The notes under the pieces were generated by a model, which made no database searches, was not told the origin of the DNA, and worked only from the letters and a program-made list of their open reading frames with translations. Of a stretch of DNA of 64,000 nucleotides, positions 1 through 64,000 are shown in pieces. The translations under genes were made by a program, and so were the position numbers. The stretch lies in the IMG/VR virus record IMGVR_UViG_3300020172_001601, positions 248,001-312,000 of that record; one strand, 5' to 3'. The first letter of the stretch is position 1, and the number at the start of each line of letters is the position of its first letter.

Positions 1-302
1 TAGAAGCCGAACAACCAGTAACAAACCCTGCCGCCCCAATCCAGAAAGGCGTCGGATACTACCTGCGCCTTGCCGGACTACCCCAAGGTGTCGCCAAACA
101 CCCTGATGCCTATAAACTCATTGAGCAGGCATACAAGCAACTCCAAGCCCAAGGCAATCCAGAAGCCCATGAAGCCTATATCCGACTGCACGGCTATCTC
201 GATAGACAACAGGGCGGCAAACACTTCAATAACTTCTTTACGGACGTAACACAAGGCAAAGAAGCATACGTTCCACACTCTGAGTTCCAGCCAGTCCTTG
301 AT

Positions 303-1433
303 ATGTCACAACAACAAGACTGGATGAAAACAAGAGAACAATACCACGGCAACTTCGACAAGCATATCAAAACCAGCATCCCTACGTTCGGAGAACTACA
401 GGATAAGAAAGGCCATGCAATATCGACTGCCTTCAAAGACCAAGAACTCGATATGCTCGATATTGGTGGCTCTGAAGGATCATTCGCCCGCACCATCAGC
501 CATATGACTAATGGTCAAATAAAGACTGAAGTGCTGGACCCTAACGATGCCATGCACGACTTCTACCACAGCAAGGGACAAACCCCAGGCAGCACATATA
601 ACAAAGCCGCTTTCATGAAGGGCTGGATCAATGACGATGGCTCGAAAACGCCCGAACTCAATAGCGAGACAACAGATAAACGATATGATATTATCCACGA
701 GTCTATGGCATTCCAGTTCATGAGCAACCAACGTGATGCCCAAGTCGCCGAGGCCAAGGCATTACTCAAGCCAACTGGCATGTTCCTCACCGAACAAAAG
801 CTAAAGAACGATAATTGGGACGCCAATGAGAAGTTCAAAGACGAAAACCACAAGAACCTCTATTACAGCAATGAGGCACTGAAACAAAAAGAAAAGGTTG
901 TCGCCTTCGCTGCGGAAAAGAAGCCACAGTTTGCTCAAAATCAAGACGAAGAAGAAGCAGTCGGCATGGTGAATAACATGGTTCACCACAATGAATACGA
1001 ACAAACCCTTGCCAAACACTTCCAAATCGTGTATCAGTATTGGGATAGCGGGAACTTCAAAGGCTACGCAGCCAGCGATCAACCCGATATGGTCACAAAG
1101 TTCCTGCACGCATTGGGCAACGTCAGTAGTAAATTCTCAAACGTCCCGCTCCCAAGAAGAATAACGGTCGGAGAATCCATCATGCCATCCTTCAAAGAAT
1201 GGTCGAAACAACACAGCATCGAAGACGTGACCAACGGCATCCTCCCGCACCGGGACAAGCTGGAGAAAATGACCGGCCATGAGATCAAGAAGCTGTACGG
1301 GGATAAACTCGTACACGCCGCTCGTAAACTCGATATGGACCTCAGCGACGACGATATTGATGAAATCATCGACAAGGCATGTGGAATCGAAGAAATCGAG
1401 CCGCACCACAGCCACTACCATCTGCACACTTAA
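303..1433 (+). CDS. Class I SAM-dependent methyltransferase-like protein
   Basis: LDIGGSEG SAM-binding motif I; downstream YDIIHESMAFQF resembles motif IV. Confidence 0.65.
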   Translation: MSQQQDWMKTREQYHGNFDKHIKTSIPTFGELQDKKGHAISTAFKDQELDMLDIGGSEGSFARTISHMTNGQIKTEVLDPNDAMHDFYHSKGQTPGSTYNKAAFMKGWINDDGSKTPELNSETTDKRYDIIHESMAFQFMSNQRDAQVAEAKALLKPTGMFLTEQKLKNDNWDANEKFKDENHKNLYYSNEALKQKEKVVAFAAEKKPQFAQNQDEEEAVGMVNNMVHHNEYEQTLAKHFQIVYQYWDSGNFKGYAASDQPDMVTKFLHALGNVSSKFSNVPLPRRITVGESIMPSFKEWSKQHSIEDVTNGILPHRDKLEKMTGHEIKKLYGDKLVHAARKLDMDLSDDDIDEIIDKACGIEEIEPHHSHYHLHT

Positions 1434-1626
1434 AAGCTATCCTGATAGCCATTAAGCCCCTAAAAGACCGATAATAGCTATCCTGGTAGCTTTTATCGGT
1501 CTTCTTATTTTGCCTACTTTACTGATGATAAAATTGGCAAGTTATGATTTACAGAAACACCATTACAGTGGTAAAATGCCTTGGTCAACTTTTCGACACT
1601 CTCTGTCCCCCTTCTAGGACTGTCCC

Positions 1627-2004
1627 ATGCGATTGTTCACTGCCCTGATCGTTTCGTTGATTTTGTTCTCCACAGCCTCGACTGCTGAAGCTGGCAGAAA
1701 ACACAGATGCCAGCCCCGATGCGTCCAATATCGTCAGCCTGTTCATTGCCAACCAAGATGCGTCCAATATCGTCAGCCTGTTCATTGCCAGCCCCGATGC
1801 GTCCAGCCTCAGCCTCAGCCTCAGCCTCAGCCTATTTACGTCGATCCAATTCACTCAGAATCTCAAACCAAATACATCGCACAACCACAACTCAATCAGA
1901 ATATCATCGAGAACCCACAGCCTGCTTCTGTTCCTGATAAAGACAAGCCGTTTATGCAGCGGCCATCAGACTTTGGCAGAGTGCCATACAATCAGGGCGT
2001 TTGA
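1627..2004 (+). CDS. Secreted Cys/Gln/Pro-rich repeat protein
   Basis: Signal peptide ending AEA-G; HCQPRCVQYRQPV repeats; QP run. Confidence 0.7.
   Translation: MRLFTALIVSLILFSTASTAEAGRKHRCQPRCVQYRQPVHCQPRCVQYRQPVHCQPRCVQPQPQPQPQPIYVDPIHSESQTKYIAQPQLNQNIIENPQPASVPDKDKPFMQRPSDFGRVPYNQGV
1707..1833 (+). repeat. 39-bp coding tandem repeat (~2.5 copies) followed by (CAGCCT)5
   Basis: tgccagccccgatgcgtccaatatcgtcagcctgttcat repeated; cagcct run. Confidence 0.9.
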
Positions 2005-2033
2005 TTTACAGGCCGAAAATTTCGTGGTAGAAT
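2005..2033 (+). promoter_or_regulatory. Sigma70-type promoter TTTACA-N17-TAGAAT
   Basis: Same architecture recurs at 1548, 5617 (+) and 52360, 55346, 58234, 63775 (-). Confidence 0.7.
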
Positions 2034-2060
2034 GACTCGTCAGCTTGAAAGGAGCCTGCC

Positions 2061-2354
2061 ATGAACCGCCAAGAAGTTATTGCCCTGATGCAGACCAGCA
2101 GGGACGAAAACGAGTGGAATGCCAACTGTGATACCGTCAAGCAGAAATGCTACGGCTATCCAGGCTTCTGGTATGAAGCCATCATGCTCTCCGGCATCGC
2201 CAACAAGGTCCGCAATAGCTGGATGTCAACAGCCGTTCGTGGCAACCTTGCCGACATTATGCCAGCAGAAGTAGCTGGCAGCGTTCAATCAATCGAACTC
2301 CTGCCACCAACCGACGAAGAGATCGCCGAAATCAAAAGAGCCAACAATGGATAA
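2061..2354 (+). CDS. Hypothetical protein
   Basis: AGGAG RBS, ORF directly after promoter. Confidence 0.7.
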   Translation: MNRQEVIALMQTSRDENEWNANCDTVKQKCYGYPGFWYEAIMLSGIANKVRNSWMSTAVRGNLADIMPAEVAGSVQSIELLPPTDEEIAEIKRANNG

Positions 2355-2691
2355 TGGAAAAGATATTTCGCCCCGCAAGCCTTGGACTCATGAACAACTG
2401 CAAGAGTTGCTACCAAAGCTGAAGGCCGAAATCGCCCGTGAAGAAGCGGAAGACCCCAATATCCGTCCACTGCCGCCAATGACCGTGGATGAATGCAAGG
2501 ACTTCTTCTTCCGACTCAATGATATTGCCAGCCAGAGGCCATTCACCGCCGATGAATGCTGTATCATGGGCCAATTGCTTGCTGTATTCCAATATGCAGT
2601 CCGAGCCGAAACCCTGGGTCGCAAAGGTCGATACTTCGTCCTCAGTGAAGAAGACATTAACCGGATGATGCAAGAGCAAGGCGTGCAATGA
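2347..2691 (+). CDS. Hypothetical protein
   Basis: Overlapping, translationally coupled ORF. Confidence 0.65.
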   Translation: MDNGKDISPRKPWTHEQLQELLPKLKAEIAREEAEDPNIRPLPPMTVDECKDFFFRLNDIASQRPFTADECCIMGQLLAVFQYAVRAETLGRKGRYFVLSEEDINRMMQEQGVQ

Positions 2692-2984
2692 ACTTGGTAA
2701 AAGTCCAATATCGTCGTGTACACAACGACGCAAACGTATCCGACTGGAAAGATTGGCCAGACTTGGGTACGTTTGAATCATTGGACCAAGCCAAAGCCGC
2801 TGTGTCTCTCGAATTCCGTGGTTGCGCACTACAAGATGTATCGTTCGACCAAATAGGCGTCTATGAACCCATTGATTACCATCCTCGCTGGTGGCAAATG
2901 AGATTCCAGCCTACAAAAGATAGACTTCCTCGAACACTGAGCGAACGAGAAAGTCCTTGGAAGGTGGGACTCAATGAAGCGTAA
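2688..2984 (+). CDS. Hypothetical protein
   Basis: ATGA overlap with the upstream gene. Confidence 0.6.
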   Translation: MNLVKVQYRRVHNDANVSDWKDWPDLGTFESLDQAKAAVSLEFRGCALQDVSFDQIGVYEPIDYHPRWWQMRFQPTKDRLPRTLSERESPWKVGLNEA

Positions 2985-3183
2985 ACCCTATTGCCCCTGG
3001 TCAGGTTGCGGCAGACCTAATGGAGCCGCACCACCCTGTCCAGTCAAATGCAAACACTGCGGACATGGCACATACGACAAGCCATATACATTAACAAACT
3101 TCGACAAGGTTTGCCCTATGTGCAAACACTGCTTGTCGTGTGGCAGATTGAGTAAAAAAGAACATGACAAAGCCCAAGCCTGA
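2974..3183 (+). CDS. Small Cys-rich zinc-finger-like protein
   Basis: Several CxxC pairs. Confidence 0.55.
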   Translation: MKRKPYCPWSGCGRPNGAAPPCPVKCKHCGHGTYDKPYTLTNFDKVCPMCKHCLSCGRLSKKEHDKAQA

Positions 3184-4000
3184 TAAACCCTTCGTTGAAG
3201 GTCTGAGTATCGCTGGGCTTCTCAAAGAGCCAGAGCAACCAAAGCAAGAGAAAACAGCCAAGGATTTCTCACGCACTCCGGGATGGTTCGATTACAACAA
3301 AGAAATCCGTGACGATGAGGATGGCTGGATTTACCAGAAGCTACGCAATAACAAAAAGGGAAAGAAACTCCGTAAGTCCATGCAGCAGCTTCACCGTGGC
3401 TACAGCGGCGATGATAATATCTCGTTCTGGAAGCCAAAGCTGAATGACCTCGCCTTCTGCGAGGCCAAACGCTGGATGGCAGTTCAATATCAACAGAAGC
3501 AATTCCCCAAGATCACTGGCGTATTTGAAGACGTATTGAACAATACGCCCTTCTGTTGTATTCGCCTGACCGACTCTTCCCCAGGCTTCGAGTGGGTTGT
3601 CTTCCCGCACTACGAAGGCCATAATCGTGGCGTCTCGTGGGAATGGTGGGAAAGCAACCACAAACGAAGAAACAAAGAAGAACATCTCGAACGACCCAAT
3701 TGCCAACTCCGGCAGGATATTGGCGATGCTTGGTTCCACTACGAAGACCGATCACGCCAAATCCGTCAACGAGTAGGCTATTTCGAGCAACTGTTCCACA
3801 TGGCGCTCGAAAAGCGATACTCATATGAGTTCTATCGGGACCGTGACCGATTCCACTACAAAAAGAAACTAATCATCAATGGCCGGGAATACCTCATCGG
3901 TGAAACTAATGGTCGATCCTTCGGAGTAATCGCATATCCAGAAACCACCATCACCGAAATCGTTGAGCCAGGGCCACCACCACATCCAATCAAGGAATGA
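3164..4000 (+). CDS. Hypothetical protein
   Basis: 278-aa ORF in operon. Confidence 0.7.
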   Translation: MTKPKPDKPFVEGLSIAGLLKEPEQPKQEKTAKDFSRTPGWFDYNKEIRDDEDGWIYQKLRNNKKGKKLRKSMQQLHRGYSGDDNISFWKPKLNDLAFCEAKRWMAVQYQQKQFPKITGVFEDVLNNTPFCCIRLTDSSPGFEWVVFPHYEGHNRGVSWEWWESNHKRRNKEEHLERPNCQLRQDIGDAWFHYEDRSRQIRQRVGYFEQLFHMALEKRYSYEFYRDRDRFHYKKKLIINGREYLIGETNGRSFGVIAYPETTITEIVEPGPPPHPIKE

Positions 4001-4003
4001 TAT

Positions 4004-4426
4004 GTGGACGACCCACACCTATTGCCATCCAGACAACGACGAATTGTTTTCTTTTTCCTTGTGTCGTTTTTTGCCATTAAACATGGACTGCATATTGCCG
4101 TCCATGTATTCCAAATAAATGCCATCTTTGGTGTCTTAATTGGAATAGCAATGGCAGCGATCATGATATACACCTTCAAAAGCATTTTCGATAGAGCAGA
4201 CAGATCAGATCAACAAGCTGCATTTCTCGATGAACGCCTAGATGAAAGAAGACAACGCCTAGATGAAAGACTAAGGCGACTGCGTGATGAAATGAGTGAA
4301 GAACTCAGAAAACTAGAAGAACTCAATGCACGCAGACTTCAAGAAGAACAAATCGAAGAAGAACAAAAAATAAGCCCTTGGTATGTAGGATTGAATGATG
4401 ATCGCTCGCATCCTAAAGACCTCTGA
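4004..4426 (+). CDS. Membrane protein (2 TM plus coiled coil)
   Basis: Two hydrophobic segments, then an E/R-rich coil. Confidence 0.6.
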   Translation: MDDPHLLPSRQRRIVFFFLVSFFAIKHGLHIAVHVFQINAIFGVLIGIAMAAIMIYTFKSIFDRADRSDQQAAFLDERLDERRQRLDERLRRLRDEMSEELRKLEELNARRLQEEQIEEEQKISPWYVGLNDDRSHPKDL

Positions 4427-5138
4427 CCCTTACCTCAAGTTAATGGTCATATACAGCACCATCATCTATTTGCTCGAAATATCAACCGGGCAAAGAGATC
4501 ATGAGTTCTTCGTATGGTCACAGCGAATCATCGGAGTGGTATTCACCATCGAATACATCTTTCGATGGCTCGATGACATTAACGACAACAAAGGCTGGCA
4601 CTATCCACACTCGCCACTAGGCATCATTGATCTTATATCAATCATCCCATTCTGGGCGCAGTTCTTCGTGCCACCACAATATCTGCACCTTGTTCGCACT
4701 CTAAGAATATTTAGGTTGCTGAAGTTCTTCAGATACTCCCGAAGCCTCCAACTCGTTGCCCTTGGCTTCTATCGAGCAGCACCAGCACTCAAGCCACTTG
4801 TATTTTCACAAATCATTGTCGGCCTGTTCTGCACCGTGGCAGTCTTTGAAGTCGAATCTCCAGCACAACCAGAGAAATTCGGCACACTGTTCGACGCCGC
4901 TTATTTCACGATGGTTACTGTTGCTACAGTTGGATATGGTGATCTAAGTCCCATCACCCCGTTGGGAAGAATGATTGCCATGTTTACATTCGTGACGGCA
5001 TTGGCTATATTTGCAGGCATCTTGGGCGTACTCGGTTCCAGCTTCTTCAAGGTCATGGAAGAAGAAATTGATCCGACCATTGACCCTCTGGAAGAGTTCC
5101 ATAAAGAGAAAGAACGAAGATTGCTTCTGAAGAAATGA
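4395..5138 (+). CDS. 6TM voltage-gated-type potassium channel
   Basis: TVATVGYGD selectivity filter; S4-like RTLRIFRLLKFFRYSR; multiple TM helices. Confidence 0.92.
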   Translation: MMIARILKTSDPYLKLMVIYSTIIYLLEISTGQRDHEFFVWSQRIIGVVFTIEYIFRWLDDINDNKGWHYPHSPLGIIDLISIIPFWAQFFVPPQYLHLVRTLRIFRLLKFFRYSRSLQLVALGFYRAAPALKPLVFSQIIVGLFCTVAVFEVESPAQPEKFGTLFDAAYFTMVTVATVGYGDLSPITPLGRMIAMFTFVTALAIFAGILGVLGSSFFKVMEEEIDPTIDPLEEFHKEKERRLLLKK

Positions 5139-5224
5139 TCTGTCGCATCCCACTTGACTCTCATTGTCCCAGCCTGTAGACTTTACCCTGATTCACAACC
5201 TCGTTTCCATGAAAGGAACATCCA

Positions 5225-5560
5225 GTGAAGAATCTCTTTGTTTTGGGCATCGTCGCCCTCGCCGCAGCCGCTTTCTCCGCATCTAGCGCAGAAGCCGGTC
5301 ACAAGTCCCGTTGCTGCAAGCCAGCCCCGGTCGTTTGCTGCCCCGCTCCCGTAGTCGTTGTTTGTGAGCCAGCACCAGTTGCTTGCTGCCCAACCAACTG
5401 CTGTGAAGTGGCCTGCCGTCGCCCGGTCAGAAACTTGCTCCACAAGCTCAAGAGCCGTCGCTGTTGCTGTGTTGTCGCAACCTGTTGCAACACCAACACT
5501 ACCGGCGCAGCACCCGCCGAGCCGAAGACCGTTGTTATGCCAGCACCGGCATCCAACTAA
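5225..5560 (+). CDS. Secreted Cys-rich protein (planctomycete-style)
   Basis: Signal peptide ending AEAG; CC/PAP repeats; AGGA RBS before GTG. Confidence 0.7.
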   Translation: MKNLFVLGIVALAAAAFSASSAEAGHKSRCCKPAPVVCCPAPVVVVCEPAPVACCPTNCCEVACRRPVRNLLHKLKSRRCCCVVATCCNTNTTGAAPAEPKTVVMPAPASN

Positions 5561-5579
5561 GTCTTACGATGACAACGCT

Positions 5580-5616
5580 AAAGGCCAGCAAGGTAACACT
5601 TGCTGGCCTTTTTTTG
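5580..5616 (+). terminator. Intrinsic terminator
   Basis: aaggccagcaag...cttgctggcctt followed by T-run. Confidence 0.85.
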
Positions 5617-5645
5617 TTTACAGATGGTCAATATCGTGGTAGAAT
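5617..5645 (+). promoter_or_regulatory. Sigma70-type promoter TTTACA-N17-TAGAAT
   Basis: tttaca gatggtcaatatcgtgg tagaat. Confidence 0.7.
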
Positions 5646-5808
5646 ATTGGCGTCGGATTCAATTTTGTAGCCGCTTGCTGATGCCGACAATACTGCCAAC
5701 GAAGGACGACGGCTCGAACCCTTCCAAGCAAAGAAAGCCAAACAAGCAATCGAGCAATTGCCTTGTCTGATTTTCTTTGCTTGGAAGGGTTTTTTGTTGC
5801 TAGAGGTA

Positions 5809-6462
5809 ATGATGGAAACTTATTTCAGACACCAAACATCCCAGCCTGCCTATTGGGAATTGCAAACAAAGGTATTGGCGAGGGCTGAAAACATCGCCTT
5901 ATATCGACGCTTGAGCGGAAACTATTCAATCCCTCAAAATCGAGGATATTGGACTCTTTGTCATCGCCAGCCACCAGATTCCCCAGGCAGCGAAATCAAT
6001 CAGGTTTGTGATGCTGGACTCATCACTAAAGACCAATTCTTTGGCGTAGATCGAGACGACGACCCTGACTATCCCGAAATGATTGCTCAAAACGCAATAT
6101 GGCATCCTGAAGCAAATTGGTATAAGGGGGAATGGGTTGATGTGATTCAAGAACTCGATAATTTCAACCCCGCCCTGGTATATCTGGATACCACTAGCCT
6201 TTCTGGATATTCATTGGCCGCACAGCTTTTGGCCTCAACGATGTACCTGTGCCAAGTCAACACTTTGATATTGGCTAACGTCATGCTCAACAACCCACGC
6301 AGCAAAGAAAGATATAGCCCGTCTCAACTGGTAAGATTCTTAGAACGAATCGTTGCGCCCATCGAACTATCCAAATGGCGACCTGAAGTCGAAAACTTCA
6401 CATACAATGGCAGCGGTAAGACCAACATGATTACCTATGCTCTCTACAAGAAAGAAGCATAA
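5809..6462 (+). CDS. Hypothetical protein (possible divergent Rossmann/MTase-like fold)
   Basis: GAGG RBS before ATG at ~5809; FFGVD and LVYLD segments. Confidence 0.55.
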   Translation: MMETYFRHQTSQPAYWELQTKVLARAENIALYRRLSGNYSIPQNRGYWTLCHRQPPDSPGSEINQVCDAGLITKDQFFGVDRDDDPDYPEMIAQNAIWHPEANWYKGEWVDVIQELDNFNPALVYLDTTSLSGYSLAAQLLASTMYLCQVNTLILANVMLNNPRSKERYSPSQLVRFLERIVAPIELSKWRPEVENFTYNGSGKTNMITYALYKKEA

Positions 6463-8476
6463 CATGGACGACACACAATACATTGACGACGCTGGAAGAT
6501 ATAGAGTCTTTGGACACAACCCGAACTATGGACGATCAGAAAACATCTATCCAACCGAAAGTGTCATAAAGGCCATGTTCGGCTGGCAAAAAGACGCTTT
6601 CGAGATGGGAAAAGATGAACGATTTTTCTTGACCCAGGCGTTCTGTGGTAGTGGGAAATCCATTCTTCAAATCAATCTGGCTATCCACGATATTGTCTCC
6701 AGTGGATATAGACAGAAGCAGTTGTTCGTAGTTCCACAGGAGCATATTCACAAAGGATTTGTGGGCGATGGACTCGACCTGTTCATGAGAGTCCAACAGG
6801 GAGGCGTAGAATACAATTGGGCCATTCAACCACATCACAATTTCTGCCACGGTATCAGCCGCATTGAAAACCTCAAGAAGTGGTTACTCACGCCCCCTGA
6901 AAAGCTCGCCAAGGGATTCACCGGACAAGTTATTGGTGGACTAAATGCCGTTTGCTCTCATGCTGCACTGGCTCAAGCATGGAAGGAAATCAAGGCAGAA
7001 TACGGCAATGAAGGTCTAAACAAGATCATTCGCAATCTGACTCTAAGGGTCGATGAAGCACACCATATCAGTCTTGTATTCATGGAGGGCGAAGACCTCA
7101 CTTATGATGAATGGAAGGCCATTAAAAGTGAAATTACCGCTCTCGGCGACATCTGTACCTATATCGTGAATAGCCGTGTCCGGTCGTGCAAACTCCATCT
7201 CACAACTGCAACCATGTATCGGGGCGATTCTCGCATTGTTCTATCACTGGAGGTTCGAGCCAAATTTAAGCCATACTACTTGGATTGGATTAAGCATTTT
7301 GAATCTCTGAACATCAGAGAGTTTCTTCTTCAATATGAATTCTATGAGGAAAATCCCATTGACCTCATGGTGGCACGCATTCTTGCTGAACCCAATGAAA
7401 AACACTTCGTTGTTGTTCCAAGGTCTGGCAGCAAGTGGAGAAGTGAAGGCAACGAACATGAAGCTATATTTGACAAGCTCAATGGTAGTGGACTTCGGGT
7501 TCTTGATCTCGTCACCAAGACGACGCAAAAAAAGAACAAGAAACTATTGCTCGATGAACCTAAGTCTTTCAACCCTGATACGCCATCGAATTTCGATGTG
7601 GTCGTTGTCTGTAATTTAGGTCGAGAAGGAACAGATTGGTGTCCCTGTTCACGACTTCACAATTCATCTTGTGAGGCGTCTATCACCCTCGCAGTCCAAA
7701 CTGTTGGTAGGCCGTTTCGTCGCTATCAAGGCAAAGAAACAGTCAACATCTATCACTATGTCAAGAAGTTCGTGATGCCGAAGAAAGGCATCACCCTCAA
7801 AGAACTCCTTGGAGATCGAACCACTGCCATCCTCTACTGTATGCAAATAGAGGATTTGACGAATCCAATACTCATTATTGACGATTCGTTTGAACTGCCT
7901 GACCAAAATCCCAATCCGAAAGATACAGAAAACACAGAAGGCATAGAGCCAACTACAGCCCTAGTTCCTTTTCAGAATTACTTTGGGGATCAATACGAGA
8001 ATGTCATTCGAGCCGCATTACAAGGATATGAAAAACTGACTCAAGAGTTTGAAGATCGGCCCAAGTCCAAAGACGTTTATAACTTAATGGGCCAAATCTG
8101 TGATGAATTTGGAATCGACAAAGATCATGAATCTCGTGATAATATCCAATGGGCGCTTACAAGCCGTTTCATACGAATGGCATCACCACAAGCAAAACTT
8201 GATGGCGTCGATGTTGAATTCCTCCGACAAGCTGGCTTCAATGAAATTGACGTGAAGTATGAACTTGACCGATCCATTTACTTCAAGAACTGCTCCAAAG
8301 AAATCTGGCTCACTATCAGAACCATCATACATGGAGAGTGGCAAGAAAAGTTCGATCAAGTCAAAGCGATTGGATTGGAAAACATTATCAAACTACAAAC
8401 TCATCCTTTGTTTTGGTTCGTGAAGCATCAGTTGTATATTCATGGAAATAAACGACAGATTCATGGAAAGCAGTAA
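6437..8476 (+). CDS. Superfamily 2 helicase/ATPase (restriction Res-like)
   Basis: Walker A AFCGSGKS, DEAHH, TAT, GREGTD, QTVGRPFR motifs. Confidence 0.8.
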   Translation: MLSTRKKHNMDDTQYIDDAGRYRVFGHNPNYGRSENIYPTESVIKAMFGWQKDAFEMGKDERFFLTQAFCGSGKSILQINLAIHDIVSSGYRQKQLFVVPQEHIHKGFVGDGLDLFMRVQQGGVEYNWAIQPHHNFCHGISRIENLKKWLLTPPEKLAKGFTGQVIGGLNAVCSHAALAQAWKEIKAEYGNEGLNKIIRNLTLRVDEAHHISLVFMEGEDLTYDEWKAIKSEITALGDICTYIVNSRVRSCKLHLTTATMYRGDSRIVLSLEVRAKFKPYYLDWIKHFESLNIREFLLQYEFYEENPIDLMVARILAEPNEKHFVVVPRSGSKWRSEGNEHEAIFDKLNGSGLRVLDLVTKTTQKKNKKLLLDEPKSFNPDTPSNFDVVVVCNLGREGTDWCPCSRLHNSSCEASITLAVQTVGRPFRRYQGKETVNIYHYVKKFVMPKKGITLKELLGDRTTAILYCMQIEDLTNPILIIDDSFELPDQNPNPKDTENTEGIEPTTALVPFQNYFGDQYENVIRAALQGYEKLTQEFEDRPKSKDVYNLMGQICDEFGIDKDHESRDNIQWALTSRFIRMASPQAKLDGVDVEFLRQAGFNEIDVKYELDRSIYFKNCSKEIWLTIRTIIHGEWQEKFDQVKAIGLENIIKLQTHPLFWFVKHQLYIHGNKRQIHGKQ

Positions 8477-9386
8477 TATGTCAGAAGAAAAATCTATACG
8501 ACAGATTCAGGCCGATCTTTGGATGACAGTTCCAGGCTGGAAAGAACTACTTGATAAATGGAACAGCAGAAAATCTGACGAAGAGAGATGGGCAGAAGGC
8601 ATAGTCGAATTGAAAAGAATGGCAATTGCCGGTGAGCCACGCCCAAAAGAGAAAACGCCTCTCGGTCGCCTTCTTTATCATATTACAACCACAAAGTCAG
8701 CCGCTCAAGGCGGTGGGCCGTTTCCTGTTGCCCTAATTTTTCCAAATGCACACACAGAACTAATGGAACTAGCGCCTAAGTGGTTTAGAAAAAAGATCGG
8801 ACAAAAAAAACGAACATTTAACAATATGTCTGCCGAAGAGAAAGTTGCGGCTTTATGGGAAATAGCAAAGAAACAAAAAGCTGAAGCCGCTGCTATAGTT
8901 GAAGGCAAATATCAATATACCAGACCGCAAAGAACAGAAGAATTGGGGAATGCCTTAACCAATTACACTAACAAAAAGAATAAGGCTTATAGGTCTGATT
9001 TTGACGAAGCAATCAGAAAGTTCATTCCAGAATGGTTCCATCAATCCCGGAAGGAAAATAGAAGGACATTATGGGAGGCTCAAAAGAAAGAACTTCTGGA
9101 TATGGTCCGACGTGGAGAAAAGCAACCTTTTGTTAAGAAGAAAAACAGAAAGATTAAAGAAAACCAAGACCGCAAAGAAAGGGACTTGGCATTCGCTTTA
9201 CGAGACTTTACTCGAAAGGCTTTTCAAAAAAGAAATGGCGTCCTACAACAGAATCCTAAGTATGATCCCGATTTCACGAAGGAAATAATGGAGGAAAACA
9301 GAATCTATCAAGCAGGTTGGACATTTGGCTCTGATGAGCCAAATATCGAATTCACACCGAAACGAAAATATGCCACAGCGGGATAA
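8442..9386 (+). CDS. Basic protein with ~3 internal repeats (LGxxL...Y..F...P.WF)
   Basis: Repeated segments visible in the translation; coupled to the helicase. Confidence 0.55.
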   Translation: MEINDRFMESSNMSEEKSIRQIQADLWMTVPGWKELLDKWNSRKSDEERWAEGIVELKRMAIAGEPRPKEKTPLGRLLYHITTTKSAAQGGGPFPVALIFPNAHTELMELAPKWFRKKIGQKKRTFNNMSAEEKVAALWEIAKKQKAEAAAIVEGKYQYTRPQRTEELGNALTNYTNKKNKAYRSDFDEAIRKFIPEWFHQSRKENRRTLWEAQKKELLDMVRRGEKQPFVKKKNRKIKENQDRKERDLAFALRDFTRKAFQKRNGVLQQNPKYDPDFTKEIMEENRIYQAGWTFGSDEPNIEFTPKRKYATAG

Positions 9387-9421
9387 ACAAAAAGGCCAGC
9401 AAGAATATTGGCCTTGTTTGT

Positions 9422-10246
9422 TTATAACAACTTAACCATACGACCGTAATCCATCCTAAGCCCCGCAAATATCTTCATCATTTCAGGATGCTTAATTCGA
9501 CACATCAAGCCGACAAAGACAGGATGAAATAACTGAGCCTGTATCAGACCACGCCAAGGATCAAGCCGCATCCACTCAGGCATTCGCTCACCAATACGAT
9601 ACATCCCCAAATGTATCCCGTGCGTCATCCTCCATCTGTGCCTCCGAGATAGATCACTCGACTCCTTCACCCCAATCCCAGCCTTCACCAAATGATATAA
9701 CAGCCGCTCATTCGCCATCAATGGATTCGTGCCAGATACCTGCATCGAAACCGGCGAAGCTATGTAAGACTCAATCACCGGCCCCATCTTCTCAAAATAT
9801 GGCTCGACCTCAAAGAAATGCCAGCCAGTCATGCAATCTGAAAATATTCCCTCTCGTACCACATTGGAATATGGGAAGCCATCATCAGCACATGCCGCTA
9901 ACTCCTGCTCCAACCAAGTCGGCGTCTCCAGATAATGTAAGAAATCCACGTCGCCTAACCAAACATACTTGAAATCAGCAAAATAAGACTTGGGCAACAA
10001 CCAACGCTCATACATCCCGTCAGGATACCCAGGTAAACCCAATGGCTTCTTCTCAATAACGTCGAACCGAGTAAACCCACAAGATCGCAAATGCTCAAAA
10101 CACTCACCCACGCAGGCATTCAAAGGCTCCAATAAGATAAACCTAACAAATGCCTCTGGATATGCCTGCAATACAGAAAATACATGAATCGGCATGAAAT
10201 ACTGATACCAGCCCCAGACAAGATATAAACATACAGTGTCTCTCAC
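9422..10246 (-). CDS. GT-A fold glycosyltransferase-like protein
   Basis: YVWLGDVDF DxD motif. Confidence 0.5.
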   Translation of the reverse strand: MRDTVCLYLVWGWYQYFMPIHVFSVLQAYPEAFVRFILLEPLNACVGECFEHLRSCGFTRFDVIEKKPLGLPGYPDGMYERWLLPKSYFADFKYVWLGDVDFLHYLETPTWLEQELAACADDGFPYSNVVREGIFSDCMTGWHFFEVEPYFEKMGPVIESYIASPVSMQVSGTNPLMANERLLYHLVKAGIGVKESSDLSRRHRWRMTHGIHLGMYRIGERMPEWMRLDPWRGLIQAQLFHPVFVGLMCRIKHPEMMKIFAGLRMDYGRMVKLL

Positions 10247-11568
10247 TACTTCACACCACGATTCACAAGATTAGATACAACAACCGATACCTTAGACCCC
10301 TCACCATCAGGCTCAAATTGTACCGATGTCCCATAATGATTCCCGCCACCTACCATATACACAATCTTGACATAGGTGCTGTTCGCCTTGACCTCAATAA
10401 CCGGCGATGATCCCACCTTGGCACCTAACTTCCTGCCCGGACCCTCACCCGTCACAAAATCCTTCCCAATCGCAGAACTCCAACCCGGAGATGAATCAGC
10501 CTGCAACAATGAACGATAAGCCGGAATCGTGTCAGCACCACCCGTAACCAATAACTCCAGCAATGCCGCAAACTTCTTAGGCTTGTTTGTATAATTCGCC
10601 TCTGCCGCTGCTTTCATCTGATCCAACAAATAGGCACGCTTCTCTGCCGCCTCATACAAAGGATTGCTGCCCATGTCCTTCATCGTCCTCAATACCCGAC
10701 GACCAGCACCCAATACAGATAATGCCTTCAATGGCCCTAAACTACGAACATCCACCTGAGTCTCCGTCACCGCCTTCAAACTGAATCCAACGTCAGATCG
10801 CATCCCAGGCAAATACTTCTCACAACCAATACGCAAATCTGCCGTATCTGACTTCAATCGAGCCGAATACTCTCCACCATCCCCACCCGTAAACTCAATA
10901 GAATCCACCACACATTGTCGAACTAATGCCATCGCCTTGCTGTGAATCAAATTCCCCATGCCCGTCTTGCCAGTCGCATGTTGCTTAATGAACTCAACCA
11001 CCAAACGACCTAAATTAGCCCCAACCTTGCCAGTAATCACACCACCTAATCTAGCCTGCTCCTGTAAGGCCCACGCTAAATCCTTCTGCCCCACAGCCTT
11101 TAACTTGAACGTCTGAACTAAAAAAGCAAATACCTCAACCTCAAACAATAAACCCATCTCCTTGCCCACTAACTGAGGTATCGAACGACGACCAGCATTC
11201 ATCCCCTTCTCAAATGCCGACGTGTCCTTGGCGTTCCAACCTAACCCCATCCCAGCCGCAGCCTGAACCGCTGCCTTGCCCTTCCAACCCTTCTCCGTTA
11301 CCTCGCCCAATAAAGGCCCAGAATGAGCCACAGAAGCCGCTAAAGCCATAGGTGCGACAGAAGACGCACCCACAGGAGAAACAGGCACAGAAGGCGTTAC
11401 AGGAGCTACAGAAGCTAAAGAACTGATAGAGACTGAGATGTAACCCTCAGATGGACGAATAGAAGCGGCAATACGAGACATAAGACCGGACATCCATGAG
11501 GCAACCTCACTCATCCCGCCCTCAGATGCTCCTAACCATTCTTTGAAATTACTCATGTTTTGTCTCAA
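10246..11568 (-). CDS. Hypothetical protein with N-terminal SNFKEWL motif (putative virion internal protein)
   Basis: 440-aa ORF; motif resembles T4 capsid-targeting sequences. Confidence 0.65.
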   Translation of the reverse strand: MRQNMSNFKEWLGASEGGMSEVASWMSGLMSRIAASIRPSEGYISVSISSLASVAPVTPSVPVSPVGASSVAPMALAASVAHSGPLLGEVTEKGWKGKAAVQAAAGMGLGWNAKDTSAFEKGMNAGRRSIPQLVGKEMGLLFEVEVFAFLVQTFKLKAVGQKDLAWALQEQARLGGVITGKVGANLGRLVVEFIKQHATGKTGMGNLIHSKAMALVRQCVVDSIEFTGGDGGEYSARLKSDTADLRIGCEKYLPGMRSDVGFSLKAVTETQVDVRSLGPLKALSVLGAGRRVLRTMKDMGSNPLYEAAEKRAYLLDQMKAAAEANYTNKPKKFAALLELLVTGGADTIPAYRSLLQADSSPGWSSAIGKDFVTGEGPGRKLGAKVGSSPVIEVKANSTYVKIVYMVGGGNHYGTSVQFEPDGEGSKVSVVVSNLVNRGVK

Positions 11569-11909
11569 TTAAAAGTTCTCCCAAAACCTCAATTCTGCCA
11601 ACCAATTTTTGAAATTTGGATTGATCCACTGTTTCAATTTCATTTATGTAAGAATGAAGTTCAAAACAGAGCTTTTTGTATTCACTCTTCATTTCTGCTG
11701 CTTTTAATTGACCCTTTGAAGCCTTCTCGTAATATGGCAACTTTACACGAAAATGGTCATGTGTCAGCAATGCAACACCACCCTTTTCCTTCGCCATATC
11801 CGAAATCTTTTTCGCACCCTCAAGCCTCTTTTTTGCAAATGATTCCAACTGGTCCTGATTTTCATTTAGCAAACCACTTAGCCTAAGTGTGTGTTCATTT
11901 ATTTCCATA
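11549..11909 (-). CDS. Hypothetical protein
   Basis: GAGG RBS before MEINEH; ORF track 11549-12013. Confidence 0.6.
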
Positions 11910-11922
11910 TTCCTCACCATGA

Positions 11923-12225
11923 TTAACAGTTCCAACGGTCTAATGCAGCGCCCTTTGCTGTTTTCTTGCCGTCTCTGGACGTAGGACCAGAAACACCACT
12001 CATCCTGGCACAAAAACTCTTACGTCTTTTGGCCTTTTTAGAATCAGGGTCCAATTTGGATGGAGCGTCGGTAACAGGTGGCTTCAAATTAGCACCTTCT
12101 TCCCTCTTAAACTTAGCACGACCCTTGGCATTTAAGCCGCCTTCCTTGCTGTGCCTGTCTGGATCGTAACCATGAAAAGGCTTTTCTCCCTCCATCATCT
12201 CTAACCATTCTTTGAAACTTTCCAT
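11923..12225 (-). CDS. Conserved phage basic protein (DUF6321-like)
   Basis: GGLNAKGR...NLKPPV...RRKSFCARM...RWNC pattern, recalled from phage proteins. Confidence 0.6.
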   Translation of the reverse strand: MESFKEWLEMMEGEKPFHGYDPDRHSKEGGLNAKGRAKFKREEGANLKPPVTDAPSKLDPDSKKAKRRKSFCARMSGVSGPTSRDGKKTAKGAALDRWNC

Positions 12226-13641
12226 TTAACGACCTCGACTCATTCTTATTTGATCTCGTACAGCATTAGCCTTTCTCTGAATTTCAGCTAATTCATCAGG
12301 ACTTAATCTGCTGGCTGGCCCACCATCATATAACCTGCCTTTAGGCAATGTTCCAGTCGTGTCAACGCCCGGTTCCTCTAATCCCGCAACAGGCTCCCCA
12401 ATATGACCGCCCCAGAATCGACCCGATGATTGCTGACTCGATGTCCCAGGAACATATTTGCCCGCTGGTGTATCAACTATGCTCTGACCAAGTTTAGTTG
12501 TCCCAGGACCACCAGGATTCGGATCAACCCAGCCAGTTGTCCCATCAGGACTAGAATAATGACCCTTGCCCTGAGATAAAAATCCCTTATCGACATTAGC
12601 ACCAGCATCAACAGCCGGACCAGCATCAACACTAGCAGTATCAACTCCCACCGAGGCAGCTACAGAATCTATCTCCTGACCCGACACAACTCCCGAATCC
12701 TTCAACCCACCAATCGCCTGAGATGCTATCCCGTCACCACCAGTCAAAGAACCATAGGCCATCCCAACGCCCGCTCCCAATAATGCCCCTACACTAAACA
12801 AAAATGCAGCCTTGCCTATCGCTAACTTGTTCTGAGATGCAAATTGAGATAAATCCCTAAACGAAGTCTTCAAAAGACCACCAACCTGACTCGATCCACG
12901 CTTCGCCTTGCCAGAGACATAACCAGCAGCCTTGCCTATTGCACCACCAACTTGATCCGCTCCCTTGTCCTTCCAATAATTGCCAGCCTGCTTAATCTTG
13001 TCCCCAAACCAACCCTCATGCAAATCCCGTAAATCCTTGTAGTCCTCGAAACTCGTCCATGATCGCTGTAAACCAGATACCCGACCACCATTCCAATCAG
13101 CACTCCCAGGTAATATCAATCGACTAGGCTGAGATGGAGCAGCAGGAGTAGCCGCAACAGGCGCAGGAACAGGAGCCGCAGCCTTCTTGCCAGTCAATCC
13201 AAGTTTTTCCGCACCCTTGTCAAATGCCTTGCCCGCAACATTATTGACCTGCTTGCGAACAAAATATAACAAGGCAGCAAATGGCACAGCCCCAGGACCA
13301 CCCACAAGACCAGCCGTGATTATGGCAGTCGCAAGTGTCAATGGTATCCCTAACTTCTCAGAATACTGCTTCGCTACACCACTCGCCTTCTGAATGGCAG
13401 GCAATACCTTAGATGAATACTTCTCGTAATCCTCGCCACGCTCTTGAGGAACCGAATTCTTTGCATATTGACTCTGAAACCCCTGCTTCATCGAATCAAA
13501 GAATCCTTCATCCAGATCACGATGGGCAATATAAGCCCTGAATCCCTCAGAAGCTACACAATTAGGCACTGTCTTGCCACCCTTTTTCTTAGAACCAACC
13601 ATCTTATAGCCAGTCCAACATGGATCGTTTTTCATTACCAA
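12226..13641 (-). CDS. Putative virion internal/membrane-associated protein
   Basis: N-terminal PCWTGY...VPNCV phage motif; two F..Y...DLxEG repeats; two hydrophobic segments. Confidence 0.65.
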   Translation of the reverse strand: MVMKNDPCWTGYKMVGSKKKGGKTVPNCVASEGFRAYIAHRDLDEGFFDSMKQGFQSQYAKNSVPQERGEDYEKYSSKVLPAIQKASGVAKQYSEKLGIPLTLATAIITAGLVGGPGAVPFAALLYFVRKQVNNVAGKAFDKGAEKLGLTGKKAAAPVPAPVAATPAAPSQPSRLILPGSADWNGGRVSGLQRSWTSFEDYKDLRDLHEGWFGDKIKQAGNYWKDKGADQVGGAIGKAAGYVSGKAKRGSSQVGGLLKTSFRDLSQFASQNKLAIGKAAFLFSVGALLGAGVGMAYGSLTGGDGIASQAIGGLKDSGVVSGQEIDSVAASVGVDTASVDAGPAVDAGANVDKGFLSQGKGHYSSPDGTTGWVDPNPGGPGTTKLGQSIVDTPAGKYVPGTSSQQSSGRFWGGHIGEPVAGLEEPGVDTTGTLPKGRLYDGGPASRLSPDELAEIQRKANAVRDQIRMSRGR

Positions 13642-15041
13642 TTGTCTCCAAATAAACTAGGCTGCAATGCAGCATTACGACGCTTCTTAGCCTTCTTGCC
13701 ACCTAATTCCATACGCTGCTGAATAATCGAACGAATATGGTCAGGGTCAACAGTACCACCAGCACCCAATGCAGGCGATAAATAATGCAAGGCAGTCGGC
13801 TGACTACCTAAATTCTGATCCAATGACCGACCATCCGGCCCCTTGCGGAACTTAACCGCACGAGCAGCTAATTCCTGCGGATCAGTCACCAAAGAAGCAG
13901 GCTTCTCAATCCCACCACGAGAATACAAGTTGTAGAAGTGCTTCAAAGCATCATCCGGGTCCATCAATGAATGCGTAGCCGATGCACCCATCCCCAACTT
14001 GCCACCAGCCAATGGCACCATCACACCACCACGATCCTTCCCAATACCCAACTTCGGTATCTTGATCCCCTTCATGGAGTCATACTCAGGAGCATCCTTG
14101 TCCAATGCCCCACCCTGCATGTCGTAATACCCCTTGCCGTGATGAGTCACCATAACATACATGGTTTCCACGAAATCAACCCACACATCCCATAACTGCT
14201 TAGTCCCAATGCCACGGGAAGATAATTTGTTCAATGTTTGCACATATCGCTCTGCCCCACCCTTCGGCTTACCCCATGACTTCTCATCGAAATCACCAGC
14301 CTTGTCCATGTCCGGGAATACTTTGCTATAAATGTCAATGTTGTGAGTGTCAATACAGCCAGCACGTCCCCATAACAATTGAGCAATAAACCCAGCCTTA
14401 ACCGGCTGAACTCCCTTAATCATGGATAAACGCTTAATCAACTGCGTGTCGTCACCACCCTTGGCTATTCCATTTAGTTCATGAAATAGATTGTCCTTGT
14501 TAGACCAAATGTCCGCAATAGTGTCTAACTTGAACCCACCAATCGTATGGGCCAAAGCATGATACTTGTCACCAAATGAATCCACAGCATGTTCAATCTC
14601 CTGACGAGTCACCCGCTCAGGGAACTGATGCTTCAATATCGCCATCAGCATGTAATAGTTGTCCCAATGCTTCGCAAATGGCACATTCGCAGACAATGGA
14701 CTAAACATTAACACCTGAGCGAAATTGGCCGGGGAACTCTTGGCAAATGCCTGAATAGCCCCAATGTGAGAAGCATATCCAGATAATGGCGTAATCTGAC
14801 ACGATCCACCCTCGTCACCCACTAACTTGTCTACCTTCTGCTCAGGATCGGCACCAGCATCCTCGTCCCCAAATAAATTGGGATCGCCACCCTTCTTAGG
14901 CGTAAAATCCATCCCAGCTAACTGCCTGCGATTCACTCGCCCCTCATTCAACCAAGAGGATACCTCAGACATCAATGAGGAAAGAATGTATCCCCCAAAT
15001 GCCTCGTCGTCACTCATCCACTCTTTGAAATTACTGGTCAT
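13635..15041 (-). CDS. HhH-GPD/glycosylase-superfamily-like protein
   Basis: KGVQPVKAGFIAQLL...CIDTHN resembles HhH followed by catalytic Asp; N-terminal SNFKEWM. Confidence 0.5.
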   Translation of the reverse strand: MTSNFKEWMSDDEAFGGYILSSLMSEVSSWLNEGRVNRRQLAGMDFTPKKGGDPNLFGDEDAGADPEQKVDKLVGDEGGSCQITPLSGYASHIGAIQAFAKSSPANFAQVLMFSPLSANVPFAKHWDNYYMLMAILKHQFPERVTRQEIEHAVDSFGDKYHALAHTIGGFKLDTIADIWSNKDNLFHELNGIAKGGDDTQLIKRLSMIKGVQPVKAGFIAQLLWGRAGCIDTHNIDIYSKVFPDMDKAGDFDEKSWGKPKGGAERYVQTLNKLSSRGIGTKQLWDVWVDFVETMYVMVTHHGKGYYDMQGGALDKDAPEYDSMKGIKIPKLGIGKDRGGVMVPLAGGKLGMGASATHSLMDPDDALKHFYNLYSRGGIEKPASLVTDPQELAARAVKFRKGPDGRSLDQNLGSQPTALHYLSPALGAGGTVDPDHIRSIIQQRMELGGKKAKKRRNAALQPSLFGDNW

Positions 15042-15465
15042 CTTCTTCAATCCCCTTTGCTGTTGGCAGAATAATTGCATGCGCCCGTCCCACACCGTCT
15101 ATCCCAGCCAGTAACTCCCGATCAAATGCCGCCTTCATCTTCGGATAACGGAATGCAGATGCCTTCTCCCGTGCCTTCGCAAAGATGTCCCGTAATTGAC
15201 CGTGAATCCCCTGTAAACTCTGAGCAGATTGTGCTATATCTGGATCAATAGGCTTAGTTTGACTAGAACCAGGACGATAATCCACCGTCTTGTCCGACAT
15301 AGCATTGTCAGTCGATGCAGAACCCCTAGCCGCCATAGCAGCCTGACTCTGATCCGATGGAGTGTACCGAGATGGCACATACTCATGCGTCTTGTCCGGG
15401 TCGTAAACTTGAGCCGGAGCAGCTTGTAACTCCAACCATGTGGTGAATGATCGTATTTTTCCCAT
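15031..15465 (-). CDS. Hypothetical protein
   Basis: N-terminal RSFTTWLE motif; first gene of the minus-strand cluster. Confidence 0.6.
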   Translation of the reverse strand: MGKIRSFTTWLELQAAPAQVYDPDKTHEYVPSRYTPSDQSQAAMAARGSASTDNAMSDKTVDYRPGSSQTKPIDPDIAQSAQSLQGIHGQLRDIFAKAREKASAFRYPKMKAAFDRELLAGIDGVGRAHAIILPTAKGIEEDDQ

Positions 15466-15511
15466 ACGCTATATAGAGAAAGATTAAAGAAATGACCACT
15501 CAATATATTGG

Positions 15512-15745
15512 AAGCCCAGCTATCTCCACAAGCTATCTCCACAAGGATATAGCCCCAGCTATCTCCACGAGCTATATCCTCAAGCCCAGCTATCTCTGCG
15601 CAGAGTATTCCACAAGCTAAATCCAGAGCTATGTCCCAAGCCGCCCACCCACACCCCAGCTTGTGAATGCCTCATGACCTAACGTGTGAAGCACCACTAC
15701 CCTAGTGTGTGAAGCCCTATAGAGACGCTATGTGAAGCCCTCACC
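15512..15745. repeat. Iteron-like short direct repeats (AGCTATCTCCACA-type, then TGTGAAGC-type)
   Basis: About 6 imperfect agctatctccaca copies in 15518-15640; tgtgaa(g)c x4 in 15662-15741. Confidence 0.65.
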
Positions 15746-15843
15746 ACTAGCGCCCCAGGTATTAAAAGACGCTATTAACGAAAAAAGGGGCCAATTTAAG
15801 GCCCCCTTACGCAATCCTCAACAATACCTGAATCAACCACCAC

Positions 15844-16674
15844 TCATTCCCGGAAAGCCCGCAAATGCCCCTGAACCTTCTCCTCAATACTTCCAGGCAA
15901 TACACCAATTGAATCCCATGTGAACAACTTACCAGAGGACTTGGTGTTTTTCATTATTTCCTCAATCACCTTATCCCATCGCTCCATCAACCGCTGGCCA
16001 CTCTCCTTCTCCACACGGCACTTCTCCAATTCAGCAGCAACCTTCAAATAACGCACCATAATCATGTTGGCACTGTCACAATCCAGTGTGGGATCACATA
16101 ACTGGTCATTCATCTTGTCCCATTCATTAAACAAATAGGCAAACCTCGCCTCCAATTGAGCCACCCGATCCTTCATCGCCATGTAATCCCCATTAGGCAT
16201 AGGCTCCAACTCAGGCAACTCCGGCCTGCTCTGGTCTGTCTCACCAGTTAATATGCCACGCAACTCACCAAACCCCACCGTGTCCTGCACATCACAGGAT
16301 CGACGCAAGGAACGCTCCGTTGGACCCATCTTGCTGCCTTGTGTTTTCATCTTGATGACCTCGAAAGCATATAAAGATTCAGGGTTGATACCCAGCCACT
16401 TAAAATACCCAATCTGATTTCCTAACTCCTTGGCATTCACTGATAAACCATATAACTTCCCGCCAGAATCCAAAGACAACCGAGAGTCATGCGGCCAATC
16501 CCACTCCTGAAACCCACGAGGAGGCATCTGGTGAACCAGTAATATGTCACCGTGATCCAGCGATAACCGATGTATTAAATCAGGTGATAATGCCCAATGA
16601 GCGGCTGTCTTGAAACACACCACCATCCCCCGATTGTGTGAAGATACCAAACCACGATATGTCGCTAAATTCAT
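15844..16674 (-). CDS. Hypothetical protein
   Basis: GAGGGG RBS; C-terminal coiled coil. Confidence 0.65.
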   Translation of the reverse strand: MNLATYRGLVSSHNRGMVVCFKTAAHWALSPDLIHRLSLDHGDILLVHQMPPRGFQEWDWPHDSRLSLDSGGKLYGLSVNAKELGNQIGYFKWLGINPESLYAFEVIKMKTQGSKMGPTERSLRRSCDVQDTVGFGELRGILTGETDQSRPELPELEPMPNGDYMAMKDRVAQLEARFAYLFNEWDKMNDQLCDPTLDCDSANMIMVRYLKVAAELEKCRVEKESGQRLMERWDKVIEEIMKNTKSSGKLFTWDSIGVLPGSIEEKVQGHLRAFRE

Positions 16675-17271
16675 CCCAATCCCCTCATGATATTAACACC
16701 AGATGGCATCCTACCAAATCCAGGCAACTTTCCCAGACCAACCCCAGGCTCCGGCAACAAAAGCTCCAAAAACACCCTTTTTTCATGTCGGACGTAAACC
16801 CAATGTGTGAAGGCACTTAGGACACGTTGATGGGAAGTGATGGATTTTAGAGGTAGGAAGGGCCTAGCCAGCCTTTCATTGTGTCCTTTATTCCCCCATA
16901 TCCCCCAGGGAAAAAGTTCCAGAGGCGTATTTGATGAATATTGGAAAGAAAATGTATATCGTTGTGAAGCGATATATGAAAAACAAAAAGAAATGTGTGA
17001 AGGGAAAAGTATCCAAGGGGATCATGATATATTCAGGACCAACTAAGGACACAATAAGGCAACGATATATTTTTCAATATTGAGTTCTAAGGTAACGCTG
17101 CCTTATCTTACCTTTAGTTTTTGTTAGTTGCCCTTGATTGCCTTTTGATTGCCTTCGCTGACTTTGTTGCCTTTTCGTCCTGGATCGCCGCCTTTAGTTG
17201 ACTATTGTTGGCTTTTGGCCATTTAGGTCTATTGTACCCTTGCTTTTAGCCAATGGATGATTGGTGTGCCG

Positions 17272-17308
17272 AAGGGAGCAGTTAGGGGAACCGACTGCTC
17301 CCTTTTTT
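17272..17308 (+). terminator. Intrinsic terminator
   Basis: gggagcagtt...gactgctccc followed by T6. Confidence 0.8.
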
Positions 17309-17535
17309 GTTGCATAACGGGTACAAATGAGGTCAGGTCTATTGTACCCTAGCGGGCTGTTCGTATTTTCGGGTTTGGTTGGAGTCAGCGATGGTCACAT
17401 GCTCATATTGTGGTGGCAAAGGATATGACGTAAAGGACGTGCCGGGGACGAGCAAGCAGTGTCCTGTTTGCAAGGGTTCGGGAGAAGTGAAGCGTTAGGT
17501 CTGGTGTACCCTGGGAGTTGTCGGAAGAAATCGAC

Positions 17536-17565
17536 TTGAACCAAACATGGGTTTGGCTCTCTAGG
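17536..17565 (+). promoter_or_regulatory. Second motif class TTGAACC-N14-CTCTCTNGG (also at 19917, 20581, 24581)
   Basis: Four copies with an identical 14-nt spacing and unrelated spacer sequences. Confidence 0.75.
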
Positions 17566-17583
17566 TGTTTCAGGAGACAATAA

Positions 17584-18681
17584 GTGCTGCAACAAAACCA
17601 ACGCATCTTCTTCGGCCCGAAAGACCCTTGGGGTCATACGGAGCCGAGTGAGGAGCAACGTCGGGAAGCTGTATCCCGGACGAATGTGGCTTCGCCGTTC
17701 GCCAAGTTCATTGGGAACGACAAGGCTATTCGTAAATTGCAAACCGCTGCGTACAAGGCATTGGGTCAGTTCAACCATATGATGCGGGATTTGGCATTTG
17801 CCATTTTTGGCCCGTCATCGGCTGGGAAGACCACCATTGCCCGGTTGTATGCTGAGGTTGTGGAGCTTCCGTTTGTCGAGATCAGCCCGAAGGCGATCAA
17901 GACGGTGGACGATTTGTTCAAGGAAATCAGTCGGGTATTGGCCGAAGCTGGCCTGCCGCTGGTGGAAGTGATTCGTCGTGGTCATTACGTTCTGCCTCCT
18001 GTGGTCATCCTGATTGACGAAGTTCATGCTTTGTCGGATGGGGTTGTGCAGGGGTTGCTGAAGGCAACGGAATACAATGACGCAATGATGGCTACGGAAT
18101 CGGGCAAGACGGTGAACACCCACAATGTAACGTGGATGATTGCCACGACCGATGAAGGGAAGCTATTTGATGCTTTCCGTACTCGGTTCAGCCCGGTGAA
18201 CCTGAAGTATTTGGGCAAGGCCGATGTTGCCAAGATCGTTAAGCTGGCGAACCCAGATTTGAGCGATGATGTGTGCAGCATGGTTGCCCATTACAACAGC
18301 CGTATTCCTCGCAAGGCATTGGAATTCGCCCGGTATATGCGCCTGGTGAAAGATATGTCAGGCGGGACGTGGGAAGAGGTTGCCCGGCAGGTGGCCGAGG
18401 ATGAAGAGATTGACGAGCATGGGATGCACGCCGTCCATCTGAAGATTCTTCGGGCATTGGGTCAGGGGCCGATTGCCCGGAACCGTATTGCATTGGTGGC
18501 TGGGCGTAAGGATGAAGAGGTTGAGAAGTTCATCCTGCCTTGGTTGTTGACTGAGACTGACGATCAGGCCGCTTTGGTGACTGTATCCAGCAAGGGCTAT
18601 ACAATTACTGAGGCTGGGCTTGCTGAGTTGGAACGGCGGGCGATCAACCACAAGGGCGAGAAGGCTCTTGTGGCGGCTTAG
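17584..18681 (+). CDS. ruvB: RuvB-like AAA+ ATPase (Holliday junction branch migration)
   Basis: FIGN, GPSSAGKTT, IDEVH, ATT..G.L...RTRF, PRKA sensor, C-terminal wHTH with GP...E....PWL...KG..IT; order matches RuvB. Confidence 0.85.
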   Translation: MLQQNQRIFFGPKDPWGHTEPSEEQRREAVSRTNVASPFAKFIGNDKAIRKLQTAAYKALGQFNHMMRDLAFAIFGPSSAGKTTIARLYAEVVELPFVEISPKAIKTVDDLFKEISRVLAEAGLPLVEVIRRGHYVLPPVVILIDEVHALSDGVVQGLLKATEYNDAMMATESGKTVNTHNVTWMIATTDEGKLFDAFRTRFSPVNLKYLGKADVAKIVKLANPDLSDDVCSMVAHYNSRIPRKALEFARYMRLVKDMSGGTWEEVARQVAEDEEIDEHGMHAVHLKILRALGQGPIARNRIALVAGRKDEEVEKFILPWLLTETDDQAALVTVSSKGYTITEAGLAELERRAINHKGEKALVAA

Positions 18682-18799
18682 GAAAATATCAACACGCTGC
18701 ATATTGGGCGGTAGTACCTGGGGGACCAGCGAATCATCGGTGTCGAGGCCGACGTGTTGACTTTAGGTCTAGTGTACCCTGGCTGTCGGAGGAACAACA

Positions 18800-19270
18800 A
18801 TGAATACCAGAGTTGAAAAGCTGACGGCCAAGGTTGCTGCGGTGAATCGGGCCAACGAGTATGCGGCACGGTTATATGCTGCACTCGTCGAGAAGTTTGC
18901 CCCATTGGTTGGGCAGAAGATTCTCAAGGTAGATGGCACGCTGCTCGCCAAGTATGAGGGGCTGGTGCCGGTGCTGCCTTGTTCGCCCGATCTGCACGTT
19001 TACCGGCATTCGTCCGACTATTCGTTGGCGTGGACTGTGAAGACCTGCGAGTTCATGCCGCCGCATAGCTGCATGTACCATGAGGTTACGGTTTATGTCG
19101 GCGATCTTCGGGGTGCGACCTTGGAGAAGATGACTGTCCATCCGTTCACGGGTCGCACGGATTATTCTGTGGAAGAGATCACGGCGAAGCGGTTGTCGTA
19201 TGAGTCGGCGAAGCGGGTGGCCGATGAGCTTCGGGGCGAATTGTATCCTTTTGGGGAGGACGACCGATGA
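18800..19270 (+). CDS. Hypothetical cassette protein
   Basis: Motif, then GGAGG RBS. Confidence 0.8.
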   Translation: MNTRVEKLTAKVAAVNRANEYAARLYAALVEKFAPLVGQKILKVDGTLLAKYEGLVPVLPCSPDLHVYRHSSDYSLAWTVKTCEFMPPHSCMYHEVTVYVGDLRGATLEKMTVHPFTGRTDYSVEEITAKRLSYESAKRVADELRGELYPFGEDDR

Positions 19271-19410
19271 AGCGGATCAAGAAGACATATAAGACGCTCA
19301 AGCAGGCCGAGCGTTATCAGAACCGATTGTACAACAAATACAACTCGGTTCAGTTGGTTTCGTTTCCTCGATTCAGTGAGGACGGCGAGTACGTTTGGGA
19401 AGTGGCTTAG
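19267..19410 (+). CDS. Small hypothetical protein (47 aa)
   Basis: GGAGG RBS, ATGA overlap, stop is the motif TAG. Confidence 0.65.
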   Translation: MKRIKKTYKTLKQAERYQNRLYNKYNSVQLVSFPRFSEDGEYVWEVA

Positions 19411-19461
19411 GTCCAGTGTACCCTAGTGGGTGTTCGATTCAAAATCACACAGGAGAGTTCG

Positions 19462-19914
19462 ATGCCTTATGTTCCGAAGCACTTGGAGTTCTTGTCTCAT
19501 TCTGGAACTGCGGACGGCTGGCCCGCTGGGATAACTGAGGTTGGCAAGGAGTTTGCCACCAAGCGGGTTGCTGCTGGCTTGGAGAAGTATGGCCAGTTGA
19601 CGCTGGACACGGCGAAGGGTTGCATTTTCGATCATTACATTGACCGGGAGCCGGTGCCGGAAGAGTTGAAGGGTGTGACGTGGGATTGGTTGTATGGTGT
19701 GACGCATCGGGCGTTGCTGGCGGCATCAGCGCAGCAGGTGTGGGTGGCCGAGAAGTCTTACGTCAAGAAAAAGAAGACGAAGAAGGAATGGCATCCGGTG
19801 GCGGTGAGTCGTGCCGACGTTGAGGCACTGGAGACGGCGGGGACGGTGACGTTGGGTGTGACGGGTGAGCGGGTTCGGGCTTTGGCTGGTGTTCTTGGTC
19901 AACTGGTCAAATAG
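19462..19914 (+). CDS. Hypothetical cassette protein
   Basis: AGGAG RBS. Confidence 0.75.
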   Translation: MPYVPKHLEFLSHSGTADGWPAGITEVGKEFATKRVAAGLEKYGQLTLDTAKGCIFDHYIDREPVPEELKGVTWDWLYGVTHRALLAASAQQVWVAEKSYVKKKKTKKEWHPVAVSRADVEALETAGTVTLGVTGERVRALAGVLGQLVK

Positions 19915-20176
19915 CGTTGAACCAAACAACCTCTCAACTCTCTTGGGTATTGTAAGGGGTTGAGAGTTTACTTCGGATCGGTCAAACAGGGCGGGTGATC
20001 TTCGGACTGCCGCCGAGTTTTGTGAACGAGTAAAACATGCACTGGCCGTAGTTCGTGCGGGAGTGAGTCCCGCTTGGGTCACAGGACCGACCCTAGCAAG
20101 TGGTCCCTGCCAGTAGAACGCCGAACCGGGCAACAACCCATGCAATACACTTCTGGATTTTTTCTCTTCTTTTGTT

Positions 20177-20221
20177 GAAACGTCCGGGAGGCCCAGCACG
20201 TCTGCCTCCCGGACGTTTTTG
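20177..20221 (+). terminator. Intrinsic terminator
   Basis: aaacgtccgggaggc...gcctcccggacgtttt. Confidence 0.85.
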
Positions 20222-20300
20222 TTTGCTCACCAAGGGTACAAATGGGCTGAGGTCTATTGTACCCTAGTCGGCGTCAACGCAACTTTTCAAAGGGAATGAA

Positions 20301-20534
20301 ATGATTCGAGAAGCAAAGTGTATTGGTGTTGAGGGTGACGAAGACGGCGAGTTCAGTGATCTGGTCGGTACTTCGGGCAAGCTGCGGCTTGACGACAAGA
20401 GTACGGACAGTGCCGTGAACTGGTTCAATGGTGGTGGATCGGTCAACTTCACTCGTCGCCGGGTGGCTGAGAAGGATGGCGTGGTGAAGGTATTCACGAA
20501 GTTGGGGAACGTCTTCAAGTTCAGATTGGTTTAG
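20301..20534 (+). CDS. Hypothetical cassette protein
   Basis: Stop is the motif TAG. Confidence 0.7.
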   Translation: MIREAKCIGVEGDEDGEFSDLVGTSGKLRLDDKSTDSAVNWFNGGGSVNFTRRRVAEKDGVVKVFTKLGNVFKFRLV

Positions 20535-20634
20535 GTCCAGTGTACCCTAGCTGGTGTCGGAAAGAAAAAAAGAGATCGCCTTGAACCAAGTGTTTGGTTG
20601 GCTCTCTCGGATAGAACACACAGGAGACTTTACG

Positions 20635-22218
20635 ATGGCTGCGTTTTTGATGATTCAGAACCCCGGTGTTGCTCCCGAAGAGGCTTTCACTCTGTTGGGT
20701 GCTTCAACCAAGCGGGACAGTGAAAACGGTGCGACGATTGGTAAGTTCGGTACGGGGAACAAGCACGGTGTTGCGGTTCTGCTTCGCAACCAGTTGAGTC
20801 CTGTGGTGTTTGCGGGGAATTTGAAGCTGGAGTTCGGGACTCGCCAACAGCCGGTGAATGACGGGATCAAGAATACCGTCTTCAACCGTGTTGTGGTGAA
20901 GTTTGGCGGCAAGGACCGGGCGGGTGTATCACGTTCGGCGACGGAAGACCTTGGCTTCGTTCTGGAGCATGGGTCGGCAGACTGGCTGTCCGTGGATTTG
21001 GCCCTTCGTGAGTTCGTGTCCAACTCTTTGGACCGAGCTATTGAGGAAGGGGAAGTTCAGTTCGTCCATCAGTACATCACGTCCCGGTCCTTGGAGTTTC
21101 AGCAGGCTGCTGCCATCAAGGGATCGTATGAGAATCGGGAGATTGCCGATGCTCTGGCGATCTATCGCAAGACTTCGACGGACTACAAGAACGTCGTGGT
21201 TGAAGTGGTGAATGATGGTCAGGTTCGGGCGAAGGCGGGGCATACTCGCATCTTCATCCCGTTGACTGTGGAAGTGCTGGCCTTCTTCAATGATTTGGGC
21301 AAGTGGTTCCTGCACTTCAGCGAGCCGGAACTGTTGAACAAGACGATTCTGCCGAAGTCGAATCGTAACCTTGGGGATCGTCGGTCGGCTGTGATATATC
21401 GTCGTGGTGTTCGTGTTCGGGAATTCGAGTCATCGGATACGCCGAGCCTGTACGACTACAACTTGGAGAATCTGAAGCTGGACGAATCCCGTCGTGTGGA
21501 CGATTGGTATGTCCAGTATGAAGCGGCGGCGGCTTTTGCTGCTGCTGACGTGGAAACGGTGTCCCGGTTGTGGCAGTCGTTCCTTGACGGTCAGAAGTAT
21601 TGGGAGCATAGCTTCCAGTCCTATGGGCTGGAGACTGGCATCCACAAGGAAGAACAGAAGGCAGTATGGACGAAGGCATTCGAGAGCGTGGCTGGTGAGA
21701 ACGCTGTCGTCTCAACTGAGGAAGGCGGGCAGCAGGCTGCTCGTAAGGGCTTCAAGGTTGTGACTGCACCGCAGGCGTTTGTGCAAGCTGCCGAGAAGCA
21801 TGGGGTTCGCACTCCTGCCAAGGTGTTGTCTGAGGACGAACGGGCTGGCCGGACGATCTTCGATGCAACGCCGGATGCCGAGGCTGCTGTCGAGTTTGCA
21901 TGGTATTTGGTCAACAAGTACGGGGTCACGAATGGCAAGAACAAGCCGGTTGTGAAGACGTTCCGAAAGATCATGGATGCCGGGTCGCAGACGTTGGGGT
22001 TCTACAAGGATGGCGTGGTGTACATCAACCAAGACATTGCAGCGAGTGGTTCGCTGTCTCTTGGGTGGCATTCACTGACTCAGCAATTGCTGGTGACGGC
22101 AATTGAGGAAGTGGCACACCATGTCACGGGAGCTACGGACAACAGCCGGGACTTCCAAGACTTCCTGTTGAATCTGGTGGTCTACATGGCGAAGGAACTG
22201 TCAGGTGTGACGTTCTAA
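20635..22218 (+). CDS. GHKL (HATPase-like) ATPase with C-terminal zincin-like segment
   Basis: GASTK...IGKFGTG and ALREFVSNSLD; C-terminal EEVAHH; AGGAG RBS before ATG 20635. Confidence 0.75.
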   Translation: MAAFLMIQNPGVAPEEAFTLLGASTKRDSENGATIGKFGTGNKHGVAVLLRNQLSPVVFAGNLKLEFGTRQQPVNDGIKNTVFNRVVVKFGGKDRAGVSRSATEDLGFVLEHGSADWLSVDLALREFVSNSLDRAIEEGEVQFVHQYITSRSLEFQQAAAIKGSYENREIADALAIYRKTSTDYKNVVVEVVNDGQVRAKAGHTRIFIPLTVEVLAFFNDLGKWFLHFSEPELLNKTILPKSNRNLGDRRSAVIYRRGVRVREFESSDTPSLYDYNLENLKLDESRRVDDWYVQYEAAAAFAAADVETVSRLWQSFLDGQKYWEHSFQSYGLETGIHKEEQKAVWTKAFESVAGENAVVSTEEGGQQAARKGFKVVTAPQAFVQAAEKHGVRTPAKVLSEDERAGRTIFDATPDAEAAVEFAWYLVNKYGVTNGKNKPVVKTFRKIMDAGSQTLGFYKDGVVYINQDIAASGSLSLGWHSLTQQLLVTAIEEVAHHVTGATDNSRDFQDFLLNLVVYMAKELSGVTF

Positions 22219-22319
22219 CATCAATTGAGCCTGTGTGTGACGGACGGGGGACTGCCAACCCCGTCCGTTTTTTTGTTTATTGCGGTAGGTCTATTGTACC
22301 CTGGGTGGTGGAGGGACAA

Positions 22320-22577
22320 ATGAGAAAACGAATCGTGTTGAATGGTCGGAACGAATACGATGGAAGTCCATCGCATTACTGTTTTGATTTCGATGTCAAG
22401 TTCAATCGGCATGGCAACATTGAAGTGATTGTTGACAAAACGTCATCTTCGTTTGTTTCCTTTTTCCGTGCTGGCAAGTACGTCTTCACTCGGTCGGGCT
22501 TTTGCATTTCGCATCCTGCATCGGAGCGATATCGCTATCACAAGGTCAATGCCGAACTGGTTGAGAGTCACACATAG
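22320..22577 (+). CDS. Hypothetical cassette protein
   Basis: GGAGG RBS; stop is the motif TAG. Confidence 0.7.
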   Translation: MRKRIVLNGRNEYDGSPSHYCFDFDVKFNRHGNIEVIVDKTSSSFVSFFRAGKYVFTRSGFCISHPASERYRYHKVNAELVESHT

Positions 22578-22608
22578 GTACAGTGTACCCTAGTGGGTGG
22601 AGGATAAC

Positions 22609-22812
22609 ATGAAATATGAAAAGTGGATAAGAGATCATCTTTGTGATGTTCATTTTCAGAGCAATGGTTCTACGGGTGGTTGGACTGTTAAGACTTGGGT
22701 TGGCTTTGTGAATGGCTTTATTACAACGGAACATTTTGGTTCTTTGCCGCCTGTGATGGACGAAGTGGTTGAATCTATTCTTAGGAAGGTTGGAAGCAAT
22801 GACGAACGATGA
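22609..22812 (+). CDS. Hypothetical cassette protein
   Basis: GGAGG RBS. Confidence 0.65.
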   Translation: MKYEKWIRDHLCDVHFQSNGSTGGWTVKTWVGFVNGFITTEHFGSLPPVMDEVVESILRKVGSNDER

Positions 22813-23020
22813 ATTTGAAGAGTTGCAGTCTGAAGCTGGCGACTTGGAAGGTCAGTTGGACGAAGCGAAGGATCACTTGAGTAGTGTCACGAGTTGCGAA
22901 ACGCAATCGGACTTCAAGGCGAACCTTACTGAGCTACGGCAAACTCTGACTGTGCTATTGGCTGAAACCACTGATTTGTGGCAGCGTGCTGGTGGTCGTC
23001 CTGTTCGGAAAGCCAAATAG
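22799..23020 (+). CDS. Small coiled-coil protein
   Basis: Stop is the motif TAG. Confidence 0.65.
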   Translation: MTNDEFEELQSEAGDLEGQLDEAKDHLSSVTSCETQSDFKANLTELRQTLTVLLAETTDLWQRAGGRPVRKAK

Positions 23021-23044
23021 GTCCAGTGTACCCTAGAGGGCATC

Positions 23045-23374
23045 ATGCAAAAAACAATTGAAGGACTACAAGCGAAGCTGGACGAGCAGAAGCAACTGCT
23101 TCGCACCCTTGCGATGTGGGGCAAGGTTCAAGAGCAGGGCATCAATCCTGACGATGTTAAGTCGTTCGGGTTTGATCCTGCCTTGATGACTGCCCAAGAA
23201 CGCAACGAGGCACGCCGGGCGAATCGGTTGAACTACACAACCAACAATCCCTATGGCTGGCCGATCAGTCGGAATGAGGAAGGGCAGGCCAGGATTATTG
23301 GACTGAAGCACAACTTCGTCCGGTTGCACTCTGGCGAAAAGGTGAAGTTATCCCCAATGGTGGATCGGCCTTAG
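23045..23374 (+). CDS. Hypothetical cassette protein (near-leaderless)
   Basis: ATG 3 nt after predicted +1; stop is the motif TAG. Confidence 0.75.
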   Translation: MQKTIEGLQAKLDEQKQLLRTLAMWGKVQEQGINPDDVKSFGFDPALMTAQERNEARRANRLNYTTNNPYGWPISRNEEGQARIIGLKHNFVRLHSGEKVKLSPMVDRP

Positions 23375-23425
23375 CTCCAGTGTACCCTAGTGGGTGTTAC
23401 TTCAACAATTCACGGAGACTATGCG

Positions 23426-24040
23426 ATGAAGATTGGTGATACGGTCAAGGTGTTGTCTCGGAAGGCACTTCCTCCGGGGCAGGATGTGTGGCAACGGGGC
23501 AAGGTATTGAGTGTGCGGGACATTGATCCTCCGGTCAGTACCACGGTGTATAACATCGGTTTCGGCGAGTTCTCTTCTTATGAAGAACGGGAATTCGAGC
23601 GTCACGAGATCAAGTCGTATCAGGAACAATCTGATGCCGACTACAACGCCAACATCGAACGGGACATACCGATTGGTCTTGCCTTGGCGAATGAGGCATT
23701 GGCCGAGTTGCTGCCGGGTGAAGTGGTGGTGTTCAAGGATGCCGATGGCGAGTTGTCGGCATACCACGGTGGGGTGACGATCAGTCCAACGCAATACGAT
23801 CAACCGAAGATTGGTGGTTTGATTGAGCGGACGGGGTGGGAAGTCACGACATGGGATGTGCAACCTTCGACCCGGTGGCATCCTGAAGAGTACATTGATT
23901 CGCCTGTTGGGACGTTCCCGACGATTCAACGAGCGGTTCAGGCGTTGATCGAGACGATTTTCAAGTTGAAGGCGAAGGACTATTGGACTGCCAAGGCAGA
24001 TGCAGCGCAGGCCGAGGCATGGGCAGCGGGAGAGATGTAG
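23426..24040 (+). CDS. Hypothetical cassette protein
   Basis: GGAG RBS. Confidence 0.75.
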   Translation: MKIGDTVKVLSRKALPPGQDVWQRGKVLSVRDIDPPVSTTVYNIGFGEFSSYEEREFERHEIKSYQEQSDADYNANIERDIPIGLALANEALAELLPGEVVVFKDADGELSAYHGGVTISPTQYDQPKIGGLIERTGWEVTTWDVQPSTRWHPEEYIDSPVGTFPTIQRAVQALIETIFKLKAKDYWTAKADAAQAEAWAAGEM

Positions 24041-24255
24041 TGAAGAAGTTGACGGTATCGGTTGAGGACGCACAGCGGTTATTGTCCTCAACCGATTTTG
24101 CATATTTGTCAACATGGCATCGGGAGGAATTGGCCAAAGCATTGGCAGACCTTCCTCAACCGCCGCTTGTTGGCATTGGCATAACGGAAGATGATCGCAA
24201 GCTGACGATGTTGGACCATGCTTTCGCCGAGATTGGCAGACGGCGAACAAGGTAG
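24040..24255 (+). CDS. Hypothetical protein
   Basis: TAG/GTG coupling; stop is the motif TAG. Confidence 0.6.
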   Translation: MKKLTVSVEDAQRLLSSTDFAYLSTWHREELAKALADLPQPPLVGIGITEDDRKLTMLDHAFAEIGRRRTR

Positions 24256-24308
24256 GTCCAGTGTACCCTAGTGGGTGTTCCAACAACGAAACCTTTCTGG
24301 AGGATGCG

Positions 24309-24578
24309 ATGGCAGACAAGTTTGTTCAAGTGATTCGTAGTGATGGGGAGCCTGGGCCTTTGTATGGTCCTTACGACTACAACGAGGCCGAGAAGGTATT
24401 GCTTGCAGTATTGCAAAGCAACAAGACGGACAACGGCCCGGTGGAGATCACGGACGAAGTTACTTCTACCATTTCGACGGATGGATGTTGGTCCTTCGAT
24501 GGTGGTGGCGGGGTGTACATTGTCGAGAGTGAAGAGTTCACTCCCGACGAAGAAATTGATGAAGAAATTGACGAGTAG
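24309..24578 (+). CDS. Acidic hypothetical protein
   Basis: GGAGG RBS; D/E-rich tail. Confidence 0.7.
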   Translation: MADKFVQVIRSDGEPGPLYGPYDYNEAEKVLLAVLQSNKTDNGPVEITDEVTSTISTDGCWSFDGGGGVYIVESEEFTPDEEIDEEIDE

Positions 24579-24646
24579 CATTGAACCTAATCGTCAGGTT
24601 GCTCTCTAGGTGTTTGTGAAACCTTCCTTTCTTTGGAGACAGAAGC

Positions 24647-24841
24647 ATGTGGGACTTGGATACCATTGTTCGGATCAATCAGAAGGCTGCGGCTCAGGCC
24701 AGCAAGGGTTTGCCGGAGCGGGACGCCTTGTTCTTGGCGACTCAGACTCGTGACTCCAGCAAGCCGAATCTGAAGGACGAAGGCGAGATCATCAAGCTGC
24801 CTTCGCCGAAGCCGGTGGCTTGTGCATGTTGTGTTGGCTAA
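24647..24841 (+). CDS. Hypothetical protein
   Basis: Follows the TTGAACC-N14 motif; GGAG RBS. Confidence 0.65.
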   Translation: MWDLDTIVRINQKAAAQASKGLPERDALFLATQTRDSSKPNLKDEGEIIKLPSPKPVACACCVG

Positions 24842-24913
24842 CTTCTCCCCGTGGGCGTGGCACGATCTGTGCCACGTCTCACCCTGCGTTATCAACAGGG
24901 GAGAGGAAACAAC

Positions 24914-25306
24914 ATGAGAAGCCGAGAATTGGGAAAGATTGCGGTCGATGCTGGAGACATTGTTTGTTTCAGCATGGACAGCGTGATGCGTTTGGCTGAG
25001 AAGCTGGGCGTGTCTGAGGATACGTTAATCAAGCGATACAACGGTGTGGAATGCGGGTTTGGTGCCGATGGAAACTACGGCGTTGACTCCATGACTGCCG
25101 TTGATGTCGATGGCAAGACGTATTCGGTGGTGATGATTGGTGGTGAACCGGATAAGTTTTTACGCTTTCTTGGCGAGACTGATCCGACGTTCACTTCATT
25201 TTATCACGGTCATCCTCGCTATGCCGAAGTCGGCAAGGGCGAGCAGTTCAACCGGGAACTGTTTGACAGTATTGCAGCGGAGTACCGGGCGAAGTTGCTT
25301 GGATAG
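24914..25306 (+). CDS. Hypothetical protein
   Basis: GAGG RBS; stop is the motif TAG. Confidence 0.7.
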   Translation: MRSRELGKIAVDAGDIVCFSMDSVMRLAEKLGVSEDTLIKRYNGVECGFGADGNYGVDSMTAVDVDGKTYSVVMIGGEPDKFLRFLGETDPTFTSFYHGHPRYAEVGKGEQFNRELFDSIAAEYRAKLLG

Positions 25307-25355
25307 GTCCAGTGTACCCTACGGGGTGTGACACTGATTACACCTTTTACGGAGA

Positions 25356-25736
25356 ATGGACATGAAAGCCGAGTTACCAACGATCAGCAGCTATGGCAAC
25401 TACAGTTCAAGCAACTATGGTGCGCATACCCTGCGGGTTGACCTGGGACCACTGACTGTGTGGTTCAGCTACAAGACGCCAGTTGCCTTCCGAGCGCCGG
25501 GGACGCCGACGATTGTTCGCAAGAACGATTGGGGTGCCACGACGGGCAAGCACCTGAAGTGGATCGACGGTGAGACGAGCAAGACTGCCAAGAACCGGGT
25601 GGACGGTGAGCAGTTCGAGCAGTTGTGGGCGCAGCACGTCGAACCGTTGTTTGAGGATAAGCCCGCACCGGAGCCGGGCATCTTTGCTGGCATCGGCAAT
25701 CTTTTGAATGTGGAACATCCGAAGGACGGCATCTAG
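25356..25736 (+). CDS. Conserved phage hypothetical protein (FSYxTPVA...TTGKH family)
   Basis: Motif pattern recalled from phage early proteins. Confidence 0.7.
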   Translation: MDMKAELPTISSYGNYSSSNYGAHTLRVDLGPLTVWFSYKTPVAFRAPGTPTIVRKNDWGATTGKHLKWIDGETSKTAKNRVDGEQFEQLWAQHVEPLFEDKPAPEPGIFAGIGNLLNVEHPKDGI

Positions 25737-25924
25737 TGGTCGAGGACAAAACAGATTGGTGTGGACGGCACAAGGACAGATTTGGAAAGTCCGTCTACAT
25801 TGATCTGACTCTCAGTCACGATGGAACTTGGTCCTATTTCTATGATGGGAATAGGATCAAGAGTGGCATTCATGGCAAGAAGAATGCGATGGCAGAATTG
25901 CTTGCTTACATAAAGAGCATTTAG
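25736..25924 (+). CDS. Hypothetical protein
   Basis: Coupled start; stop is the motif TAG. Confidence 0.55.
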   Translation: MVEDKTDWCGRHKDRFGKSVYIDLTLSHDGTWSYFYDGNRIKSGIHGKKNAMAELLAYIKSI

Positions 25925-25979
25925 GTCCAGTGTACCCTAGTGGGTGTGACAGCCCACTGGACTTTGCGAGGAAGTGACC

Positions 25980-26411
25980 ATGACTGAACACTATTTGCGT
26001 TTCTTGGAAAACGAAGATGAAGCACAGATGACTGGCTACAAGTTTTCTGTGCAGGGCGACCGGGTGATTATCAGTCAGACGTTCCATCACTCGGAATACG
26101 AGACTGATCGTCCCAAGAACTATTCCAAGCCAGAAGCCCGGAAGTTTTGGGCGAGCCTTATTGCTTCGGGGAAGTTCGAGGAAGTTCGCCCTTCGCTTTC
26201 TCAGGTGTTGGCGAATGCCAAGTCCAATCATGGTTTCTTGACGATGAATGATTTGCGAGTCATCGCCAAGGAAGATCGGCTCAAGATGATTCTGGTCCGA
26301 ATGGGCAACAGCCGATTTTTGGCCCATGCCCAGGATGTGAAGTGGCTGGTTGATATTGTTCAGCGGGACGGCAAGGATTATGTCCGGGACATATCATTGC
26401 CAGCCAAGTAA
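25980..26411 (+). CDS. Hypothetical cassette protein
   Basis: GAGG RBS. Confidence 0.75.
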   Translation: MTEHYLRFLENEDEAQMTGYKFSVQGDRVIISQTFHHSEYETDRPKNYSKPEARKFWASLIASGKFEEVRPSLSQVLANAKSNHGFLTMNDLRVIAKEDRLKMILVRMGNSRFLAHAQDVKWLVDIVQRDGKDYVRDISLPAK

Positions 26412-26521
26412 ACCGTCTTCTTCCGAACGGGCGTCGGAAGCCGTGTTCACCGAGCGGGCGTCGGTGTTTTAGGTCCAGTGTACCCTGGTGGTTGTAACAA
26501 CAACCTTTTGCGAGAGAACAA

Positions 26522-27076
26522 ATGACAAAGCAATACAGAGAACGCTACGGCACGCATTGGGACATTCGCACCCCGCTGGAAGTGATAGCGGTGCTTGAGA
26601 CGGCCCGGCAGAACCGCACTCGACTGCATATCAGCTTGGGTTATACCGAGCATGATGCGGTTGAATGGGAAAACTCATTGGGCGACGAGAAGAAGGCGGT
26701 CGGCCTTGACTGGCTCGAAGAGTATATGAGCTATGGCTACATTGGCCGCAGCACGGGAAGTGTGAAGATACCCCTGTTGGTTCACAATGAGCGGAGCTAT
26801 GGTGGCGGGGCGTTGCTGGACCATTGTATTGTCCGCATTCGCACGAGTCGTGGCGGGCGTGTGCTGTGGCAGCATCCGAACTATCATCACGGCAAGATCA
26901 CGATTCACCGCAAGCCGATCCCTCTGGAATATCCGGGTGGCGTGTTGACGGTGGACGTTCGCCGGAATGGGCAGGAGCAGGCAGCGTTTAAGGACATGGC
27001 ATCGGCCCGGCGTTACGTCAACAAGCTGGGATTGAAGGCCGAGATTGTAAACGCTCTGGAAGCGGCCTTGGCTTAG
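26522..27076 (+). CDS. Conserved phage hypothetical protein (GYIGRSTG..KIPL...GG family)
   Basis: Recognisable motif; stop is the motif TAG. Confidence 0.75.
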   Translation: MTKQYRERYGTHWDIRTPLEVIAVLETARQNRTRLHISLGYTEHDAVEWENSLGDEKKAVGLDWLEEYMSYGYIGRSTGSVKIPLLVHNERSYGGGALLDHCIVRIRTSRGGRVLWQHPNYHHGKITIHRKPIPLEYPGGVLTVDVRRNGQEQAAFKDMASARRYVNKLGLKAEIVNALEAALA

Positions 27077-27127
27077 GTCCAGTGTACCCTAGTGGGTGTA
27101 ACCAACAACAACACACGGAGAGATACG

Positions 27128-27331
27128 ATGGACGCTGATTTCAAAGTTTCGGTTCAAGGCAGCATTTGGTTGTTCGAGCCGGTCACTGAGACTGCGAAGA
27201 ACTTCACCGGCACTGACCTTGACGTTCAGGGTTGGCAGTGGATGGGCAAAGCCTTCGGGGTGGATGCCCGGATTGCCAATGCCTTGGTGAGTTCTCTGGA
27301 AGACGAGGGCTTCGTTTTGGAAATCACATAA
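27128..27331 (+). CDS. Hypothetical cassette protein
   Basis: GGAG RBS. Confidence 0.7.
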   Translation: MDADFKVSVQGSIWLFEPVTETAKNFTGTDLDVQGWQWMGKAFGVDARIANALVSSLEDEGFVLEIT

Positions 27332-27355
27332 GGGGATCGCTTCCTCTTGTGTGGC

Positions 27356-27502
27356 ACGGCGGTACTTTAATGGCAGAAGGCGGCTCCAAGCAAGGTTCGA
27401 GTCCTTCTTAGGCTGGAGTTCTGGAGAGTTAGCTACTCTTTGGACCTCCCCCTTTGCATGGAGTACGGGGCGGCAGTGCGGGTTCGACTCCCGCTCGCTG
27501 TG
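27356..27502 (+). ncRNA. tRNA-like RNA with expanded anticodon domain
   Basis: Acceptor ACGGCGG/TCGCTGT, D-arm CTTT-AATGGCA-GAAG, T-arm GCGGG-TTCGACT-CCCGC; ~95-nt structured middle region. Confidence 0.7.
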
Positions 27503-27561
27503 TTTTTAGGTCTGGTGTACCCTAGTGGGTGTTACGAAACTTTCCTTTTGGAGAACGAACT

Positions 27562-28056
27562 ATGTTGAAGGAAGCCTGTCGCAAGGGCATGAAGGTTTAC
27601 TTCGGTCGGTCGAATGGCGAGAAGACCTTGGGTGAGGTTGTGAAGCTGAATCCGACGAAGGCCAAAGTGCGAACCCTGGAACAACGGGGCAATGGTCGTG
27701 GGTCGGCTATTGGCACGGAATGGGGCGTTCCCTATTCGATGCTGACGCCAGCCGAAGGTGAAACGGTGGGCATTGTTGTTCCGATTCAACGGGAGCATCT
27801 GACCTACAACCCGTTCACCTACATCGAGAATCTGATTCTCGAAGCCATCCTGTCCTGTTACAGCGGCCTGTCGCCGGAGAACCTGTCGGCTGATGGTGAG
27901 GCGAGCATCACGCATATTCGGACGACTCGTGCCAGACTGGAACGGCAGCTTCGGGGACTGCAAGCGGCCTATGGTCGGCAGGTAGACGAAGCCGAAGTGT
28001 ACGGTTGGGCAGGCAGCAAGTCGGCCTACGAACTGGCCCGCAAAAAGCAGGCATAA
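27562..28056 (+). CDS. Hypothetical cassette protein (SH3/KOW-like N-terminus)
   Basis: GGAG RBS; followed by a terminator at 28074-28105. Confidence 0.75.
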   Translation: MLKEACRKGMKVYFGRSNGEKTLGEVVKLNPTKAKVRTLEQRGNGRGSAIGTEWGVPYSMLTPAEGETVGIVVPIQREHLTYNPFTYIENLILEAILSCYSGLSPENLSADGEASITHIRTTRARLERQLRGLQAAYGRQVDEAEVYGWAGSKSAYELARKKQA

Positions 28057-28155
28057 GTTTGTGAAGGGCAGCGAAAGGCAGGGGTATATCCCCTGCCTTT
28101 TTTTGTGTCCATATTGTTTAGGTCTATTGTACCCTAGAGGGTGGAGGATAAGAAA

Positions 28156-28365
28156 ATGAAAAAGAATCCAACTGCGAGTGAACTGGTTGATCGACGAAAC
28201 TTGAACAATTACAAGCGATGGCTTCGAGGGCAATCTGCCCGTCTCGAAGGCAAGCCATGTGCTGAGAATCATGGGGTTTATTTGGACGGGTTTTATTCAC
28301 CCGATGCAATCATCCCGGATTTCTTGACTCACGACGAAGCGGCCCGGCTGCGAAGGCAGATGTAG
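28156..28365 (+). CDS. Hypothetical cassette protein
   Basis: Stop is the motif TAG. Confidence 0.7.
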   Translation: MKKNPTASELVDRRNLNNYKRWLRGQSARLEGKPCAENHGVYLDGFYSPDAIIPDFLTHDEAARLRRQM

Positions 28366-28408
28366 GTCCAGTGTACCCTAGTGGGTGTCACCTAACGGGA
28401 GAAGTCGA

Positions 28409-28579
28409 ATGTGGTATGTGATCCAAGATGACGATGGACCATTCCTGACGAATGAAACGCCTGCGGAAACAGATGTGATTCTGTTCCAAGGCACTATTGT
28501 CGAGGCCGAACGAGCCTTGCAGCGTGCTTGTGAAGATTGGGAATCCGAACACGACGACATGAACGAGGACTTTCAATGA
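28409..28579 (+). CDS. Small acidic protein
   Basis: GGAG RBS. Confidence 0.6.
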   Translation: MWYVIQDDDGPFLTNETPAETDVILFQGTIVEAERALQRACEDWESEHDDMNEDFQ

Positions 28580-28983
28580 TTTTTGTAAGCGTCACAAAGA
28601 ATGACGGCCAAGCCGTTGTTTCGATCAACGCTGCTCAGGAAAGGAAGTATTTTCCTTTGACGAAGCGGGGTTGTATTGCTGCGGGTAAGTGGCTGGCTGA
28701 GATCGGAGCGGATAGTTGGAGCAATAGTTCCAGCGTTGACTTCCCGAAAGAAGTCAAGCCTCGCTTCCGGCACAATGTTTCAGACCTGATGACTGAGGGC
28801 TTTCGGTCGGTGCCGCCTGTGGTCCAAGAGACTGTGGTTGGCGACTACGAAATTCGTGGCAATCAATACGTTGCGATTGCCATCAACGTCAAGAACCCGA
28901 AGGACTCTCATTACTTCGACCCCGATGTGAACAACAACGCCTTTATTCGAGCCTGTGGTTGGGCTTATGAACCGGAGGACTAA
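28576..28983 (+). CDS. Hypothetical protein
   Basis: GAGG RBS; ATGA overlap. Confidence 0.7.
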   Translation: MIFVSVTKNDGQAVVSINAAQERKYFPLTKRGCIAAGKWLAEIGADSWSNSSSVDFPKEVKPRFRHNVSDLMTEGFRSVPPVVQETVVGDYEIRGNQYVAIAINVKNPKDSHYFDPDVNNNAFIRACGWAYEPED

Positions 28984-29235
28984 ATGTCTTTTCCAAAAGA
29001 CGGGACAGTGTTAAATGGGGCATTCTGGCTAAATGGGGAATCATGGCTAATCATGGAACCCCAAAAGCCACTGAATGAATATCTTGCACAATCATTGCAG
29101 GAGCAGCGGCAATACATTGAACGCCTGACCAAAAGGGCAGACGCACTGGAACAATGGCTGGCTAGGTCCAGTGTACCCTCAAGGGCAAGGAGAACAAAAC
29201 ATGGCAAGTCCTTGGAACGTGGTGGAACTGGTTGA
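28984..29235 (+). CDS. Hypothetical protein reading through the motif (RSSVP)
   Basis: GGAGG RBS. Confidence 0.55.
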   Translation: MSFPKDGTVLNGAFWLNGESWLIMEPQKPLNEYLAQSLQEQRQYIERLTKRADALEQWLARSSVPSRARRTKHGKSLERGGTG

Positions 29236-29638
29236 GAAGCCGAAAGGCAGTGTTGGCATGAGTCTGGCTGAGGCCGACAAGTTGCTGCGAACTGCGGGAT
29301 ATTTGCAAGGTGATTGGGACTATTTGAAGGACTATCACTTTGCGAAGTACGTTTACTTCGACATCAACACAGTGGAAGACGTGGAAGCCTTCCTTGTGAA
29401 GCTGGACAAGGACAACGAAGACCATACGAAACCTGGGCCATTCCGATGGGGCTGCTCGAAGGCGAAGGGCATTCGGTCCTATTTGAAGAATGAAACATGG
29501 AAGAAGGACGAAACTTGGCTAAGGGCAGCAATATCCCACAATCGTCGCATCATTTGTTCCTGCCATGAGGGTGGGTCATATAAGCGACGGGATGAACTGC
29601 CGATTGGTCATCAAGAGAGGCCGTGGGGGATGAAGTAG
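29201..29638 (+). CDS. Hypothetical cassette protein
   Basis: AGGAG RBS; stop is the motif TAG. Confidence 0.75.
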   Translation: MASPWNVVELVEKPKGSVGMSLAEADKLLRTAGYLQGDWDYLKDYHFAKYVYFDINTVEDVEAFLVKLDKDNEDHTKPGPFRWGCSKAKGIRSYLKNETWKKDETWLRAAISHNRRIICSCHEGGSYKRRDELPIGHQERPWGMK

Positions 29639-29690
29639 GTCCAGTGTACCCTAGCTGGTGTTGAGAGAACGAACTCGAACTGGAGAAATC

Positions 29691-30401
29691 ATGAAAGAAC
29701 TCGAAGCTGCGTTGAACGAAGAGTTGGCGAAGGTGCTGGGTGCAAAGCACAACTGGATGGGCGTGATTGCCGGGGTTGCCGGTCGCCGAGCCAGTGAGTT
29801 TGCCCGGACGAAGAACGGTTTGCTGGAAGACGTTGTGACCGACGTGACTGGCGACATCATTCTTCAGGCGAAGGAAGGCAAGCTGGCGGGTGCGGTGATT
29901 CGTGCCAAGGAAGCATCCCATACGGATGAAGAACTGGTGGAGAACTTACGGCACGTCGTCATGAAGGCGGCGTTCTACCGGGTGAGTGATGCCATGAAGT
30001 GGCGCTATCGCAGCGGCACTCAGTTCAGCCAGATCAGTGCTGAGAATGACTTCTCCGAGACTGTGGAAGCTCGCCCGGAAACCGAAACCGACTTGACCTA
30101 TTACACGGACCTGTTGGTGAATGAGTTGGAAGTGATGGCGACTGCTGCCGACTGGAAGCACAATCGCACCGGGAACCCCAGCTATCCGAAGCAGGCGAAG
30201 CGGTTACGGAAGTCCAAGGAAATGGTGCCGGATCGGGTCGAGGGGATGGCGTTGAAGGATTTGATGGAGAAGTACAGCGTCGGCAGCAAGGGCGGGATGC
30301 AACAGCATCTTGACGACATTGGGCAGGCACTTGCCCGTGTTGCCGGTCGGCTGGGTGATCCTACCTTGGTTCGAGGGACCAAGGGGATCGAGGTTGCTTA
30401 G
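29691..30401 (+). CDS. Divergent ECF-type sigma factor-like protein
   Basis: Region-2-like EDVVTDV...LRHVVMKAAFYRVSDAMKWRYR; region-4-like EGMALKDLMEKYSVGSKGGMQQHL; 236 aa. Confidence 0.5.
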   Translation: MKELEAALNEELAKVLGAKHNWMGVIAGVAGRRASEFARTKNGLLEDVVTDVTGDIILQAKEGKLAGAVIRAKEASHTDEELVENLRHVVMKAAFYRVSDAMKWRYRSGTQFSQISAENDFSETVEARPETETDLTYYTDLLVNELEVMATAADWKHNRTGNPSYPKQAKRLRKSKEMVPDRVEGMALKDLMEKYSVGSKGGMQQHLDDIGQALARVAGRLGDPTLVRGTKGIEVA

Positions 30402-30455
30402 GTCCAGTGTACCCTAGTGGGTGTAACAACCCACTAGACTTTGCGAGGGAATCAA

Positions 30456-30740
30456 ATGCCAAAAGGTCAATTGCCAAAAGATCAAATTGTATATCAGGTC
30501 GTCACTAAAGGTGGCGGCGTTGATGGTCGGGACCATACTGACAAGGGCGGCAACATCAAGTTCGCATCCTTTGATCGTGCCGAAGCTGAGAAGCAAGTCA
30601 CGGCATGGGATGACCTGAAGTTGGTTGCCATGAGTGGCAAAGAATTGCTGGCCCTTAAAAAGAAGGTCTTGGCAAAGTTGGACGGTGTTGAAAAGCTGGT
30701 GCTTGAGTTGCCCGCAACGGTGCGGACGAACAATTGGTAG
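30456..30740 (+). CDS. Hypothetical cassette protein
   Basis: Stop is the motif TAG. Confidence 0.7.
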   Translation: MPKGQLPKDQIVYQVVTKGGGVDGRDHTDKGGNIKFASFDRAEAEKQVTAWDDLKLVAMSGKELLALKKKVLAKLDGVEKLVLELPATVRTNNW

Positions 30741-30796
30741 GTCCAGTGTACCCTAGTGGGTGTAACAGCCCACTGGACTTTGCGAGGAAGTGAACC

Positions 30797-31123
30797 ATGC
30801 GATTGAGATATGACTATTCAACAAAGATGTGCCGTGACCGATTCGCAAGGATCGAGAAACTCGGCAAGATCAAGTTGGTGCGGGGCTATCGCTACTTTGG
30901 CCGGTACAACACGAGCCATGAAGCGGTGCTAGTTGTCGGAGAGAACGGCACTGCACGCTTCGGCGGGTTGTTGTGGGGTTATGGTGGCGAAGGTCCACGG
31001 GGATTGCAGGAACTATTGTTGAAGCTGAATGTGCCAGCGGCACAAGCTGAAGCGATTGCTTTCTCAACACCCCGGAAGGATGAGATCGGCGAAGACTGGC
31101 GGCTGGTGCTGCCGGTCAACTAG
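30797..31123 (+). CDS. Hypothetical protein (WGYGGEGP motif)
   Basis: GAGG RBS; stop is the motif TAG. Confidence 0.75.
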   Translation: MRLRYDYSTKMCRDRFARIEKLGKIKLVRGYRYFGRYNTSHEAVLVVGENGTARFGGLLWGYGGEGPRGLQELLLKLNVPAAQAEAIAFSTPRKDEIGEDWRLVLPVN

Positions 31124-31185
31124 GTCCAGTGTACCCTAGTGGGTGTGCTGGTGAGTGTTTCAAAACCCTGTTTCGGAGAGATCGA

Positions 31186-31452
31186 ATGAGCAAGTCAAGT
31201 GCAGTTGTGGTTGTTGGTCGTGGCCGTCCTGAGCAGTACAGCGCCGGATTCATCCGTGCCTTCAAGGTGATCGTGCGGAAGCACGGTTTGCTGGCGGGTC
31301 GGGAGTTCATCAACGCCAACGGCGTGACGGTCGGCGGGAAGCATCGGGACGTGAGCATCAGCTTGCCGACCCTGAGCAAGTACGTCAAACGTGATGAAGT
31401 CGGTGGCAAGGCCGTGCCTCTCTTCCGTGGTCGTCCTACGAAGGCAGCGTAA
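31186..31452 (+). CDS. Small basic protein with two GRP motifs (possible DNA binding)
   Basis: GGAG RBS; RGRP twice. Confidence 0.65.
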   Translation: MSKSSAVVVVGRGRPEQYSAGFIRAFKVIVRKHGLLAGREFINANGVTVGGKHRDVSISLPTLSKYVKRDEVGGKAVPLFRGRPTKAA

Positions 31453-31607
31453 CCTTCGGGTATGCGGGGCAGGGAATGGTCCCTGCCCTATAGGGTGCTT
31501 GGCCTAGCCGAGCAATAGCAATACCCAAATGAGAATCACTGGGCGGCGTTTAGGTCTAATGTACCCTAGAGGGTGTTGAACACAACATCCTTGAATGCGA
31601 GGAAATC

Positions 31608-32432
31608 ATGAGTGGATTTGCAGTCGGAACGTATGTTGGCCCGGCTGGTGTTCGTCGGCTGTCTTATGAGGACGGGCTGGCGAAGCTGAAGGGAAAAGAC
31701 CAGAAGAAGTTGGAAAACAACACCTATCTGGTGAAGGTGGATGACAAGACGCTGGGCGTGAAACTTCACAATACCATCGTCGTCTACATCTTCAAGAGCG
31801 GGGTGTACCAACTGGACACGGGCGGTTGGCGTACCGTGACCTCAAAGGACCGCATCAACCGATATGGTCCAGCGACGGTGCATCAGAAGAACAACATTTG
31901 GTACATCGGTGACGGCATCTATGAGGATGGCGTCCGGGTCAATGCTGAAGGCAAGGTGTTGACGCCGCAACGTGGGGTCAAGGTGGTCGAAGCGAAGAAA
32001 CGCAAGCTGGACCGCATGGTGTTGAAATACATCAAGGGGTTCGGGGAGCATGTGATTCGCAACGGGTTGCAAGTGGATAAAGCTGACAAGCCCACCGAGC
32101 AATCGCCGTGGAAGGTCGTGGAGTTAGTTGAAGGCCCCAAGCCTATTGCTCCGGGGCCGGGAGACTGTTGGGCGTGTTACTTCGGTATCACGTCAGACGA
32201 TCCCCTGAAAGAGCCACTAGGGGTCGAGCATCTGCTTGAGCATATGCTCGAAGCATACTTCGTCCCCAGCTTACTCTGGAAGGCGATTGTGGCGAATGGG
32301 TATCAAAACCCCGGCTTCATCTGGCATAGCATTGCCAGCGATGCCCGGCGTGGCGAAAGCCGGTTCCTAAGTCGTGTCCTGACTGCCTACTTCCGAAAGC
32401 GGAAACCGGCACTGTTGGACTTGATGGAATAA
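31608..32432 (+). CDS. Conserved phage hypothetical protein (LDTGGW.TVT.K.RIN family)
   Basis: Recognisable N-terminal domain; GAGG RBS. Confidence 0.75.
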   Translation: MSGFAVGTYVGPAGVRRLSYEDGLAKLKGKDQKKLENNTYLVKVDDKTLGVKLHNTIVVYIFKSGVYQLDTGGWRTVTSKDRINRYGPATVHQKNNIWYIGDGIYEDGVRVNAEGKVLTPQRGVKVVEAKKRKLDRMVLKYIKGFGEHVIRNGLQVDKADKPTEQSPWKVVELVEGPKPIAPGPGDCWACYFGITSDDPLKEPLGVEHLLEHMLEAYFVPSLLWKAIVANGYQNPGFIWHSIASDARRGESRFLSRVLTAYFRKRKPALLDLME

Positions 32433-32506
32433 AAAACAGGAACCCGCCATGAACTGAATCATGTGCGGGTTCTCTTGATTTACAACTTGTGAAAGGCTGG
32501 TGGACA

Positions 32507-32806
32507 ATGAACGCTGTTGGATTGAAGAACTTTACTGAACAGGTGATAAACTCGCCTGAACCCGTGCTGGTTGACTTCTGGGCAAGTTACTGCGCTCCAT
32601 GCCGGGCGTTAAAGCCGATCCTGAATGAAGTGTCAGCGACGGGGGCCAAGGTTGTGACGGTGGACATAACCGAGGAACCTGAACTGACTGCCCACTACGG
32701 CATCACTGCAATTCCTACGTTGGTCGTCTTCAAGGGCGGGCAACCGGGCCAGCGGGTTGTCGGGGTGAAGAAGAAGGACGAACTTCTGCAACTCATCAGT
32801 GCCTAA
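32507..32806 (+). CDS. trxA: Thioredoxin
   Basis: VLVDFWASYCAPC; YGITAIPTLVVFKGG. Confidence 0.9.
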   Translation: MNAVGLKNFTEQVINSPEPVLVDFWASYCAPCRALKPILNEVSATGAKVVTVDITEEPELTAHYGITAIPTLVVFKGGQPGQRVVGVKKKDELLQLISA

Positions 32807-32888
32807 ACCGTGTGCCGCCTTCGGGCGGCAACACCTTGCGAAGTCTAGTGTACCCTACGGGGTGTTCCAAGAAAGAAGAGGAGCTACT

Positions 32889-33494
32889 GTGAATGAGCTT
32901 GCGATTGCACGCCCCGGAAGTCTTGATCCCCGAACCCGTGTTCGTCACGGCAGAGAACGTGAACGGCAGATCGCCGTTGCGTTGAAGGATCAAGTGGGCC
33001 TCCCCATTACTGATGCCACTGAGTTCGAGGACAAAGAACGCAAGGTTGACCGATGGATCGCCTATCCTTCGGGCCGAGTTGCCCTTCAGATCAAATACCG
33101 AGAAGTCGGGGAAGACCTTCTGTTCGAGGTCTACGACAAGTTCTTCGGTTGGGATGATCCGAAGAACAAGCTGGGCCGGGATATGTTCGGCGATGCCAAG
33201 GAGTACGCCGTGCTGCTGGCTGACCGTCATACCGTCGTGATGGTTCCGACACAGCTTGCCAAGGATACCGTCGCCAAGATGACGGAGAAGGCACGCAAAG
33301 AAGGTTTCACGCATGGAGCGGTGAGTTCAACTCTCCGCTACTATGTTCACGGCCTGAAGCTGGAATTGAAGGTCCAGCGTGATCCCGGCGACGGACGCCA
33401 GAAGATGGTGGCATACATCCCCGCCAGCTACTTCGTGGCCGAGGCTCAAGCCAAGGTTTACCAAGTGGCACTGCCGAAGAAGTGGCAATCGTAG
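32889..33494 (+). CDS. Putative PD-(D/E)XK nuclease-like protein
   Basis: D..RKVD...ALQIKYR pattern; GAGGAG RBS; stop is the motif TAG. Confidence 0.45.
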   Translation: MNELAIARPGSLDPRTRVRHGRERERQIAVALKDQVGLPITDATEFEDKERKVDRWIAYPSGRVALQIKYREVGEDLLFEVYDKFFGWDDPKNKLGRDMFGDAKEYAVLLADRHTVVMVPTQLAKDTVAKMTEKARKEGFTHGAVSSTLRYYVHGLKLELKVQRDPGDGRQKMVAYIPASYFVAEAQAKVYQVALPKKWQS

Positions 33495-33550
33495 CTCCAG
33501 TGTACCCTATGGGGTGTGAAGACAATATTGCACCCCATAGGGAGATGATG

Positions 33551-33772
33551 ATGAGCATTGAACGACAACTTGTGAAGGGAGTAACGACGACTGATGTTGC
33601 CGAAGTCGTCAAGGTCAATGAGTGCATTCGCTACATTGAATCTTGCGGCTGGTTGTTGAAGCAACGTGCCAGGGGCTATTACTACTTTCGCAACGAAAAC
33701 GCCAATGAAGGTCAGCGAGACATGACTTTTTCCTTGGCAGAACTTCGGGAGGCATACCACAATGGATGGTAA
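33551..33772 (+). CDS. Hypothetical cassette protein
   Basis: GGAG RBS. Confidence 0.65.
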   Translation: MSIERQLVKGVTTTDVAEVVKVNECIRYIESCGWLLKQRARGYYYFRNENANEGQRDMTFSLAELREAYHNGW

Positions 33773-33966
33773 AGTCAAAATAAGTCACAACTATTGGTGG
33801 GAAAACGCAGTGTATTACAGGCGTTCCATCTGCGGCGGCAATATTCAGGTCTGGAACGGTCGAATATGGACTGATGCTGCCGAGTCCTGACTTATACTGA
33901 CTATTGCATACCCTTCTCCATAGGGAGTATGGGGAAGAAAGTCAGGTCTATTGTACCCTAGCCGGT

Positions 33967-34268
33967 GTAATCGCAAATTACAACACCCAGCACGGGTGGA
34001 ACGCCGAGAGCCACAGGAGTAAGCACAGAAAGCATCCTCGCTGCGAAAACAATCGAGGATCGACCCGGAATAAGCCGGTCAGACAGAGTGTGAAGGCAAG
34101 AGGGTAAGCCCCTCCCACAATATATCACTCTGAATCAGTGTGGCCACACTGAGTCTGATCGAACGAAGAAGGGCAGTGCCGAAACGACTGGACGGGCGAA
34201 AGTCAGTCACTTGCTGTTGCACAGTGCATCGAAGACCGAAGGGGACGCCCTTCGGTTTTTCTTTTTTC
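33967..34268 (+). ncRNA. Candidate structured ncRNA (~300 nt)
   Basis: Lies between the motif and a terminator; no convincing ORF; at least 6 hairpins. Confidence 0.55.
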
Positions 34269-34325
34269 ATTTTGTTTAGGTCTATTGTACCCTAGCTGGC
34301 ACAACCCCTAACGAAAGGCAATGCG

Positions 34326-34514
34326 ATGAACGAACAAGAATGGCTGGAAGCATTCAATGCCGAGTTCCTGCGTAAAACCGGCATCACATGGGCAGACGGT
34401 GGGCTGGAAGATCAGGACGCCATCAATCGCTACTTCCCGGAAGACGTGAAAGACGCTGTTCTCCAGCACATGGAGAAATACGACTTGGACGACGTGACCC
34501 AACTGTGGGCATAG
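34326..34514 (+). CDS. Small acidic protein
   Basis: Stop is the motif TAG. Confidence 0.7.
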   Translation: MNEQEWLEAFNAEFLRKTGITWADGGLEDQDAINRYFPEDVKDAVLQHMEKYDLDDVTQLWA

Positions 34515-34535
34515 GTCCAGTGTACCCTATTGGGT

Positions 34536-34651
34536 GTAATCGACCCGGCAACGCCCGAAAGATTCTAGGCAAGTACGGCGTAACCGTGACATTCCGATCA
34601 TCCTGTTCACCGGCCTGCGGGTCAAAGGGGATAGAGAGTCGGGTCGATTAC
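34536..34651 (+). ncRNA. Candidate structured sRNA/leader
   Basis: GTAATCGACCCGGC at predicted +1 pairs with GTCGGGTCGATTAC; T-run follows. Confidence 0.55.
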
Positions 34652-34678
34652 ATTCTTTTTCTTTTAGGAGAACCTGCG

Positions 34679-34843
34679 GTGAAGAAAAAATACCTTATTG
34701 CTCTGCCTTCTTTCCCTAATTCCAAGGGATTCAATCATCGAACCATTCTTGTCAGTGCAACCGACAAGAACGATGCCGTTAGCCTTGCCCGGCATTTGCG
34801 TCCGGGTGAAAACATTGGCGACATCAAGGAAGTGAACTACTAG
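34679..34843 (+). CDS. Small hypothetical protein
   Basis: AGGAG RBS; stop is the motif TAG. Confidence 0.6.
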   Translation: MKKKYLIALPSFPNSKGFNHRTILVSATDKNDAVSLARHLRPGENIGDIKEVNY

Positions 34844-34899
34844 GTCCAGTGTACCCTAGTGGGTGTAACGATCACTCAACCCCTGCGAAAGAAACGACA

Positions 34900-35331
34900 A
34901 TGGACAACCTCACGAAACTTGCGATTTCCAAGGCTCTGGAAAAGGACACGAAGAACTTCAAGGCCACGCCGGGAGTTCACGACATCGACACCACGATCAC
35001 CCTGCGAGTCAAAGGCACGGTGAAGAAGGGTGCGGATTCGGATTACACGCCGACCGTGGACATTCCGCTCCTGCCGACCTTGGCACTCGTCATGGAGAAG
35101 GCTGGCTTCATGCGGGAACGGGCAAAGGAATTGCTGATCGAAGCAATGACGGAAGCCCTCGAACTCAGCACCAAGGGCGAAGAGTTCGTTGCCGACCGTG
35201 TGAAGAACATCGACGAAGCGATGGCGCACGTCCGGGAAGTCACCGGGGCCTTGCCGAAGAAGACCAAGAGCGGGGCAACGAACGTCACCGTGACGGTCGA
35301 AGAAGTCGCTCCGGTCGAAGTCGGTGCCTAA
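34900..35331 (+). CDS. Hypothetical cassette protein
   Basis: Followed by a terminator at 35340-35375. Confidence 0.75.
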   Translation: MDNLTKLAISKALEKDTKNFKATPGVHDIDTTITLRVKGTVKKGADSDYTPTVDIPLLPTLALVMEKAGFMRERAKELLIEAMTEALELSTKGEEFVADRVKNIDEAMAHVREVTGALPKKTKSGATNVTVTVEEVAPVEVGA

Positions 35332-35437
35332 CACTGACCGCACGGCAACACTGACAATGTTGCCGTGCTTTTTGTTGGTCGTTGTTAGGTCTAGTGTACC
35401 CTATTGGGTGTAACGAACCCCAACCTGCGAGAATAAA

Positions 35438-35770
35438 ATGAAAACTGCGACCATCCCGCAACGCAATCAACGCCTGTACAAGTGCTGGAACGGCGAACTG
35501 GAAACAGTGCTGTTCCGTGAGCAATCAATCTCCGAAGGGGCGTTTGCCGAAACGTGGCTAGTGTTCGACCCGAAGGACAGCCGCCGCATTCGTTGCAGCA
35601 TTGGCAGCTACTTCACCACGCCTTACTTGGCATGGAAGGCCGAACTCAAGAGCTACCAAGACGGCCTGAAGGCCCAACGGGTGGCACTGAAGAAGGCACG
35701 GGAAGAGATCGTCACCACGAAGGCCACCATTGCCCGGCTCAAGGACATGGTTGCCCGCTCAAGCACATAA
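35438..35770 (+). CDS. Hypothetical protein with C-terminal coiled coil
   Basis: Follows motif and leader. Confidence 0.7.
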   Translation: MKTATIPQRNQRLYKCWNGELETVLFREQSISEGAFAETWLVFDPKDSRRIRCSIGSYFTTPYLAWKAELKSYQDGLKAQRVALKKAREEIVTTKATIARLKDMVARSST

Positions 35771-35780
35771 GGAAAGAACA

Positions 35781-36014
35781 ATGGCACGGCCTCAAGCATA
35801 CGACCCGCAAGAGGGTTACAAGTATCAAATCCTGACCCGCAATCCAGCGTATGGCAGAGCATGGGAGCATTGCGACTATGCGAAGGACAAGGACGAGAAA
35901 AACCACTTGATCGGCGAATATCGCTTGGCCTATGGTGCCGGGTGGGAATTCAAGGTCATCACGTTGCCCGTCAAGTATTGGCCGAAGAGGTCCAGTGTAC
36001 CCTTGATGGTGTAA
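35781..36014 (+). CDS. Hypothetical protein reading through the motif (RSSVP)
   Basis: AAGGA RBS. Confidence 0.65.
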   Translation: MARPQAYDPQEGYKYQILTRNPAYGRAWEHCDYAKDKDEKNHLIGEYRLAYGAGWEFKVITLPVKYWPKRSSVPLMV

Positions 36015-36038
36015 CCAACACCCTGCGAGGACAAGACA

Positions 36039-36269
36039 ATGATTAGCCGTGTGCAAGTATTTGAAACCAAGGGCAAGCAGTTCCCGACCTTGAAGAAGGC
36101 AATTGACTTCCGGGAGGGGCTGATTGAAGAGTTCATTCGGAAGCTGCCAGGGTTCGATCAAATGCGACACAAGGACCGCATTGCCTTCATTCAATCCATC
36201 ATCGACAACCGTGAGGTTCTGGTGGACTTGTTTGACTACAACGAAATTCTGGACGAAGACGAAGAATAA
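36039..36269 (+). CDS. Hypothetical cassette protein
   Basis: GAGG RBS. Confidence 0.7.
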   Translation: MISRVQVFETKGKQFPTLKKAIDFREGLIEEFIRKLPGFDQMRHKDRIAFIQSIIDNREVLVDLFDYNEILDEDEE

Positions 36270-36506
36270 AGAGGATCATTCAGGTCTGTGAGCAGCGGGG
36301 TAACTGGCAGGGAGGCATCCTGTCAGCCTGAATCGAGCGATGGTAAGGGCCAGCGAGGGGGCTGGACATTCGACTGTATTAGGTTCCAGCCCTGATGCGA
36401 CCGAATGCCCCTCGCTGGCACCTGCCTGCATTCAAACCAAGGGTACAAATGACCTTACGTCTATTGTACCCTAGTGGGTGTAACAAACAACAAGAAAAGG
36501 AACACA

Positions 36507-36668
36507 ATGAACCCTGCCCTGCAAGCTGCTTTGATTACACTCGTTCAAGTCATTGTGAAGCTGGAGCCGCATCAATTGGCTGCGGCCCTTGACGAAATCG
36601 ACCTGAGCGATGAAGGGTTCGAGGAAGAACTCAATATTGTGAAGCAAGCCATCAAGTGGCAGGATTAG
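36507..36668 (+). CDS. Small acidic protein
   Basis: Stop is the motif TAG. Confidence 0.65.
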   Translation: MNPALQAALITLVQVIVKLEPHQLAAALDEIDLSDEGFEEELNIVKQAIKWQD

Positions 36669-36721
36669 GTCCAGTGTACCCTAGTGGGTGTAACGAATAA
36701 CAATCATCAAGGAAACCGATC

Positions 36722-36925
36722 ATGGCTCGCAAGACCAAAGAAGAAAAACGAATCGAAGCCGCTGTCGATGCCGCCTTCAGCAAGGTGGGCAACCGTCGCC
36801 AGTTCAACATCTTCGACCTGAGCAAGATTCAAGCCGCTGGTGTGGCTGCTGGCAAGGCCGGGGAGGACATTGAAGCCGCCGTGAGCAAAGCCTGCGATCA
36901 ATACGAGATCAAAGAAGCAGCGTAG
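36722..36925 (+). CDS. Hypothetical cassette protein
   Basis: Stop is the motif TAG. Confidence 0.7.
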   Translation: MARKTKEEKRIEAAVDAAFSKVGNRRQFNIFDLSKIQAAGVAAGKAGEDIEAAVSKACDQYEIKEAA

Positions 36926-36975
36926 GGCCAGTGTACCCTAGTGGGTGTAACGAACAAAACTAATGCGAGACACTC

Positions 36976-37413
36976 ATGAACACCTGCAAAACCTGCAAAT
37001 CTTGGAATGATGGCATTTGTGAATTGGCTGATACGGTCACAGGGCCTAAATTGTTTGACATTGTTGTTAGGGTTGCCGACGATCACGGACTTGAAACATC
37101 ATTGAGAACAGGTCCAGACTTCGGCTGCGTTCATCATTCAAGCCCTGCCGTGCGACTTGGCACGTTGAACGTAGAGACTGATTGGGATTTCAGTCTTGAA
37201 TTGAATGGCACTGTTTACAGCGACAGCGAGTTTTCGATTGATATTGATTCGATGGATCAATTGGAATCAATCCAAGTTATGGGGCCATTCGGTTCACCGT
37301 CTGGCGGCAAACAATGGGAAATCCTTGCAGCTTTGGAAGCAATCAAGGCAAATCCTAGTGAGTTCTTTTCTAATCAGGGCGGCAACCGTGGGGCAATGTG
37401 GCATCCGAAATAG
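36976..37413 (+). CDS. Hypothetical protein with N-terminal CxxC
   Basis: Stop is the motif TAG. Confidence 0.7.
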   Translation: MNTCKTCKSWNDGICELADTVTGPKLFDIVVRVADDHGLETSLRTGPDFGCVHHSSPAVRLGTLNVETDWDFSLELNGTVYSDSEFSIDIDSMDQLESIQVMGPFGSPSGGKQWEILAALEAIKANPSEFFSNQGGNRGAMWHPK

Positions 37414-37448
37414 CTCCAGTGTACCCTGGTGGGTAAGGAGATCAAACC

Positions 37449-37742
37449 ATGCTGACAACTGCGGAACGAATTGAACAAGCGACAGCTTACGGCGTAGGCA
37501 CCAAAGCCTATGTTGACACCTTCGGGGGAATGGTCCCCTGTGTGGTCACGGAAATTCACAAGCCGAACGCCAATGGCATTGTCATCGGCCACGACGAATT
37601 GACCGTGCGAATTGAAGAAACCCGTGGGGGATATACGAAAGGCGAGATCGTCACACGGTCAGCCGCATACACTCCCCCACGAAAGCATCGTATCCTGCGG
37701 GGATACAGCTACCGAATCAACACGGCGTACAAGTACGTCTAG
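37449..37742 (+). CDS. Hypothetical cassette protein
   Basis: AAGGAG RBS; stop lies inside the motif. Confidence 0.75.
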   Translation: MLTTAERIEQATAYGVGTKAYVDTFGGMVPCVVTEIHKPNANGIVIGHDELTVRIEETRGGYTKGEIVTRSAAYTPPRKHRILRGYSYRINTAYKYV

Positions 37743-38146
37743 TGTACCCTACATGGCAACACGGTATGGCTGCTCAAGTGGTGTTGCAGCATTGCTTGAG
37801 CATAACACGAGGAGAGAAAAACCAATGGGCAACTAATTCCCCGATGATGACAAATAGGCGATGCAACAAGCCTTGATCGGACGCAATCGTGCTGCAATAC
37901 GATTGAACAAGACAAGAAACGACTGCAAGACCTTGCTGTTTAGGGGCGACCATACGGAATGTCGCAAAACTTAGCCGTGCCGAATTGGTCAGTGCGCAAA
38001 GCAGAGAAAACCAGCACCAGCTACCACTGGTGAAAGGCATCGGTAGAGCAGGTTGGAGTCCTGCAAATCTGGTTTTCTCTGCTTTGGGCATAGGTCTAGT
38101 GTACCCTAGTGTGTGTAACGAACACTCAACCCTGCGAGACAAGAAC

Positions 38147-38512
38147 ATGGCCGACTTGAAAGAAAAGATTGCTGAGTTTGTGAAGGCCGCTGACGAAGTG
38201 TCTGCCGCTTATTGGGAGCGACAGAAATTCACCTTCGCCAAGCCGACGCAACACCGTGCCGACTTCATCAGCGACAAATGGGTGCGTGTCGTGTCTCTGG
38301 ACGTGCCGCATGAAGGCCCGCCAGTCGTGTCGTCGGTCTATGCCTTCATCGCCCTGCAAGACGGCCACACGAAGACGCTGGGAGCAATCAAGGCGGGCGA
38401 CATTCACAAGCCTGCCGGGTTCAAGGCCCCTGCCAAGCACGCACGGGGCAACGTCTTCGAGGATGACTTCCGCAAGGCTATCCAGCCGAACGGCATCGTT
38501 TACTTGAAATAA
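38147..38512 (+). CDS. Conserved phage hypothetical protein (GDI.KPA..KAPAK.ARGN family)
   Basis: Recognisable motif. Confidence 0.75.
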   Translation: MADLKEKIAEFVKAADEVSAAYWERQKFTFAKPTQHRADFISDKWVRVVSLDVPHEGPPVVSSVYAFIALQDGHTKTLGAIKAGDIHKPAGFKAPAKHARGNVFEDDFRKAIQPNGIVYLK

Positions 38513-38644
38513 TACAACGCAGACTAGGCCAGTCTGCGGGGGAGCCAACGAGCGGCTATGCCAAGCAGGAAACTCCCCTGAAATCACAGGTCCAGTGTAC
38601 CCTGGTGGGTGTGAATAACACCCACCACTTCTAAGGAATGCGAG

Positions 38645-38872
38645 TTGACTTACCAAGAATTGAAAGCAAAGGTCAGTGCAGCACTTGGCGACGTTGGATT
38701 TTCCATCGAAGCGACGGACGACGGCCAGTTGGTCATTTATACCGACTTGAAAGAAGTCGAAGATCAGGACGAACTGGAGAACTACGAGCCGACGAATGAA
38801 CCCTTGGAATCATTGGACGACTTTCTGAGAGAAGAGTTGGGCGACAAAGACGCTTCCCTGTTTCTCAAGTAG
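38645..38872 (+). CDS. Small acidic protein
   Basis: AAGGA RBS, TTG start; stop is the motif TAG. Confidence 0.65.
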   Translation: MTYQELKAKVSAALGDVGFSIEATDDGQLVIYTDLKEVEDQDELENYEPTNEPLESLDDFLREELGDKDASLFLK

Positions 38873-38926
38873 GTCCAGTGTACCCTAGTGGGTGTAACGA
38901 ACAACCTCAACACGGAGAACTCTGCG

Positions 38927-39157
38927 ATGGCTATTACGCTGACCCCTTCCTATGGTCGTGACTACAAGAACGGCAAAGAAGTCCAAGAAGCCTGGGACGC
39001 TGGCAAGGACTTCACGATCAACTCCATCGGCCACCCGGACGATGGGCGGCAGATCAACAAGCAGGACGCCGAACGTGAGGGCGGCACCTTCAACATCCGG
39101 TACAAAAAACTGACCCAGATCAAGGTCATCAAGGTCAAGAAGGTCGCTGCGGCTTAG
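38927..39157 (+). CDS. Conserved phage hypothetical protein (PxYGRDYK...W..GKDF)
   Basis: GGAG RBS; stop is the motif TAG. Confidence 0.75.
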   Translation: MAITLTPSYGRDYKNGKEVQEAWDAGKDFTINSIGHPDDGRQINKQDAEREGGTFNIRYKKLTQIKVIKVKKVAAA

Positions 39158-39178
39158 GTCCAGTGTACCTTACACAGT

Positions 39179-39435
39179 GTAACGCCTCCCAAACATCGGC
39201 CTTGGGCAAGCCAATCAATCAGAATAAAGGAACCCCTTCCCATGAATGTCTGAAGTCCGCTAACTCCCCGGCGTAGTCATCCACGTTAGAGCGGGGCGGG
39301 ACTGCAAAGCGATGGCCGCACGTCAGCAATGGGCAGCATTGTGCTGGCTGACGTGTGAATGAAGTGCCTCCCAAACATTGGCCTTGGGCAAGCCGAAAGC
39401 AAATGCGTAGGGCAGGACCAACCTGCCCTTTTTTT
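39179..39435 (+). ncRNA. Candidate ncRNA bracketed by two 29-nt direct repeats
   Basis: gcctcccaaacatYggccttgggcaagcc at 39184 and 39366; terminator at 39410-39435. Confidence 0.6.
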
Positions 39436-39490
39436 GTTTTTGTTTGTGTAGGTCTATTGTACCCTAGAGGGTGTAACAAGCGAACAACAT

Positions 39491-39628
39491 GGCGGCGTAG
39501 CTCAACTGGCTAGAGCAACCATCATTATCGTAGCGATTGATCGGGGGTCCACGGTCAATGCGGCCAACGTGTGTACAGCGTTGGTTTGAGAGGATGGGAA
39601 GACGGGGGTTCGATGCCCTCCGCTGTCT
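39491..39628 (+). ncRNA. tRNA-like RNA with ~70-nt insert replacing the anticodon loop
   Basis: GGCGGCG/CGCTGTC acceptor, GCTC-AACTGGCTA-GAGC D-arm, CCATC/GATGG stem, GGGGG-TTCGATG-CCCTC T-arm. Confidence 0.75.
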
Positions 39629-39743
39629 GCTTACACTGTAGGGCATTTGCCCGAACAACGAGGCGTCAGAACACGCCTACAACCCCGAAAGGGGAGAGAG
39701 TGTAAGGTAGCCGTAGTGTACCCTAGTGGGCAGGAGAACAACA

Positions 39744-39902
39744 ATGCGAAAAACTGAAGGGGCAACCAAAGCCCACGCCTCTGTCGGGTATCACAAACAC
39801 CTTCGACCATTCGGCAAGCGACTGGCGAACAAAGCCACTCGCAAGAATGGCAAGCGTAGCACCAGTGTACCCTATGGGGCAGGAGACAAACATGGAAATT
39901 GA
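39744..39902 (+). CDS. Small basic protein reading through the motif (STSVP)
   Basis: AGGAG RBS. Confidence 0.55.
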   Translation: MRKTEGATKAHASVGYHKHLRPFGKRLANKATRKNGKRSTSVPYGAGDKHGN

Positions 39903-40263
39903 AGACGTGCGAAATACCCGATCCATGAGAATGGACCCGGAAAGCCCTGCGGAATACGACGAGATGGACGCCATCACCGCTGGCCCCAATGGTATGAAAT
40001 TGATGCCAGTGTTCAGCGGTGAGATGTTTCAACAGTCCGTTGCCTATCCCGTCATCGTGGAAGCATGGGACAAGAAGAACAGCGGACGCCACAAACGCCG
40101 ATGGGAAGCGACATTCACCCAAGCCGAACGGAACAAGATCAGCCGGTATTATGGCCGGTTTTACCGCTGGTATCTGGTCAGCGGCACGCCCAAACGTGTG
40201 TCACTGCAATTGAACACCTTGACCCTCCTGCAAAGGGCAGTGAACTTCTTCGCTGAATGTTAG
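39892..40263 (+). CDS. Hypothetical cassette protein
   Basis: AGGAG RBS; stop is the motif TAG. Confidence 0.75.
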   Translation: MEIEDVRNTRSMRMDPESPAEYDEMDAITAGPNGMKLMPVFSGEMFQQSVAYPVIVEAWDKKNSGRHKRRWEATFTQAERNKISRYYGRFYRWYLVSGTPKRVSLQLNTLTLLQRAVNFFAEC

Positions 40264-40284
40264 GGCTAGTGTACCCTAGAGGGC

Positions 40285-40578
40285 ATGATGAAAGACGCAT
40301 ACGGAAACGATCAAGTATATCTGGTCCAGCCCACAACTCTGGACTATGAGATCAGCTATGGTGGCGATGGTGTCAAAACATGCCAAGAGGGACGCTATCG
40401 ACACTATTTCACTGCCAGTGCTGGCGGTTTGTCGGGTAGCATTAGAATTCAATTGAACCGAGTCAGCGCCGAACGGTTTGCTGCCTATAACGGCCTGCGG
40501 TTGATAACCGACGTTGAACGTGAAGAAATTCAAGAAAGGTGGAGCGTCAGAGTGCCGGATTGGTCCAGTGTACCCTAG
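40285..40578 (+). CDS. Hypothetical protein (predicted leaderless)
   Basis: ATG exactly 7 nt after TACCCT; ends SSVP inside the next motif. Confidence 0.7.
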   Translation: MMKDAYGNDQVYLVQPTTLDYEISYGGDGVKTCQEGRYRHYFTASAGGLSGSIRIQLNRVSAERFAAYNGLRLITDVEREEIQERWSVRVPDWSSVP

Positions 40579-40615
40579 ACGGTGTAACGATCACTCAACC
40601 CTGCGGAGAATGACA

Positions 40616-40867
40616 ATGGTTCAATTGAAAGTCGTGGCTGTGTCGAGCAACCACAATAGTTTCGGCCTGCGAAACATGATCCTCATCGGGGACAATGGCG
40701 AAGGCTGGCAAGCTGCGGCCAATGACCTGAACGTGAAGCCGAAGGATACCATCCTGCGGATACCCGAAGGGCAGGACATTCCCACGTTCCTGACGCTGCA
40801 ATCTTTCGAGATTCCTTCACAACTGGCCGACCCGCCTGCCGAACTATTGAAAGAAGTTTGGGGCTAG
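40616..40867 (+). CDS. Hypothetical cassette protein
   Basis: GGAG RBS; stop is the motif TAG. Confidence 0.7.
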   Translation: MVQLKVVAVSSNHNSFGLRNMILIGDNGEGWQAAANDLNVKPKDTILRIPEGQDIPTFLTLQSFEIPSQLADPPAELLKEVWG

Positions 40868-40925
40868 GTCCAGTGTACCCTAGAGGGTGTAAGGAACACT
40901 TCAGTCCTCTGCGAAAGGCAATGCG

Positions 40926-41261
40926 ATGTTGAGCCACAAAATTGCGATTTACATTCCTTCCACTGTCAACGGCAATCAGCCCGCCCCGGTTGATATGATC
41001 GAACGGTGGGTGCGGGCCAGCAAGATCAAGCTGGCCAACCTGTTCGGTGGGTTTACGACCTACAACGGGCAAGGGGGATGGTACTCGCCCGAACACGGTT
41101 TGATCGAAGAGAACGTGATTATCGTTCAAGCGTTCACCGATCAAGAGGGGCTGACCAAACTGGACAAAGTGAACGAACTGGCGAAGGAAATCGCCAGCGA
41201 CATGGGCCAGGAAATGGTGTCGGTCGAAGTCGATGGAACACTCAACTTCGTGACAGCGTAA
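40926..41261 (+). CDS. Conserved hypothetical protein (FGGxT...G.W...E, DUF3574-like)
   Basis: Motif pattern; followed by a terminator. Confidence 0.7.
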   Translation: MLSHKIAIYIPSTVNGNQPAPVDMIERWVRASKIKLANLFGGFTTYNGQGGWYSPEHGLIEENVIIVQAFTDQEGLTKLDKVNELAKEIASDMGQEMVSVEVDGTLNFVTA

Positions 41262-41329
41262 GGCAGGGACGGGCAGTAATGCCCGTCTTTTTTTCTGAGT
41301 TTGTGTAGGTCTATTGTACCCTAGAGAAC

Positions 41330-41596
41330 ATGAGAGTCAGCAACACATTATTGATTTCCCTGTTTTATGAACCGGGAACGTCACATATTGCCGGAATTGA
41401 AAACCGAGCAATACAAGCGATGGAATTGGGGATGATTTCAGAACTCCCCAAGATCACTGTGGCGAAAAGTGAGAAGACACCATTCTGGCACTTGAAGCTG
41501 GAAGTCAAGGATGAAGATCGGCCATTCTGGTTCGGTTTTTACTTAGGGAAAGACTTCTGCATCAACAATCGACCAATCACTGTCGGCTGTGATTAG
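41330..41596 (+). CDS. Hypothetical protein (predicted leaderless)
   Basis: ATG exactly 7 nt after TACCCT; stop is the motif TAG. Confidence 0.7.
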   Translation: MRVSNTLLISLFYEPGTSHIAGIENRAIQAMELGMISELPKITVAKSEKTPFWHLKLEVKDEDRPFWFGFYLGKDFCINNRPITVGCD

Positions 41597-41650
41597 GTCC
41601 AGTGTACCCTAGAGGGTGTAAGGAACACTTAACCCCCTGCGAGATACGCC

Positions 41651-41836
41651 ATGCCGAAGAAAATGGATCATGCCGCCTACCAACGTGGTCTGCGGTCGAA
41701 GTCGGTTGCTCAACTCCAATTTATTGCGAAGGATGCCAACGAAGCCGCCACGGTTAACCCGCAAGGCGAAAACGCTGGCTACTACGCCGACGAAGTGCAT
41801 TATGCACTCGCCGAACTCAAACGTCGTCAAGGATGA
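41651..41836 (+). CDS. Small conserved phage protein (YY.DE.HY...EL.RR)
   Basis: Follows motif and leader. Confidence 0.7.
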   Translation: MPKKMDHAAYQRGLRSKSVAQLQFIAKDANEAATVNPQGENAGYYADEVHYALAELKRRQG

Positions 41837-41841
41837 AAAAC

Positions 41842-42012
41842 ATGAAACTGGCAAGCATAGCGGTCGCATTCCTCCTGTTGGCGGGATGCGCCGCTCCTCC
41901 GAGACATTGGGAAGCTCCCCGTGAGCATTACCACAAGGAATTAAGCGTCGAAGTCCGGGAAAGCGGCGATGGCCGTCCCCAAGTCGTTGCTACGTTCAAA
42001 ATCACCAACTAG
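41842..42012 (+). CDS. Small lipoprotein
   Basis: MKLASIAVAFLLLAGC lipobox; stop is the motif TAG; not in the ORF track (56 aa). Confidence 0.7.
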   Translation: MKLASIAVAFLLLAGCAAPPRHWEAPREHYHKELSVEVRESGDGRPQVVATFKITN

Positions 42013-42066
42013 GTCCAGTGTACCCTATATGGTGTGAAGGACACCAACAAAAAGGGAAACCAAGCC

Positions 42067-42252
42067 ATGCACACAACGACCGCACGAAAGGACAACAAGA
42101 AAACAACAATCGTTCTGCCGCCGCTTCCACCGTGGCAAGTGGCGAAGGGACACCAACAACACCGTGGCGGGGCAGGCACTCACGCCGACCGCCGCACGAA
42201 CCGTCAACGGACACGAGCCGCCCAACAACGGGCAGCAGTGTCAGATGACTGA
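42067..42252 (+). CDS. Small basic protein
   Basis: Follows motif; H.D.R..R.RTR motif. Confidence 0.6.
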   Translation: MHTTTARKDNKKTTIVLPPLPPWQVAKGHQQHRGGAGTHADRRTNRQRTRAAQQRAAVSDD

Positions 42253-42434
42253 AAGGCACCATCATGTGCAAACTAAACTCTAAGGCAAGGAGGCTGCAAA
42301 AGGCAAGACGTTGGGCTGAAAAGATGCTGATCGACCTGAAGACGTGGCCCGGTGGACTTGAAGACTTCGCCGAAGCACTTAGGTCCAGTGTACCCTATAT
42401 GGTGTGAAGAACACTCAACCCTGCGAGATCAATC

Positions 42435-42662
42435 ATGAAGACCGAACCGAAGACGTTCCGCTTGGGCAGCAACGACATGGTTTCTGCCCCCGGCATCCTC
42501 AAGTGGGCCATGAATGGCTACAAATTCAAACGTGACCGCAAGAAGATGGTCAACGTGATGAAAGCGTGGGAGGGCCTGACCGATGCCCAATGGGGCAAGG
42601 TGCTGGCGGGTGAAATCCCCCACACCATCGAAGGCGATGTCGTGGTAATCACCATCGAATGA
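42435..42662 (+). CDS. Hypothetical cassette protein
   Basis: Followed by a terminator at 42668-42697. Confidence 0.7.
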   Translation: MKTEPKTFRLGSNDMVSAPGILKWAMNGYKFKRDRKKMVNVMKAWEGLTDAQWGKVLAGEIPHTIEGDVVVITIE

Positions 42663-42755
42663 CAACAAAGGGCAGCAAGTCGCTGCCCTTTTCTTTTATG
42701 TTTTTGTGTAGGTCTATTGTACCCTAGTGGGTGTCACACAAAGGAGACAATTGCG

Positions 42756-43103
42756 ATGATTACCAAAGTATCTGCTGACACGTTTCACAATGATGTTTAC
42801 CACCACGATGGCCCTGTCGTCGTGACCTTCGGCTATACGGGCTGCGGCCCATGCCGTTCCTTGCAACCCAGCCTTGAGAAGCTGGCCGAAACTGGCGTCA
42901 AGGTCGTCAAGGTCGATATTGTCGATGACCCTGACATTGCCACGCACTTCGGCATCAGCAGCGTGCCGACAACCCTGTTCTTCGCCCGTGGCGAACCACG
43001 ATTGTCGTTCAATGGCGTTGCCAACGTCAAGAAGCTGCAAGCACTGCTGGCTGAAGCCGTGGCCGATGGCGAGAAGTCGCCCGCCGACCACGCCCATGCC
43101 TAG
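42756..43103 (+). CDS. Thioredoxin
   Basis: YTGCGPC active site; FGISSVPT cis-Pro loop; stop is the motif TAG. Confidence 0.88.
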   Translation: MITKVSADTFHNDVYHHDGPVVVTFGYTGCGPCRSLQPSLEKLAETGVKVVKVDIVDDPDIATHFGISSVPTTLFFARGEPRLSFNGVANVKKLQALLAEAVADGEKSPADHAHA

Positions 43104-43157
43104 CCCTAGTGTACCCTATAGGGTGTGATGGAACGAAACCTTCAACGGAGAACTGCG

Positions 43158-43397
43158 ATGGCTAACGGTTGGCATGAAGACTTTGAAGACGAAACCTTCC
43201 CGCCCGAACTGCACGAGCAGGAAGACTGGAGCGAACTCGAAGAAGACTTCGACGACGAAGAGTTCGACGATGACGAATTCGAGGACGATGACGGCGAACT
43301 GGCCCGTGACCTGATCCTTGAACGTCAGGAACTCGAAGACTTCGAGGGCCTTGATCCCTTCGAGGATCGCTACGACTACGAAGGCGACGGCTTCTAA
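43158..43397 (+). CDS. Extremely acidic small protein (DNA-mimic candidate)
   Basis: About half of the residues are D/E, interspersed with aromatics. Confidence 0.7.
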   Translation: MANGWHEDFEDETFPPELHEQEDWSELEEDFDDEEFDDDEFEDDDGELARDLILERQELEDFEGLDPFEDRYDYEGDGF

Positions 43398-43513
43398 GGG
43401 CAACGAAGGACAGGGAAAGCCTCCCTGTCCTTTTTCTTTCTGAGTTTGTGTAGGTCTATTGTACCCTAGTGGGTGTGTCGAAGAGAACGAAACCTGTCCA
43501 ACGGAGAACTGCA

Positions 43514-43699
43514 ATGGTGACTGCGACCATCGAAGGCAACGAACTCGTGATTCGCCTTCCCCTCAACACGCCCCGGCCCAGCGCCACGGGCAAGACGCTC
43601 GTGGTTGCCACGAGCAGCGGCAACAAGGCCACCGAAGCCGAAGTCAACGGGCAAAAGGTAGTCGTCGGCGTCAACGCCTACATCTACCCGCCCAAATAG
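43514..43699 (+). CDS. Small conserved protein (PSxTGKTxVVA...GN...GVNAY)
   Basis: GGAG RBS. Confidence 0.75.
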   Translation: MVTATIEGNELVIRLPLNTPRPSATGKTLVVATSSGNKATEAEVNGQKVVVGVNAYIYPPK

Positions 43700-43779
43700 T
43701 CAACAAAAGGCAACACTAGGGTACGTCCAGTGTACCCTAGTGTGTGTTGGGATCAATCACCTTCACTCAAGGATCGACC

Positions 43780-44025
43780 ATGCGAGTATTGGCTAAGACG
43801 TTCGGCTGGCTTGTCGTCAGTGGGCTTATCATCTTCATCAGCAACCTGAGCGCCGGTGTCGATTGGAAAGTCGCCCTGATCGGTGCGGCTGTTGCGAAGA
43901 TCGGCACGACCATTGCCTACTTCTTCTACGAAATCGGCTTCGAGAAGGCGTGGAAACGTCAGCCAAAGGCAACGACGGTCACGGCAACAACGGCATCGGC
44001 AACGCCATGCCCTTGCCCGGCTTAG
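43780..44025 (+). CDS. Small 2-TM membrane protein (DUF2061-like)
   Basis: KT..W...K...YF.YE pattern; stop is the motif TAG. Confidence 0.65.
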   Translation: MRVLAKTFGWLVVSGLIIFISNLSAGVDWKVALIGAAVAKIGTTIAYFFYEIGFEKAWKRQPKATTVTATTASATPCPCPA

Positions 44026-44093
44026 GGCTAGTGTACCCTAGAGGGTGTCCAACACGGACGAACGACAACCCCCTGCGAATGAGGAACTGAGTT

Positions 44094-44501
44094 ATGGCCA
44101 CTACTGAAGTCAAGCTGGTATCGGAAATCATCGAAGCTGTCCCCGGCGTCAAGCGTGCGTTCCACGTCTTCACGCCAGCCCTTCAGCATCGCCTTGAGAA
44201 CAACGCCAGCAACCTGCCGGTGATGGCCCTGCGGTCTTCAATCCACAACTACGGCAAGATGAAGCTGTACGCTCGCATCGAATGCCTTGGGCCGTCCAGC
44301 CTTGACCCGCTGTTCGGCAACCCACTGCCCGGCACGGGTGGCCGTGGCGTGGCAATCATGTTCACCGAATTCCCCCTTCGGGTATGGTATCCCGAAGGGC
44401 AAAAGCCCCCGGTCGTTGACACGCCGGACGGACGCAACCCGAAGGACATACTTGAGGAAGTCAAGCTCAAGTATGAACTCGCCTTCCACGACGATTTCTA
44501 A
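44094..44501 (+). CDS. Hypothetical cassette protein
   Basis: GAGG RBS; terminator at 44510-44540. Confidence 0.75.
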   Translation: MATTEVKLVSEIIEAVPGVKRAFHVFTPALQHRLENNASNLPVMALRSSIHNYGKMKLYARIECLGPSSLDPLFGNPLPGTGGRGVAIMFTEFPLRVWYPEGQKPPVVDTPDGRNPKDILEEVKLKYELAFHDDF

Positions 44502-44855
44502 TCGTCAGGAAAGGGCAGCAAGTCGCTGCCCTTTCTTTTTGTTTATGTTTGTGTAGGTCTATTGTACCCTAGAGGGCAAGGAGATCGGCACATGACCTTT
44601 CGAGAGTGGTATCGGATGACCGAACGTGAGATTCGGTGGAATCGCAGTTTCCTGTATCGTGTCTTCAACAAGATCGGACTCGCATGATTCGCAAAGCTCT
44701 GGCCTTCGTGGTCAACGTCTTCAACTTCCTCGTTCCTGCGAACCAAGGGCCGCAACCGACGCCGCCCAACTACTTCGGCCCCTGCCCGTAGTAGGTCAAG
44801 TGTACCCTAGTGAGTGCGGGCAATGTCGCCCGCCTCACTCTTGGGGTTTTACAAA

Positions 44856-44996
44856 ATGAAAAAGAAACATCGCAACGACAAGAACCACGGGCGCAACGGC
44901 TGGGTCGGTGGCAACCCACGCTATGCGGGCAAGGGATTCAAGAAGGGCGACCGAGCCAAGGCAAAGGCCGAAGCCCGTAGGTCCAGTGTACCCTAG
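44856..44996 (+). CDS. Small basic protein ending RRSSVP inside the motif
   Basis: K/R/G-rich; last unit of the array. Confidence 0.5.
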   Translation: MKKKHRNDKNHGRNGWVGGNPRYAGKGFKKGDRAKAKAEARRSSVP

Positions 44997-45325
44997 TGAG
45001 CTAGTGTACCCTATGGTGCATAGTGCATAGTGCATAGCATAGACTATGCACTTCTTTATTCAAAGAAGCATAGGGTACAATAGCCCTAACAATGTTGCAT
45101 AATTAAAAACAAAACAATTATTCGAGAAAACATTGGGTACAATAGACCTACCCACCCCCTCCCCCACGCAATGACTGTGTTTTCTTTTTAATGTCCAAAA
45201 GAAAAATCCTGGCCGGGGAAAACAAAAATCGCAAATCGGCAATTTTGAGTATGTCCTGCCACGATTTTGAGTTTTTGTGTGAACTCATCCTGAAAAAATC
45301 GCCGGGGCAAAAATTCTGGCCCTGG

Positions 45326-45931
45326 CTAACCTTTTGATCGCTCGGCTTTGTTTAAGTAGTATGCCACCTTCTCCTCAATAGTGGCCCACATTCCTGGCTT
45401 GGCCCGGAACTCTTCCTCAATGACATCATGATCCCACCAATATGTCTTGTGAACTGGCACCTGAAGTTCCACATCCTGCACTTCTTCGTCTTCTGGAAAG
45501 ATTGCGTCATGTAAAGGCAACAAGTCTGGTGGTAGTCCAGCAACTTTCGTCAGTGTGTCGGCAATTAGACTTTGCCGCTTCAATTCACAATAGGCTTCTG
45601 GATTGGTCCTGTAGCCATTCATGGTATTGGGACTGTTCTCCTCGACAACCCACCCGATGGCAATCTTGCGAAACTTCTCTTCGACCGGAGGCACTTCAGT
45701 AGTTTCTTTGATGATTCGCTTTAAGACGATATGCTTGTCTGCATCCTTGAAGTATTCATCGTAGTCTTCGTTAGGTTTGCCAAAGTGCCGCTTGTCAAAT
45801 TCCCGTGGTGTGACTTGATTTGAGTAATCGCTATATGGAGATTCTGGCACTGAACCAATAGTGCCGCAACCATAAGAAGTCACAGTATTAGATGGCGGGA
45901 ACCCTTTTAATATTGCCATATCTTCTCCCAA
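45326..45931 (-). CDS. Hypothetical protein
   Basis: ORF converging on the array end. Confidence 0.65.
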   Translation of the reverse strand: MGEDMAILKGFPPSNTVTSYGCGTIGSVPESPYSDYSNQVTPREFDKRHFGKPNEDYDEYFKDADKHIVLKRIIKETTEVPPVEEKFRKIAIGWVVEENSPNTMNGYRTNPEAYCELKRQSLIADTLTKVAGLPPDLLPLHDAIFPEDEEVQDVELQVPVHKTYWWDHDVIEEEFRAKPGMWATIEEKVAYYLNKAERSKG

Positions 45932-45986
45932 GGTAGAGCAATGGCTGGGGAGAAGCCCCAGCCCTGCTATGCGAAAGCATTATCAA

Positions 45987-46679
45987 TTATCCTAACAAGT
46001 TGGCGATCTCTACTGCTGACACCATATTAACGATCTGGGCAGTCTGCTCCAGGCTCAATGACTCGGACAGATCGAGTGAGTCATGATAAGCTCGGTGAGC
46101 GGCATTAGCAGCGAACAAAGCCGGGTCATCCAGCATCACCGATGCCAAAACAGCATGGCAACAAGCGGTGTATTCGTGTTCCCTGGGAACATTCGTCCCC
46201 AATTGGGCAATTAGCTTTTCATTCACGGCATGGGCCGATTCCTTGGTCTGATCTTCCCCACGGAGATACTTCAAGGCCCACTCACGGAACAAGGGATTCA
46301 ACACCAAGTTCATGGCACAGAGAATTCCGAAGGTTACTCGCTGTTCGGTCGTGGGGAGCGTGATCGGAAGCTCATTGACCGTAGTGAGTTTGGCGAATTT
46401 GGTCCTGAACCCCTCATCACGAGTGAGATGTTCCCCAGCCGCCGTCCAAAGTTTCGGATTCTTGGTTCCCTCGTAACAGGGATACATATAGCAAGCGACT
46501 TGGGGGCTATTGTAAACGACAAAGTGATAATTGGAGTTTTCCTCCTCGTGGGTGACGTTAGCGCCCCACTGAATATCTCGCCAAGTCTTGTTGTCTTGAT
46601 CTGTAATCAGGTAAAACATGAAACTACCTATTCCCAATAGAAAAGATTGGACGATCTTATTCATCCTCTTCTCAGGCAT
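45987..46679 (-). CDS. Hypothetical protein
   Basis: 230-aa ORF; true start may be 46619. Confidence 0.65.
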   Translation of the reverse strand: MPEKRMNKIVQSFLLGIGSFMFYLITDQDNKTWRDIQWGANVTHEEENSNYHFVVYNSPQVACYMYPCYEGTKNPKLWTAAGEHLTRDEGFRTKFAKLTTVNELPITLPTTEQRVTFGILCAMNLVLNPLFREWALKYLRGEDQTKESAHAVNEKLIAQLGTNVPREHEYTACCHAVLASVMLDDPALFAANAAHRAYHDSLDLSESLSLEQTAQIVNMVSAVEIANLLG

Positions 46680-47262
46680 CTTTATTGTGTATTTAAGTGG
46701 GGCCGAAGAACGTACTCATCCCGATGAATACGTTATAAAATTCAATTCGCCCCTGCAACAACCGGATCACATCACCTGTGGTCCAACGTCTGCTGCCATG
46801 ATACTTCATCATTACGATATAAGAGTATCCCCAGACGAAGTAAAGAAACATAGCAAAACAGTTTGGTTTGCCCAAAACGGTAAAGATGTCGGCATGACTA
46901 GCCCGGATTACCTGCCCATCGCCATGAACAAGCTCGGTTTGCCCGCCACGATGAAATATGGCGATCTGGACGTACTAAAGCACTATGTTGCCAAAGACAA
47001 ACCCTGTATCGTATTGGTGCGAAGCGGCGAAGCTCTCTGGCATTATGTTGTTGTTTATGGCTTCACCCCGGAAAAACTCAATATCGCCGATCCAGGGAGC
47101 GGGACTTTATACGAAATGACTGAGAAAACATTCATCGGATGCTGGTCCTGGGCCACCGACATGGACGGAATTGCCTGCGGGAACAAATACCTTTGTACTC
47201 TATTACAAGCAATGGAGGTTTATCCCTATACCTTCATTTGCCCGGACAAGTCGCCGAACTAA
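46618..47262 (+). CDS. C39-like cysteine peptidase
   Basis: QQPDHITCGPTS (Q..C), HYVVVYG, IADP catalytic triad. Confidence 0.85.
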   Translation: MKLPIPNRKDWTILFILFSGIFIVYLSGAEERTHPDEYVIKFNSPLQQPDHITCGPTSAAMILHHYDIRVSPDEVKKHSKTVWFAQNGKDVGMTSPDYLPIAMNKLGLPATMKYGDLDVLKHYVAKDKPCIVLVRSGEALWHYVVVYGFTPEKLNIADPGSGTLYEMTEKTFIGCWSWATDMDGIACGNKYLCTLLQAMEVYPYTFICPDKSPN

Positions 47263-47273
47263 AGGAACAATAT

Positions 47274-48281
47274 ATGGGTGACAGCAGAATCAAACTCTTG
47301 ATCGTTGCAATTATTCTCATGCTGGGAATTGGCTATGCTTACAAGCAAAAACGACATGACACACCCATTATTCAAGAACAGCCCACGCTGCCAATCCCCA
47401 CTCCACCGGAAACACCCCCGGAAAAGCCTCCACAACCACCGCCAGAGATTAAATCCGTAGAACCTCAGTTTGATCCCTGGCCGAAAGTCCGCAATGTACA
47501 AAATACGGCCCTGGGGAAAATCCTCCAAGATATTGATTCCCATATGCCTGCCGGACACCAATATTCCGATGGCAACAAAGTAACCTGGGCGCACGAAACC
47601 ACCCACGGCATCAATAGCAATATCCGCAACAAACAACAAGCATTGGAATTTGAAAACAAAACCAAAAAGATAGCCAACGGCTTCTATTGTCTGCAAGATC
47701 GGGCCTGCGTCATCTATGAACCCAAAACAACGATCCGGGCTATTGCCCCCAAGGTTCCCCAGGCTCTCCGAGGACCAAGTTATCAGTTGTATCTGGTACA
47801 ACAAGCAGGGGACTGGAATGATCGACCGCTTTATCTCTTTGATGAGTGGATTGCCTATACCAATGGTAGTGAAACAGGCAGAGAACTGAATCACCAGGGT
47901 TGGTATTACGAATTGCTCCAGGCACATAACTTCAATGTGTATTGCATGTATCTGGCCATGACCGTCAAGAAGACTTGCCCGGAATACGATGACAAACAAA
48001 TGAAGGCATTCATGATGTGGAACATCGAGCGTACCTTCCGGTTGGCCGCACCCTTTGAGAAGCGAGCAGTTATGCAATCTGAACCAGAGGAAGTCGGCAA
48101 TATATTGAAGAAACACTTGCACCACCATGATATTCCACATGGCGGGGACGATAATGATCCGATTACCAGTGCCTTGGGATATGTCGAAAAGGTGAGAACC
48201 CTACCCGAAGCGGAAGAACTCAGGAAGTTCGCCAGGGACTATTTCGGGGCCGACTGGTGCAAGAAGGTCTATGGATTCTAA
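47274..48281 (+). CDS. Membrane-anchored zinc metallopeptidase-like protein
   Basis: N-terminal TM, Pro-rich linker, AHETTHG plus downstream DEW. Confidence 0.6.
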   Translation: MGDSRIKLLIVAIILMLGIGYAYKQKRHDTPIIQEQPTLPIPTPPETPPEKPPQPPPEIKSVEPQFDPWPKVRNVQNTALGKILQDIDSHMPAGHQYSDGNKVTWAHETTHGINSNIRNKQQALEFENKTKKIANGFYCLQDRACVIYEPKTTIRAIAPKVPQALRGPSYQLYLVQQAGDWNDRPLYLFDEWIAYTNGSETGRELNHQGWYYELLQAHNFNVYCMYLAMTVKKTCPEYDDKQMKAFMMWNIERTFRLAAPFEKRAVMQSEPEEVGNILKKHLHHHDIPHGGDDNDPITSALGYVEKVRTLPEAEELRKFARDYFGADWCKKVYGF

Positions 48282-48323
48282 CCAGATGACTACATATGGT
48301 TGCCCCAATTAGGAAGCCACCTT

Positions 48324-49199
48324 ATGCCGAAGCTAACCAGAGAACAAAGCGAAGAGATCGCCAAGTGTGCCGCAGACTTTCCCTATTTCTGCGAGCAGTA
48401 TGTAAAGATATACGTTACCAAGGGTGCTAACACGGAAATACAGCCGTTTAAGCTGCATCCTTATCAGGTACGTTTATATGAGCATGTAGAGGATAATCGC
48501 TTCTCCATATTCAGTAAATTCCGACAGGGCGGCTTTACGACGGAGTTAGCGATTTATGGACTCTGGAAGTGCTTATTCCGATTGGATCAGCGGGTATTGT
48601 GGTTATCTCAATCAGATCGTGCGTCACAGGATGTTTGTGATCGGATCGTGAAGCGAGTCATTGACCATTTGCCGGAATGGATGAAGGGCAATGTCATGAA
48701 GATGACGAATTCCCATCAGAAGTCCTTTCCTGATACGGACAGTGCGATGCAGTTCTATACACCGGAAGCAGCGTGTGGTAAGTCAGTCAGTTTATTGATT
48801 GTAGACGAAGCCAGTTTCATCAAGGATATGACTAAGCATTGGAAAGCCATGTGGCCTTGTTTGAGTACGGGCGGCAGTGCCATTGTATTGAGTACCCCCA
48901 ATTATGATGACGATTGGTTCTGGCAGACGATGGAGGATGCAGCCCTGAAGTTGAATTCATTTGCCATTTATCGCTGCAACTATAAGGAGCGGCCAGAACA
49001 TTGCGATCCCCAATGGGAGATGGATGCCAAGAACAATCTCGGTCAGAAGGGATGGGAAGTCGAGTACGAGCAGAAACCTATGGAAAGGGTGCAGATCGAG
49101 AAGACCTCCAGGAAGCCCTCCAAGAAGCTGTGGCGGTCTATTTGGGATGAATGGGATAGTTCGTCGTCTTTAGATGAGAGGGGCTTAGAAGGGCAATGA
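48324..49199 (+). CDS. Terminase large subunit ATPase domain only (T4 gp17-like)
   Basis: FKLHPYQ, KFRQGGFTT, LIVDEASFI, STGG...LSTPN; no C-terminal nuclease domain. Confidence 0.75.
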   Translation: MPKLTREQSEEIAKCAADFPYFCEQYVKIYVTKGANTEIQPFKLHPYQVRLYEHVEDNRFSIFSKFRQGGFTTELAIYGLWKCLFRLDQRVLWLSQSDRASQDVCDRIVKRVIDHLPEWMKGNVMKMTNSHQKSFPDTDSAMQFYTPEAACGKSVSLLIVDEASFIKDMTKHWKAMWPCLSTGGSAIVLSTPNYDDDWFWQTMEDAALKLNSFAIYRCNYKERPEHCDPQWEMDAKNNLGQKGWEVEYEQKPMERVQIEKTSRKPSKKLWRSIWDEWDSSSSLDERGLEGQ

Positions 49200-49420
49200 G
49201 AGATCGTAGGAGGCTGGATCAATTCCTTCATGTCAAAGAGACGATAAAAAGACTAGAGGCGTCGAGGCGACGGTATCGTTCGATGAACTTCGCCAACTTG
49301 CAGGCTTTGATTGTACTGTTGGGCAGAGTATTAGAGGGAGCTTCGCCGGGGCGATACACGGCGATGGTGAAGTCGATCATGAACGAGCATACAACCGATG
49401 AGGATGTAAGATGGCATTAA
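49196..49420 (+). CDS. Hypothetical protein
   Basis: ATGA overlap. Confidence 0.5.
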   Translation: MRDRRRLDQFLHVKETIKRLEASRRRYRSMNFANLQALIVLLGRVLEGASPGRYTAMVKSIMNEHTTDEDVRWH

Positions 49421-49531
49421 GGTATTAAGGTATTAAGTGCGGCCCAGATGTATGTAATGGGGCAAAAATATTTAATACGTCTACCCCGATAGGACACCCG
49501 TGATTTAATAGGGTATCCCTTAACGGGTATA

Positions 49532-49795
49532 TCAAGCCTGAAAATCGACGTTTGTTACATATCCACCTTGTTCTTCCACTTCAAAGTTGTAGTCGAACGG
49601 ATCATTGCCATCTGAGAAATACTTCAATTCATCCGGGTGGGCTTTGAAGTATTTGACAACAACTTTGCGCATAGATGTAAACAAGTCGTCAATAGGATTT
49701 AACTTATGTCCGACGAACTTCAGTAACATTCCATTGATAGCACGGGTAGCAAGCCTCTTGCCTCTACGATTTGTCCAATAATTGATTGCTGGCAT
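49532..49795 (-). CDS. Hypothetical protein
   Basis: GGAG RBS. Confidence 0.6.
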   Translation of the reverse strand: MPAINYWTNRRGKRLATRAINGMLLKFVGHKLNPIDDLFTSMRKVVVKYFKAHPDELKYFSDGNDPFDYNFEVEEQGGYVTNVDFQA

Positions 49796-49871
49796 ATTAC
49801 TCCGAAAACGAAAAAGGCCCGATAAGCTATTTAAGCCTTATCGGGCCTTTGTTTTTCGGAATGTTGCCAGA

Positions 49872-50204
49872 CTACGAGAACTTGCGGTCGGCGAACTCCT
49901 GCGCCTTGTCGAATCGTTCTTTCGAGATGTGTTTCGTGAACTTCTTCTTCTGCATCAGTTCAAAAACAGCCTCCAATTGATCGAAGCTGACTGGCTTGGA
50001 GAAGTGAACCTTCTCTTCACCCTCAAGCCTGCCGATGTAGGCTAAGACTTCTGACGTATGTGGATCGGTCAACTTCACCACATTGTCGCCGAACCCCGAA
50101 AGGTCATTGCGAGTGGTCGGGGTTTCGGTCACGGCTTTCTTCGGCACGAATTCTCTCCTATCATTGAGGAACGGATCACCAAGGCGGGGTCCAGTCATCA
50201 TCAA
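49872..50204 (-). CDS. Hypothetical protein
   Basis: Part of the minus-strand operon. Confidence 0.6.
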   Translation of the reverse strand: MMMTGPRLGDPFLNDRREFVPKKAVTETPTTRNDLSGFGDNVVKLTDPHTSEVLAYIGRLEGEEKVHFSKPVSFDQLEAVFELMQKKKFTKHISKERFDKAQEFADRKFS

Positions 50205-50543
50205 TGGTCCGATGACTTGGTTTTTTCTTGGCTGGTTTGTTGTTCTTTTGGTTTATCTGATCCTCAATTTTCTTGAGGACTATCTTGGCTGTCAGTTTTA
50301 CTGGATTCGTCGGGATTGGCAAGACCATCCACTTCGTTGATGTTTTTTTCTTCTTGCTTATCATGACGTTTCCTTCTTCCGTCTCTACCATTGAGAGCAG
50401 AAGATTCCGCTGACCCATAGTCGAACTCACCAGGGTCAGCGGACAAGTCTTTCAAGAAGCGTCGAAGTTTTCGCTTTCCTGTTTTTTTGACCTCTTGCTT
50501 CAGCTTTCGATAAAATCGCTTGTCGTCCATACCTTATTTAGTC

Positions 50544-51311
50544 TCAGCCCAGCTTGTCTTCGTCCTTCCAAGCCGAGTCAGAAATCTTCTTGAGAATATC
50601 GGCGACACCTTCGTAGATCATACGACCGATGCGACGAAGCGGGTCGTTGAGCAGAGTCCAGAACAAGGACGGTGGCCAATACACAATCCATGCGGTAATG
50701 CGTGCCTTGAACTTATCTGGAGTCGGCTTTTCAATGCTGATCCGGCGACCAAACCAATCCGAAAAGGTAGATTCCTGTTGATAGGACTTCCAATACGGAA
50801 GAAGGGCTTCGGTCATAACGCCATTGGAGGCCGTCCATGCGTTCAATTCTTCAGTGGCCCTGTCAATAGCTTGTTGATATTCGGGGTTGAGTGAATTGCC
50901 GTTGGCGGTATCACGCTTGGAGCGTTCCGTGTTGTTTTGGATAGTATACTTCAAATCGGTAATGTGACGCTGCCAAGCTGCGAGCCAAGTCTGCTTCTGC
51001 TCCCGGTTGTTGTCACGAACATCCCGAACGAACCACCACCATTTTCCGATATACGGAGAAATGACGTAGAGCGTACCGAATAGGAAATAACCAAGAACAC
51101 CCGCCACAGTATAGGTGGGATTGTTATAAACCCACCGGACCAAATCCCCCAGGCCGGAGCCGCCGAAAATCACCAAGCCCAGCACGAGCAATAGGGAGAA
51201 GGGCGCTGCCAAATATCGTTCACGTTCCAGAAAGTATATCAGGAAAATGAATTCGATGGCGATCAACGCCCAAAACCAAAAAGTACCCACCACAAACAGT
51301 TCAAAAAGCAT
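50544..51311 (-). CDS. Multi-pass membrane protein
   Basis: Three N-terminal TM segments and a C-terminal hydrophobic WP segment. Confidence 0.7.
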   Translation of the reverse strand: MLFELFVVGTFWFWALIAIEFIFLIYFLERERYLAAPFSLLLVLGLVIFGGSGLGDLVRWVYNNPTYTVAGVLGYFLFGTLYVISPYIGKWWWFVRDVRDNNREQKQTWLAAWQRHITDLKYTIQNNTERSKRDTANGNSLNPEYQQAIDRATEELNAWTASNGVMTEALLPYWKSYQQESTFSDWFGRRISIEKPTPDKFKARITAWIVYWPPSLFWTLLNDPLRRIGRMIYEGVADILKKISDSAWKDEDKLG

Positions 51312-51330
51312 TTCTTCTTCTTCCTTCTTC

Positions 51331-51699
51331 TTACTGGACGACTTGGACAACACCACGAAGCACGAGCGGTTGGGCCAACGGCGTCCAATTGGTCAACTCA
51401 TTGCTGTGCTTCGCTTTACCCCCGCCGTTCACATTGACGGCCACGGTAATATGTTTAATCTTGTTATTGCTGGGGACCATTGATGCAACGCCCACAGCAA
51501 ATACACGTTTATCCTGGCCAACAGTTGTGGCTGTAACCACGAATTCCTGCCCAATCAAATCAGCAGCGGGTCCGGCCTCGGCGTTACCAAGGTTGATCGT
51601 CATGTGATGAGCAATTATCTGCCAATCACTTGGCACAACGAATTGTGCCACTAATTTGGCATGAGATTCTGCATCAAGAACTAAGGCAGTGTATGTCAT
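51331..51699 (-). CDS. 2H phosphoesterase (RNA 2',3'-cyclic phosphodiesterase-like)
   Basis: Two HxT motifs: HHMTI and KHITV. Confidence 0.75.
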   Translation of the reverse strand: MTYTALVLDAESHAKLVAQFVVPSDWQIIAHHMTINLGNAEAGPAADLIGQEFVVTATTVGQDKRVFAVGVASMVPSNNKIKHITVAVNVNGGGKAKHSNELTNWTPLAQPLVLRGVVQVVQ

Positions 51700-52415
51700 T
51701 CCTTCTCTCTCTTTTGGCGAGCAATATTGTCCAGTGCTTCTTCAATAGCCCCTGGAACTGCCCCGGCGAAATTGACTGGCTCGCCATTGGCTTTTTGTTC
51801 AATGGCTCGCTTCTGAATGCAAGGTACGCAAATCAGATTGGCTTTGGGATTTTCCGCAAGGAACTTTTGGCTGGTAGGTGCCAGATGAATTTCGATACCA
51901 CAAGTTCCGCAGTGTTTAACGACACATCCTTCAGCGACATTCGAGGGATTCCACAATCCCATCTGGACGGTCATGCAGCCGATATAAATCTCGTCTTCCT
52001 TCGTTTCATCGGTCACGATCATCGTCCTCATAGGGCAAGTAGTCGTAATTATCCCGATAACTACGTCTAGTTTGATTTTGATATTGTTCGATGGTTGTAT
52101 TGGCGGCACGGAGCCGAGCCTGAAGCGAAGCGACCAATGCCTCAAGTTCCTTGATCCGTGCTTCCTTTGCTGCGTCGTTTTCGCTCATATACCTTCATGT
52201 TCTTGAATTGAAGGGTTTCGTTGCCTTGTTCGTCCGACTCTCGTTCGATAAAGACTTGCTTGGCAACGGGTTGCGGAGGCTCCCACATGGAAACGCTCCA
52301 AGGTTCCTCTATTGAACGAGCTTTAAGTTTCCTACGACGCTTCTTCATCTTGACTCACCATTCTACCACGAAAAAGCAGACTTGTAAAATGTCTGCCTGA
52401 AACCTAAATAATCCC

Positions 52416-52775
52416 ATGACGACCTTCCGTGATTTCATAGAGACAGCAGCAACTCCGGTTTACTATCGGTATATTCATCGAAACGGCCTGGGGCTGATGA
52501 ACAATCAGGGGTTGAATCGCAGTCGTTTGAACGATGACGAAGAAGCAGAATTGGTTGATTTGATGGATTTTGGTTTGCGACAACCCATTCAAGTCCCCAA
52601 TGATGCAATATTCGCATTTACCGAAGAAGGCAAAAGACGCCATTTGCGTCTAATCAATCTTTTGAAAAAAGCATCCATTTACGGAGTCACGATGCAAAAA
52701 TTACCGGGTGTTAATTATCAGGTGATTTGGGATAGTGGCGATGGTCAAGTTGGACTACGGCCTATTTCTTCCTGA
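52416..52775 (+). CDS. Hypothetical protein with N-terminal TFRDFIE
   Basis: Preceded by CTAAATA, a late-promoter-like element. Confidence 0.6.
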   Translation: MTTFRDFIETAATPVYYRYIHRNGLGLMNNQGLNRSRLNDDEEAELVDLMDFGLRQPIQVPNDAIFAFTEEGKRRHLRLINLLKKASIYGVTMQKLPGVNYQVIWDSGDGQVGLRPISS

Positions 52776-53241
52776 AATCCCAGGGCGGGACGGGATGTTT
52801 ATCGGCCCACAGGCCCAGCTTATGGCTTTTGGCGTATTCTTGTGCCTCGGCCATTTCCGGTGAATGAGAATAATCCGTATAGTGCCATGCCCAGCCTTCC
52901 TCGATCATTTCCTTGTTGATGTACCTGCCATTCAAATAGACCTTGCCGATAACTCGACCATATCGGTCTTTTTTGGTCCATTCCACTTTGACGTATTTGC
53001 CGAATATTTTCTCGCTGAGTGCTTCTTTGGCTTTGGTTCCGAATGGCTGTTTCTTTTCGGGACAGTCGATTTCGGCCAAGCGAACCTTCATTTGAGTTTT
53101 GTCAGGCTGCAATACTGTGATGGTATCGCCATCGGATATGCCTACAACATTCCCTGGGTCGGAAATAGAAAGACATATCCAAATCACTGGAATGAACGAA
53201 AGTATGGCAAGAACATAAACCGTCTTATACAGTTTGCTCAT
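52762..53241 (-). CDS. Thermonuclease (SNase family)
   Basis: DGDTI, VRLAEIDCPE, QPFG, DRYGR, GLW. Confidence 0.92.
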   Translation of the reverse strand: MSKLYKTVYVLAILSFIPVIWICLSISDPGNVVGISDGDTITVLQPDKTQMKVRLAEIDCPEKKQPFGTKAKEALSEKIFGKYVKVEWTKKDRYGRVIGKVYLNGRYINKEMIEEGWAWHYTDYSHSPEMAEAQEYAKSHKLGLWADKHPVPPWDFRKK

Positions 53242-54341
53242 TAGTTGATCCTAACGAAATCACGGCGTCCACATTGAACGACTTGCCCTGATTGCAGCAA
53301 CAATTGTTCATCAAAGACTTTGGTGCCGTCTACTTTGACGGCTCCATCTTTAAGTCTTTGTCGGGCAGCGGTTTTCGAGATATTGCAACAGGCAACTACG
53401 GCACTCAATAGCGAAGAGGCCGGTAGTGTAGGAATATCTGGAGGCAGTTCTTTGTTCTGCACGGTCTTGAGGAAGTGTTCCTGAGCCGCCTGAGCGACTT
53501 GTAGTGTGTGTAGTTGATTCACGATCTCGACGGCAAGAATCTTCTTCTTGTCCATCGGATGAATATCCTCGACTGTGAAATCTACAAATAAAGGGAACCA
53601 TTCCTGCATGACGGCATCAGGAATAGACATGACCTTCCCAAATACGTCATTAGGGTCTTCATCGAAGAAGATGCAGTTGTCCAGGCTCTTGCTCATCTTT
53701 CTGCCATCTGTGCCATTGATGATGGGCATCATGATGCAAGACTGAGGTTTCTGTCCGTTGGCTTCTTGTAGATGCCGGGCGACTTGAAAGTTAAACAATT
53801 GATCCTGCCCGCCGATTTCGATTTCAGATCGGAGGGCAACACTATCCCAGCCTTGGCAGATAGGGACCAAGAGTTCGTGCATACCAATAGATTGCTGATT
53901 GGCAATACGATCTTGGAAGGCGTTACGGCTGGTCATGTGCGAGAGTGTGAACTTTGCCACCTGTTTCATAAAGGTGGGAAGTGTCATCTGATTATGCAGC
54001 CAACCATTTTTACATATGGTCCATTTTCCTGGGGATTCTGGCCCGAAGTTATCGTTGCCAAGTATTTGCTTGATTTGCACGAAGATGGATTCGGCGTTGG
54101 CTTCAACATCATCTTCAGCCAATATTGGCCGGGTTGTATCACGACCAGAAGGGTCGCCGAGTTGGGCTGTGAAAGTTCCCAATACGATTGTGAGTTGATG
54201 CCCTTCTTGCATCATCTTTTTGGCGAGACGTAGCGGCACAAGATGCCCCAAATGCAAACGGGGGAAGGTCGGGTCGATCCCAAACTTCACCCGTTTGCAA
54301 GGGGGCAAATCGGCATTTTCAGGAAATACTTGAAAAGCCAT
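53241..54341 (-). CDS. tyrS: Tyrosyl-tRNA synthetase
   Basis: GIDPT, HLGH, GGQDQ, KMSKS and a C-terminal S4-like domain. Confidence 0.93.
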   Translation of the reverse strand: MAFQVFPENADLPPCKRVKFGIDPTFPRLHLGHLVPLRLAKKMMQEGHQLTIVLGTFTAQLGDPSGRDTTRPILAEDDVEANAESIFVQIKQILGNDNFGPESPGKWTICKNGWLHNQMTLPTFMKQVAKFTLSHMTSRNAFQDRIANQQSIGMHELLVPICQGWDSVALRSEIEIGGQDQLFNFQVARHLQEANGQKPQSCIMMPIINGTDGRKMSKSLDNCIFFDEDPNDVFGKVMSIPDAVMQEWFPLFVDFTVEDIHPMDKKKILAVEIVNQLHTLQVAQAAQEHFLKTVQNKELPPDIPTLPASSLLSAVVACCNISKTAARQRLKDGAVKVDGTKVFDEQLLLQSGQVVQCGRRDFVRIN

Positions 54342-54350
54342 GACTATTGC

Positions 54351-54920
54351 TCACACTAAATCTTTCAGGGACAAACCCGCTGCTCTTGCCTTCTGAATGA
54401 AGGCAGTGACCTTCACAGCAAAGGCGTCATAGTGGGCCATCAGTTCTTCAGGGATCACGTCGAAAATATCATCGCAGGCATTCTCGGCATAATCGGCGAT
54501 GACCCCATTGAGGGTAGCAACTTGACTCTTGGTCAAGTTATGGTCTTTCATCAGTTTCGCTTCAAATCTATGACTGAAGAGATCATCTTCAGTCACTTCG
54601 CCGTCATAGGCAAAGATGTTGGTGTAGGTGTCATCTTGGCCCAGGTTTGGCCCTTCGGTATTGATGGTGAATCGAATTGGAAGCACCAATTCAAAGGTGG
54701 ATTTCCGGGCCAGCTTCTTGCCTTCTTTTCCGAGAGCCAGGAATTCCTTCTTGAAGGAATCCAGTTCACCGGACGCTTTGAGGGCTTTGACAGCCGCCTT
54801 GGTTTCTTTTTCACCTTGTTCGATTGCCCTAGTTCTGGCCTCTACGACCAGTGCTTCGAGTTGCGCAGTAGACAATCCAGTGAGATCAACGCCACTTGCC
54901 ACGGGTTTTGTTTTCGCCAT
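54351..54920 (-). CDS. Hypothetical protein
   Basis: 189-aa ORF in operon. Confidence 0.65.
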   Translation of the reverse strand: MAKTKPVASGVDLTGLSTAQLEALVVEARTRAIEQGEKETKAAVKALKASGELDSFKKEFLALGKEGKKLARKSTFELVLPIRFTINTEGPNLGQDDTYTNIFAYDGEVTEDDLFSHRFEAKLMKDHNLTKSQVATLNGVIADYAENACDDIFDVIPEELMAHYDAFAVKVTAFIQKARAAGLSLKDLV

Positions 54921-54925
54921 TGGAC

Positions 54926-55318
54926 TTAGAGTTCCTTTTGGAATAGAGACACTTGCTTAGTCTTGACACGATCCATCCAGACCATCTGGACAGGATTCGC
55001 TTCAATAGTAAGCTCAACAACTACTTCGCCGACTTTGGTTTCAATTCCATTGACGGTTGCGAACAACCGCACATAGGAGTTGTCGGCGGCGAGTTCGAGT
55101 CGAAGCGGCTGGCCATCAGAAGTGGCCTTATCGCCCTCGATGACCATTACCAGATTGCCATCTGGTTCAAACCCGTTGCCATCCGGGTCGGTAATTTCAA
55201 CGACTTTCCATTTGCCCTGAATATCCGTGATGGAAGAAATCGTCCTCACAGTGGGTTTTTCAGGGGCGCAGCCAGATACGAGCAGGGCCAAAACAAGGCA
55301 CGAAAAAGCCTTCCACAT
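54926..55318 (-). CDS. Lipoprotein
   Basis: LVSGC lipobox; downstream of a TTTACA-type promoter. Confidence 0.7.
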   Translation of the reverse strand: MWKAFSCLVLALLVSGCAPEKPTVRTISSITDIQGKWKVVEITDPDGNGFEPDGNLVMVIEGDKATSDGQPLRLELAADNSYVRLFATVNGIETKVGEVVVELTIEANPVQMVWMDRVKTKQVSLFQKEL

Positions 55319-55678
55319 GATCTTTCTCCCGAATGAAGGAGACAGAATATACCACAGGGACCGGCATTTTGTAAAGTCGATTTCGTCACTCTGGACTGCC
55401 GTAGTATGGATACGGACAGATTTTGGTTTCGTGATATAGAATCAGTTTGTTCTTGGCTGAATTGAGAACATCGAGAACGAACGAATATGCCCGATGACTT
55501 TTTTCGTCCGTGCAATTATCGAGCAAAAATTTGATGCGATCACAAACGAAATATATTTCAGCAATTTCTTTTATTCGACAAAAGCCTGAGTCTGTGGTTA
55601 TTTCAATGCAACCTGTTTTGTATTCGACTTTCATATAGTTGCTCAATCATTCCGAATGGGAAGGTCATATATAACAGC

Positions 55679-56290
55679 ATGTACGATGAGTTGCAAGGCT
55701 TTAAGAAGTTTCTGATTGAAAGTGAACTCGCTCCGGTAAGTCGGGATGCGGGCCATGCCGAACTTGCACGTCTGGAGCGAGGGCATTATTTCTTTGTTTT
55801 GCCCACCGATCATAAGCTCGCTGGATATTTCATGCAGGGACACCTGATGAAAGCCAGCTTCATGAATTCTACATCGGCAGACGAATCTGATATTGGAAAA
55901 GCAATTACAAAATTGACACCAGAAAAAGACACCCTATTGATTGTCTGTTTCCCCAAACGATGGGAGAAGAAATTGGGACGTGGCAAAAACGTCAAAGAAT
56001 TGTTTGCCAATATGTTTGGTTCGCATGGAAAATCTGCTCAATATGTTTGGGGCATATATTCACATTGGAATCCACGGCTTGAAGATCATGACGAGGGACA
56101 TTTCTTCCGTAATCCAAAATATCATGCCAGCGACAGCTTATTGGACAAGTGGTTGGAAAAGCATCCAGCCGTTAAAGAGAAGCCCGCAGTGCCGTTAAAT
56201 CGCCAACCAAGAGTAATGGGACACCATTTATTGGATCAAGGCCGTCCTTCATTTCACGGTTGGAAAGAACCGGAATTACCGAGCAGCTAG
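55679..56290 (+). CDS. Hypothetical protein with N-terminal GFKKFLIE
   Basis: 203-aa ORF. Confidence 0.6.
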   Translation: MYDELQGFKKFLIESELAPVSRDAGHAELARLERGHYFFVLPTDHKLAGYFMQGHLMKASFMNSTSADESDIGKAITKLTPEKDTLLIVCFPKRWEKKLGRGKNVKELFANMFGSHGKSAQYVWGIYSHWNPRLEDHDEGHFFRNPKYHASDSLLDKWLEKHPAVKEKPAVPLNRQPRVMGHHLLDQGRPSFHGWKEPELPSS

Positions 56291-57133
56291 GCTTCTCTTT
56301 GCTAATTCAGAAATGAAGTGTGCGCTTTCGGTCGGAGAGTTCTCAGCCAACACTTCAAATGGATCACCGAACGATACGAAGTCTGGTGCTGCATATTGGA
56401 ACATTGTCTTATTGAAGACAGGCGGCAACCCATGCTCATAATGAACAAATGGCGAATTGCTGCTATCCAGCATGGTCATAGTCAGAGTGTAGTCTCCTCT
56501 TAGCAATAGTTGTCCTACAAAATCTGATAGGTTCATAGCCCAGGCCAAAGTAGCTGTATGTTCCCATATTGGTTGTTTGTTTAGCAATTGTTGAAGTGCC
56601 AATTTCTCAGCTAACACAATAGCTCTATCGAAAAAGTCTTCTGGTATTTTGTTGAATACCATGATGGGTCCAAGTGGAATCCATGCCGTTTCATAGTCAG
56701 CCCTATTTTTGTTTGTTACTTCCCAAAATGGACCAACTGCTTCTTCTGCCGATTCCAGCGTGAAGAATGGCGATGGAGAGAATACAACTTCTGAAAATTC
56801 AGATTGTAGCTGGATGTCGAGTTTGTTTTTCAAAACAACATCTGTTGGGATATAAGCAAAAGGCTGAGTGATCCACTTGCTATGGACGGCCCAGGCGAGG
56901 TCATAGAGAGCGTTAAGTCCTTTATAACCTCTGATCTTGCCTATGTTTTCGTGGCCTTGAATTCTTTGATGTGTAGCGATATTGCGCCAAAACAAAGGAT
57001 GTGTTGGCGCATCAGACTCGGCTAGGCAAACCAGCAGGTCTTTTTCGCAATTATGATATTTGAAGCTCTCGATCAAGAGTTCAAGTTGCCATTGTTGATA
57101 TGGCGTGTTTTCGGCGCTTACTAAGTAGTCCAT
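56276..57133 (-). CDS. Putative glycosyltransferase (resembles plant peptide O-glycosyltransferase N-terminus)
   Basis: YQQWQ..LL..SF start; PTD in the DxD position; HYEHG. Confidence 0.4.
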   Translation of the reverse strand: MDYLVSAENTPYQQWQLELLIESFKYHNCEKDLLVCLAESDAPTHPLFWRNIATHQRIQGHENIGKIRGYKGLNALYDLAWAVHSKWITQPFAYIPTDVVLKNKLDIQLQSEFSEVVFSPSPFFTLESAEEAVGPFWEVTNKNRADYETAWIPLGPIMVFNKIPEDFFDRAIVLAEKLALQQLLNKQPIWEHTATLAWAMNLSDFVGQLLLRGDYTLTMTMLDSSNSPFVHYEHGLPPVFNKTMFQYAAPDFVSFGDPFEVLAENSPTESAHFISELAKRSLAAR

Positions 57134-57145
57134 ACTTTGAAAGAG

Positions 57146-57517
57146 TTATTTGTACCGAATTTTATTGCACTTGGTCGTTTCATTTACTGTCGTCAAGTAG
57201 CATTGTTCATAAACCCGATAAACTTCACTATAGGCAACGCCCCAGGAGGCGTCGTGAGATCGCTTCTCGAATTCATGCCAATCTAAAGAGTCATGCAAAT
57301 GATTCCAGGCAATGGCGTGCGCCCATTCATGCAATAGCGTATCAATAGCCGAAGACTCAGATATGTCTCGGTTAATACGAATGAAGAATCTCTTTTTGCC
57401 AAGACTGCAATCACCATCTAATCCAACCATCTTTACCCGGCGAACACTTACGGGAAAAGCAGCAGGGCATTTTTTCTTTAATATGCACACCAAATGTTTA
57501 TAGGCTCGATAATCCAT
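57146..57517 (-). CDS. HExxH metallopeptidase-like protein
   Basis: TLLHEWAHA...H...W. Confidence 0.7.
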   Translation of the reverse strand: MDYRAYKHLVCILKKKCPAAFPVSVRRVKMVGLDGDCSLGKKRFFIRINRDISESSAIDTLLHEWAHAIAWNHLHDSLDWHEFEKRSHDASWGVAYSEVYRVYEQCYLTTVNETTKCNKIRYK

Positions 57518-57599
57518 TTTCGTCCCCCAATGCCAATGAAAAAACCCATGAGTAAGCCGGGCGGCTCGCTCATGGGTATATACTGGCAGGGAGGGCTAA

Positions 57600-58202
57600 T
57601 TAAATATCGTGTTTTTCACCAGTTAAAACGTCGTGAATAACGATTCTCTCCAAATGAGTGAATTTAGCCTTCCAACGCTTCGCCAAGGTGAAAAATGCAC
57701 TGGTATGTTCAGGCCGATCTTCCCAAATCTCCAGCACCGTAAGTCCTTCGTGCATAAGGTCTTCGGTGATAAAGTTCGACTTGATCTCCAGCGTATCCCT
57801 TCCTTTTTGACCGGGTTGCCCCCTGAAATAGTGGCCGTGGAAGATCAGGTCAAAATGTTCACAGATCGCAATAACTCGCTTGCGATTCTTGAACGGACGA
57901 CCTGTCATAAGGACGAGTTCGGTTTCGTCGTCCTTAAAATCTTTCCGATATGCAGTGATGGTATCTGCAATCAGCCACTCTTCTCCTGGCTTTTCCGGGA
58001 CGATAGGTGGCGACAGAGATTCCAATCGACCCCACCATCCAGGGAACGGCAGCGTATTCCCGGTAGCTTCCAGGTACGCAAGTTCCCCAGCTTCTCGGTC
58101 GGGAGAATTGAACAGGGTTCCGTCGAAGTCGTAAATAACCAACCGCTTTTTACGGTTGCGGGGCTTCGGGAGCCATTTTTCGAGGGTTTGTTGCTTGCTC
58201 AT
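57600..58202 (-). CDS. HAD phosphatase (Swiss-Army-knife RNA-repair type)
   Basis: DFDGTLF.SP, MTGR, K, WEDR motifs. Confidence 0.8.
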   Translation of the reverse strand: MSKQQTLEKWLPKPRNRKKRLVIYDFDGTLFNSPDREAGELAYLEATGNTLPFPGWWGRLESLSPPIVPEKPGEEWLIADTITAYRKDFKDDETELVLMTGRPFKNRKRVIAICEHFDLIFHGHYFRGQPGQKGRDTLEIKSNFITEDLMHEGLTVLEIWEDRPEHTSAFFTLAKRWKAKFTHLERIVIHDVLTGEKHDI

Positions 58203-58297
58203 GATATACCTTGCCTACAGATTTCAAGAATATATCTTACCACAAAATATCCGGTCTGTAAAGCACAAAGGCCAGCTTTTGCTGGCCTTTGCTTTGA

Positions 58298-59914
58298 TTA
58301 TTCGTCGTCTTCTGGTGATGGAGAACCTGAAGGAGCGGCGGGTTTGCCGCCACCACTCTTCAGCTTGTTCAGACTGTCCTTCCAACGCTGAGTTGAAAGA
58401 TTTCGTTTGACGGAATCGAACTCGCTGCCTTGTGGCGCACGTCCCAGGAACTTCGTATATTCTGGGTTGACGGTTCTTTTGCCATCAGCACCCTGCGAAT
58501 ATGGTGTCAAATCTTTGTCGTCATGAGCTAAGAAGTTATCGACTTCTGGACCGTGAGCTTTGGCCATCTGCATCCATTCACGAATCTTGCTCTTGGTCAA
58601 ACCTGTGTGTGCAGATTTCATGTCATAGAAGTCTTTAGGGTCGAACTTGTTCTTGGCTCCCCACTGATACAGCTTAACCAAATAAGCAATATCTCCAGAC
58701 TCTTGCTTGGACCAACCGCCACCAGTCAACATTTTCTTGACATCTTCTGGATCGTTATTGCGAAGAACCCAGGCCGGAGCCAACCAACGGTCGCCTCGGA
58801 AGTCTTCTGGCATTTGTTCTGGGTCAAAGTCAACACCTGGGAAAACACTATTGAGCAAACCAGTATTCTGGAATGCCTTCATGTATTTGCGAGGATCGCT
58901 ATCTGGATGTTCCAGACCGCTAAGGAATTCCTTACGAACTGTGTCCTTATCGACGCCATTCATGTCTTTGTGACGGGAGATAGATGCTTGATACTTTTCA
59001 GGAATCTTGTCGGAATTGCCATATCGTGTGACCATCTTCATATATCGCAGAGCGGTAGATGGGTCTTCTGACATGCGGGATTCCAGGTCGTCGCCAACAG
59101 CCTTAACTTCACCATTCTTCAAATGGTGAGCGCCACCGTGCGGGTCGATCAAGTCGCTATTGTCACCGTCCGCAGTCGTCAGCGGGATGTATAGTGAGTT
59201 AATCGTAAAGTCACGATTGGCTGAATCTTCTTCCACGGATGCGGCTGATTCACCCTTGTCAGGCTGAACTCGGCGGCTCTTAGAAGACTTAGAAAGGGTG
59301 GCAATAGAGAATTGTTCGCCGTTGATTTCGGCGGTTACTTCCAATTCTTTGCCTTGTTTGTCCCAGCGAGAAGCGTAGAAAATCTTGTTCTTAGTGCCTG
59401 GAGATGGAAGTTTTGCATATCTCTCGTCGCTGGCGTAGTCTCCTTCACGGGGCTTCGTTTCGGAAAACTGCGTTTCTAGCTGAGTCAGAATCATACGCAT
59501 TTCACTTGGCGTAGCATCTGTAACCAGATCGTAGTTACGAGGGGTCTTGCCCTTCAAATGGTCACGAACGGCACCACCTGTGAGGTACAATACCTTCTTT
59601 TTGAGGTTTGGCTCAACTTCACCCTTGGACTTATCAATCGTGGTGTAGCCTACTCCCACGTTCTGGGAGTCGGCAAATGCCTTGATAAGCACTCTAAGGT
59701 TAGGGTGCGTGGTTTTATTGATGGTAAACGGTGCGAATTCCTTGGAGCCTTCCTTCTTCTGCAATTTAATGCGTGAAGTGATGTTTCCGGCTCCTGGTTG
59801 ACCGCTACTACCGCTACTACCGCTGCCACCATTTCCACCGCTGGCCTCGCCTTCACTTGGCTTGGCTCCGGTTTCTTCTCTTAACTGAAAGTAACTTGCG
59901 AATAACTTTTTCAT
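58298..59914 (-). CDS. tRNA nucleotidyltransferase / poly(A) polymerase family protein
   Basis: GGAVRDHL, (N)YDLVTDA, RDFTINSL, EDP..ALR; first catalytic Asp appears to be Asn. Confidence 0.85.
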   Translation of the reverse strand: MKKLFASYFQLREETGAKPSEGEASGGNGGSGSSGSSGQPGAGNITSRIKLQKKEGSKEFAPFTINKTTHPNLRVLIKAFADSQNVGVGYTTIDKSKGEVEPNLKKKVLYLTGGAVRDHLKGKTPRNYDLVTDATPSEMRMILTQLETQFSETKPREGDYASDERYAKLPSPGTKNKIFYASRWDKQGKELEVTAEINGEQFSIATLSKSSKSRRVQPDKGESAASVEEDSANRDFTINSLYIPLTTADGDNSDLIDPHGGAHHLKNGEVKAVGDDLESRMSEDPSTALRYMKMVTRYGNSDKIPEKYQASISRHKDMNGVDKDTVRKEFLSGLEHPDSDPRKYMKAFQNTGLLNSVFPGVDFDPEQMPEDFRGDRWLAPAWVLRNNDPEDVKKMLTGGGWSKQESGDIAYLVKLYQWGAKNKFDPKDFYDMKSAHTGLTKSKIREWMQMAKAHGPEVDNFLAHDDKDLTPYSQGADGKRTVNPEYTKFLGRAPQGSEFDSVKRNLSTQRWKDSLNKLKSGGGKPAAPSGSPSPEDDE

Positions 59915-59989
59915 GTATCCTTCCCGGCTGATAATGAGACGACTGGTTTATTTACTCTTGTGGAGTGATATTTTTGCGTTTTATCAGAG

Positions 59990-60487
59990 TTAGTTTGGTG
60001 GTGCTTGTAATCCCAACTTGTAAAGAATGTAGCCCGCAATACACATAAGGGCTACTTTCCATACGGCATCGAATATTTGAGTCCACCTGTGATCGTGATG
60101 CCCGATCCTCATTTGAATGGTTTCGGCCTTGACTTCAAGGTTGTGGACTTTGGTTCTTAGTTCAATCAACTCTTTTTGAGGATCGTCGCTAACAATAATA
60201 GCAACCTTCTCACTAAGAGAGTGTAGGCTTTCCTGAACGCCATTGAAGTCTTTTGACTCTACAGCAGACAATCGAGTAAGGGTGCTATGTTGTAGTTCCA
60301 AAAGTTTTTCAATTTGTACATCAAGTTCTTTTTGTCGTTCAATTAGCATTTTGACCCGTTCATCAATCCTTGACGTTAATTCAAAGAGCATTTGGATTGA
60401 TTCGGAGACTTGTCCAAAGAACTGTTCTGTCAGGGCAGCGTCTTTAACAGTCTTAGATGTTGGCGGCATATTTTTCCATTTCTCCAT
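59990..60487 (-). CDS. Coiled-coil protein with C-terminal TM
   Basis: Heptad pattern, hydrophobic C-terminus. Confidence 0.65.
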   Translation of the reverse strand: MEKWKNMPPTSKTVKDAALTEQFFGQVSESIQMLFELTSRIDERVKMLIERQKELDVQIEKLLELQHSTLTRLSAVESKDFNGVQESLHSLSEKVAIIVSDDPQKELIELRTKVHNLEVKAETIQMRIGHHDHRWTQIFDAVWKVALMCIAGYILYKLGLQAPPN

Positions 60488-60510
60488 TTCCTGCCCTATA
60501 TATTTACGCT

Positions 60511-61059
60511 ATGACGAATAAACCCAAAGTCGAAGAAAAACAGGAACCAGCAGTCACTCTGGAAGAAATCCCAGAGCAAACTGACGATAATTCTTTATGC
60601 GAACAAACCGATGAATTCTCTGAAGATGATCTCGATTTGCCACAAATGAATGTCACCATGCCTGCCCAACAGGGGTCCGACGCCTCAGCCTTAATTACCG
60701 ACTCTCAGTATCTAGGAGTGTTGGATGAAATCATGAACAATATCCGGGAAGACCGGAAACAAGTTAGTGATTACATTGACAACATAGCCGATATGGTCAT
60801 CAATGATGGTGATGCGACGACTTCCAGCAAGGAAGCCTTGGTCAATTTTGTAAAAATCAAAACTGACCTTCAGGACAAGATGCTAAAAGCTGCGGATTTG
60901 ATGACAAGGTTGAAGCTAAAGAATACATATGCGTATTCTGGTCCCCACTTAAATGCTATGCAGCAAAACAATTTCAATATTGGTGGCGGGGATTCGACGG
61001 ATTTCAGCCGTAAGGAACTGATCCGAGCTATCAATCATGCAAAGAAGAAAAAGGATTAA
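60511..61059 (+). CDS. Hypothetical protein
   Basis: Acidic N-terminus, helical core. Confidence 0.65.
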   Translation: MTNKPKVEEKQEPAVTLEEIPEQTDDNSLCEQTDEFSEDDLDLPQMNVTMPAQQGSDASALITDSQYLGVLDEIMNNIREDRKQVSDYIDNIADMVINDGDATTSSKEALVNFVKIKTDLQDKMLKAADLMTRLKLKNTYAYSGPHLNAMQQNNFNIGGGDSTDFSRKELIRAINHAKKKKD

Positions 61060-61062
61060 ACA

Positions 61063-62367
61063 ATGTCAAACCATGCACTAGAAGAATGGCTGATCGAAGA
61101 TGCCGGAAATGTTGCTGGCGGTCCTCCAATGGCTGGCGGTGGCCCTCTTGGTGGAAACCCTGGTGCCGCTCCGGGAGCAGGTGCGCCTAATGATCCCAAT
61201 GTTGCCAACCCAGCACCGCCAGACAGCGATCCTGAGCCACAGCAGCAGCAAAACTCAATGCCGGACATCACTCACGATCCCGCTACTCCAGATATGCCTG
61301 AGCAGATGGACGAGCAAGACTTCGAGCAATGGAAGGACTCATTCTTCAAAGAAACAGTCAAAGGCGATGTCAACAAATTGGTAGACATGATTAGTCAAGT
61401 CCGTGATTTAGACTTGGATGCCTATCCCCGCAAATTCGTAGAAGACAATCTTCAAGTATGCTTTTTGCGACAGCACGCCAATGTGGATAAGGCGTCCAAA
61501 GAAATCAGGAAGTTGGTAAAAGACGATCTCGATCAGAACAATCCTTCTGTATCTTTGGTTAACCACATTATCAACACACTAGGAGCCATGCCTGAACTCA
61601 ATAACGTCTTCATTAAGCTGAAGGGCTTATTGGGCATGAAGGGCGATCTCCACCGCAAGTTCATTACTGGCATCATTGGCGGCGTTCAGGTTGGAACAGG
61701 CGGCAATAACGAAGATGTGGTCTACAACGAAAAGGACTACTCGATTCGTTTGTCCACTCGATATAACGACAAGTGGGGCAAAGTCGATATTGGCAAGTGG
61801 AGTCTGCGAGAAGACGATCCAGAGCGATACCTGACTGAGCCGGAACAACGACGTTTGGAAGAAGGCAGTCCAGAAGAAAAGGATGTACTTCGTCGTCGAG
61901 TGGTATTGGAAAGTATTGCCGAAACATTCAAGAAACGTGGCTTCTTGGTTAATGTTGTTGGACAAGACGGAACCATTTATACACTTGGATGGGATTTGGC
62001 TGGCAGTTTGAAGGGTGCTTATACAGACGGCAAGTTGGTTGTCCGCACCATTCAAAGCGACAATAGCGAGGCCATGATTGACGATCAGGGTGCCATCATT
62101 CCTTATGTGGACATCAAGATCAAGTATGTCAAAGAAGCTGGCGGTGTTGATGACCAAGGCAAACCAGCCAAAGAAGAACACGATTTCATGGAACGCATTG
62201 ATGGGATGCTGTTTTTGACGGCTCAGTTCAATATTATCCGTGAGGCATCAACTTCATTCCCTGGCATCGTATTGAAAGAAACACCATACACAGGCAATCC
62301 TAGCGACCTGAGAGTTCTTCAGCGTTGCGTGCCGAATGCCCCTGAAATTCTAATGAGGCAATGCTAA
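61063..62367 (+). CDS. Hypothetical protein (possible virion protein)
   Basis: 434 aa; LEEWLIE N-terminus, G/P linker. Confidence 0.7.
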   Translation: MSNHALEEWLIEDAGNVAGGPPMAGGGPLGGNPGAAPGAGAPNDPNVANPAPPDSDPEPQQQQNSMPDITHDPATPDMPEQMDEQDFEQWKDSFFKETVKGDVNKLVDMISQVRDLDLDAYPRKFVEDNLQVCFLRQHANVDKASKEIRKLVKDDLDQNNPSVSLVNHIINTLGAMPELNNVFIKLKGLLGMKGDLHRKFITGIIGGVQVGTGGNNEDVVYNEKDYSIRLSTRYNDKWGKVDIGKWSLREDDPERYLTEPEQRRLEEGSPEEKDVLRRRVVLESIAETFKKRGFLVNVVGQDGTIYTLGWDLAGSLKGAYTDGKLVVRTIQSDNSEAMIDDQGAIIPYVDIKIKYVKEAGGVDDQGKPAKEEHDFMERIDGMLFLTAQFNIIREASTSFPGIVLKETPYTGNPSDLRVLQRCVPNAPEILMRQC

Positions 62368-62849
62368 TGGCTATTCAATTTCTTGAATTCGTTGACCGTA
62401 AGCAGCGTGAGGGCAAAAAGCATCTCAAGTTGATCGAGCGTCTTCTGCGTAAGGGCGGGATGCAAGTCTATGCTCACCTAGAAGACGAAGAACAGCCCTA
62501 TGTCTTTGTCAAGGCTCCTAATGAGAAGTTGAGCTTTGATGGAATTCGTGTTTACGAAATTGGCGAAATGATTGCCTATCGTATTCAGAAGGAAGAGAAG
62601 ACCCACCCGTTTGGTAAGGCTTATATGTTAGACATTGAAGATATGTTTAACGATTTCATGTCTGAGAACATGGAAGAGGAAGAAGCAGGACAGAAAGTCA
62701 TTGAAAGCGTGGTTGAAGAACTGAAGAAGTTCTTTACCAAGAGTGGTAAGGCAGAGCAAGAGATGCGAGATAGCGGGGCAGATGGCAGTGGTTTGATTAT
62801 CAAGACAGGCGGCAACGATTATGCAAGCTCAGTCTTAAACCGTGCCTAA
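62361..62849 (+). CDS. Hypothetical protein
   Basis: Coupled ORF. Confidence 0.65.
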   Translation: MLMAIQFLEFVDRKQREGKKHLKLIERLLRKGGMQVYAHLEDEEQPYVFVKAPNEKLSFDGIRVYEIGEMIAYRIQKEEKTHPFGKAYMLDIEDMFNDFMSENMEEEEAGQKVIESVVEELKKFFTKSGKAEQEMRDSGADGSGLIIKTGGNDYASSVLNRA

Positions 62850-62890
62850 TTTGCATATATAAGGTGTCTCTTTACCACATGGAGGTTTCA

Positions 62891-63097
62891 ATGGACGACA
62901 ATAACGAAGTACAGAAACAAGACGTGCAAATTGATGAGACGAGCCTCATCGCTCTCATCCTAGCTTTCTTTCTGCCACCTTTGGGTGTAGCGTTGAAGGA
63001 TGGGCTGGGCAGTAGCTTTATCATCAACTGCCTGTTGACCCTGCTAGGGTTTTTCCCAGGCATCATTCACGCTCTGTTCGTGATCTTGAGAAAGTAA
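62891..63097 (+). CDS. YqaE/Pmp3 family small membrane protein
   Basis: ILAFFLPPLGV...INCLLTLLGFFPGIIHAL. Confidence 0.9.
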   Translation: MDDNNEVQKQDVQIDETSLIALILAFFLPPLGVALKDGLGSSFIINCLLTLLGFFPGIIHALFVILRK

Positions 63098-63101
63098 ACG
63101 A

Positions 63102-63132
63102 GAAGGCCCCGGAGAAATCCGGGGCCTTTTTT
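63102..63132. terminator. Terminator between convergent genes
   Basis: aaggccccgga/tccggggcctt with T-run. Confidence 0.8.
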
Positions 63133-63730
63133 ATTCGTCATCAATCCCATTGTGATATTTGAACATGAAGTCATTTTTGACTTTAGCAACCAGATATGGT
63201 GGCAAGTTCAATAATCTTTGAGCCTCATCCAATTCTGCTTCAGTCCAGCACTTATCCAGGATGAATTGTTTGAGATTAGGGTTGGAAAGCACTGTCCGAA
63301 TAAATTCGACCTCGACAAGAAATTCTTCATGTCGATTTTTTGGATAGTTGGCAAAGGGATCGGCAGGAGCCACGGCAACTTGTTGCGTTGACACCGGCTG
63401 TTCGACTCGTGGGTTATTTGTATTTTCGTTGATTCGAGAGGTTGGCAATCCTTTTCCACATGCCCAGCAGTGGCTTGGCGAGGATGAACCACCGTCACCA
63501 ATGCGAATCCGTGAATTACAGTACGGACAAGCCGTATGATTTGGGAGTTCGTAAGAGTCTCCCCAAAAAAGCGAGAGAGGGTTCAAATATTTGTTCACGA
63601 CAAAATCGAGAGCAGCAAGATTAGCCCAGATTCCACGAAATCGCCGCCCACAATTGCATGTGAAGATGTCGTAACGGCTTTCAGCGCCAATATCCACTCG
63701 GCTTTGACAAGACGGACAGATGAGTTTCAT
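63131..63730 (-). CDS. Zinc-ribbon protein
   Basis: CPSC, CNC, CPYC, CWAC. Confidence 0.65.
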   Translation of the reverse strand: MKLICPSCQSRVDIGAESRYDIFTCNCGRRFRGIWANLAALDFVVNKYLNPLSLFWGDSYELPNHTACPYCNSRIRIGDGGSSSPSHCWACGKGLPTSRINENTNNPRVEQPVSTQQVAVAPADPFANYPKNRHEEFLVEVEFIRTVLSNPNLKQFILDKCWTEAELDEAQRLLNLPPYLVAKVKNDFMFKYHNGIDDE

Positions 63731-63817
63731 GGAAGTCTTTCAAAAAATGGAGGAGTACCCGTCCTCACATTTATATTGTACCGTGGAAATACCCGGTTGT
63801 AAAGCCTAAATATCTGC

Positions 63818-64000
63818 ATGGCGATACCTTTTCAAGATGCGGTGCTTCCCAGCGGTCTGTCGGCTCCTTCCACGGTCAACCCTACAGTGGGCCGAGGCAG
63901 TCTCGTAACCTTCAGCTACCTATTCCACAAACCGGGCCACGATGCGGCTCCTTTGGTGCTGGTGACAGATGTTTGGGGCAAGTACATTCGGGGTATTAAC
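63818..64000 (+). CDS. Partial ORF, possibly T4 gp2-like DNA end protector
   Basis: ...F.Y...D..PLVL...GIN; preceded by CTAAATA; runs off the window. Confidence 0.35.
   Translation, partial: MAIPFQDAVLPSGLSAPSTVNPTVGRGSLVTFSYLFHKPGHDAAPLVLVTDVWGKYIRGIN

What the first reader, a model, noticed from the sequence alone, without database searches (positions are those of the whole stretch)
17536..30401. Second promoter class TTGAACC-N14-CTCTCT and a candidate cognate ECF-like sigma inside the array
Seen: four copies with an exact 14-nt spacer (17536, 19917, 20581, 24581). They precede ruvB, a structured non-coding region, the GHKL ATPase and ORF 24647. Two lie just downstream of a main motif, giving dual control. 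Established: GAAC-type -35 and TC-rich -10 elements typify ECF sigma promoters. Seen and inferred: ORF 29691-30401 has sigma region-2-like and region-4-like segments. A small cascade is possible: main motif, then phage sigma, then a second wave including both ATPases. A host ECF sigma is the alternative.
Basis: partly seen in the sequence, partly recalled or inferred. Interest (0 to 1): 0.7.

Follow-up and report, generated by a model that had tools for sequence, protein, structure and literature searches.

The report
Phage-specific promoter class in a huge phage
The repeated TTGAACC-N14-CTCTCT sequence is real and belongs to a set of 24 promoter-like sites across an uncultivated 340-kb freshwater phage that carries several sigma factor genes, but the sigma-like gene proposed as its reader more likely serves the other, main repeat of the gene array.

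Summary
Observation confirmed. There are four exact copies at the stated coordinates, against none expected. They belong to 24 strong sites in the 340-kb phage record. All 24 lie on the + strand, between genes, with consensus aTCG-N3-TGAACY-N14-CTCTCT-W-GG. They sit 8-60 nt upstream of Shine-Dalgarno (ribosome-binding) sites and start codons. They also precede tRNA genes, including an amber-suppressor tRNA, and a ~270-nt non-coding unit. Three relatives keep the two boxes at orthologous sites while the spacer diverges. This fits a phage-specific, non-sigma70 promoter class, but no transcription start site (TSS) data exist.

The genome also holds 39 consensus sigma70-type promoters and four Pfam-detectable sigma genes outside the window. 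No RNA polymerase (RNAP) gene was found.

ORF 29691-30401 has no Pfam hit. Its high-confidence model is a two-domain helical protein whose best matches are ECF sigma factors, with middling scores. Its region-4-like helix lacks basic residues. In 8 of 9 contexts read, the family sits in small-ORF arrays whose repeat has an xTGTA core, like the AATGTA promoters of phiEco32 sigma gp36. It therefore more likely reads the main array motif than class 2. The cognate sigma of class 2 is unresolved; sigma2 and sigma4 are the leading candidates.

The parts
17531..17565 (+). Class-2 site 1: TCG-N3-TGAACC-N14-CTCTCT-AGG. It lies 21 nt after a main-motif copy and 21 nt before the GTG start of the AAA+ gene.
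   Evidence: PWM score 45.4, the best in the genome. An orthologous site is kept in G002 and L055.
19912..19946 (+). Class-2 site 2. The TAG stop of ORF 19426-19914 supplies the conserved G upstream of TGAACC. It precedes the non-coding unit.
   Evidence: score 36.7
20576..20610 (+). Class-2 site 3, 30 nt after main-motif copy 20534-20550 and 27 nt before the ATG of the 527-aa gene.
   Evidence: score 40.0. The orthologous site in G002 keeps CGAACC-N14-CTCTCTAGG with a diverged spacer, and L055 also keeps it.
24576..24610 (+). Class-2 site 4, directly after the TAG stop of ORF 24261-24578 and 39 nt before the ATG at 24647.
   Evidence: score 40.2. Orthologous sites occur in G002 (7269) and L055 (4299).
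17496..17514 (+). Main array motif copy (TAGGTCTGGTGTACCCTGG) just upstream of class-2 site 1.
20532..20550 (+). Main array motif copy (TAGGTCCAGTGTACCCTAG) just upstream of class-2 site 3. The same tandem arrangement occurs in G002.
17584..18681 (+). AAA+ ATPase (365 aa), clamp-loader/RuvB_N-like, downstream of site 1.
19944..20225 (+). Non-coding unit of about 270-280 nt, running from site 2 to an intrinsic terminator (hairpin about 20178-20220 plus a T run). No ORF, no Rfam family.
   Evidence: (MFE z -2.86)
20635..22218 (+). 527-aa protein downstream of site 3. GHKL/MPN635_N-like by language-model features only.
24647..24841 (+). 64-aa ORF downstream of site 4, function unknown.
29691..30401 (+). 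Divergent sigma-like protein (236 aa), single copy in the genome, preceded by main-motif copy 29638-29654. Domain 1-106 is sigma2-like and domain 132-229 is sigma4-like.

Best explanation
TTGAACC-N14-CTCTCT is the core of a ~35-nt bipartite promoter, aTCG-N3-TGAACY-N14-CTCTCT-W-GG. This promoter is used genome-wide by an uncultivated, tRNA-rich huge phage.

The phage shows no RNA polymerase gene in the 340 kb held, so it most likely redirects host core RNAP with its own sigma factors. About 39 consensus sigma70-type promoters (TTTACA-N17-tGGTAKAAT) would be read first by the host holoenzyme. One of them drives sigma2.

A phage sigma would then read the 24 class-2 sites. The best candidates are sigma2, which is small with a basic region-4 helix, and sigma4, which itself sits behind a class-2 site. 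The class-2 sites switch on:
- translation and replication-type functions (tRNA cluster, amber-suppressor tRNA, PTH2, ThiF-like, ParB-like, AAA+ ATPase);
- sigma4;
- a small non-coding RNA;
- the first 7 kb of the small-ORF array.

ORF 29691-30401 is probably a further, very divergent sigma-like factor. Its likely target is the array's main repeat (yAkTGTACCC), not class 2.

Shown: the motif's statistics, placement and conservation; the sigma gene inventory; the fold resemblance.
Inferred: promoter activity, temporal order, and every sigma-promoter pairing.
For: Motif statistics:
- 4 exact copies in the window against 0 expected, and 11 exact copies in the genome.
- 24 PWM hits scoring 27-45, separated from the next-best scores of 18 and 21. 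None on the minus strand and none in shuffles.
- The spacing is invariant in 22 of 24 sites while the spacer sequence is free.

Placement:
- Sites lie between genes, mostly 8-60 nt before a Shine-Dalgarno site and start codon.
- One site ends 12 nt before tRNA-CUA, and one precedes the tRNA cluster.
- One site heads a terminator-bounded non-coding unit, so the motif is not a translation signal.
- Some sites follow terminator T-runs directly.

Conservation:
- Orthologous sites in G002 (75-83% nt identity), L055 and the 602-kb contig L058 keep GAACC and CTCTCT while the spacers diverge.

Transcription machinery:
- Sigma70_r2/r4 genes lie at genome positions 48.0, 62.4, 155.9 and 197.1 kb.
- There were no Rpb1/Rpb2 hits. 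The single-subunit RNAP (PF00940) search is not informative, because its controls did not match anywhere either.
- 39 sigma70-type consensus promoters occur on the + strand against 1 on the minus strand. One lies 73 nt before sigma2.
- A class-2 site lies directly upstream of sigma4.
Against: - There is no transcript 5' end for any site, and no RNA run was listed.
- CTCTCT matches no characterised -10 element that I know of.
- About 10 of the 24 sites can pair GAACC with GGTTC inside the motif, so a protein operator or a hairpin is not excluded.
- No sigma could be tied to the motif by co-occurrence. 21 huge-phage records with sigma1 homologues (30-49% identity) lack the motif. Relatives with sigma2 at about 55% identity lack it at the ThiF site.
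- None of sigma1 to sigma4 is a clear ECF by sequence. Sigma1 is FliA/WhiG-like, and sigma2 has only a weak Sigma70_ECF match.
- The record is only about 69% complete.
Confidence: 0.6

Rival explanations
1. One reading: ORF 29691-30401 is the ECF-like sigma that reads TTGAACC-N14-CTCTCT. It would be expressed from the main motif and would switch on a second wave.
For: - The ORF is sigma-like by fold. Its top structural hits in PDB and in Swiss-Prot AFDB are ECF and other sigma factors, covering both domains in the correct order.
- hhalign aligns its C-terminus to the region-4 HTH of the sigma1 family (probability 40%, pairwise E 3e-4).
- The predicted complex with E. coli beta' 250-330 gave 'weak support': score 0.49 against a best control of 0.00. 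The mark was reached by 58 of 80 solved complexes and 2 of 110 mismatched pairs, but at 0.60 or under by only 7 of those 80 and by both mismatches. The runs agree in at least 22% of contacts, and the partner's pLDDT is at least 60.
- Class 2 and the ORF co-occur in G000, G001, G002 and L055.
Against: - Only 4 of the 24 sites are in the array.
- The helix aligned to the sigma4 recognition helix reads MQQHLDDIGQAL and has no Arg or Lys. This fits poorly with reading a -35 box.
- The family co-occurs with xTGTA-core repeats in 8 of 9 contexts read. These include L054, with no class-2 site in 20 kb, and L056, L061 and L063.
- No Pfam sigma domain was found in any of 57 family members.
- Four canonical sigma genes are available as alternatives.
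Confidence: 0.12
2. A host alternative sigma, ECF-type, reads the class-2 sites.
For: The GAAC box and the roughly 17-nt distance to TCT resemble ECF promoters of the RpoE type, GGAACTT-N16-TCTRA (from my own knowledge). No phage sigma could be assigned.
Against: - The phage carries 4-5 sigma genes of its own but shows only three motif classes, and one of those is sigma70-type.
- The motif is conserved over about 35 nt, far beyond typical ECF boxes.
- All four copies in relative G002 and three in L058 carry CGAACC where G000 has TGAACC. A concerted change of this kind suits a co-evolving phage factor, though a different host would also explain it.
- The regulon (tRNAs, replication-type genes) looks like a core phage programme, not a stress add-on.
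Confidence: 0.12
3. The motif is not a promoter. It would be an operator for a phage DNA-binding regulator, or an RNA-level element for processing or attenuation, placed in 5' regions.
For: - Partial inverted repeats (GAACC...GGTTC) occur in about 10 of 24 sites. The mean MFE is -1.9 against -1.2 kcal/mol for shuffles.
- Two sites sit next to sigma70-type promoters (171001/171044 and 181937/181973). Two sit next to main-motif copies. An operator would be placed in this way.
Against: - The pairing is absent in more than half of the sites and is not kept in register.
- The two conserved boxes are asymmetric and lie at a promoter-like distance from each other.
- Many sites are the only candidate signal between a terminator and the next gene.
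Confidence: 0.12

Closest known systems
Phage-encoded sigma factors with phage-specific promoters: phiEco32 gp36 (AATGTA element centred at -11.5) and phage 7-11 gp47 (GTAAtg-N16-aCTA) (PMC12276001, PMC8948821)
   Same: - Host sigma70 promoters drive early genes.
- A divergent phage sigma then redirects host core RNAP to a short phage-wide consensus found upstream of later genes.
- The 7-11 consensus is bipartite with fixed spacing, like class 2.
- The gp36 element shares its xTGTA core with the array's main motif and with the TAATGTACCC repeats of L061 and L063.
   Different: - The consensus sequence differs.
- The genome is 340+ kb, with four to five sigma-like genes and three motif classes.
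- Nothing has been tested experimentally.
- There is no detectable sequence similarity to solved sigma chains.
Sigma cascades of Bacillus phage SPO1 (gp28, then gp33/34) and T4 gp55 late transcription (own knowledge; SPO1 in PMC13401047)
   Same: Successive phage sigmas each have their own promoter consensus. Here, a sigma gene (sigma4) lies behind the promoter class of the preceding stage.
   Different: - The order of stages is inferred here from promoter placement only.
- T4 gp55 lacks a sigma4 domain, whereas the proteins here keep a C-terminal HTH-like domain.
ECF (group 4) sigma promoters, for example the RpoE type GGAACTT-N16-TCTRA (own knowledge)
   Same: A GAAC-containing upstream box, a pyrimidine-rich downstream box containing TCT, and rigid spacing.
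   Different: - Extra conserved positions: TCG upstream and WGG downstream.
- No ECF-typical CGT.
- No adjacent autoregulated ECF/anti-sigma pair.
- None of the phage sigmas is a clear ECF by sequence.
PeSL promoter/stem-loop cassettes between small ORFs in hyperplastic regions of T4-type phages (PMC2839356, PMC4122927)
   Same: This is context for the array. A repeated regulatory motif sits in front of nearly every small ORF of a variable region, and a variant follows terminators.
   Different: PeSLs carry sigma70-type early promoters. The main motif here is not sigma70-like and travels with its own sigma-like gene.

Membership tests
Bacterial-type bipartite promoter (sigma-dependent) | Two conserved boxes at a fixed distance, with a non-conserved spacer | tested here: met
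   22 of 24 sites have identical spacing and 2 differ by 1 nt. Information content is concentrated in TGAACY and CTCTCT-W-GG.
Bacterial-type bipartite promoter (sigma-dependent) | Located upstream of, and co-oriented with, transcription units, including non-coding ones | tested here: met
   All 24 sites are on the + strand and between genes. They precede a Shine-Dalgarno site and start codon, tRNA genes, or a terminator-bounded non-coding unit.
Bacterial-type bipartite promoter (sigma-dependent) | Transcripts start 5-10 nt downstream of the -10 box | not testable with these tools
   No RNA run was listed for this phage.
ECF-sigma promoter | A -35 box with a GGAAC/GAAC core | tested here: met
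   TGAAC is invariant in G000. Relatives carry CGAAC.
ECF-sigma promoter | A -10 box of CGT/GTC type | tested here: not met
   The box is CTCTCT-W-GG, with no CGT. It resembles only the RpoE TCT core (own knowledge).
ECF-sigma promoter | The cognate ECF sigma gene is autoregulated from the same motif | tested here: not met
   There is no class-2 site directly upstream of sigma1, sigma2 or ORF 29691. Only the 341-aa sigma4, which is not ECF-sized, has one.
Sigma-70 family protein (ORF 29691-30401) | Sequence match to Sigma70_r2 and r4 profiles | tested here: not met
   - No Pfam family at E up to 10.
- 0 of 57 family members match a sigma domain.
- No PHROG hit.
- No sigma chain among the PDB sequence hits.
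Sigma-70 family protein (ORF 29691-30401) | A sigma2 plus sigma4 two-domain fold in the correct order | tested here: inconclusive
   - The model has pLDDT 91.
- The best hit in both PDB searches is ECF SigL, 6dv9_F (VIA Z 6.6, 162 residues aligned; Foldseek E 0.27).
- About 20 of the top 50 VIA hits are sigma domains, but all Z scores are below 8, which the tool rates as middling for helical proteins.
- About 20 of the top 30 Swiss-Prot AFDB hits are sigma factors, with E 0.25-1.
- hhalign to the sigma1 family covers the sigma4 HTH only (probability 40%).
Sigma-70 family protein (ORF 29691-30401) | Binds the RNAP beta' clamp helices | tested here: inconclusive
   Complex prediction gave weak support: 0.49 against a best control of 0.00. 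The mark was reached by 58 of 80 solved complexes and 2 of 110 mismatches, but a pass at 0.60 or under is weak. Runs agree in at least 22% of contacts, and the partner's pLDDT is at least 60. E. coli beta' was used because the host is unknown.
Sigma-70 family protein (ORF 29691-30401) | A basic recognition helix in region 4.2 for -35 contact | tested here: not met
   The aligned helix is GGMQQHLDDIGQAL in the ORF and TMQAILDDIGQAL in the family consensus, with no Arg or Lys. Sigma1 to sigma4 have R/K-rich helices.
phiEco32 gp36-type sigma with a single-element AATGTA promoter | The sigma gene accompanies many copies of a single xTGTA-core element placed shortly upstream of genes | tested here: met
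   This holds in 8 of 9 genomic contexts of the ORF family:
- G000, G001, G002, L054 and L055 carry TGTACCCT.
- L061 and L063 carry TAATGTACCCT.
- L056 carries CCATGTAAGT.
- L062, the most distant member, carries none.
Sources. The consensus is from PMC12276001. That the ORF recognises the element is not tested.

The most novel reading that the evidence does not exclude
ORF 29691-30401 would found an undescribed, Pfam-invisible sigma-like family of 64 clusters at 50% identity. Each member would be the dedicated initiation factor of a hyper-variable array of small phage ORFs. It would read a single-element, gp36-like promoter (xTGTAcc core) that is repeated in front of almost every ORF and co-varies with the protein across lineages. 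Class-2 promoters at the 5' end of the array, read by another phage sigma, would prime the array. The huge phage would then run a cascade of at least four tiers of sigma factors that also switches on an amber-suppressor tRNA.
Probability: 0.3. Interest if true: 0.7.

Novelty: new member of a known kind. Interest (0 to 1): 0.5.

Why it matters
Huge phages are known to encode sigma factors, but their promoter classes and regulatory order are almost unknown because the phages are uncultivated. This genome offers three sharply defined motif classes and five candidate specificity factors. The pairings can therefore be tested directly in vitro or in a heterologous reporter. One class drives an amber-suppressor tRNA. 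One divergent sigma-like family appears tied to per-gene promoters of accessory-gene arrays. Orthogonal sigma/promoter pairs of this kind are also useful parts for synthetic biology.

Tried and rejected
- RNA evidence: no RNA run was listed for the region, so no TSS mapping was possible. Read laying was not used, because only DNA runs were offered.
- Rfam: no family was found in the window at gathering scores, and only chance-level hits at 19900-20300.
- blastn of 17200-24600 against deposited phages found no match.
- Co-occurrence tests for the cognate sigma were uninformative. 21 IMG/VR huge-phage records with sigma1 homologues have no class-2 sites. Sigma2 and sigma4 have no relatives in viral contigs. 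Metagenome contigs could not be searched whole.
- Hairpin hypothesis for class 2: only weak, inconsistent pairing was found, so it was not adopted.
- Recoding hypothesis prompted by the two tRNA-CUA genes: TAG is an ordinary stop and coding density under code 11 is about 0.9. No alternative code was used.
The PF00940 search is not informative, since its controls did not match.
- Window hit 32450 (genome 280450, PWM score 21) was rejected as a class-2 site. It overlaps a GGAACCCGC/GCGGGTTC terminator-like hairpin.

Full report
**Context.** The window is bases 248001-312000 of a single 340,341-bp IMG/VR virus record. The record is linear, CheckV estimates it at 69% complete, and its GC is 47.8%. 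Near-identical DNA occurs in freshwater and sediment metagenomes. The record carries 52 tRNA genes and has no match among deposited phages.

**Observation.** TTGAACC-N14-CTCTCT occurs four times, at exactly the stated positions, against zero in shuffles. Aligning genome-wide relatives gives a longer consensus: aTCG-N3-TGAACY-waa-N8-tt.g-CTCTCT-W-GG, followed by a loose T/G-rich stretch.

A two-block PWM allowing ±1 nt of spacing finds 24 sites scoring 27-45, between genome positions 57.6 and 272.6 kb. The next-best scores are 21 and 18. There are no hits on the minus strand and none in shuffled genomes. The array therefore holds only 4 of 24 sites.

**Placement.** All sites lie between ORFs. 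In most, the distance from CTCTCT to a start codon preceded by a Shine-Dalgarno (ribosome-binding) site is 8-60 nt. Several follow terminator T-runs directly.
- One site (genome 181973) ends 12 nt before a tRNA with anticodon CUA.
- One site (72622) heads the large tRNA cluster.
- The window site at 19917 heads a ~270-nt unit with no ORF. It ends in a strong intrinsic terminator, has an MFE z-score of -2.86 and matches no Rfam family.

The motif is therefore not a translation signal.

Downstream proteins include a ThiF-like enzyme, PTH2, a ParB_N-like protein, DUF6011, the AAA+ ATPase at 17584-18681, the 527-aa protein at 20635-22218 and sigma4. No structural genes were seen among them.

**Conservation.**
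- The IMG/VR fragment G002 is syntenic with window 17.6-25.5 kb at 75-83% nt identity. It carries the motif upstream of the orthologues of the AAA+ gene, the 527-aa gene and the 64-aa ORF. GAACC and CTCTCTWGG are kept while the spacers diverge. All four G002 copies read CGAACC where G000 reads TGAACC.
- L055, a JGI contig whose ORF 29691 homologue is 71% identical, keeps two of these sites.
- L058, a 602-kb contig with sigma2 at 72% identity, keeps three sites, including those before ThiF and before the orthologue of the gene at 58494.
- More distant relatives with sigma2 at about 55% identity lack the motif at the ThiF site.
- 21 huge-phage records with sigma1 homologues lack it altogether.

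**Other transcription signals and factors.** The genome has 39 copies of TTTACA-N17-(tG)GTAKAAT on the + strand and 1 on the minus strand. This is a textbook sigma70-type promoter with an extended -10, and it is conserved in relatives of 37-53% GC.

Four ORFs match sigma profiles:

| Name | Start (genome) | Length | Evidence |
|---|---|---|---|
| sigma1 | 48022 | 180 aa | r2 + r4; FliA/WhiG-like by PDB phmmer |
| sigma2 | 62411 | 220 aa | r2, weak r4 and weak Sigma70_ECF; 73 nt after a consensus sigma70-type promoter |
| sigma3 | 155954 | 315 aa | r2 + r4 |
| sigma4 | 197120 | 341 aa | weak r2; sigma-like by atlas features; directly behind a class-2 site, within a run of six such sites at 194-199 kb |

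No multisubunit RNAP domain was found. The single-subunit search had no working control. The simplest reading is host core RNAP reprogrammed by phage sigmas, as in SPO1, T4, phiEco32 and 7-11 (PMC8948821, PMC12276001, PMC13401047).

**The candidate sigma, ORF 29691-30401.**
- It has no Pfam or PHROG hit.
- Its family has 28 close homologues and 64 cluster representatives. None of 57 members scanned matches a sigma domain.
- Profile searches against PDB sequences find no sigma.
- With the 57-sequence alignment, AlphaFold2 gives a confident model (pLDDT 91): two helical domains, 1-106 and 132-229, joined by a disordered linker.
- The top hit in both PDB searches is the ECF sigma SigL in a holoenzyme, 6dv9_F. 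VIA-align gives Z 6.6 with 162 of 174 residues aligned, and Foldseek gives E 0.27.
- About 20 of the top 50 VIA hits are sigma2 or sigma4 domains, or whole sigmas. They include CnrH, SigR region 4, SigD4, E. coli sigmaE region 4 on -35 DNA, SigB, T4 gp55 and chain F of the phiEco32 gp36 holoenzyme entry 9M7Y (an earlier, poorer model gave similar results).
- About 20 of the top 30 Swiss-Prot AFDB hits are sigma factors.
- All these scores are middling for helical proteins, so the fold evidence is suggestive, not decisive.
- hhalign against a sigma1-family profile aligns only the region-4 HTH (probability 40%, pairwise E 3e-4).
- A predicted complex with E. coli beta' residues 250-330 gave 'weak support': 0.49 against a best control of 0.00. 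The mark was reached by 58 of 80 solved complexes and 2 of 110 mismatches, but at 0.60 or under by only 7 of the 80 and by both mismatches. The runs agree in at least 22% of contacts, and the partner's pLDDT is at least 60.

I put the chance that it is an RNAP-binding sigma-like factor at roughly 0.6.

**Which motif does it serve?** Two observations argue against class 2.

First, the helix that aligns with the sigma4 recognition helix is GGMQQHLDDIGQAL (family consensus TMQAILDDIGQAL). It has no Arg or Lys, whereas sigma1 to sigma4 have R/K-rich helices. A bipartite promoter with an invariant -35 box needs a DNA-reading sigma4.

Second, the family travels with arrays of small ORFs that carry a repeated single element with an xTGTA core:
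- TGTACCCT in G000, G001 (20 copies), G002 (25 copies), L055 (36 per 20 kb) and L054 (36 per 20 kb, GC 37%, protein 48% identical);
- GTAATGTACCCT in L061 and L063;
- TAGTACCATGTAAGTTGT in L056.

Only the most distant member read (L062, profile E 2e-7) sits elsewhere, among T4-like tail genes.

phiEco32 gp36 lacks homology with sigma region 4. It reads a single AATGTA element centred at -11.5 (PMC8948821, PMC12276001). By analogy, transcripts from the main motif would start near the GGGTGT that follows it. This last step is inference.

The ORF is single-copy in the genome and is itself preceded by a main-motif copy.

**Mechanism proposed (inferred).**
1. Host sigma70 holoenzyme reads the 39 consensus promoters, one of which drives sigma2.
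2. A phage sigma reads class 2. Sigma2 or sigma4 are the best guesses, and the choice is unresolved.
3. Class 2 turns on tRNAs, the suppressor tRNA, replication and translation helpers, sigma4, a small RNA and the 5' end of the array.
4. The array's sigma-like ORF then amplifies expression from the main motif.

**Rivals.** About 10 of 24 sites show partial GAACC/GGTTC pairing, which is weak and inconsistent. Each rival is given roughly 0.12.

**Novelty.** This is a new promoter consensus and sigma set of a known kind, the phage sigma cascade. The Pfam-invisible sigma-like family coupled to per-gene array promoters is the more novel lead.

Noticed in passing
outside the window: G000 182011-182084 and 182708-182778: There are two tRNA genes with anticodon CUA (amber suppressors). 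The first lies 12 nt after a class-2 site, which is itself preceded by a sigma70-type promoter. TAG is still a normal stop (95 of 444 crude genes). It is enriched in the array and nearly absent at 300-340 kb (2 TAG against 27 TAA)..
   Followed up: partly
window 17226-45148: The main motif is really TAG-GTCYAKTGTACCC-N4-GGGTGTAAC. The TAG is the stop codon of the upstream ORF. ACCC-N4-GGGT can form a hairpin. A TATTGT variant follows intrinsic terminators, while the CAGTGT variant abuts ORF ends. The core TGTACCCT is kept in relatives from 37% to 53% GC..
   Followed up: partly
outside the window: G000 11-254 kb; also window 2005 and 5617: 39 copies of a textbook sigma70-type promoter, TTTACA-N17-(tG)GTAKAAT, lie on the + strand. 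Variants occur on the minus strand near 300-312 kb. The consensus is conserved in relatives L058-L060..
   Followed up: partly
window 19944-20225: A structured non-coding transcription unit of about 270 nt lies between a class-2 site and a strong terminator. It matches no Rfam family and is absent from relative G002, which has a tRNA-like sequence nearby instead..
   Followed up: partly
L052 (G002) 3337-3494 and 3610-3770: In the relative, the main motif, the class-2 site and the 5' end of the 527-aa gene are duplicated in tandem, about 273 nt apart.
   Followed up: no
G002 and L058 class-2 sites: All copies in these relatives read CGAACC where G000 reads TGAACC. This is a concerted change across sites.
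   Followed up: no
window 17390-17499: A tiny ORF with two CxxC pairs (zinc-ribbon-like, about 35 aa) ends in the TAG of a main-motif copy, just upstream of class-2 site 1.
   Followed up: no
window 58298-59914 (-): A 538-aa ORF on the minus strand matches PolyA_pol / tRNA nucleotidyltransferase head domain (1.5e-20). This fits the phage's large tRNA set.
   Followed up: no
outside the window: G000 62.4-67.5 kb; L058-L060: Sigma2 sits in a conserved block: NAD-dependent DNA ligase, sigma2, Prok-E2_D, (JAB), ThiF. This is a ubiquitin-like conjugation set.
   Followed up: no
L062 7905-8681: The most distant member of the ORF 29691 family that was read lies among T4-like neck, sheath and tube genes, next to a weak Sigma70_r2 ORF, and not in an array.
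   Followed up: no
sequencing runs X7-X14: Eight runs labelled with a single organism ('organism A', about 280 Mb each) hold 28-29% of the sampled words of window 17200-22300. A related phage may be present in a culture, which could reveal the host.
   Followed up: no

Follow-up and report, generated by a model that had tools for sequence, protein, structure and literature searches.

The stretch of DNA analysed here (the window, 64,000 nt) spans bases 248001-312000 of a 340,341-bp IMG/VR virus record with a CheckV completeness of 69%. At positions 17584-18681 on the plus strand, it carries a gene for a RuvB-like AAA+ ATPase of 365 aa, an assignment that draws on profile, PDB, AF2 and Foldseek evidence. 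The gene starts with GTG, at the same position as in its homologues, and a Shine-Dalgarno sequence (AGGAG, 17571-17575, plus strand) lies 8 nt 5' of this start codon. The gene stands near the head of a long array (17224-45012, plus strand), in which 60 same-strand copies of a promoter-like motif are distributed at about one per small gene over approximately 55 ORFs, in a PeSL-like (promoter-early stem-loop) arrangement. Three of these copies lie 5' of the RuvB-like gene (17233, 17343, and 17505). The first two (17224-17240 and 17334-17350, together spanning 17224-17350, plus strand) belong to a terminator-type variant, and between them an 11-bp hairpin with a T-run (17272-17310, plus strand) ends a short terminated unit. 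The third is the gene's own copy (TAGGTCTGGTGTACCCTGG..., 17496-17524, plus strand), whose TAG is the stop codon of an upstream 35-aa zinc-finger ORF with two CxxCxGxG motifs (17391-17498, plus strand). This small ORF is the true first ORF of the array. The preliminary description had named the RuvB-like gene as the first gene; because a terminated unit and the 35-aa ORF precede it, it is more exactly the first sizeable gene of the array, not the first ORF. Another motif copy directly 3' of the gene (18764-18795, plus strand) heads a 156-aa ORF.

The remaining array genes gave few clues from database searches. Among the 54 other array ORFs, Pfam matched only two thioredoxins, one KaiB-like protein, and one DUF. 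Mostly unmatched small ORFs of this kind are typical of early host-takeover regions. A megablast search of positions 17000-21000 against cultured-phage records returned no match, and neither did an Rfam scan of the window. A look-up of RNA sequencing runs for positions 17000-22900 likewise listed none. The RuvB-like gene and a 527/554-aa gene have a 40-nt leader element in common, for which a structural reading was dropped, the folding z scores against shuffled sequences being -0.2 and +0.3. For the 527-aa neighbour itself, AF2 had four sequences to build on and gave a poor model (pLDDT 45), and no match emerged from a PDB profile search; a possible GHKL N-box (ExxxNxxD) is a motif-level lead only.

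On its upstream side, the array is divided from a leftward gene block by a divergent junction (16675-17223) with a GC trough of 35.5%, short direct and inverted repeats, and a local minimum of the GC skew. Since the protein combines an AAA+ core with a winged helix, these features could be read as those of a replication initiator or loader of the Orc1/Cdc6 or DnaA type acting at the adjacent AT-rich junction. We consider this very unlikely. The cumulative skew minimum is local rather than genome-wide and reflects the 20-kb block of opposite-strand genes with which it coincides, so the junction was dropped as a candidate replication origin for want of genome-wide support. Moreover, Foldseek favours RuvB over any initiator.

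We then consider the motif itself. Its core, TGTACCCT, occurs 60 times on the plus strand from 17233 to 45012 and three times on the minus strand, compared with 1.3 copies expected. A relaxed genome scan found a single loose match outside the array block, and no other long over-represented motif was detected in the genome. The full element is about 30 nt long and reads TAGGTC-YAK-TGTACCCTAG-N-GGGTGTAAC. The two promoter classes proposed in the preliminary description correspond to two variants: TAGGTCTATTGTACCCT, with CTAT before the core, follows hairpin and T-run terminators in at least nine copies, and TAGGTCCAGTGTACCCT, with CCAG before the core, abuts stop codons or coding sequence. In about 30 of the 60 copies, the upstream ORF ends at the first TAG of the motif. 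The copies sit at gene boundaries, about one per ORF, and a start codon with a Shine-Dalgarno sequence mostly follows 35-42 nt past the core, or 17-21 nt past it where the Shine-Dalgarno sequence replaces the 3' part of the element. Because the copies are direct, strand-specific, placed at a fixed distance 5' of starts, and often fused to terminators, they look promoter-like rather than attC-like. From this anatomy we concluded that they would act as per-gene promoters, or at least as per-gene expression signals, and not as recombination sites. In our own reading of the letters, the core can be taken as TG + TAnnnT, which would resemble a -10 element. Promoters of the sigma-70 consensus were not enriched (2 versus 4.1 expected), and the genome contains four sigma-like ORFs. 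The signal is phage-specific, and its probable reader is host RNA polymerase equipped with one of these four phage sigma-like proteins. A family search for a T7-type RNA polymerase found no match; its control likewise matched nowhere, so this search is uninformative.

The array can be compared with three kinds of known region. The hyperplastic regions of T4-like phages also have short terminator-promoter repeats (PeSLs) flanking small ORFs of one orientation, and indels and duplications between close relatives break at these repeats (PMC2839356, PMC4122927). Our array shares with them both the composite terminator-promoter repeats between small ORFs and, in one genome pair described below, the breakpoints at repeats. 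On the other hand, its motif is unrelated in sequence to T4 early promoters, most of its copies lack a terminator, overlapping the stop codon of the preceding ORF instead, and 60 copies are gathered in one 28-kb block; in addition, the signal is probably read via a phage sigma rather than the main sigma of the host. A second likeness is to the host-takeover module of SPO1 and the pre-early region of T5, where small unknown genes are densely packed in one direction and strong promoters are repeated. We know of no RuvB-like gene described in either of these modules. The third comparison is with integrons, because the RuvB-like gene had been likened to an integrase at the head of its cassettes. 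Here too a larger gene heads a long one-directional array of small ORFs parted by a repeated element. However, the repeats of our array precede the ORFs, are direct repeats and not imperfect palindromes, and are promoter-like; furthermore, each ORF has its own signal, whereas an integron relies on a single Pc promoter. No recombinase was recognised in the ORFs scanned with Pfam, although the five minus-strand ORFs adjoining the array had no Pfam match at all and might include one. The integron analogy is not supported.

Whether the repeats take part in exchange is a separate matter, on which the relative L008 is informative. The arrays of the window and of L008 are collinear with 67-83% nucleotide identity, and the best conserved genes between them are the RuvB-like gene (83.4%) and the 527-aa gene (83.1%), their neighbours being at 67-80%. 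In this one genome pair, the window has a single motif copy at a point where L008 has two, and between these two L008 carries a further cassette of 586 nt. L008 also shows a partial duplication, the start of which lies 3 nt from a motif. Since both break at motif copies, the idea that the repeats serve as exchange points gains partial credit. Could the RuvB-like protein organise this recombination from the position of an integron integrase, as had been suggested with branch migration between the short repeats in mind? The breakpoints in the window and L008, together with the recurrence of the array-head position in relatives (see below), are in line with such a role. Nevertheless, we hold it to be highly improbable. 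The repeats are upstream, direct and promoter-like, unlike attC; no site-specific recombinase was recognised among the Pfam-scanned ORFs; local alignments tend to stop at conserved motifs anyway; and nothing links the protein to repeat recombination. In T4-like phages, homologous recombination through PeSLs is held responsible for comparable breakpoints at promoter-terminator repeats, and no enzyme devoted to the array has been described (PMC2839356, PMC4122927).

We now turn to the protein. Its likeness to RuvB extends over the full length. The NCBIfam RuvB models (TIGR00635 and NF000868) align to residues 31-351, corresponding to model positions 16-326 of 330, with an E value of 1e-20; the scores of 73.5 and 69.3 bits do not reach the curated equivalog cut-offs of 282 and 299 bits. 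In Pfam, the generic AAA family matched, RuvB_N lay right at its cut-off (27.1 versus 27 bits), and RuvB_C reached merely E 0.06. The best 14 matches in a PDB sequence search were all RuvB. An AF2 model of the 365-aa protein, built on 28 homologues, had a pLDDT of 91. When this model was compared with the PDB by Foldseek, ranks 1-44 were all full-length RuvB chains (E 1e-19 to 1e-12, TM 0.7-0.8 by target), and clamp-loader subunits started after them at E 1e-10. The model and the Foldseek matches agree on the three-domain architecture of RuvB, namely large and small AAA+ subdomains and a winged-helix head; the C-terminal winged helix consists of three helices (residues 283-322) and a beta-hairpin (332-341). 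These profile, PDB, AF2 and Foldseek results bear out what had first been observed, namely that the protein resembles RuvB from end to end and has a winged helix. The protein nevertheless does not qualify as a RuvB orthologue.

The best PHROG match carries another label, that of a clamp loader (phrog_5846, E 7.6e-15). Clamp-loader and RFC subunits have a related AAA+ core and form the next-best fold class in Foldseek, and a DNA polymerase clamp loader was thus weighed as an identity for the protein. We give it next to no weight. The PHROG match is limited to the AAA+ core (residues 39-248), whereas the RuvB models span the full length; the fold E values for RuvB are stronger by at least about 1e2, and by about 1e9 for the top matches; the protein ends in a winged helix, without a collar; and no beta-clamp gene was found in the record. 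The PHROG label was rejected on these grounds. A clamp-related reading was also considered for the N-terminus, where the family has a conserved Q-x4-F-F/W-G motif. Taking this motif as a clamp-binding PIP-box was dropped, since its spacing does not fit the PIP-box consensus.

To see what is kept and what is altered, we aligned 12 diverse family members with three bacterial RuvBs (from E. coli, a Streptococcus, and a Wolbachia), with the roles of the RuvAB motor residues taken from Wald et al. 2022 (PMC9477746). All catalytic elements were invariant in the 12 family members and the three RuvBs: the Walker A K/T, the Walker B D/E, E128, the sensor-1 T, the arginine finger, and the sensor-2 arginine. 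In the present protein, the alignments place Walker A at G76-T84 (GPSSAGKTT, 17809-17835) and Walker B at D145-E146 (18016-18021), both on the plus strand, as are all features of the gene given here. The arginine finger R201 (18184-18186) aligns with R171 of RuvB and the sensor-2 arginine R243 (18310-18312) with R218 (PMC9477746). The cis arginine R21 and D129 of RuvB, by contrast, are not retained in the family.

The changes are found around two surfaces. The first is the site of partner docking: in RuvB, helix alpha3 and the pre-sensor-1 hairpin form the hydrophobic surface on which RuvA domain III docks (PMC9477746). The preliminary description had proposed a check of this RuvA-binding beta-hairpin, and the outcome was mixed. 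A pre-sensor-1 beta-hairpin is present (residues ~164-181, 18073-18126, from the alignment and AF2), and the TESG at its tip is conserved. Compared with that of RuvB, however, the hairpin is shorter by 5 aa, and its strands (168-170 and 176-178 in AF2) are polar. Right after helix alpha3, there is a family-specific insertion of about 16-20 aa (residues 122-137, 17947-17994) that is missing from bacterial RuvB. A complex prediction with E. coli RuvA domain III (residues 145-203), run without controls, scored 0.00 and speaks neither for nor against docking. The second surface is the one that holds DNA. The winged-helix head (residues 277-352, 18412-18639, from AF2 and the alignment) contains a 5-aa insertion, TETDD, and its counterparts of the DNA-contact arginines are replaced. 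In S. thermophilus numbering, the arginines of RuvB that touch the DNA backbone are R291, R310, R312, and R315. In the 12 family members, the R291 column holds D, E, I, K, V or A; all 12 have V or S in place of R310 and Y, L or F in place of R315. At R312, the arginine is missing from 11 of the 12, which says little because bacterial RuvBs vary there too (P in two of the three). Near the replaced arginines, only K309 and K337 are found. Because three head-domain DNA arginines are replaced in every member, the protein may act on something other than DNA, or may grip DNA in another way. As judged from the alignment, then, the ATPase engine is apparently intact, and the two surfaces that define RuvB's job, partner docking and DNA holding, appear to be rebuilt.

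The overall divergence is in keeping with a family of its own. Family members are 19-27% identical to bacterial RuvB, compared with 48-58% among the bacterial RuvBs themselves. In a tree of 20 family members and three bacterial RuvBs, a comparison also proposed at the outset, the family formed a single clade (100/100), and a very long branch set it apart from RuvB.

The usual partners of RuvB were not found. The preliminary description had seen neither ruvA nor ruvC in the window, and this held for the whole 340-kb record, in which a search for RuvA gave nothing at E values up to 1 and a search for RuvC gave nothing above the cut-off (best E 0.06). Because the record is only 69% complete, a partner gene could sit in the missing sequence. 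In a 595-kb relative (LR756511, 48% identity), neither RuvA nor RuvC was found, and the family as a whole showed no conserved partner gene. The 340-kb record also had no match for RusA, RecA, or the beta-clamp (DNA_pol3_beta); it had a sub-threshold endonuclease VII/HNH-like match, and a RuvB_N scan flagged a ClpX-like protein as the sole other AAA+ protein. A 2021 survey that covered 224 jumbo phages reported the occurrence of RuvC-type resolvases in the absence of a RuvB-like ATPase (PMC7824862). The situation here is the reverse, with a RuvB-like protein and no RuvC found in the 340-kb record or in the 595-kb relative.

The protein might still be a working RuvB, one that uses the RuvA and RuvC of the host to process Holliday junctions in recombination-dependent replication, or that poisons host RuvAB. 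RuvB is its closest family by sequence and fold, all the ATPase motifs and the pre-sensor-1 hairpin are present, and RuvA-RuvB pairs can function across species (PMC9477746). However, the hairpin is shorter and polar, roughly 20 residues are inserted beside the docking surface for RuvA domain III (PMC9477746), the head-domain DNA arginines and the cis R21 are lost, and the score of 73 bits is far under the equivalog cut-off of 282 bits. In addition, the family spans phages whose GC content ranges from 27% to 58% and which presumably have very different hosts; strong conservation across them argues for a phage-internal or universal target. We thus regard an ordinary RuvB function as unlikely.

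How widespread is the family? A word search returned more than 500 clusters at 60-94% identity, all metagenomic. In IMG/VR, we collected 20 loci at 44-90% identity, on contigs of up to 572 kb. A scan of 185,579 prokaryote species, with one genome each, gave a single match, on a phage-looking 48-kb MAG contig with an array of its own. The Atlas neighbours were 73-100% viral, and BFVD contained no close named viral match. Overall, the RuvB-like gene is virus-specific and belongs to the conserved core of a huge-phage clade, as a member of a remodelled RuvB-like family.

Whether the arrays of relatives also begin with this gene had been named beforehand as the test of a positional link between the two, and the link holds. 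Among seven other array-bearing relatives with a visible upstream side, the gene was first or second in five, and motif copies lay just 5' of the gene in all seven, even where the motif sequence differed. Arrays with the gene in first or second place include those of the window, L007, L009, L012, L013, and L037. It comes first in L007, L010, and L011 (motifs AATTGTACCTACAGG and TTAATTGTATTTTT), as well as in L013, where four copies of ATTGTACYGA lie just upstream and the contig ends soon after, so that a downstream array is not visible. It comes second in L012 and L014 (ATTGTACCCTA), L009 (TTCCGAACC), and L037 (CCGGTCTACCATCG). The gene is about seventh, after a DUF932 gene, in L003 (AATGTACCCTAATGGGTGTGA, 28 copies) and mid-array in L017 (AAGCAAAGCCGATA). 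In L008 (90% identity), 18 copies run from right after the gene, and the upstream sequence amounts to only 346 nt. These head-of-array loci are related by shared ancestry, so they do not count as independent events. Among all 20 loci, 12 have a motif containing TGTA or TGTAC within about 80 nt upstream of the gene (about 120 nt in L013).

Eight of the loci, at 44-52% identity, form one clade (95/99) with few motif copies. In this clade, the gene comes after a sigma-70-family gene (315-337 aa; PDB profile match to SigA, 4e-8), in most members directly 3' of it, and at the three loci with placeable copies (L006, L020, and L027) both the sigma gene and its RuvB-like neighbour have a copy of the local motif. 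This arrangement raises the idea of a transcription accessory motor, which would work with a phage sigma and host RNA polymerase in promoter opening, recycling, or tracking on DNA. The shared motif copies at no fewer than three loci, the promoter-like TGTA/TGTAC motif kept in 12 of 20 loci, and the four sigma-like ORFs of the phage are consistent with it, and the need of T4 late transcription for a clamp and a clamp loader offers a loose parallel. But in the present genome the orthologous sigma gene (genome positions 197135-198142) is 68 kb away, and neighbourhood alone is weak evidence, as both may simply be early genes. This idea seems to us rather improbable.

The reading that we prefer, at a probability of roughly 0.6, is that of an early-made AAA+ ring, independent of RuvA, which would spend ATP on remodelling DNA or nucleoprotein, or on moving along it, as the infection becomes established. 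It agrees with the earlier suggestion of a repurposed AAA+ motor: the catalytic motifs are intact, the docking hairpin and the DNA arginines are remodelled, and RuvA and RuvC were not found. Such a virus-specific, RuvB-derived ATPase would most likely assemble into a ring as RuvB does, with an arginine finger acting in trans, and it appears to work without RuvA or RuvC. The block of about 55 genes may represent an early host-takeover or anti-defence region, of which the RuvB-like ATPase would be the one conserved core enzyme, presumably made at or near the start of the programme. The task of this enzyme would likely be to remodel or translocate DNA or nucleoprotein, driven by ATP, in the establishment phase. 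Anatomy and analogy are the basis on which we propose the promoter function of the motif and the early timing. The identity of the gene and its regulatory setting are much firmer than its substrate.

A bolder version would make the protein a dedicated early "establishment" motor, encoded where transcription first begins, that loads on the incoming DNA and pulls the remainder of the 300-600 kb genome into the cell or sweeps off host proteins, or else an ATP-driven cofactor of the phage sigma whose gene adjoins it in the deeper subclade. We put this forward as a long shot; if it were true, the RuvB scaffold would have been put to a new use. Apart from that, a huge-phage clade keeps a RuvB-like core gene at the head of an apparent early block, with no RuvA or RuvC found in the present record or in the 595-kb relative. 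Because the engine seems intact and the partner and DNA surfaces seem rebuilt, the gene lends itself well to exploring which other tasks the RuvB scaffold can perform. It could also help in studying how huge-phage infection begins and how the putative phage-specific promoter system of about 55 unknown genes works. As a minor observation on neighbouring genes, in the eight-locus clade ArdC-like genes lie nearby on the 3' side of the RuvB-like gene in five of the eight loci, and macro-domain genes in four.

The true first ORF of the array is not the RuvB-like gene, to which the preliminary description had assigned that position, but one of 35 aa on the plus strand (17391-17498) that is preceded by a motif copy of its own. 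The two CxxCxGxG motifs of this ORF are of the DnaJ zinc-finger type, and the ORF matched DUF5351 (E = 2e-5) and DnaJ_CXXCXGXG (E = 5e-4). No counterpart of it was found in the relatives compared. Upstream of this ORF, approximately 35 nt after the first motif copy of the array, the sequence can form a perfect hairpin of 11 bp (17272-17304), which a T-run follows. This plus-strand unit (17224-17310), for which Rfam gave zero matches, could represent an attenuator, a small RNA or simply a very short transcript.

Beside the RuvB-like gene, the array has one other well-conserved gene, which encodes a protein of 527 or 554 aa (20554/20635-22218, plus strand) and is kept in the loci L003, L008 and L009 of relatives. 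The two genes have in common a 40-nt leader element, located at 17525-17565 for the RuvB-like gene and at 20570-20610 for its neighbour. An ExxxNxxD-like box (LREFVSNSLDRA) in the 527/554-aa sequence suggests that this protein may be a GHKL ATPase. Pfam and PDB sequence searches with it returned no match, and its AF2 model was poor.

Three motif copies, at 17318-17350, 20233-20265 and 36440-36472, have an inverted partial copy just 5' of them (GGGTACAAAT ... ATTGTACCC), and these paired elements may serve as an operator or a bidirectional element. Repeats of another kind lie in the divergent region, where the leftward gene block meets the array: within 15515-15629 and 15681-17003, the 13-nt unit AGCTATCTCCACA is repeated in tandem and AATGTGTGAAGG occurs five times, and a tandem TTGATTGCCTT is found at 17134-17155. 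The GC content falls there to a trough of 35.5% (16900-17099). The repeats and the trough may mark regulatory or origin-like sites. The array block itself (17000-45000, or 265-293 kb of the genome) reaches 52-53.5% GC, compared with about 47% elsewhere in the genome, and shows the strongest positive GC skew.

The 340-kb record contains four ORFs with sigma-70 region 2 (genome positions 48055, 62531, 156410 and 197135-198142). In distant relatives a sigma gene adjoins the RuvB-like gene; its orthologue here is one of these four ORFs, and a ParB_N-like gene precedes it. The phage also has a gene for a ClpX-like AAA+ protein that contains a zinc finger (genome positions 148835-150262).

The only match to the RuvB-like family from a prokaryote genome is L037, a 48-kb MAG contig (JAYVUD010000138.1) binned as Chloracidobacterium sp., whose array has 12 copies of a motif unlike that of the window (CCGGTCTACCATCG). 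This is probably a phage contig within the bin, and the bin assignment is at best a weak hint to the host. In the 299-kb relative with locus L003, genes for Cas3, Cas_GSU0053 and GSU0054 and a CRISPR array (L003:1-5800; repeats at 5392-5794) lie immediately upstream of the promoter array. In locus L021, the RuvB-like gene is followed 4 kb downstream by a MoxR/CbbQ-type AAA+ gene (L021:15402-16478), which grouped with the RuvB-like family solely through the common AAA+ core.

What the first reader, a model, noticed from the sequence alone, without database searches (positions are those of the whole stretch)
27356..27502. tRNA-like RNA 1: intact elbow, anticodon arm expanded and containing a second T-loop hairpin
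Seen: acceptor, D and T arms fold canonically. The ~95-nt middle contains AAGG-TTCGAGT-CCTT (a second T-arm) and a long hairpin GGAGTTCTGGAGAGT/ACTCTTTGGACCTCC. There is no encoded CCA and no clear anticodon loop. Inference: a tRNA mimic or decoy (e.g. against anticodon nucleases), an intron-containing tRNA, or a tRNA scaffold carrying a functional RNA domain. It is too short for tmRNA or a group I intron.
Basis: partly seen in the sequence, partly recalled or inferred. Interest (0 to 1): 0.75.

Follow-up and report, generated by a model that had tools for sequence, protein, structure and literature searches.

The report
Two-headed tRNA-like RNA in jumbo phage
A giant freshwater phage encodes a conserved 147-base RNA with a normal tRNA body whose anticodon loop is replaced by a second, rearranged tRNA-like module; it is most likely a tRNA mimic rather than a decoding tRNA, and belongs with the unexplained oversized tRNA genes of huge phages.

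Summary
Window 27356-27502 (+) has a 7-bp acceptor stem with G3.U70, a D arm with GG, a canonical T arm, no encoded CCA and a U-tract after it. The middle holds a second perfect T-arm and a long hairpin.

The window is part of a 340-kb jumbo phage with 52 ordinary tRNAs and at least 9 oversized tRNA-like genes. The same RNA sits at the same place in two related phage lineages. Twelve base pairs change on both sides yet stay paired, against 4.4 in shuffles.

The best-supported fold is a canonical tRNA core. Its anticodon-type stem opens into a four-way junction carrying a 7-bp T-loop arm, a long capped helix and a small GG-loop hairpin. That is the arm order of a circularly permuted tRNA, as in YrlA Y RNAs.

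ARAGORN's alternative, tRNA-Ala(UGC) with a 65-nt intron, fits the variation less well, and I saw no splicing signal.

Two RNA libraries hold the unspliced form. No Rfam family matches.

Most likely it is a non-decoding tRNA mimic matured by tRNA enzymes. The phage encodes Ro60, SmpB (no tmRNA found), two RNA ligases and a CCA-adding enzyme. The closest precedent is the "enigmatic introns" of Lak megaphage tRNAs.

The parts
27074..27099 (+). Copy of the 26-nt intergenic repeat (TAGGTCC AGTGTACCC TAGT GGGTGT) ahead of the 67-aa gene. Probable promoter or processing signal of the transcription unit that contains the RNA.
   Evidence: 48 copies, all on the + strand, in 25.6 kb, one before nearly every small gene. 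Promoter function is inferred.
27128..27331 (+). 67-aa gene of unknown function (P0003) directly upstream. The RNA always follows it when present.
   Evidence: 32 homologues; no Pfam or PHROG match.
27330..27348 (+). Leader hairpin: AAGGGG / 7-nt loop / CCUCUU, between the stop codon and the RNA.
   Evidence: Read from the sequence. Kept in relatives as AAGGG(G)/(C)CCCUU with loop UUAGCUG.
27356..27362 (+). Acceptor stem, 5' strand; G3 of the G3.U70 pair is at 27358.
   Evidence: invariant in all variants.
27365..27379 (+). D arm: 4-bp stem, loop AAUGGCA with G18 G19.
   Evidence: C-G becomes G.U in the relative.
27380..27387 (+). G26 plus the 5' strand of the anticodon-type stem (helix 3), GCGGCUCC.
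   Evidence: RNAalifold consensus. Pairs with 27467-27474; C-G to U-A compensatory; 95% of cells paired.
27388..27409 (+). Second T arm (T'): 7-bp stem with one bulged C and the canonical T-loop UUCGAGU.
   Evidence: The outer pair A-U becomes C-G in the relative; the rest is invariant (20 of 22 nt identical).
27410..27453 (+). Hairpin 2: a long capped helix (AGG/CCU base, GGAG/CUCC, then a 10-bp stem) with the conserved loop UAGCU.
   Evidence: 8 pairs change on both sides. 27416 G>A with 27448 C>U is compensatory in a third lineage. The stem is only 48% identical, yet the loop is 100% identical.
27455..27465 (+). Hairpin 3: UGC / AUGGA / GUA, a small GG-loop hairpin in the D-arm position of the inner module. 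It contains the 'UGC anticodon' of ARAGORN's alternative reading.
   Evidence: The polymorphism 27462 A>U, seen in 3 of 4 lineages, adds a fourth pair here and breaks the alternative stem.
27467..27474 (+). 3' strand of helix 3 (GGGGCGGC). It is followed by a short variable loop ending in G46 and U48 (27475-27477).
27478..27494 (+). T arm of the outer tRNA body.
   Evidence: C-G to U-A compensatory.
27495..27507 (+). Acceptor 3' strand, discriminator G (27502) and a U5 tract. No CCA is encoded.
   Evidence: An RNA-library contig ends at 27506.

Best explanation
**What it is.** The locus is a gene for a stable, structured, non-decoding tRNA-like RNA.

**Outer part.** It is a normal tRNA body: acceptor stem with G3.U70, D arm, G26, anticodon-type stem, short variable loop and T arm.

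**Inner part.** Where the anticodon loop should be, the stem opens into a four-way junction with three arms:
- a 7-bp arm ending in a canonical T-loop;
- a long capped helix;
- a small hairpin with a GG loop.

This arm order is that of a circularly permuted tRNA, the topology of the tRNA-like module of YrlA Y RNAs. The molecule therefore looks like two tRNA-like heads joined through one shared stem.

**Shown here.** The sequence features, their conservation, the compensatory changes, synteny, and presence of the unspliced form in RNA libraries.

**Inferred.**
- It is co-transcribed with the upstream 67-aa gene from the repeated intergenic signal.
- Transcription ends at the U-tract.
- The 5' end is cut by RNase P.
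- CCA is added by the host's or the phage's own CCA-adding enzyme.
- The T' loop docks on the GG loop to form a second elbow.
- The insert is kept, so the RNA cannot decode.
- It acts by offering tRNA-like surfaces to tRNA-binding proteins. The phage's own Ro60 orthologue (Y-RNA-like role) is the leading candidate partner. Host tRNA-directed enzymes or defences are the alternative.
For: **Structure and conservation**
- The RNA is conserved at the same place in two further lineages.
- 12 pairs change on both sides against 4.4 in shuffles and 1-3 in slid controls; 96.6% of cells are paired.
- The unbiased RNAalifold consensus gives the four-way junction and a canonical core with G26 and a short variable loop.
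- The T' arm has a compensatory A-U to C-G change and an otherwise invariant sequence. The hairpin 2 stem is rewritten by compensatory changes while its loop is invariant.
- The common 27462 A>U allele strengthens hairpin 3 and breaks ARAGORN's anticodon stem.

**Not a known RNA family or a standard tRNA**
- No known RNA family fits. Standard tRNA finders reject it.
- The phage already has three ordinary tRNA-Ala genes.

**Context**
- The RNA lies outside the tRNA cluster, in an array of small genes without Pfam or PHROG function.
- RNA-library contigs carry the insert, and no joints were seen.
- The genome encodes Ro60 and a CCA-adding enzyme.
- The genome holds at least 9 oversized tRNA-like genes with elaborated arms.
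Against: - Only 3-4 closely related variants exist, and nearly all compensatory changes come from one lineage, so the statistics are weak.
- The two alternative stems differ by 2 kcal/mol or less, and the molecule may switch between them.
- The 7-nt stretch UUUGCAU, a perfect tRNA-Ala(UGC) loop, is invariant and matches the G3.U70 alanine identity. That is what an interrupted tRNA-Ala would show.
- Mature ends, CCA addition, stability and any protein partner are untested.
- The RNA contigs could come from DNA in the libraries, and standard RNA-seq misses small mature tRNAs.
- The Ro60 gene is about 170 kb away. The YrlA model does not match, and the YrlA motif GNCGAA(N)G is absent.
- The second elbow is inferred from sequence only.
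Confidence: 0.5

Rival explanations
1. Interrupted tRNA-Ala(UGC) gene. The 65 nt at 27388-27452 are an intervening sequence at the 5' edge of the anticodon loop. They would be removed by an unknown protein-dependent cut, and the ends joined by the phage RNA ligases, giving a working alanine tRNA (a 'pro-tRNA').
For: - With introns allowed, ARAGORN calls tRNA-Ala(tgc), and it calls the insert-free sequence tRNA-Ala in all three variants.
- G3.U70 and the loop UUUGCAU (U33, UGC, A37) are both alanine-type and invariant.
- Both ends of the insert are conserved while its middle varies.
- ARAGORN places an insert at the same 31/32 boundary in other tRNA-like genes of this phage.
- The phage encodes Rnl1-type and Rnl2-type RNA ligases.
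- Lak megaphage tRNAs carry conserved 'introns' that contain T-arm hairpins.
Against: - The anticodon stem has a U.U mismatch in 3 of 4 lineages.
- This frame needs 3 nt instead of 1 between the D and anticodon stems, and a 13-nt variable loop without a conserved stem.
- There is no bulge-helix-bulge motif, no group I core and no Rfam ribozyme match.
- The phage has no EndA and no RtcB. The host is a bacterium, because the phage encodes SmpB, which in the control genomes rang only in bacteria.
- No joint was seen in RNA libraries, and no insert-free allele was found.
- Three normal tRNA-Ala genes are already present.
Confidence: 0.15
2. A purely cis-acting end element. The tRNA-like fold plus U-tract would terminate the transcript of the 67-aa gene, or mark it for RNase P cutting (tRNA punctuation), with no function of its own in trans.
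For: - It always directly follows the P0003 gene and precedes a U5 tract and the next repeat copy.
- RNA-library contigs join the gene's 3' end to the RNA.
- Many relatives manage without it.
Against: - A terminator or processing signal needs neither a second T-arm that is invariant in sequence, nor a conserved hairpin loop, nor a four-way junction kept by compensatory changes.
- A similar RNA at 39491-39628 stands alone, directly behind its own repeat copy with no gene in front.
Confidence: 0.12
3. A decaying tRNA pseudogene or recombination scar: a tRNA gene into which a piece carrying another tRNA's T-arm was inserted, with no present function.
For: - The inner T-arm 15-mer is identical to the T-arm of a different tRNA-like gene at the equivalent place in other relatives (L045).
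- The inner T-arm and the bases after it also equal the T-arm and the first bases of the acceptor 3' strand of an unrelated phage tRNA.
- The RNA is absent from many relatives.
Against: - Compensatory changes are present in five helices.
- The core tertiary positions are intact: U8, A14, G18 G19, G53-C61, and A15 with U48.
- Some segments are invariant beside a rewritten stem.
- The frame that is open in the window is closed in the relative by a C-to-G change that creates TAG, so this is not coding-level conservation (read from the alignment).
Confidence: 0.06
4. A minimal tmRNA-like partner of the phage SmpB. It would be charged with alanine through G3.U70 and enter stalled ribosomes.
For: - The phage encodes SmpB at 191.7 bits, but no tmRNA is found by ARAGORN or Rfam in the 340 kb held.
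- RNA 1 is the only oversized tRNA-like gene here with G3.U70 (my reading of the sequences).
- In the window a short frame, UAG|GCU ... UAG, runs up hairpin 2 and ends in its loop, as tag frames do in tmRNA helix 5.
Against: - That frame is not conserved. It gives 6 codons in the window, and in the relative a different frame of 10 codons with a different peptide.
- There are no pseudoknots, and a full D arm is present.
- 147 nt is far below tmRNA size, and no tmRNA model matches.
- The genome record is only 69% complete, so a normal tmRNA may lie in the missing part.
Confidence: 0.04

Closest known systems
'Enigmatic introns' of Lak megaphage tRNA genes (Devoto et al. 2019, PMC6784885, Supplementary Table 6)
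   Same: - Oversized tRNA genes in huge phages.
- An insert of about 80-115 nt inside the anticodon arm.
- Highly conserved between relatives, and no Rfam match.
- The insert contains a hairpin plus a canonical T-loop arm.
- The mechanism is unknown.
   Different: - Lak inserts lie 3' of the anticodon. Each holds a nested tRNA-like element with its own 7-bp acceptor stem, ending at the 3' exon. Insert-free alleles exist.
- Here the inner module has no open acceptor, its arms are in permuted order, and the best fold leaves no anticodon loop. No insert-free allele was found.
YrlA-type bacterial and phage Y RNAs, partners of Ro60/Rsr (Chen et al. 2014, PMC4201824; Rfam RF02553)
   Same: - A tRNA-like module in permuted order: closing stem, T arm, capped acceptor-like helix, D-like arm.
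- Some members are substrates of tRNA enzymes.
- They occur in phages, and this phage encodes a Ro60 orthologue.
   Different: - The YrlA closing stem is made by the RNA's own ends and carries the GNCGAA(N)G Ro60 motif, and the gene lies next to rsr.
- Here the closing stem is shared with a complete outer tRNA body, the motif is absent, the YrlA model does not match, and the Ro60 gene is about 170 kb away.
tmRNA tRNA-like domain
   Same: Acceptor stem with G3.U70, a canonical T arm, and a large non-tRNA domain where the anticodon arm would be. SmpB is present in the genome.
   Different: No conserved tag frame, no pseudoknots, a full D arm, about half the size, and no model match.
Phage T4 RNAC and RNAD, small stable RNAs of the tRNA gene region
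   Same: Phage-encoded small RNAs linked with tRNA genes whose roles are still unknown (PMC3014915, PMC9697503).
   Different: No sequence or structural comparison could be made here. RNA 1 lies outside the phage's tRNA cluster.
Archaeal non-canonical tRNA introns and permuted tRNA genes (review PMC4090602; details from my own knowledge)
   Same: Inserts at unusual positions of the anticodon arm, and permuted order of tRNA arms.
   Different: Those depend on a bulge-helix-bulge motif and the EndA endonuclease. Neither is present here (fold inspection), and the host is bacterial.

Membership tests
Decoding tRNA | 7-bp acceptor stem, D arm with G18 G19, T arm with a canonical T-loop, core tertiary positions | tested here: met
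   U8, A14, A15 with U48, and G53-C61 were read from the sequence.
Decoding tRNA | 5-bp anticodon stem closing a 7-nt loop with U33, anticodon and purine 37 | tested here: not met
   The best-supported fold has a four-way junction instead. A loop appears only if 65 nt are removed.
Decoding tRNA | Recognised by tRNA models (Rfam RF00005 at 29 bits or more; ARAGORN default) | tested here: not met
Protein-spliced (archaeal/eukaryal type) intron-containing tRNA | Bulge-helix-bulge motif at the exon-intron borders | tested here: not met
   Folds show continuous helices or a junction, with no 3-4-3 motif.
Protein-spliced (archaeal/eukaryal type) intron-containing tRNA | Splicing endonuclease and RtcB-type ligase available | tested here: not met
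   No EndA or RtcB in the phage record. The host is bacterial by the phage's SmpB. The record is 69% complete.
Protein-spliced (archaeal/eukaryal type) intron-containing tRNA | Spliced form present in RNA | tested here: inconclusive
   No joints in 4 metatranscriptome runs; only unspliced contigs. Such libraries miss small tRNAs.
Group I intron in a tRNA gene | Conserved catalytic core of about 200 nt or more | tested here: not met
   The insert is 65-79 nt, with no Rfam match at E up to 10.
Huge-phage tRNA genes with 'enigmatic introns' (Lak type) | Oversized tRNA gene in a huge phage, with a conserved insert in the anticodon arm, a T-loop hairpin in the insert, and no Rfam match | tested here: met
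Huge-phage tRNA genes with 'enigmatic introns' (Lak type) | Insert 3' of the anticodon, with a nested open 7-bp acceptor stem; insert-free alleles exist | tested here: not met
   The insert is 5' of the candidate loop, no nested acceptor was found, and no insert-free allele turned up in IMG/VR.
tmRNA | G3.U70 acceptor stem plus T arm; SmpB in the genome | tested here: met
tmRNA | Conserved tag reading frame with a stop, pseudoknots, model match | tested here: not met
   The frames differ between variants (read from the alignment). ARAGORN -m and Rfam find none.
YrlA / Y RNA | Permuted tRNA-like module: stem, T arm, capped helix, D-like arm | tested here: met
   Topology only, compared with the description in PMC4201824.
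YrlA / Y RNA | Match to RF02553, the GNCGAA(N)G motif, and a gene next to Ro60 | tested here: not met
   No match; the motif is absent from the sequence. Ro60 is at genome 104332-106077 and the RNA at 275356.
YrlA / Y RNA | Bound by Ro60 | not testable with these tools
   The complex job was not folded.

The most novel reading that the evidence does not exclude
RNA 1 founds a new class of 'two-headed' tRNA mimics. It has one open, tRNA-processed and possibly alanine-charged head, and one capped, permuted YrlA-like head, joined through a shared anticodon-type stem. It would work with the phage's own Ro60 or SmpB to redirect host RNA surveillance or ribosome rescue during infection.
Probability: 0.15. 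Interest if true: 0.85.

Novelty: new variant of a known kind. Interest (0 to 1): 0.62.

Why it matters
Huge phages carry many oversized tRNA genes. They have been called intron-containing for want of a better word, and none has a known mechanism.

This example gives a concrete, testable structure: a canonical tRNA body whose anticodon loop is replaced by a second, permuted tRNA-like module, supported by compensatory changes.

If it is right, some of these "introns" are not introns but built-in functional domains, and phages make tRNA mimics of a design not described before.

The same genome holds Ro60, SmpB without a detected tmRNA, two RNA ligases, a CCA-adding enzyme and at least nine such RNAs. 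That makes it a good system for asking how phages use tRNA-shaped RNAs.

Tried and rejected
**Searches for more homologues**
- Blastn of the region against GenBank phages found no match.
- An exact-motif scan of IMG/VR returned one unrelated tRNA.
- Pattern scans of IMG/VR and JGI metagenomes returned only the one relative, plus tandem ordinary tRNAs as false hits.
- A scan for an insert-free allele found none.
- A covariance model of RNA 1 over 229 kb of relatives and over the whole genome found only the known copies and ordinary tRNAs.

**Structural models tested**
- An extended helix pairing GCAAGG with CUUUGC, which would hide the 'anticodon', is 7-8 kcal/mol better by nearest-neighbour energy than the frame-1 fold in which the T' arm is forced and UUUGCAU is left unpaired. 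I rejected it as the conserved fold because the A-U to C-G compensatory pair supports the T' arm.
- The frame-2 fold that contains the T' arm is within 2 kcal/mol of that extended-helix fold.
- Bulge-helix-bulge motif: not found.
- Tag reading frame: not conserved.

**Ro60 lead**
- The tRNA-like gene next to Ro60 gives only 17 bits, E = 0.55, against YrlA.
- In other phages Ro60 simply lies among ordinary tRNA genes, so that adjacency is weak evidence.
- The Ro60-RNA complex prediction was not folded by the tool, so it gives no evidence either way.

**Other**
- Palindromic loops (UAGCUA here, UGUACA in RNA 2) as kissing-dimer sites are a post hoc idea and were not tested.
- Neighbouring proteins have no Pfam or PHROG function.

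Full report
**Observation**

The described features are in the sequence at the stated coordinates on the + strand.
- The acceptor stem pairs 27356-27362 with 27495-27501. Its third pair is G.U.
- The D arm has a 4-bp stem and a loop with GG.
- The T arm is GCGGG / UUCGACU / CCCGC.
- The discriminator is G. A run of five U follows, and no CCA is encoded.
- The middle contains AAGG / UUCGAGU / CCUU (27392-27406) and the long hairpin 27415-27449.

The exact T-arm core GGTTCGANTCC occurs only twice in the 64-kb window, both times in this RNA.

Default ARAGORN and Rfam at gathering scores find nothing in the window. At E up to 10 the only Rfam match is tRNA-Sec, at 16.7 bits, through the acceptor, D and T arms alone. 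Folding energy by itself is not remarkable (z = -0.88).

**Genome context**

The window is bases 248001-312000 of a 340,341-bp IMG/VR virus record, 47.8% G+C, estimated 69% complete. It is a jumbo phage from freshwater and sediment samples.

It has 52 ordinary tRNA genes, mostly at 70-106 kb, including two with anticodon CUA.

A scan of my own for a T arm plus a matching acceptor stem found at least nine oversized tRNA-like genes of 92-247 nt. Seven lie in the tRNA cluster and two in the window: RNA 1, and a second at 39491-39628.

The phage encodes:
- a Ro60 orthologue (vWA_Ro60 at 59 bits plus a weak TROVE match);
- SmpB (191.7 bits);
- Rnl2-type and Rnl1-type RNA ligases;
- a CCA-adding enzyme and a class I aminoacyl-tRNA synthetase, both inside the window.

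It has no RtcB, no tRNA splicing endonuclease and no AlaRS. No tmRNA was found by ARAGORN or Rfam.

In the control genomes SmpB rang only in bacteria. I take this to mean the host is a bacterium.

RNA 1 lies in a 25.6-kb array of small + strand genes. None of the genes I scanned has a Pfam or PHROG function. Nearly every one is preceded by a 26-nt repeat, of which there are 48 copies. RNA 1 follows a 67-aa gene and is followed by U5 and the next repeat copy.

**Relatives**

- The RNA is present at the same place in IMG/VR contig 3300027976_002058, which is about 81% identical in the neighbouring gene.
- It is also present in a closer lineage (L033-L035).
- Two metatranscriptome contigs add a fourth variant.
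- Of 32 homologues of the upstream protein, many have no RNA behind them. The RNA is therefore an accessory of one sub-clade.
- Other relatives carry a different tRNA-like gene at the equivalent spot, and it shares the 15-nt inner T-arm sequence.
- Pattern scans and a covariance model found no further members.

**Structure**

Two registers compete for the strand GCUCC (27383-27387).

*Register 1 (ARAGORN).* GCUCC pairs with GGAGU (27460-64). This leaves UUUGCAU as an anticodon loop once 65 nt (27388-27452) are removed, giving tRNA-Ala(UGC).

*Register 2 (unbiased RNAalifold consensus).*
- GCGGCUCC pairs with GGGGCGGC (27467-74).
- This gives a canonical core: one nucleotide (G26) after the D stem and a short variable loop ending in G46 and U48.
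- The stem then opens into a four-way junction with almost no unpaired linkers.
- The junction's three inner arms are:
  - a 7-bp T' arm with a canonical T-loop (27388-27409);
  - hairpin 2 (27410-27453), with loop UAGCU;
  - hairpin 3 (27455-27465), UGC / AUGGA / GUA.

On the three-sequence alignment, register 2 has 96.6% of cells paired and 12 pairs changed on both sides. Shuffles give 4.4 +/- 1.6 and slid controls 1-3. Register 1 has 94.3% and 11.

Three observations favour register 2:
- The stem is 95% paired in register 2 and 86% in register 1.
- C-G becomes U-A at 27381/27473.
- The A>U change at 27462, present in three of four lineages, puts a U.U mismatch in the middle of the register-1 stem but adds a pair to hairpin 3.

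The two registers differ by 2 kcal/mol or less, so a switch between them cannot be excluded.

An energetically good alternative hides UGC in a helix with GCAAGG. The A-U to C-G compensatory pair in the T' arm speaks against it.

The conservation pattern is telling:
- T' arm: 20 of 22 nt identical.
- Hairpin 3 with linkers: 11 of 13.
- Hairpin 2 loop: 5 of 5.
- Hairpin 2 as a whole: 48% identical, yet paired.
- Neighbouring coding sequence: 81%.

**Reading of the inner domain (inference)**

The order of the parts is: closing stem, T arm, long capped helix, small GG-loop hairpin, closing stem. This is the order of a circularly permuted tRNA.

The T-loop and the GG loop are the two partners that form the elbow in a tRNA, and they are the sequence-invariant parts here.

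The molecule would then be two tRNA-like heads sharing one stem.

**Expression**

In two independent RNA libraries a contig runs from 27267 through the whole RNA. It reaches 27506 in one library and 27466 in the other, and it carries the insert. No joint was seen.

This shows presence in RNA libraries, not processing. DNA carry-over cannot be excluded, and small mature tRNAs are poorly captured.

**Known things it resembles**

- *Lak megaphage tRNA genes.* They carry conserved 80-115-nt 'enigmatic introns' with no Rfam match. From their Table S6, each contains a small hairpin and a nested tRNA-like element with a canonical T-loop arm. This is the same kind of object. Those inserts, however, lie 3' of the anticodon, have their own open acceptor stem, and have insert-free alleles.
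- *YrlA Y RNAs.* They have the permuted tRNA-like module and occur in phages with Ro60. The YrlA model, its motif and gene adjacency are all not met here, and Ro60 genes of related phages simply lie among tRNA genes.
- *tmRNA.* It shares G3.U70 and the T arm only.

**Verdict**

I am confident, at roughly 0.85, that this is a real, conserved, structured tRNA-derived RNA gene with an elaborated anticodon arm.

| Reading | Confidence |
|---|---|
| Non-decoding two-headed tRNA mimic, matured by tRNA enzymes, acting on tRNA-binding proteins (Ro60 the leading candidate) | about 0.5 |
| Interrupted tRNA-Ala | 0.15 |
| Cis-acting end element | 0.12 |
| Pseudogene | 0.06 |
| tmRNA-like SmpB partner | 0.04 |

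All functional steps are inferred. The decisive data are the mature ends and size of the RNA in infected cells.

Noticed in passing
window 19415-44985 (genome 267415-292985): There are 48 + strand copies of a 26-nt repeat (TAGGTCC AGTGTACCC NNNN GGGTGT), one ahead of nearly every small gene. The previous gene's TAG stop is often inside it. ACCC and GGGT form an inverted repeat around a variable 3-5-nt centre. A sub-type (GGTCT ATTGTACCC) follows T-rich runs. Relatives have 34 and 50 copies. It looks like a phage-specific promoter, operator or RNA hairpin signal. No T7-type RNA polymerase was found, but that search had no positive control.
   Followed up: partly
window 39491-39628: A second oversized tRNA-like gene (138 nt) lies directly behind its own repeat copy. 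It has a 62-nt two-hairpin insert in the anticodon arm. It is identical in one relative. In another it has compensatory changes in the acceptor and anticodon stems, while the insert is more conserved than the tRNA body. The loop of its second hairpin contains the palindrome UGUACA.
   Followed up: partly
genome 70325, 70493, 70622, 70916, 74946, 101019, 106134 (outside the window): Seven more oversized tRNA-like genes (92-247 nt) lie in the tRNA cluster. They have large domains in the anticodon arm or the D loop, and one has a GNRA-capped stem in place of the anticodon loop.
   Followed up: partly
genome 245484-245903 (about 2 kb before the window): The phage encodes SmpB (191.7 bits), yet neither ARAGORN nor Rfam finds a tmRNA in the 340 kb held. 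The record is estimated 69% complete.
   Followed up: partly
genome 104332-106256 (locus L062): A Ro60 orthologue (vWA_Ro60 plus a weak TROVE match) is followed 56 nt later by a 123-nt tRNA-like gene with a 51-nt insert. This is a candidate Y RNA. The YrlA model gives only 17 bits.
   Followed up: partly
window 53241-54341 (-) and 58298-59914 (-): A class I aminoacyl-tRNA synthetase of the Trp/Tyr family (183 bits) and a CCA-adding enzyme (PolyA_pol head domain, 74 bits).
   Followed up: no
genome 182011-182084 and 182708-182778: Two tRNA genes have anticodon CUA (amber suppressors), while TAG serves as the stop codon of most genes in the repeat array. I did not test whether TAG is recoded elsewhere in the genome.
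   Followed up: no
L045 2137-2400 and L048 1657-1845 (relatives): At the place where RNA 1 sits, other relatives have a shared GC-rich stretch (structure not tested). In L045 this is followed by a tRNA-like gene with an 8-bp acceptor stem, no D arm, a GUA (Tyr) anticodon loop, and a T arm whose 15 nt equal RNA 1's inner T arm.
   Followed up: no
window 27330-27348 and the same place in L033 and L005: The leader hairpin between the stop codon and RNA 1 is conserved. In the two relatives its loop is UUAGCUG, which could form 6 pairs with the hairpin 2 loop UAGCUA. The window's own copy has lost this complementarity.
   Followed up: no
window 27267: RNA-library contigs from two different strains in two studies both begin exactly at 27267, inside the upstream gene. 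This is a possible RNA 5' end or processing site.
   Followed up: no

Follow-up and report, generated by a model that had tools for sequence, protein, structure and literature searches.

Does a stretch of about 300 nt without a conserved reading frame, lying between small genes of a giant bacteriophage, encode an RNA, and if so of what kind? Huge phages carry many translation- and RNA-related genes, but very few of their non-coding RNAs have been described. The sequence analysed here (hereafter 'the window') is a stretch of 64,000 nt, bases 248001-312000 of the 340,341-bp IMG/VR virus record IMGVR_UViG_3300020172_001601, which CheckV rates 69% complete. The record has 52 tRNA genes, two of them with anticodon CUA, at least three sigma-70-family ORFs and a Ro60-like ORF, and the flanks of the window carry a class I aminoacyl-tRNA synthetase and a PolyA_pol-head (CCA-adding/poly(A) polymerase type) enzyme. 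It is therefore a huge phage, and one relative contig is 602 kb long. On comparative evidence alone, without transcript data, we conclude that the locus is very probably a genuine gene, on the + strand, for a structured non-coding RNA of about 295 nt from a previously uncatalogued family.

The locus lies in an unusual island. Between window positions 17225 and 45150, the G+C content is higher than in the flanks (0.50-0.55 against 0.45-0.48), and nearly every small + strand gene is preceded by a roughly 19-nt motif, (T)AGGTC(Y)A(K)TGTACCCTAG. We found 40 matches at up to 3 mismatches, against 0 expected, and 59 + strand copies at up to 4 mismatches, with none elsewhere in the genome. The copies lie 20-75 nt before start codons and fall into two classes: thirteen 'TATTGT' copies mark operon starts, nine of them directly following a hairpin plus T-run, whereas the 'CCAGTGT' copies sit directly on the stop codon of the previous ORF. 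In some cassettes the ATG lies only 5-10 nt after CCCTAG, so transcription must begin inside or just after the motif, which suits a single-block, phage-specific promoter rather than a two-hexamer sigma-70 promoter. That the motif is a promoter is nevertheless an inference from its position and repetition. T7-type units offer a parallel, with a single conserved block of about 20 bp directly upstream of the start, repeated many times on one strand, with lineage-specific upstream bases, an invariant core and a G-rich initial transcribed sequence; CCCTATAGGG/CCCTAGAGGG resembles CACTATAGGG. However, the island has about 60 copies in 28 kb, nearly one per gene, no T7-like single-subunit or Rpb2-like multisubunit polymerase was found in the incomplete record (no PF00940 or PF00562 hits), and three to four sigma-70-family ORFs are present instead. 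An integron-type cassette array was rejected, as the repeat is a 19-nt block upstream of genes rather than an imperfect palindrome of attC type, and the 276-aa ORF beside the island has no Pfam hit. The island also contains several other conserved non-coding cassettes and tRNA genes with inserts.

Within this island, the locus forms a unit of its own, from an operon-start copy of the motif to an intrinsic terminator, with another motif copy following (Table 1). The initial annotation, which proposed a novel structured ncRNA with its own promoter and terminator, listed hairpins, a perfect palindrome, a terminator and an ORF, and all of these are present in the sequence. The stretch folds better than expected by chance, with a minimum free energy of -102.6 kcal/mol against -85.8 +/- 4.9 for dinucleotide shuffles (z = -3.4).

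Table 1 Features of the RNA locus and its homologues (window coordinates unless a locus or 'genome' is given)
Feature	Position	Strand	Sequence or partner	Evidence
67-aa TTG ORF	33904-34107			Starts upstream of the motif; not conserved
Promoter-like motif, 'TATTGT' class	33944-33961	+	AGGTCTATTGTACCCTAG	Exact copy of the island motif; in every homologue, that lineage's own version with invariant core TGTACCCT at the same distance; promoter function inferred
Initiating region (inferred)	about 33962-33967	+
P1 hairpin	33966-33971 / 33977-33982	+	TGTAAT / ATTACA, loop CGCAA	Partial support; replaced by UUGUU/AACAA in L031, weakened in L020, L030 and L034; loop motif CGMAA conserved
P2 hairpin	33984-33998	+	CACCC / GGGTG	Paired in 8 of 9 sequences; by eye, L034 reads CCCC/GGGG (A:U to C:G)
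P3	34002-34005 / 34195-34198	+	CGCC / GGCG	Pair 45:254 is G:C in 2 sequences, G.U in 1 and A:U in 4
P4	34011-34013 / 34189-34191	+	CCA / TGG	Double changes in all 3 pairs (C:G to U:A, C:G to A:U, A:U to G:C)
J4/5	34014-34022	+	CAGGAGTAA, unpaired, facing J5/4 in a 9x9 internal loop	Conserved columns; role inferred
J5/4	34180-34188	+	CGAAACGAC
P5	34023-34026 / 34176-34179	+	GCAC / GTGC	100% paired; GCAU/AUGC in 3 sequences, UCAC/GUGA in 1 and U.G in 3
P6 hairpin, variable length	34034-34040 / 34054-34060	+	ATCCTCG / CGAGGAT	Double changes in 3 of 5 pairs; a 14-nt deletion in L020 removes exactly the tip and leaves a shorter hairpin
Hairpin of the initial annotation	34062-34080		GACC(C)GG / CCGGTC	Not kept in relatives; bases belong to P7 and P8
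P7	34064-34066 / 34171-34173	+	CCC / GGG	Double changes in 2 of 3 pairs; by eye, CGAG/CUCG in L031, CGGG/CCCG in L040, CCCGG/CCGGG in L034
Peripheral domain	34075-34162	+		32 predicted pairs in the 4 close relatives, 5 with double changes; different helices in more distant homologues
P8 (10 bp)	34075-34084 / 34153-34162	+
P9	34084-34090 / 34126-34132	+	CAGAGTG / CACTCTG
P9a	34100-34104 / 34110-34114	+		G:C becomes A:U in L036
P10	34135-34152	+	perfect 18-nt palindrome	A:U becomes G.U in L036
Hairpin of the initial annotation	34186-34208		GACTG...CAGTC	Not kept in relatives; bases belong to the J4/3-P3' segment
P11 hairpin	34208-34226	+	CACT...AGTG	Fourth pair U:A in 4 sequences and C:G in 5; other pairs invariant
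Terminator call	34231-34260	+	13 pairs including 6 G-C, tail CTTTTTTCAT	Terminator scan
Terminator stem (9 bp)	34235-34243 / 34248-34256	+	ACCGAAGGG/CCCTTCGGT, followed by TTTTTCTTTTTT; apex GGGGACGCCC	Double changes in 4 of 9 stem pairs; apex invariant; found in all homologues by the 3'-domain covariance model
T-run	34256-34268	+
Next motif copy, 'TATTGT' class	34278
RNA in the record	genome 281967-282268
Ro60-like gene	genome 104332-106077			vWA_Ro60 at 59 bits, TROVE at 21.6 bits
Homologue	L019:4434-4735
Homologue	L020:11010-11297
Homologue	L036:10893-11182
Homologue	L034:18197-18454
Homologue	L040:3605-3876
Homologue	L030:11141-11414
Homologue	L031:4049-4324
Homologue	L076:4764-5034

To ask whether the locus is conserved, we scanned IMG/VR and JGI metagenomes with the promoter 18-mers and RNA anchor patterns, which returned only two other contigs. 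One carries a 99% identical copy (locus L019; L numbers denote loci on relative contigs), and the other an 83% identical copy with a motif whose upstream half differs (TAGTGTCAGTGTACCCTAG). The 16-nt palindrome core gave 6 unrelated chance contigs, and a blastn search of a phage database found no match. The neighbouring 201-aa protein has more than 100 relatives in public assemblies. We retrieved contigs for twelve of them, and iterated nhmmer then found the RNA in L036, L034, L030, L031 (= L032), L040 (= L041) and L076 (= L075, and L077 in part). The family thus spans eight distinct lineages, seven in addition to that of the window, at 54-99% identity to the window copy. Each copy ends in the hairpin plus T-run and is followed by a further motif copy. 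The RNA is absent from four related loci that keep the neighbouring gene (L037, L038, L039 and L074), both by sequence profile and by a 91-position covariance model of the 3' domain, which found all known homologues and none in these loci or in L078 or L079.

Comparison of the homologues supports a conserved fold. RNAalifold on 8 sequences predicted 49 pairs, 22 of them with compensatory double changes, including helices that join the 5' and 3' conserved halves. We fixed a conservative core of 37 pairs on a 9-sequence alignment, comprising P2 to P7, P11 and the terminator stem. On this core, 97.0% of cells are standard pairs against 89.3% in shuffles, 16 pairs carry double changes against 7.9 in shuffles, and none of 500 shuffles reaches the observed values, although there are only eight distinct sequences and the shuffle control does not remove phylogenetic signal. 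Sliding the partners by 1-3 columns drops pairing to 30-45%. P3 and P4 slip register in L030 and L031, and P7 slips in L036. In the resulting model, three nested long-range helices (P3, P4 and P5) clamp the conserved halves together around purine-rich internal loops, a three-way junction is formed with P6 and P7, and P7 carries a peripheral domain that differs between lineages and covaries in the close relatives. Two of the seven hairpins of the initial annotation, gacc.gg/ccggtc and gactg/cagtc, are probably not the native pairings, and the long-range helices had been missed.

The palindrome raised the alternative of a DNA-level element, such as a replication origin, a packaging or recombination site or an operator cluster, in which palindromes would be protein-binding sites. 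P10 is indeed a perfect 18-bp palindrome with no loop, and promoter-only units may mark origins in some phages, such as T7 and T4. However, the core contains 15 G.U cells against 4 A.C cells, showing that helices are kept through G.U intermediates that would be A.C mismatches on the other strand; this favours the + strand, as do the motif and the terminator. In addition, the long-range helices are 170-190 nt apart and covary, and the palindrome becomes imperfect in L036 in a G.U-compatible way and is absent from the distant homologues. We consider a DNA element very unlikely.

A decayed or very small protein-coding cassette is less likely still. Mechanical ORFs of 41-67 aa overlap the region, and the 67-aa ORF, presented as the only one in the initial annotation, is accompanied by a 51-aa GTG ORF on the + strand and ORFs of 46-63 aa on the - strand. 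None is shared in frame or position among the homologues, the window copy has no ATG on the + strand, and L031 has no - strand ORF of 25 aa or more. Indels between the window and L020 (14 nt, 2 nt and three single-base ones) are not multiples of three. The RNA is far better conserved than synonymous sites of the neighbouring gene: RNA identity against third-codon-position identity of the adjacent gene is 90.2% against 57.7% (window vs L020) and 79.4% against 43.2% (window vs L036), and in L019 the RNA is 99% identical although the adjacent protein is only 92% identical. Conservation exceeds that of codon positions 1 and 2 of the neighbouring gene in places, and follows helices rather than codons. 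Compared with L030 and L031, L036 has the closer RNA but the more distant protein; the cassettes therefore recombine independently, which fits the different cassette order in L020.

We next asked whether the fold could act in cis, as a riboswitch or attenuator whose terminator gates read-through into downstream cassettes. A large conserved fold does lie immediately before a terminator, and most island cassettes lack terminators, so read-through matters there. However, the gene immediately downstream belongs to at least five unrelated families among 8 loci, a fresh operon-start motif follows the terminator within 10-25 nt in every lineage, and no alternative anti-terminator pairing is conserved. 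A 13-nt resemblance to the T-box sequence (GGGUGGAACGCCG) occurs only in the window-type copies, lies at the 5' end rather than next to the terminator and is lost in 5 of 9 homologues; there is no RF00230 hit, and the downstream genes are unrelated small ORFs. A cis-acting leader is thus improbable. A functional link to neighbouring genes is also not supported: the 201-aa gene was the bait used to retrieve the loci, so its co-occurrence is biased, the 143-aa family downstream is missing from 3 RNA-bearing loci and present in an RNA-less one, and island proteins gave no informative Pfam, PHROG or PDB hits.

The RNA matches no family catalogued in Rfam 15. None of the 4227 Rfam 15 models matched at gathering thresholds in the window or at the RNA in seven homologue loci, where only tRNAs were found, and only noise appeared at E up to 10 over 33700-34500. 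A scan of one genome from each of 185,579 prokaryote species with a 3'-end pattern gave 29 hits, mostly from GC-rich taxa, none of which scored beyond the pattern itself with the family profile, and no cellular counterpart was found. A literature search for the motif string and for ncRNAs of huge phages found nothing relevant. Orphan structured RNAs of phages and metagenomes, such as GOLLD, ROOL and HEARO, appear comparable in being phage-borne, with complex covarying folds in tRNA-rich genomes and no function evident from context, but GOLLD and ROOL are probably longer than this RNA, which has its own phage-type promoter motif and an intrinsic terminator. There is no sequence or fold relation to the phi29 prohead RNA, which belongs to small podoviruses and is 120-174 nt long.

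The function of the RNA is unknown, and the modes of action considered here are inferred from its architecture. The unit appears insulated, the core is conserved, and the purine-rich internal loops, chiefly CAGGAGUAA facing CGAAACGAC but also AAUAAG, are invariant, as is the terminator apex. This architecture is that of RNAs that bind proteins, probably including SRP RNA, 6S RNA, Y RNA and RNase P RNA. We therefore rank first, tentatively, a trans-acting protein-binding scaffold or decoy (an RNP component) using the invariant loops and apex; the explanation as a whole, a stand-alone ncRNA gene acting in trans, is held with moderate confidence. If the RNA proves to be a decoy or RNP component, it would show a new way in which giant phages take over or protect RNA metabolism in their hosts.

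Two other modes are unlikely. In a base-pairing regulatory RNA, a conserved single-stranded segment, such as the Shine-Dalgarno-like AGGAGUAAG of J4/5 or AAUAAG, would pair with host or phage mRNAs or with the 16S rRNA 3' end, the rest of the fold only stabilizing the molecule. A stand-alone unit with an intrinsic terminator is found in many sRNAs, and conserved unpaired purine-rich stretches are present, but at about 270-300 nt with at least 8 conserved helices the RNA is far more elaborate than a seed-carrying sRNA needs, and the candidate seed AGGAGUAA is changed in L030 and L031, although no target could be tested because the host is unknown. A ribozyme, self-cleaving or acting on phage RNAs, is somewhat less likely. 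A conserved multi-helix core with invariant junction nucleotides and a variable periphery recalls large ribozymes, and the tRNA inserts of about 60 nt in the same island must be removed somehow. However, no ribozyme family in Rfam 15 matched even at E up to 10 on a short query, no known catalytic motif was recognized, and there is no positional link to the insert-bearing tRNAs.

It is possible, though slightly less likely than not, that the RNA founds a megaphage-specific class, made from the phage's own promoter system, that either mimics that promoter or another nucleic-acid ligand to capture a host or phage protein, such as RNA polymerase with a sigma factor, or serves as the missing RNA partner of a phage protein, for example the Ro60-like protein. 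On this reading, it would be one of several unknown ncRNA genes in a promoter-per-gene cassette island that shuffles between phages. No known Y RNA lies beside the Ro60-like gene, and the window copy contains GGCGAAAG, which fits the YrlA motif GNCGAAN0-1G (PMC4201824), but the fit occurs only in the window-type copies and the motif's C is U in 7 of 9 homologues. Y RNAs are 80-130 nt, have a long stem holding the Ro60 site, lie within 4 kb of the Ro60 gene on the same strand and carry a tRNA-like domain (PMC4201824), whereas this RNA is 178 kb away, ends in a terminator hairpin rather than a 5'/3' stem and shows no T-arm or D-arm that we could see. The Y RNA reading was therefore rejected.

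The 6S RNA reading was also rejected. A rod-like series of helices (P3-P4-P5-P7-P8) interrupted by conserved internal loops, in a phage encoding its own sigma factors, resembles this polymerase-sequestering promoter mimic, but there is no RF00013 hit, the two ends do not form the closing stem, the largest internal loop is small (9x9), and the RNA is about 100 nt longer than 6S RNA, a rod of about 180 nt with a large central bubble. Nevertheless, P2 and the bases after it (ACACCC-UGAC-GGGUGUGAC in most homologues) resemble the motif core plus its usual initial transcribed sequence (GUACCC-UAGU-GGGUGUGAC), with 14 of 20 bases identical, which could be a mimic of the promoter or a relic of one.

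The structured RNA lies within a 28-kb island of higher G+C, in which the motif (T)AGGTC(Y)A(K)TGTACCCTAG occurs in 59 + strand and 3 - strand copies, about one per small gene. The copies fall into two classes, TATTGT after terminators and CCAGTGT on stop codons. Relatives keep TGTACCCT but have their own upstream half, and the cassette order differs between relatives. Inverted copies of the motif core (aagggtacaaat) were found just upstream of some operon-start motifs, and two full - strand copies lie at the right end of the island; these may be divergent promoters or boundary elements. At least three sigma-70-family ORFs of 183, 235 and 319 aa are encoded elsewhere in the genome and are candidates for the factor that reads the TGTACCCTAG motif. 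Just upstream of the motif copy that precedes the RNA, we noted a 10-bp hairpin without a T-run, which is kept, with changes, in the syntenic relatives but is absent in the related locus L034, where the RNA sits elsewhere, and which probably belongs to the 3′ end of the upstream cassette.

Features of the motif island and of the rest of the virus record (G000:C1), with strand where assigned; L020 is a related contig carrying the RNA and L080 is the locus containing the Ro60-like ORF
Coordinates	Strand	Feature
window 17225-45150		Motif island
window 17320-17335, 20235-20249, 36440-36456, 45069-45149		Inverted copies of the motif core and full - strand motif copies
window 27332-27507 (homologous stretch L020:4390-4535)		Non-coding tail of a cassette
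window 33913-33937		Hairpin upstream of the RNA's motif
window 37735-38091		Cassette without a credible ORF
window 39156-39449		Cassette without an ORF
window 39450-39708 (tRNA model hit at 39491-39628)		tRNA-like gene with insert
window 53241-54341	-	Class I (Trp/Tyr-type) aminoacyl-tRNA synthetase
window 58298-59914	-	Protein with a PolyA_pol head domain
genome G000:C1:48055-48513, 62531-62962, 156410-156523		Sigma-70-family ORFs
genome G000:C1:104332-106077 (L080:637-2382)		Ro60-like ORF
genome G000:C1:182011-182084 and 182708-182778		tRNA genes with anticodon CUA

The island also contains other non-coding cassettes and insert-bearing tRNAs. A tRNA-like gene with an insert of about 62 nt in the anticodon arm scored 32.5 bits against Rfam tRNA (cut-off 29), although ARAGORN called it only with relaxed settings and introns allowed. 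This gene is conserved in L020 and in the related loci L076, L036, L031, L039 and L037, and its insert is too short for a group I intron. The non-coding tail of one cassette has two T-arm-like strings, and the homologous stretch of L020 scores as a tRNA (36.6 bits) spread over 146 nt, so it is another insert-bearing tRNA. A 357-nt cassette has D-arm-like and T-arm-like strings at its two ends and a T-run, and is conserved in L020, L036 and L037, with no Rfam match; it may be a second unknown ncRNA. A further cassette of 294 nt contains two copies of a unit of about 30 nt, ends in a terminator and is conserved in L020.

A 581-aa ORF with the Ro60 vWA domain (59 bits) and a weak TROVE match (21.6 bits) is a phage Ro60/Rsr homologue, and no known Y RNA lies in the 3.2 kb around it. 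Within the window, the protein with the PolyA_pol head domain is of the CCA-adding enzyme or poly(A) polymerase type. Finally, two tRNA genes are of the amber suppressor type (labelled Pyl by ARAGORN) in a phage with 50 other tRNAs, which may point to TAG reassignment in part of the genome.
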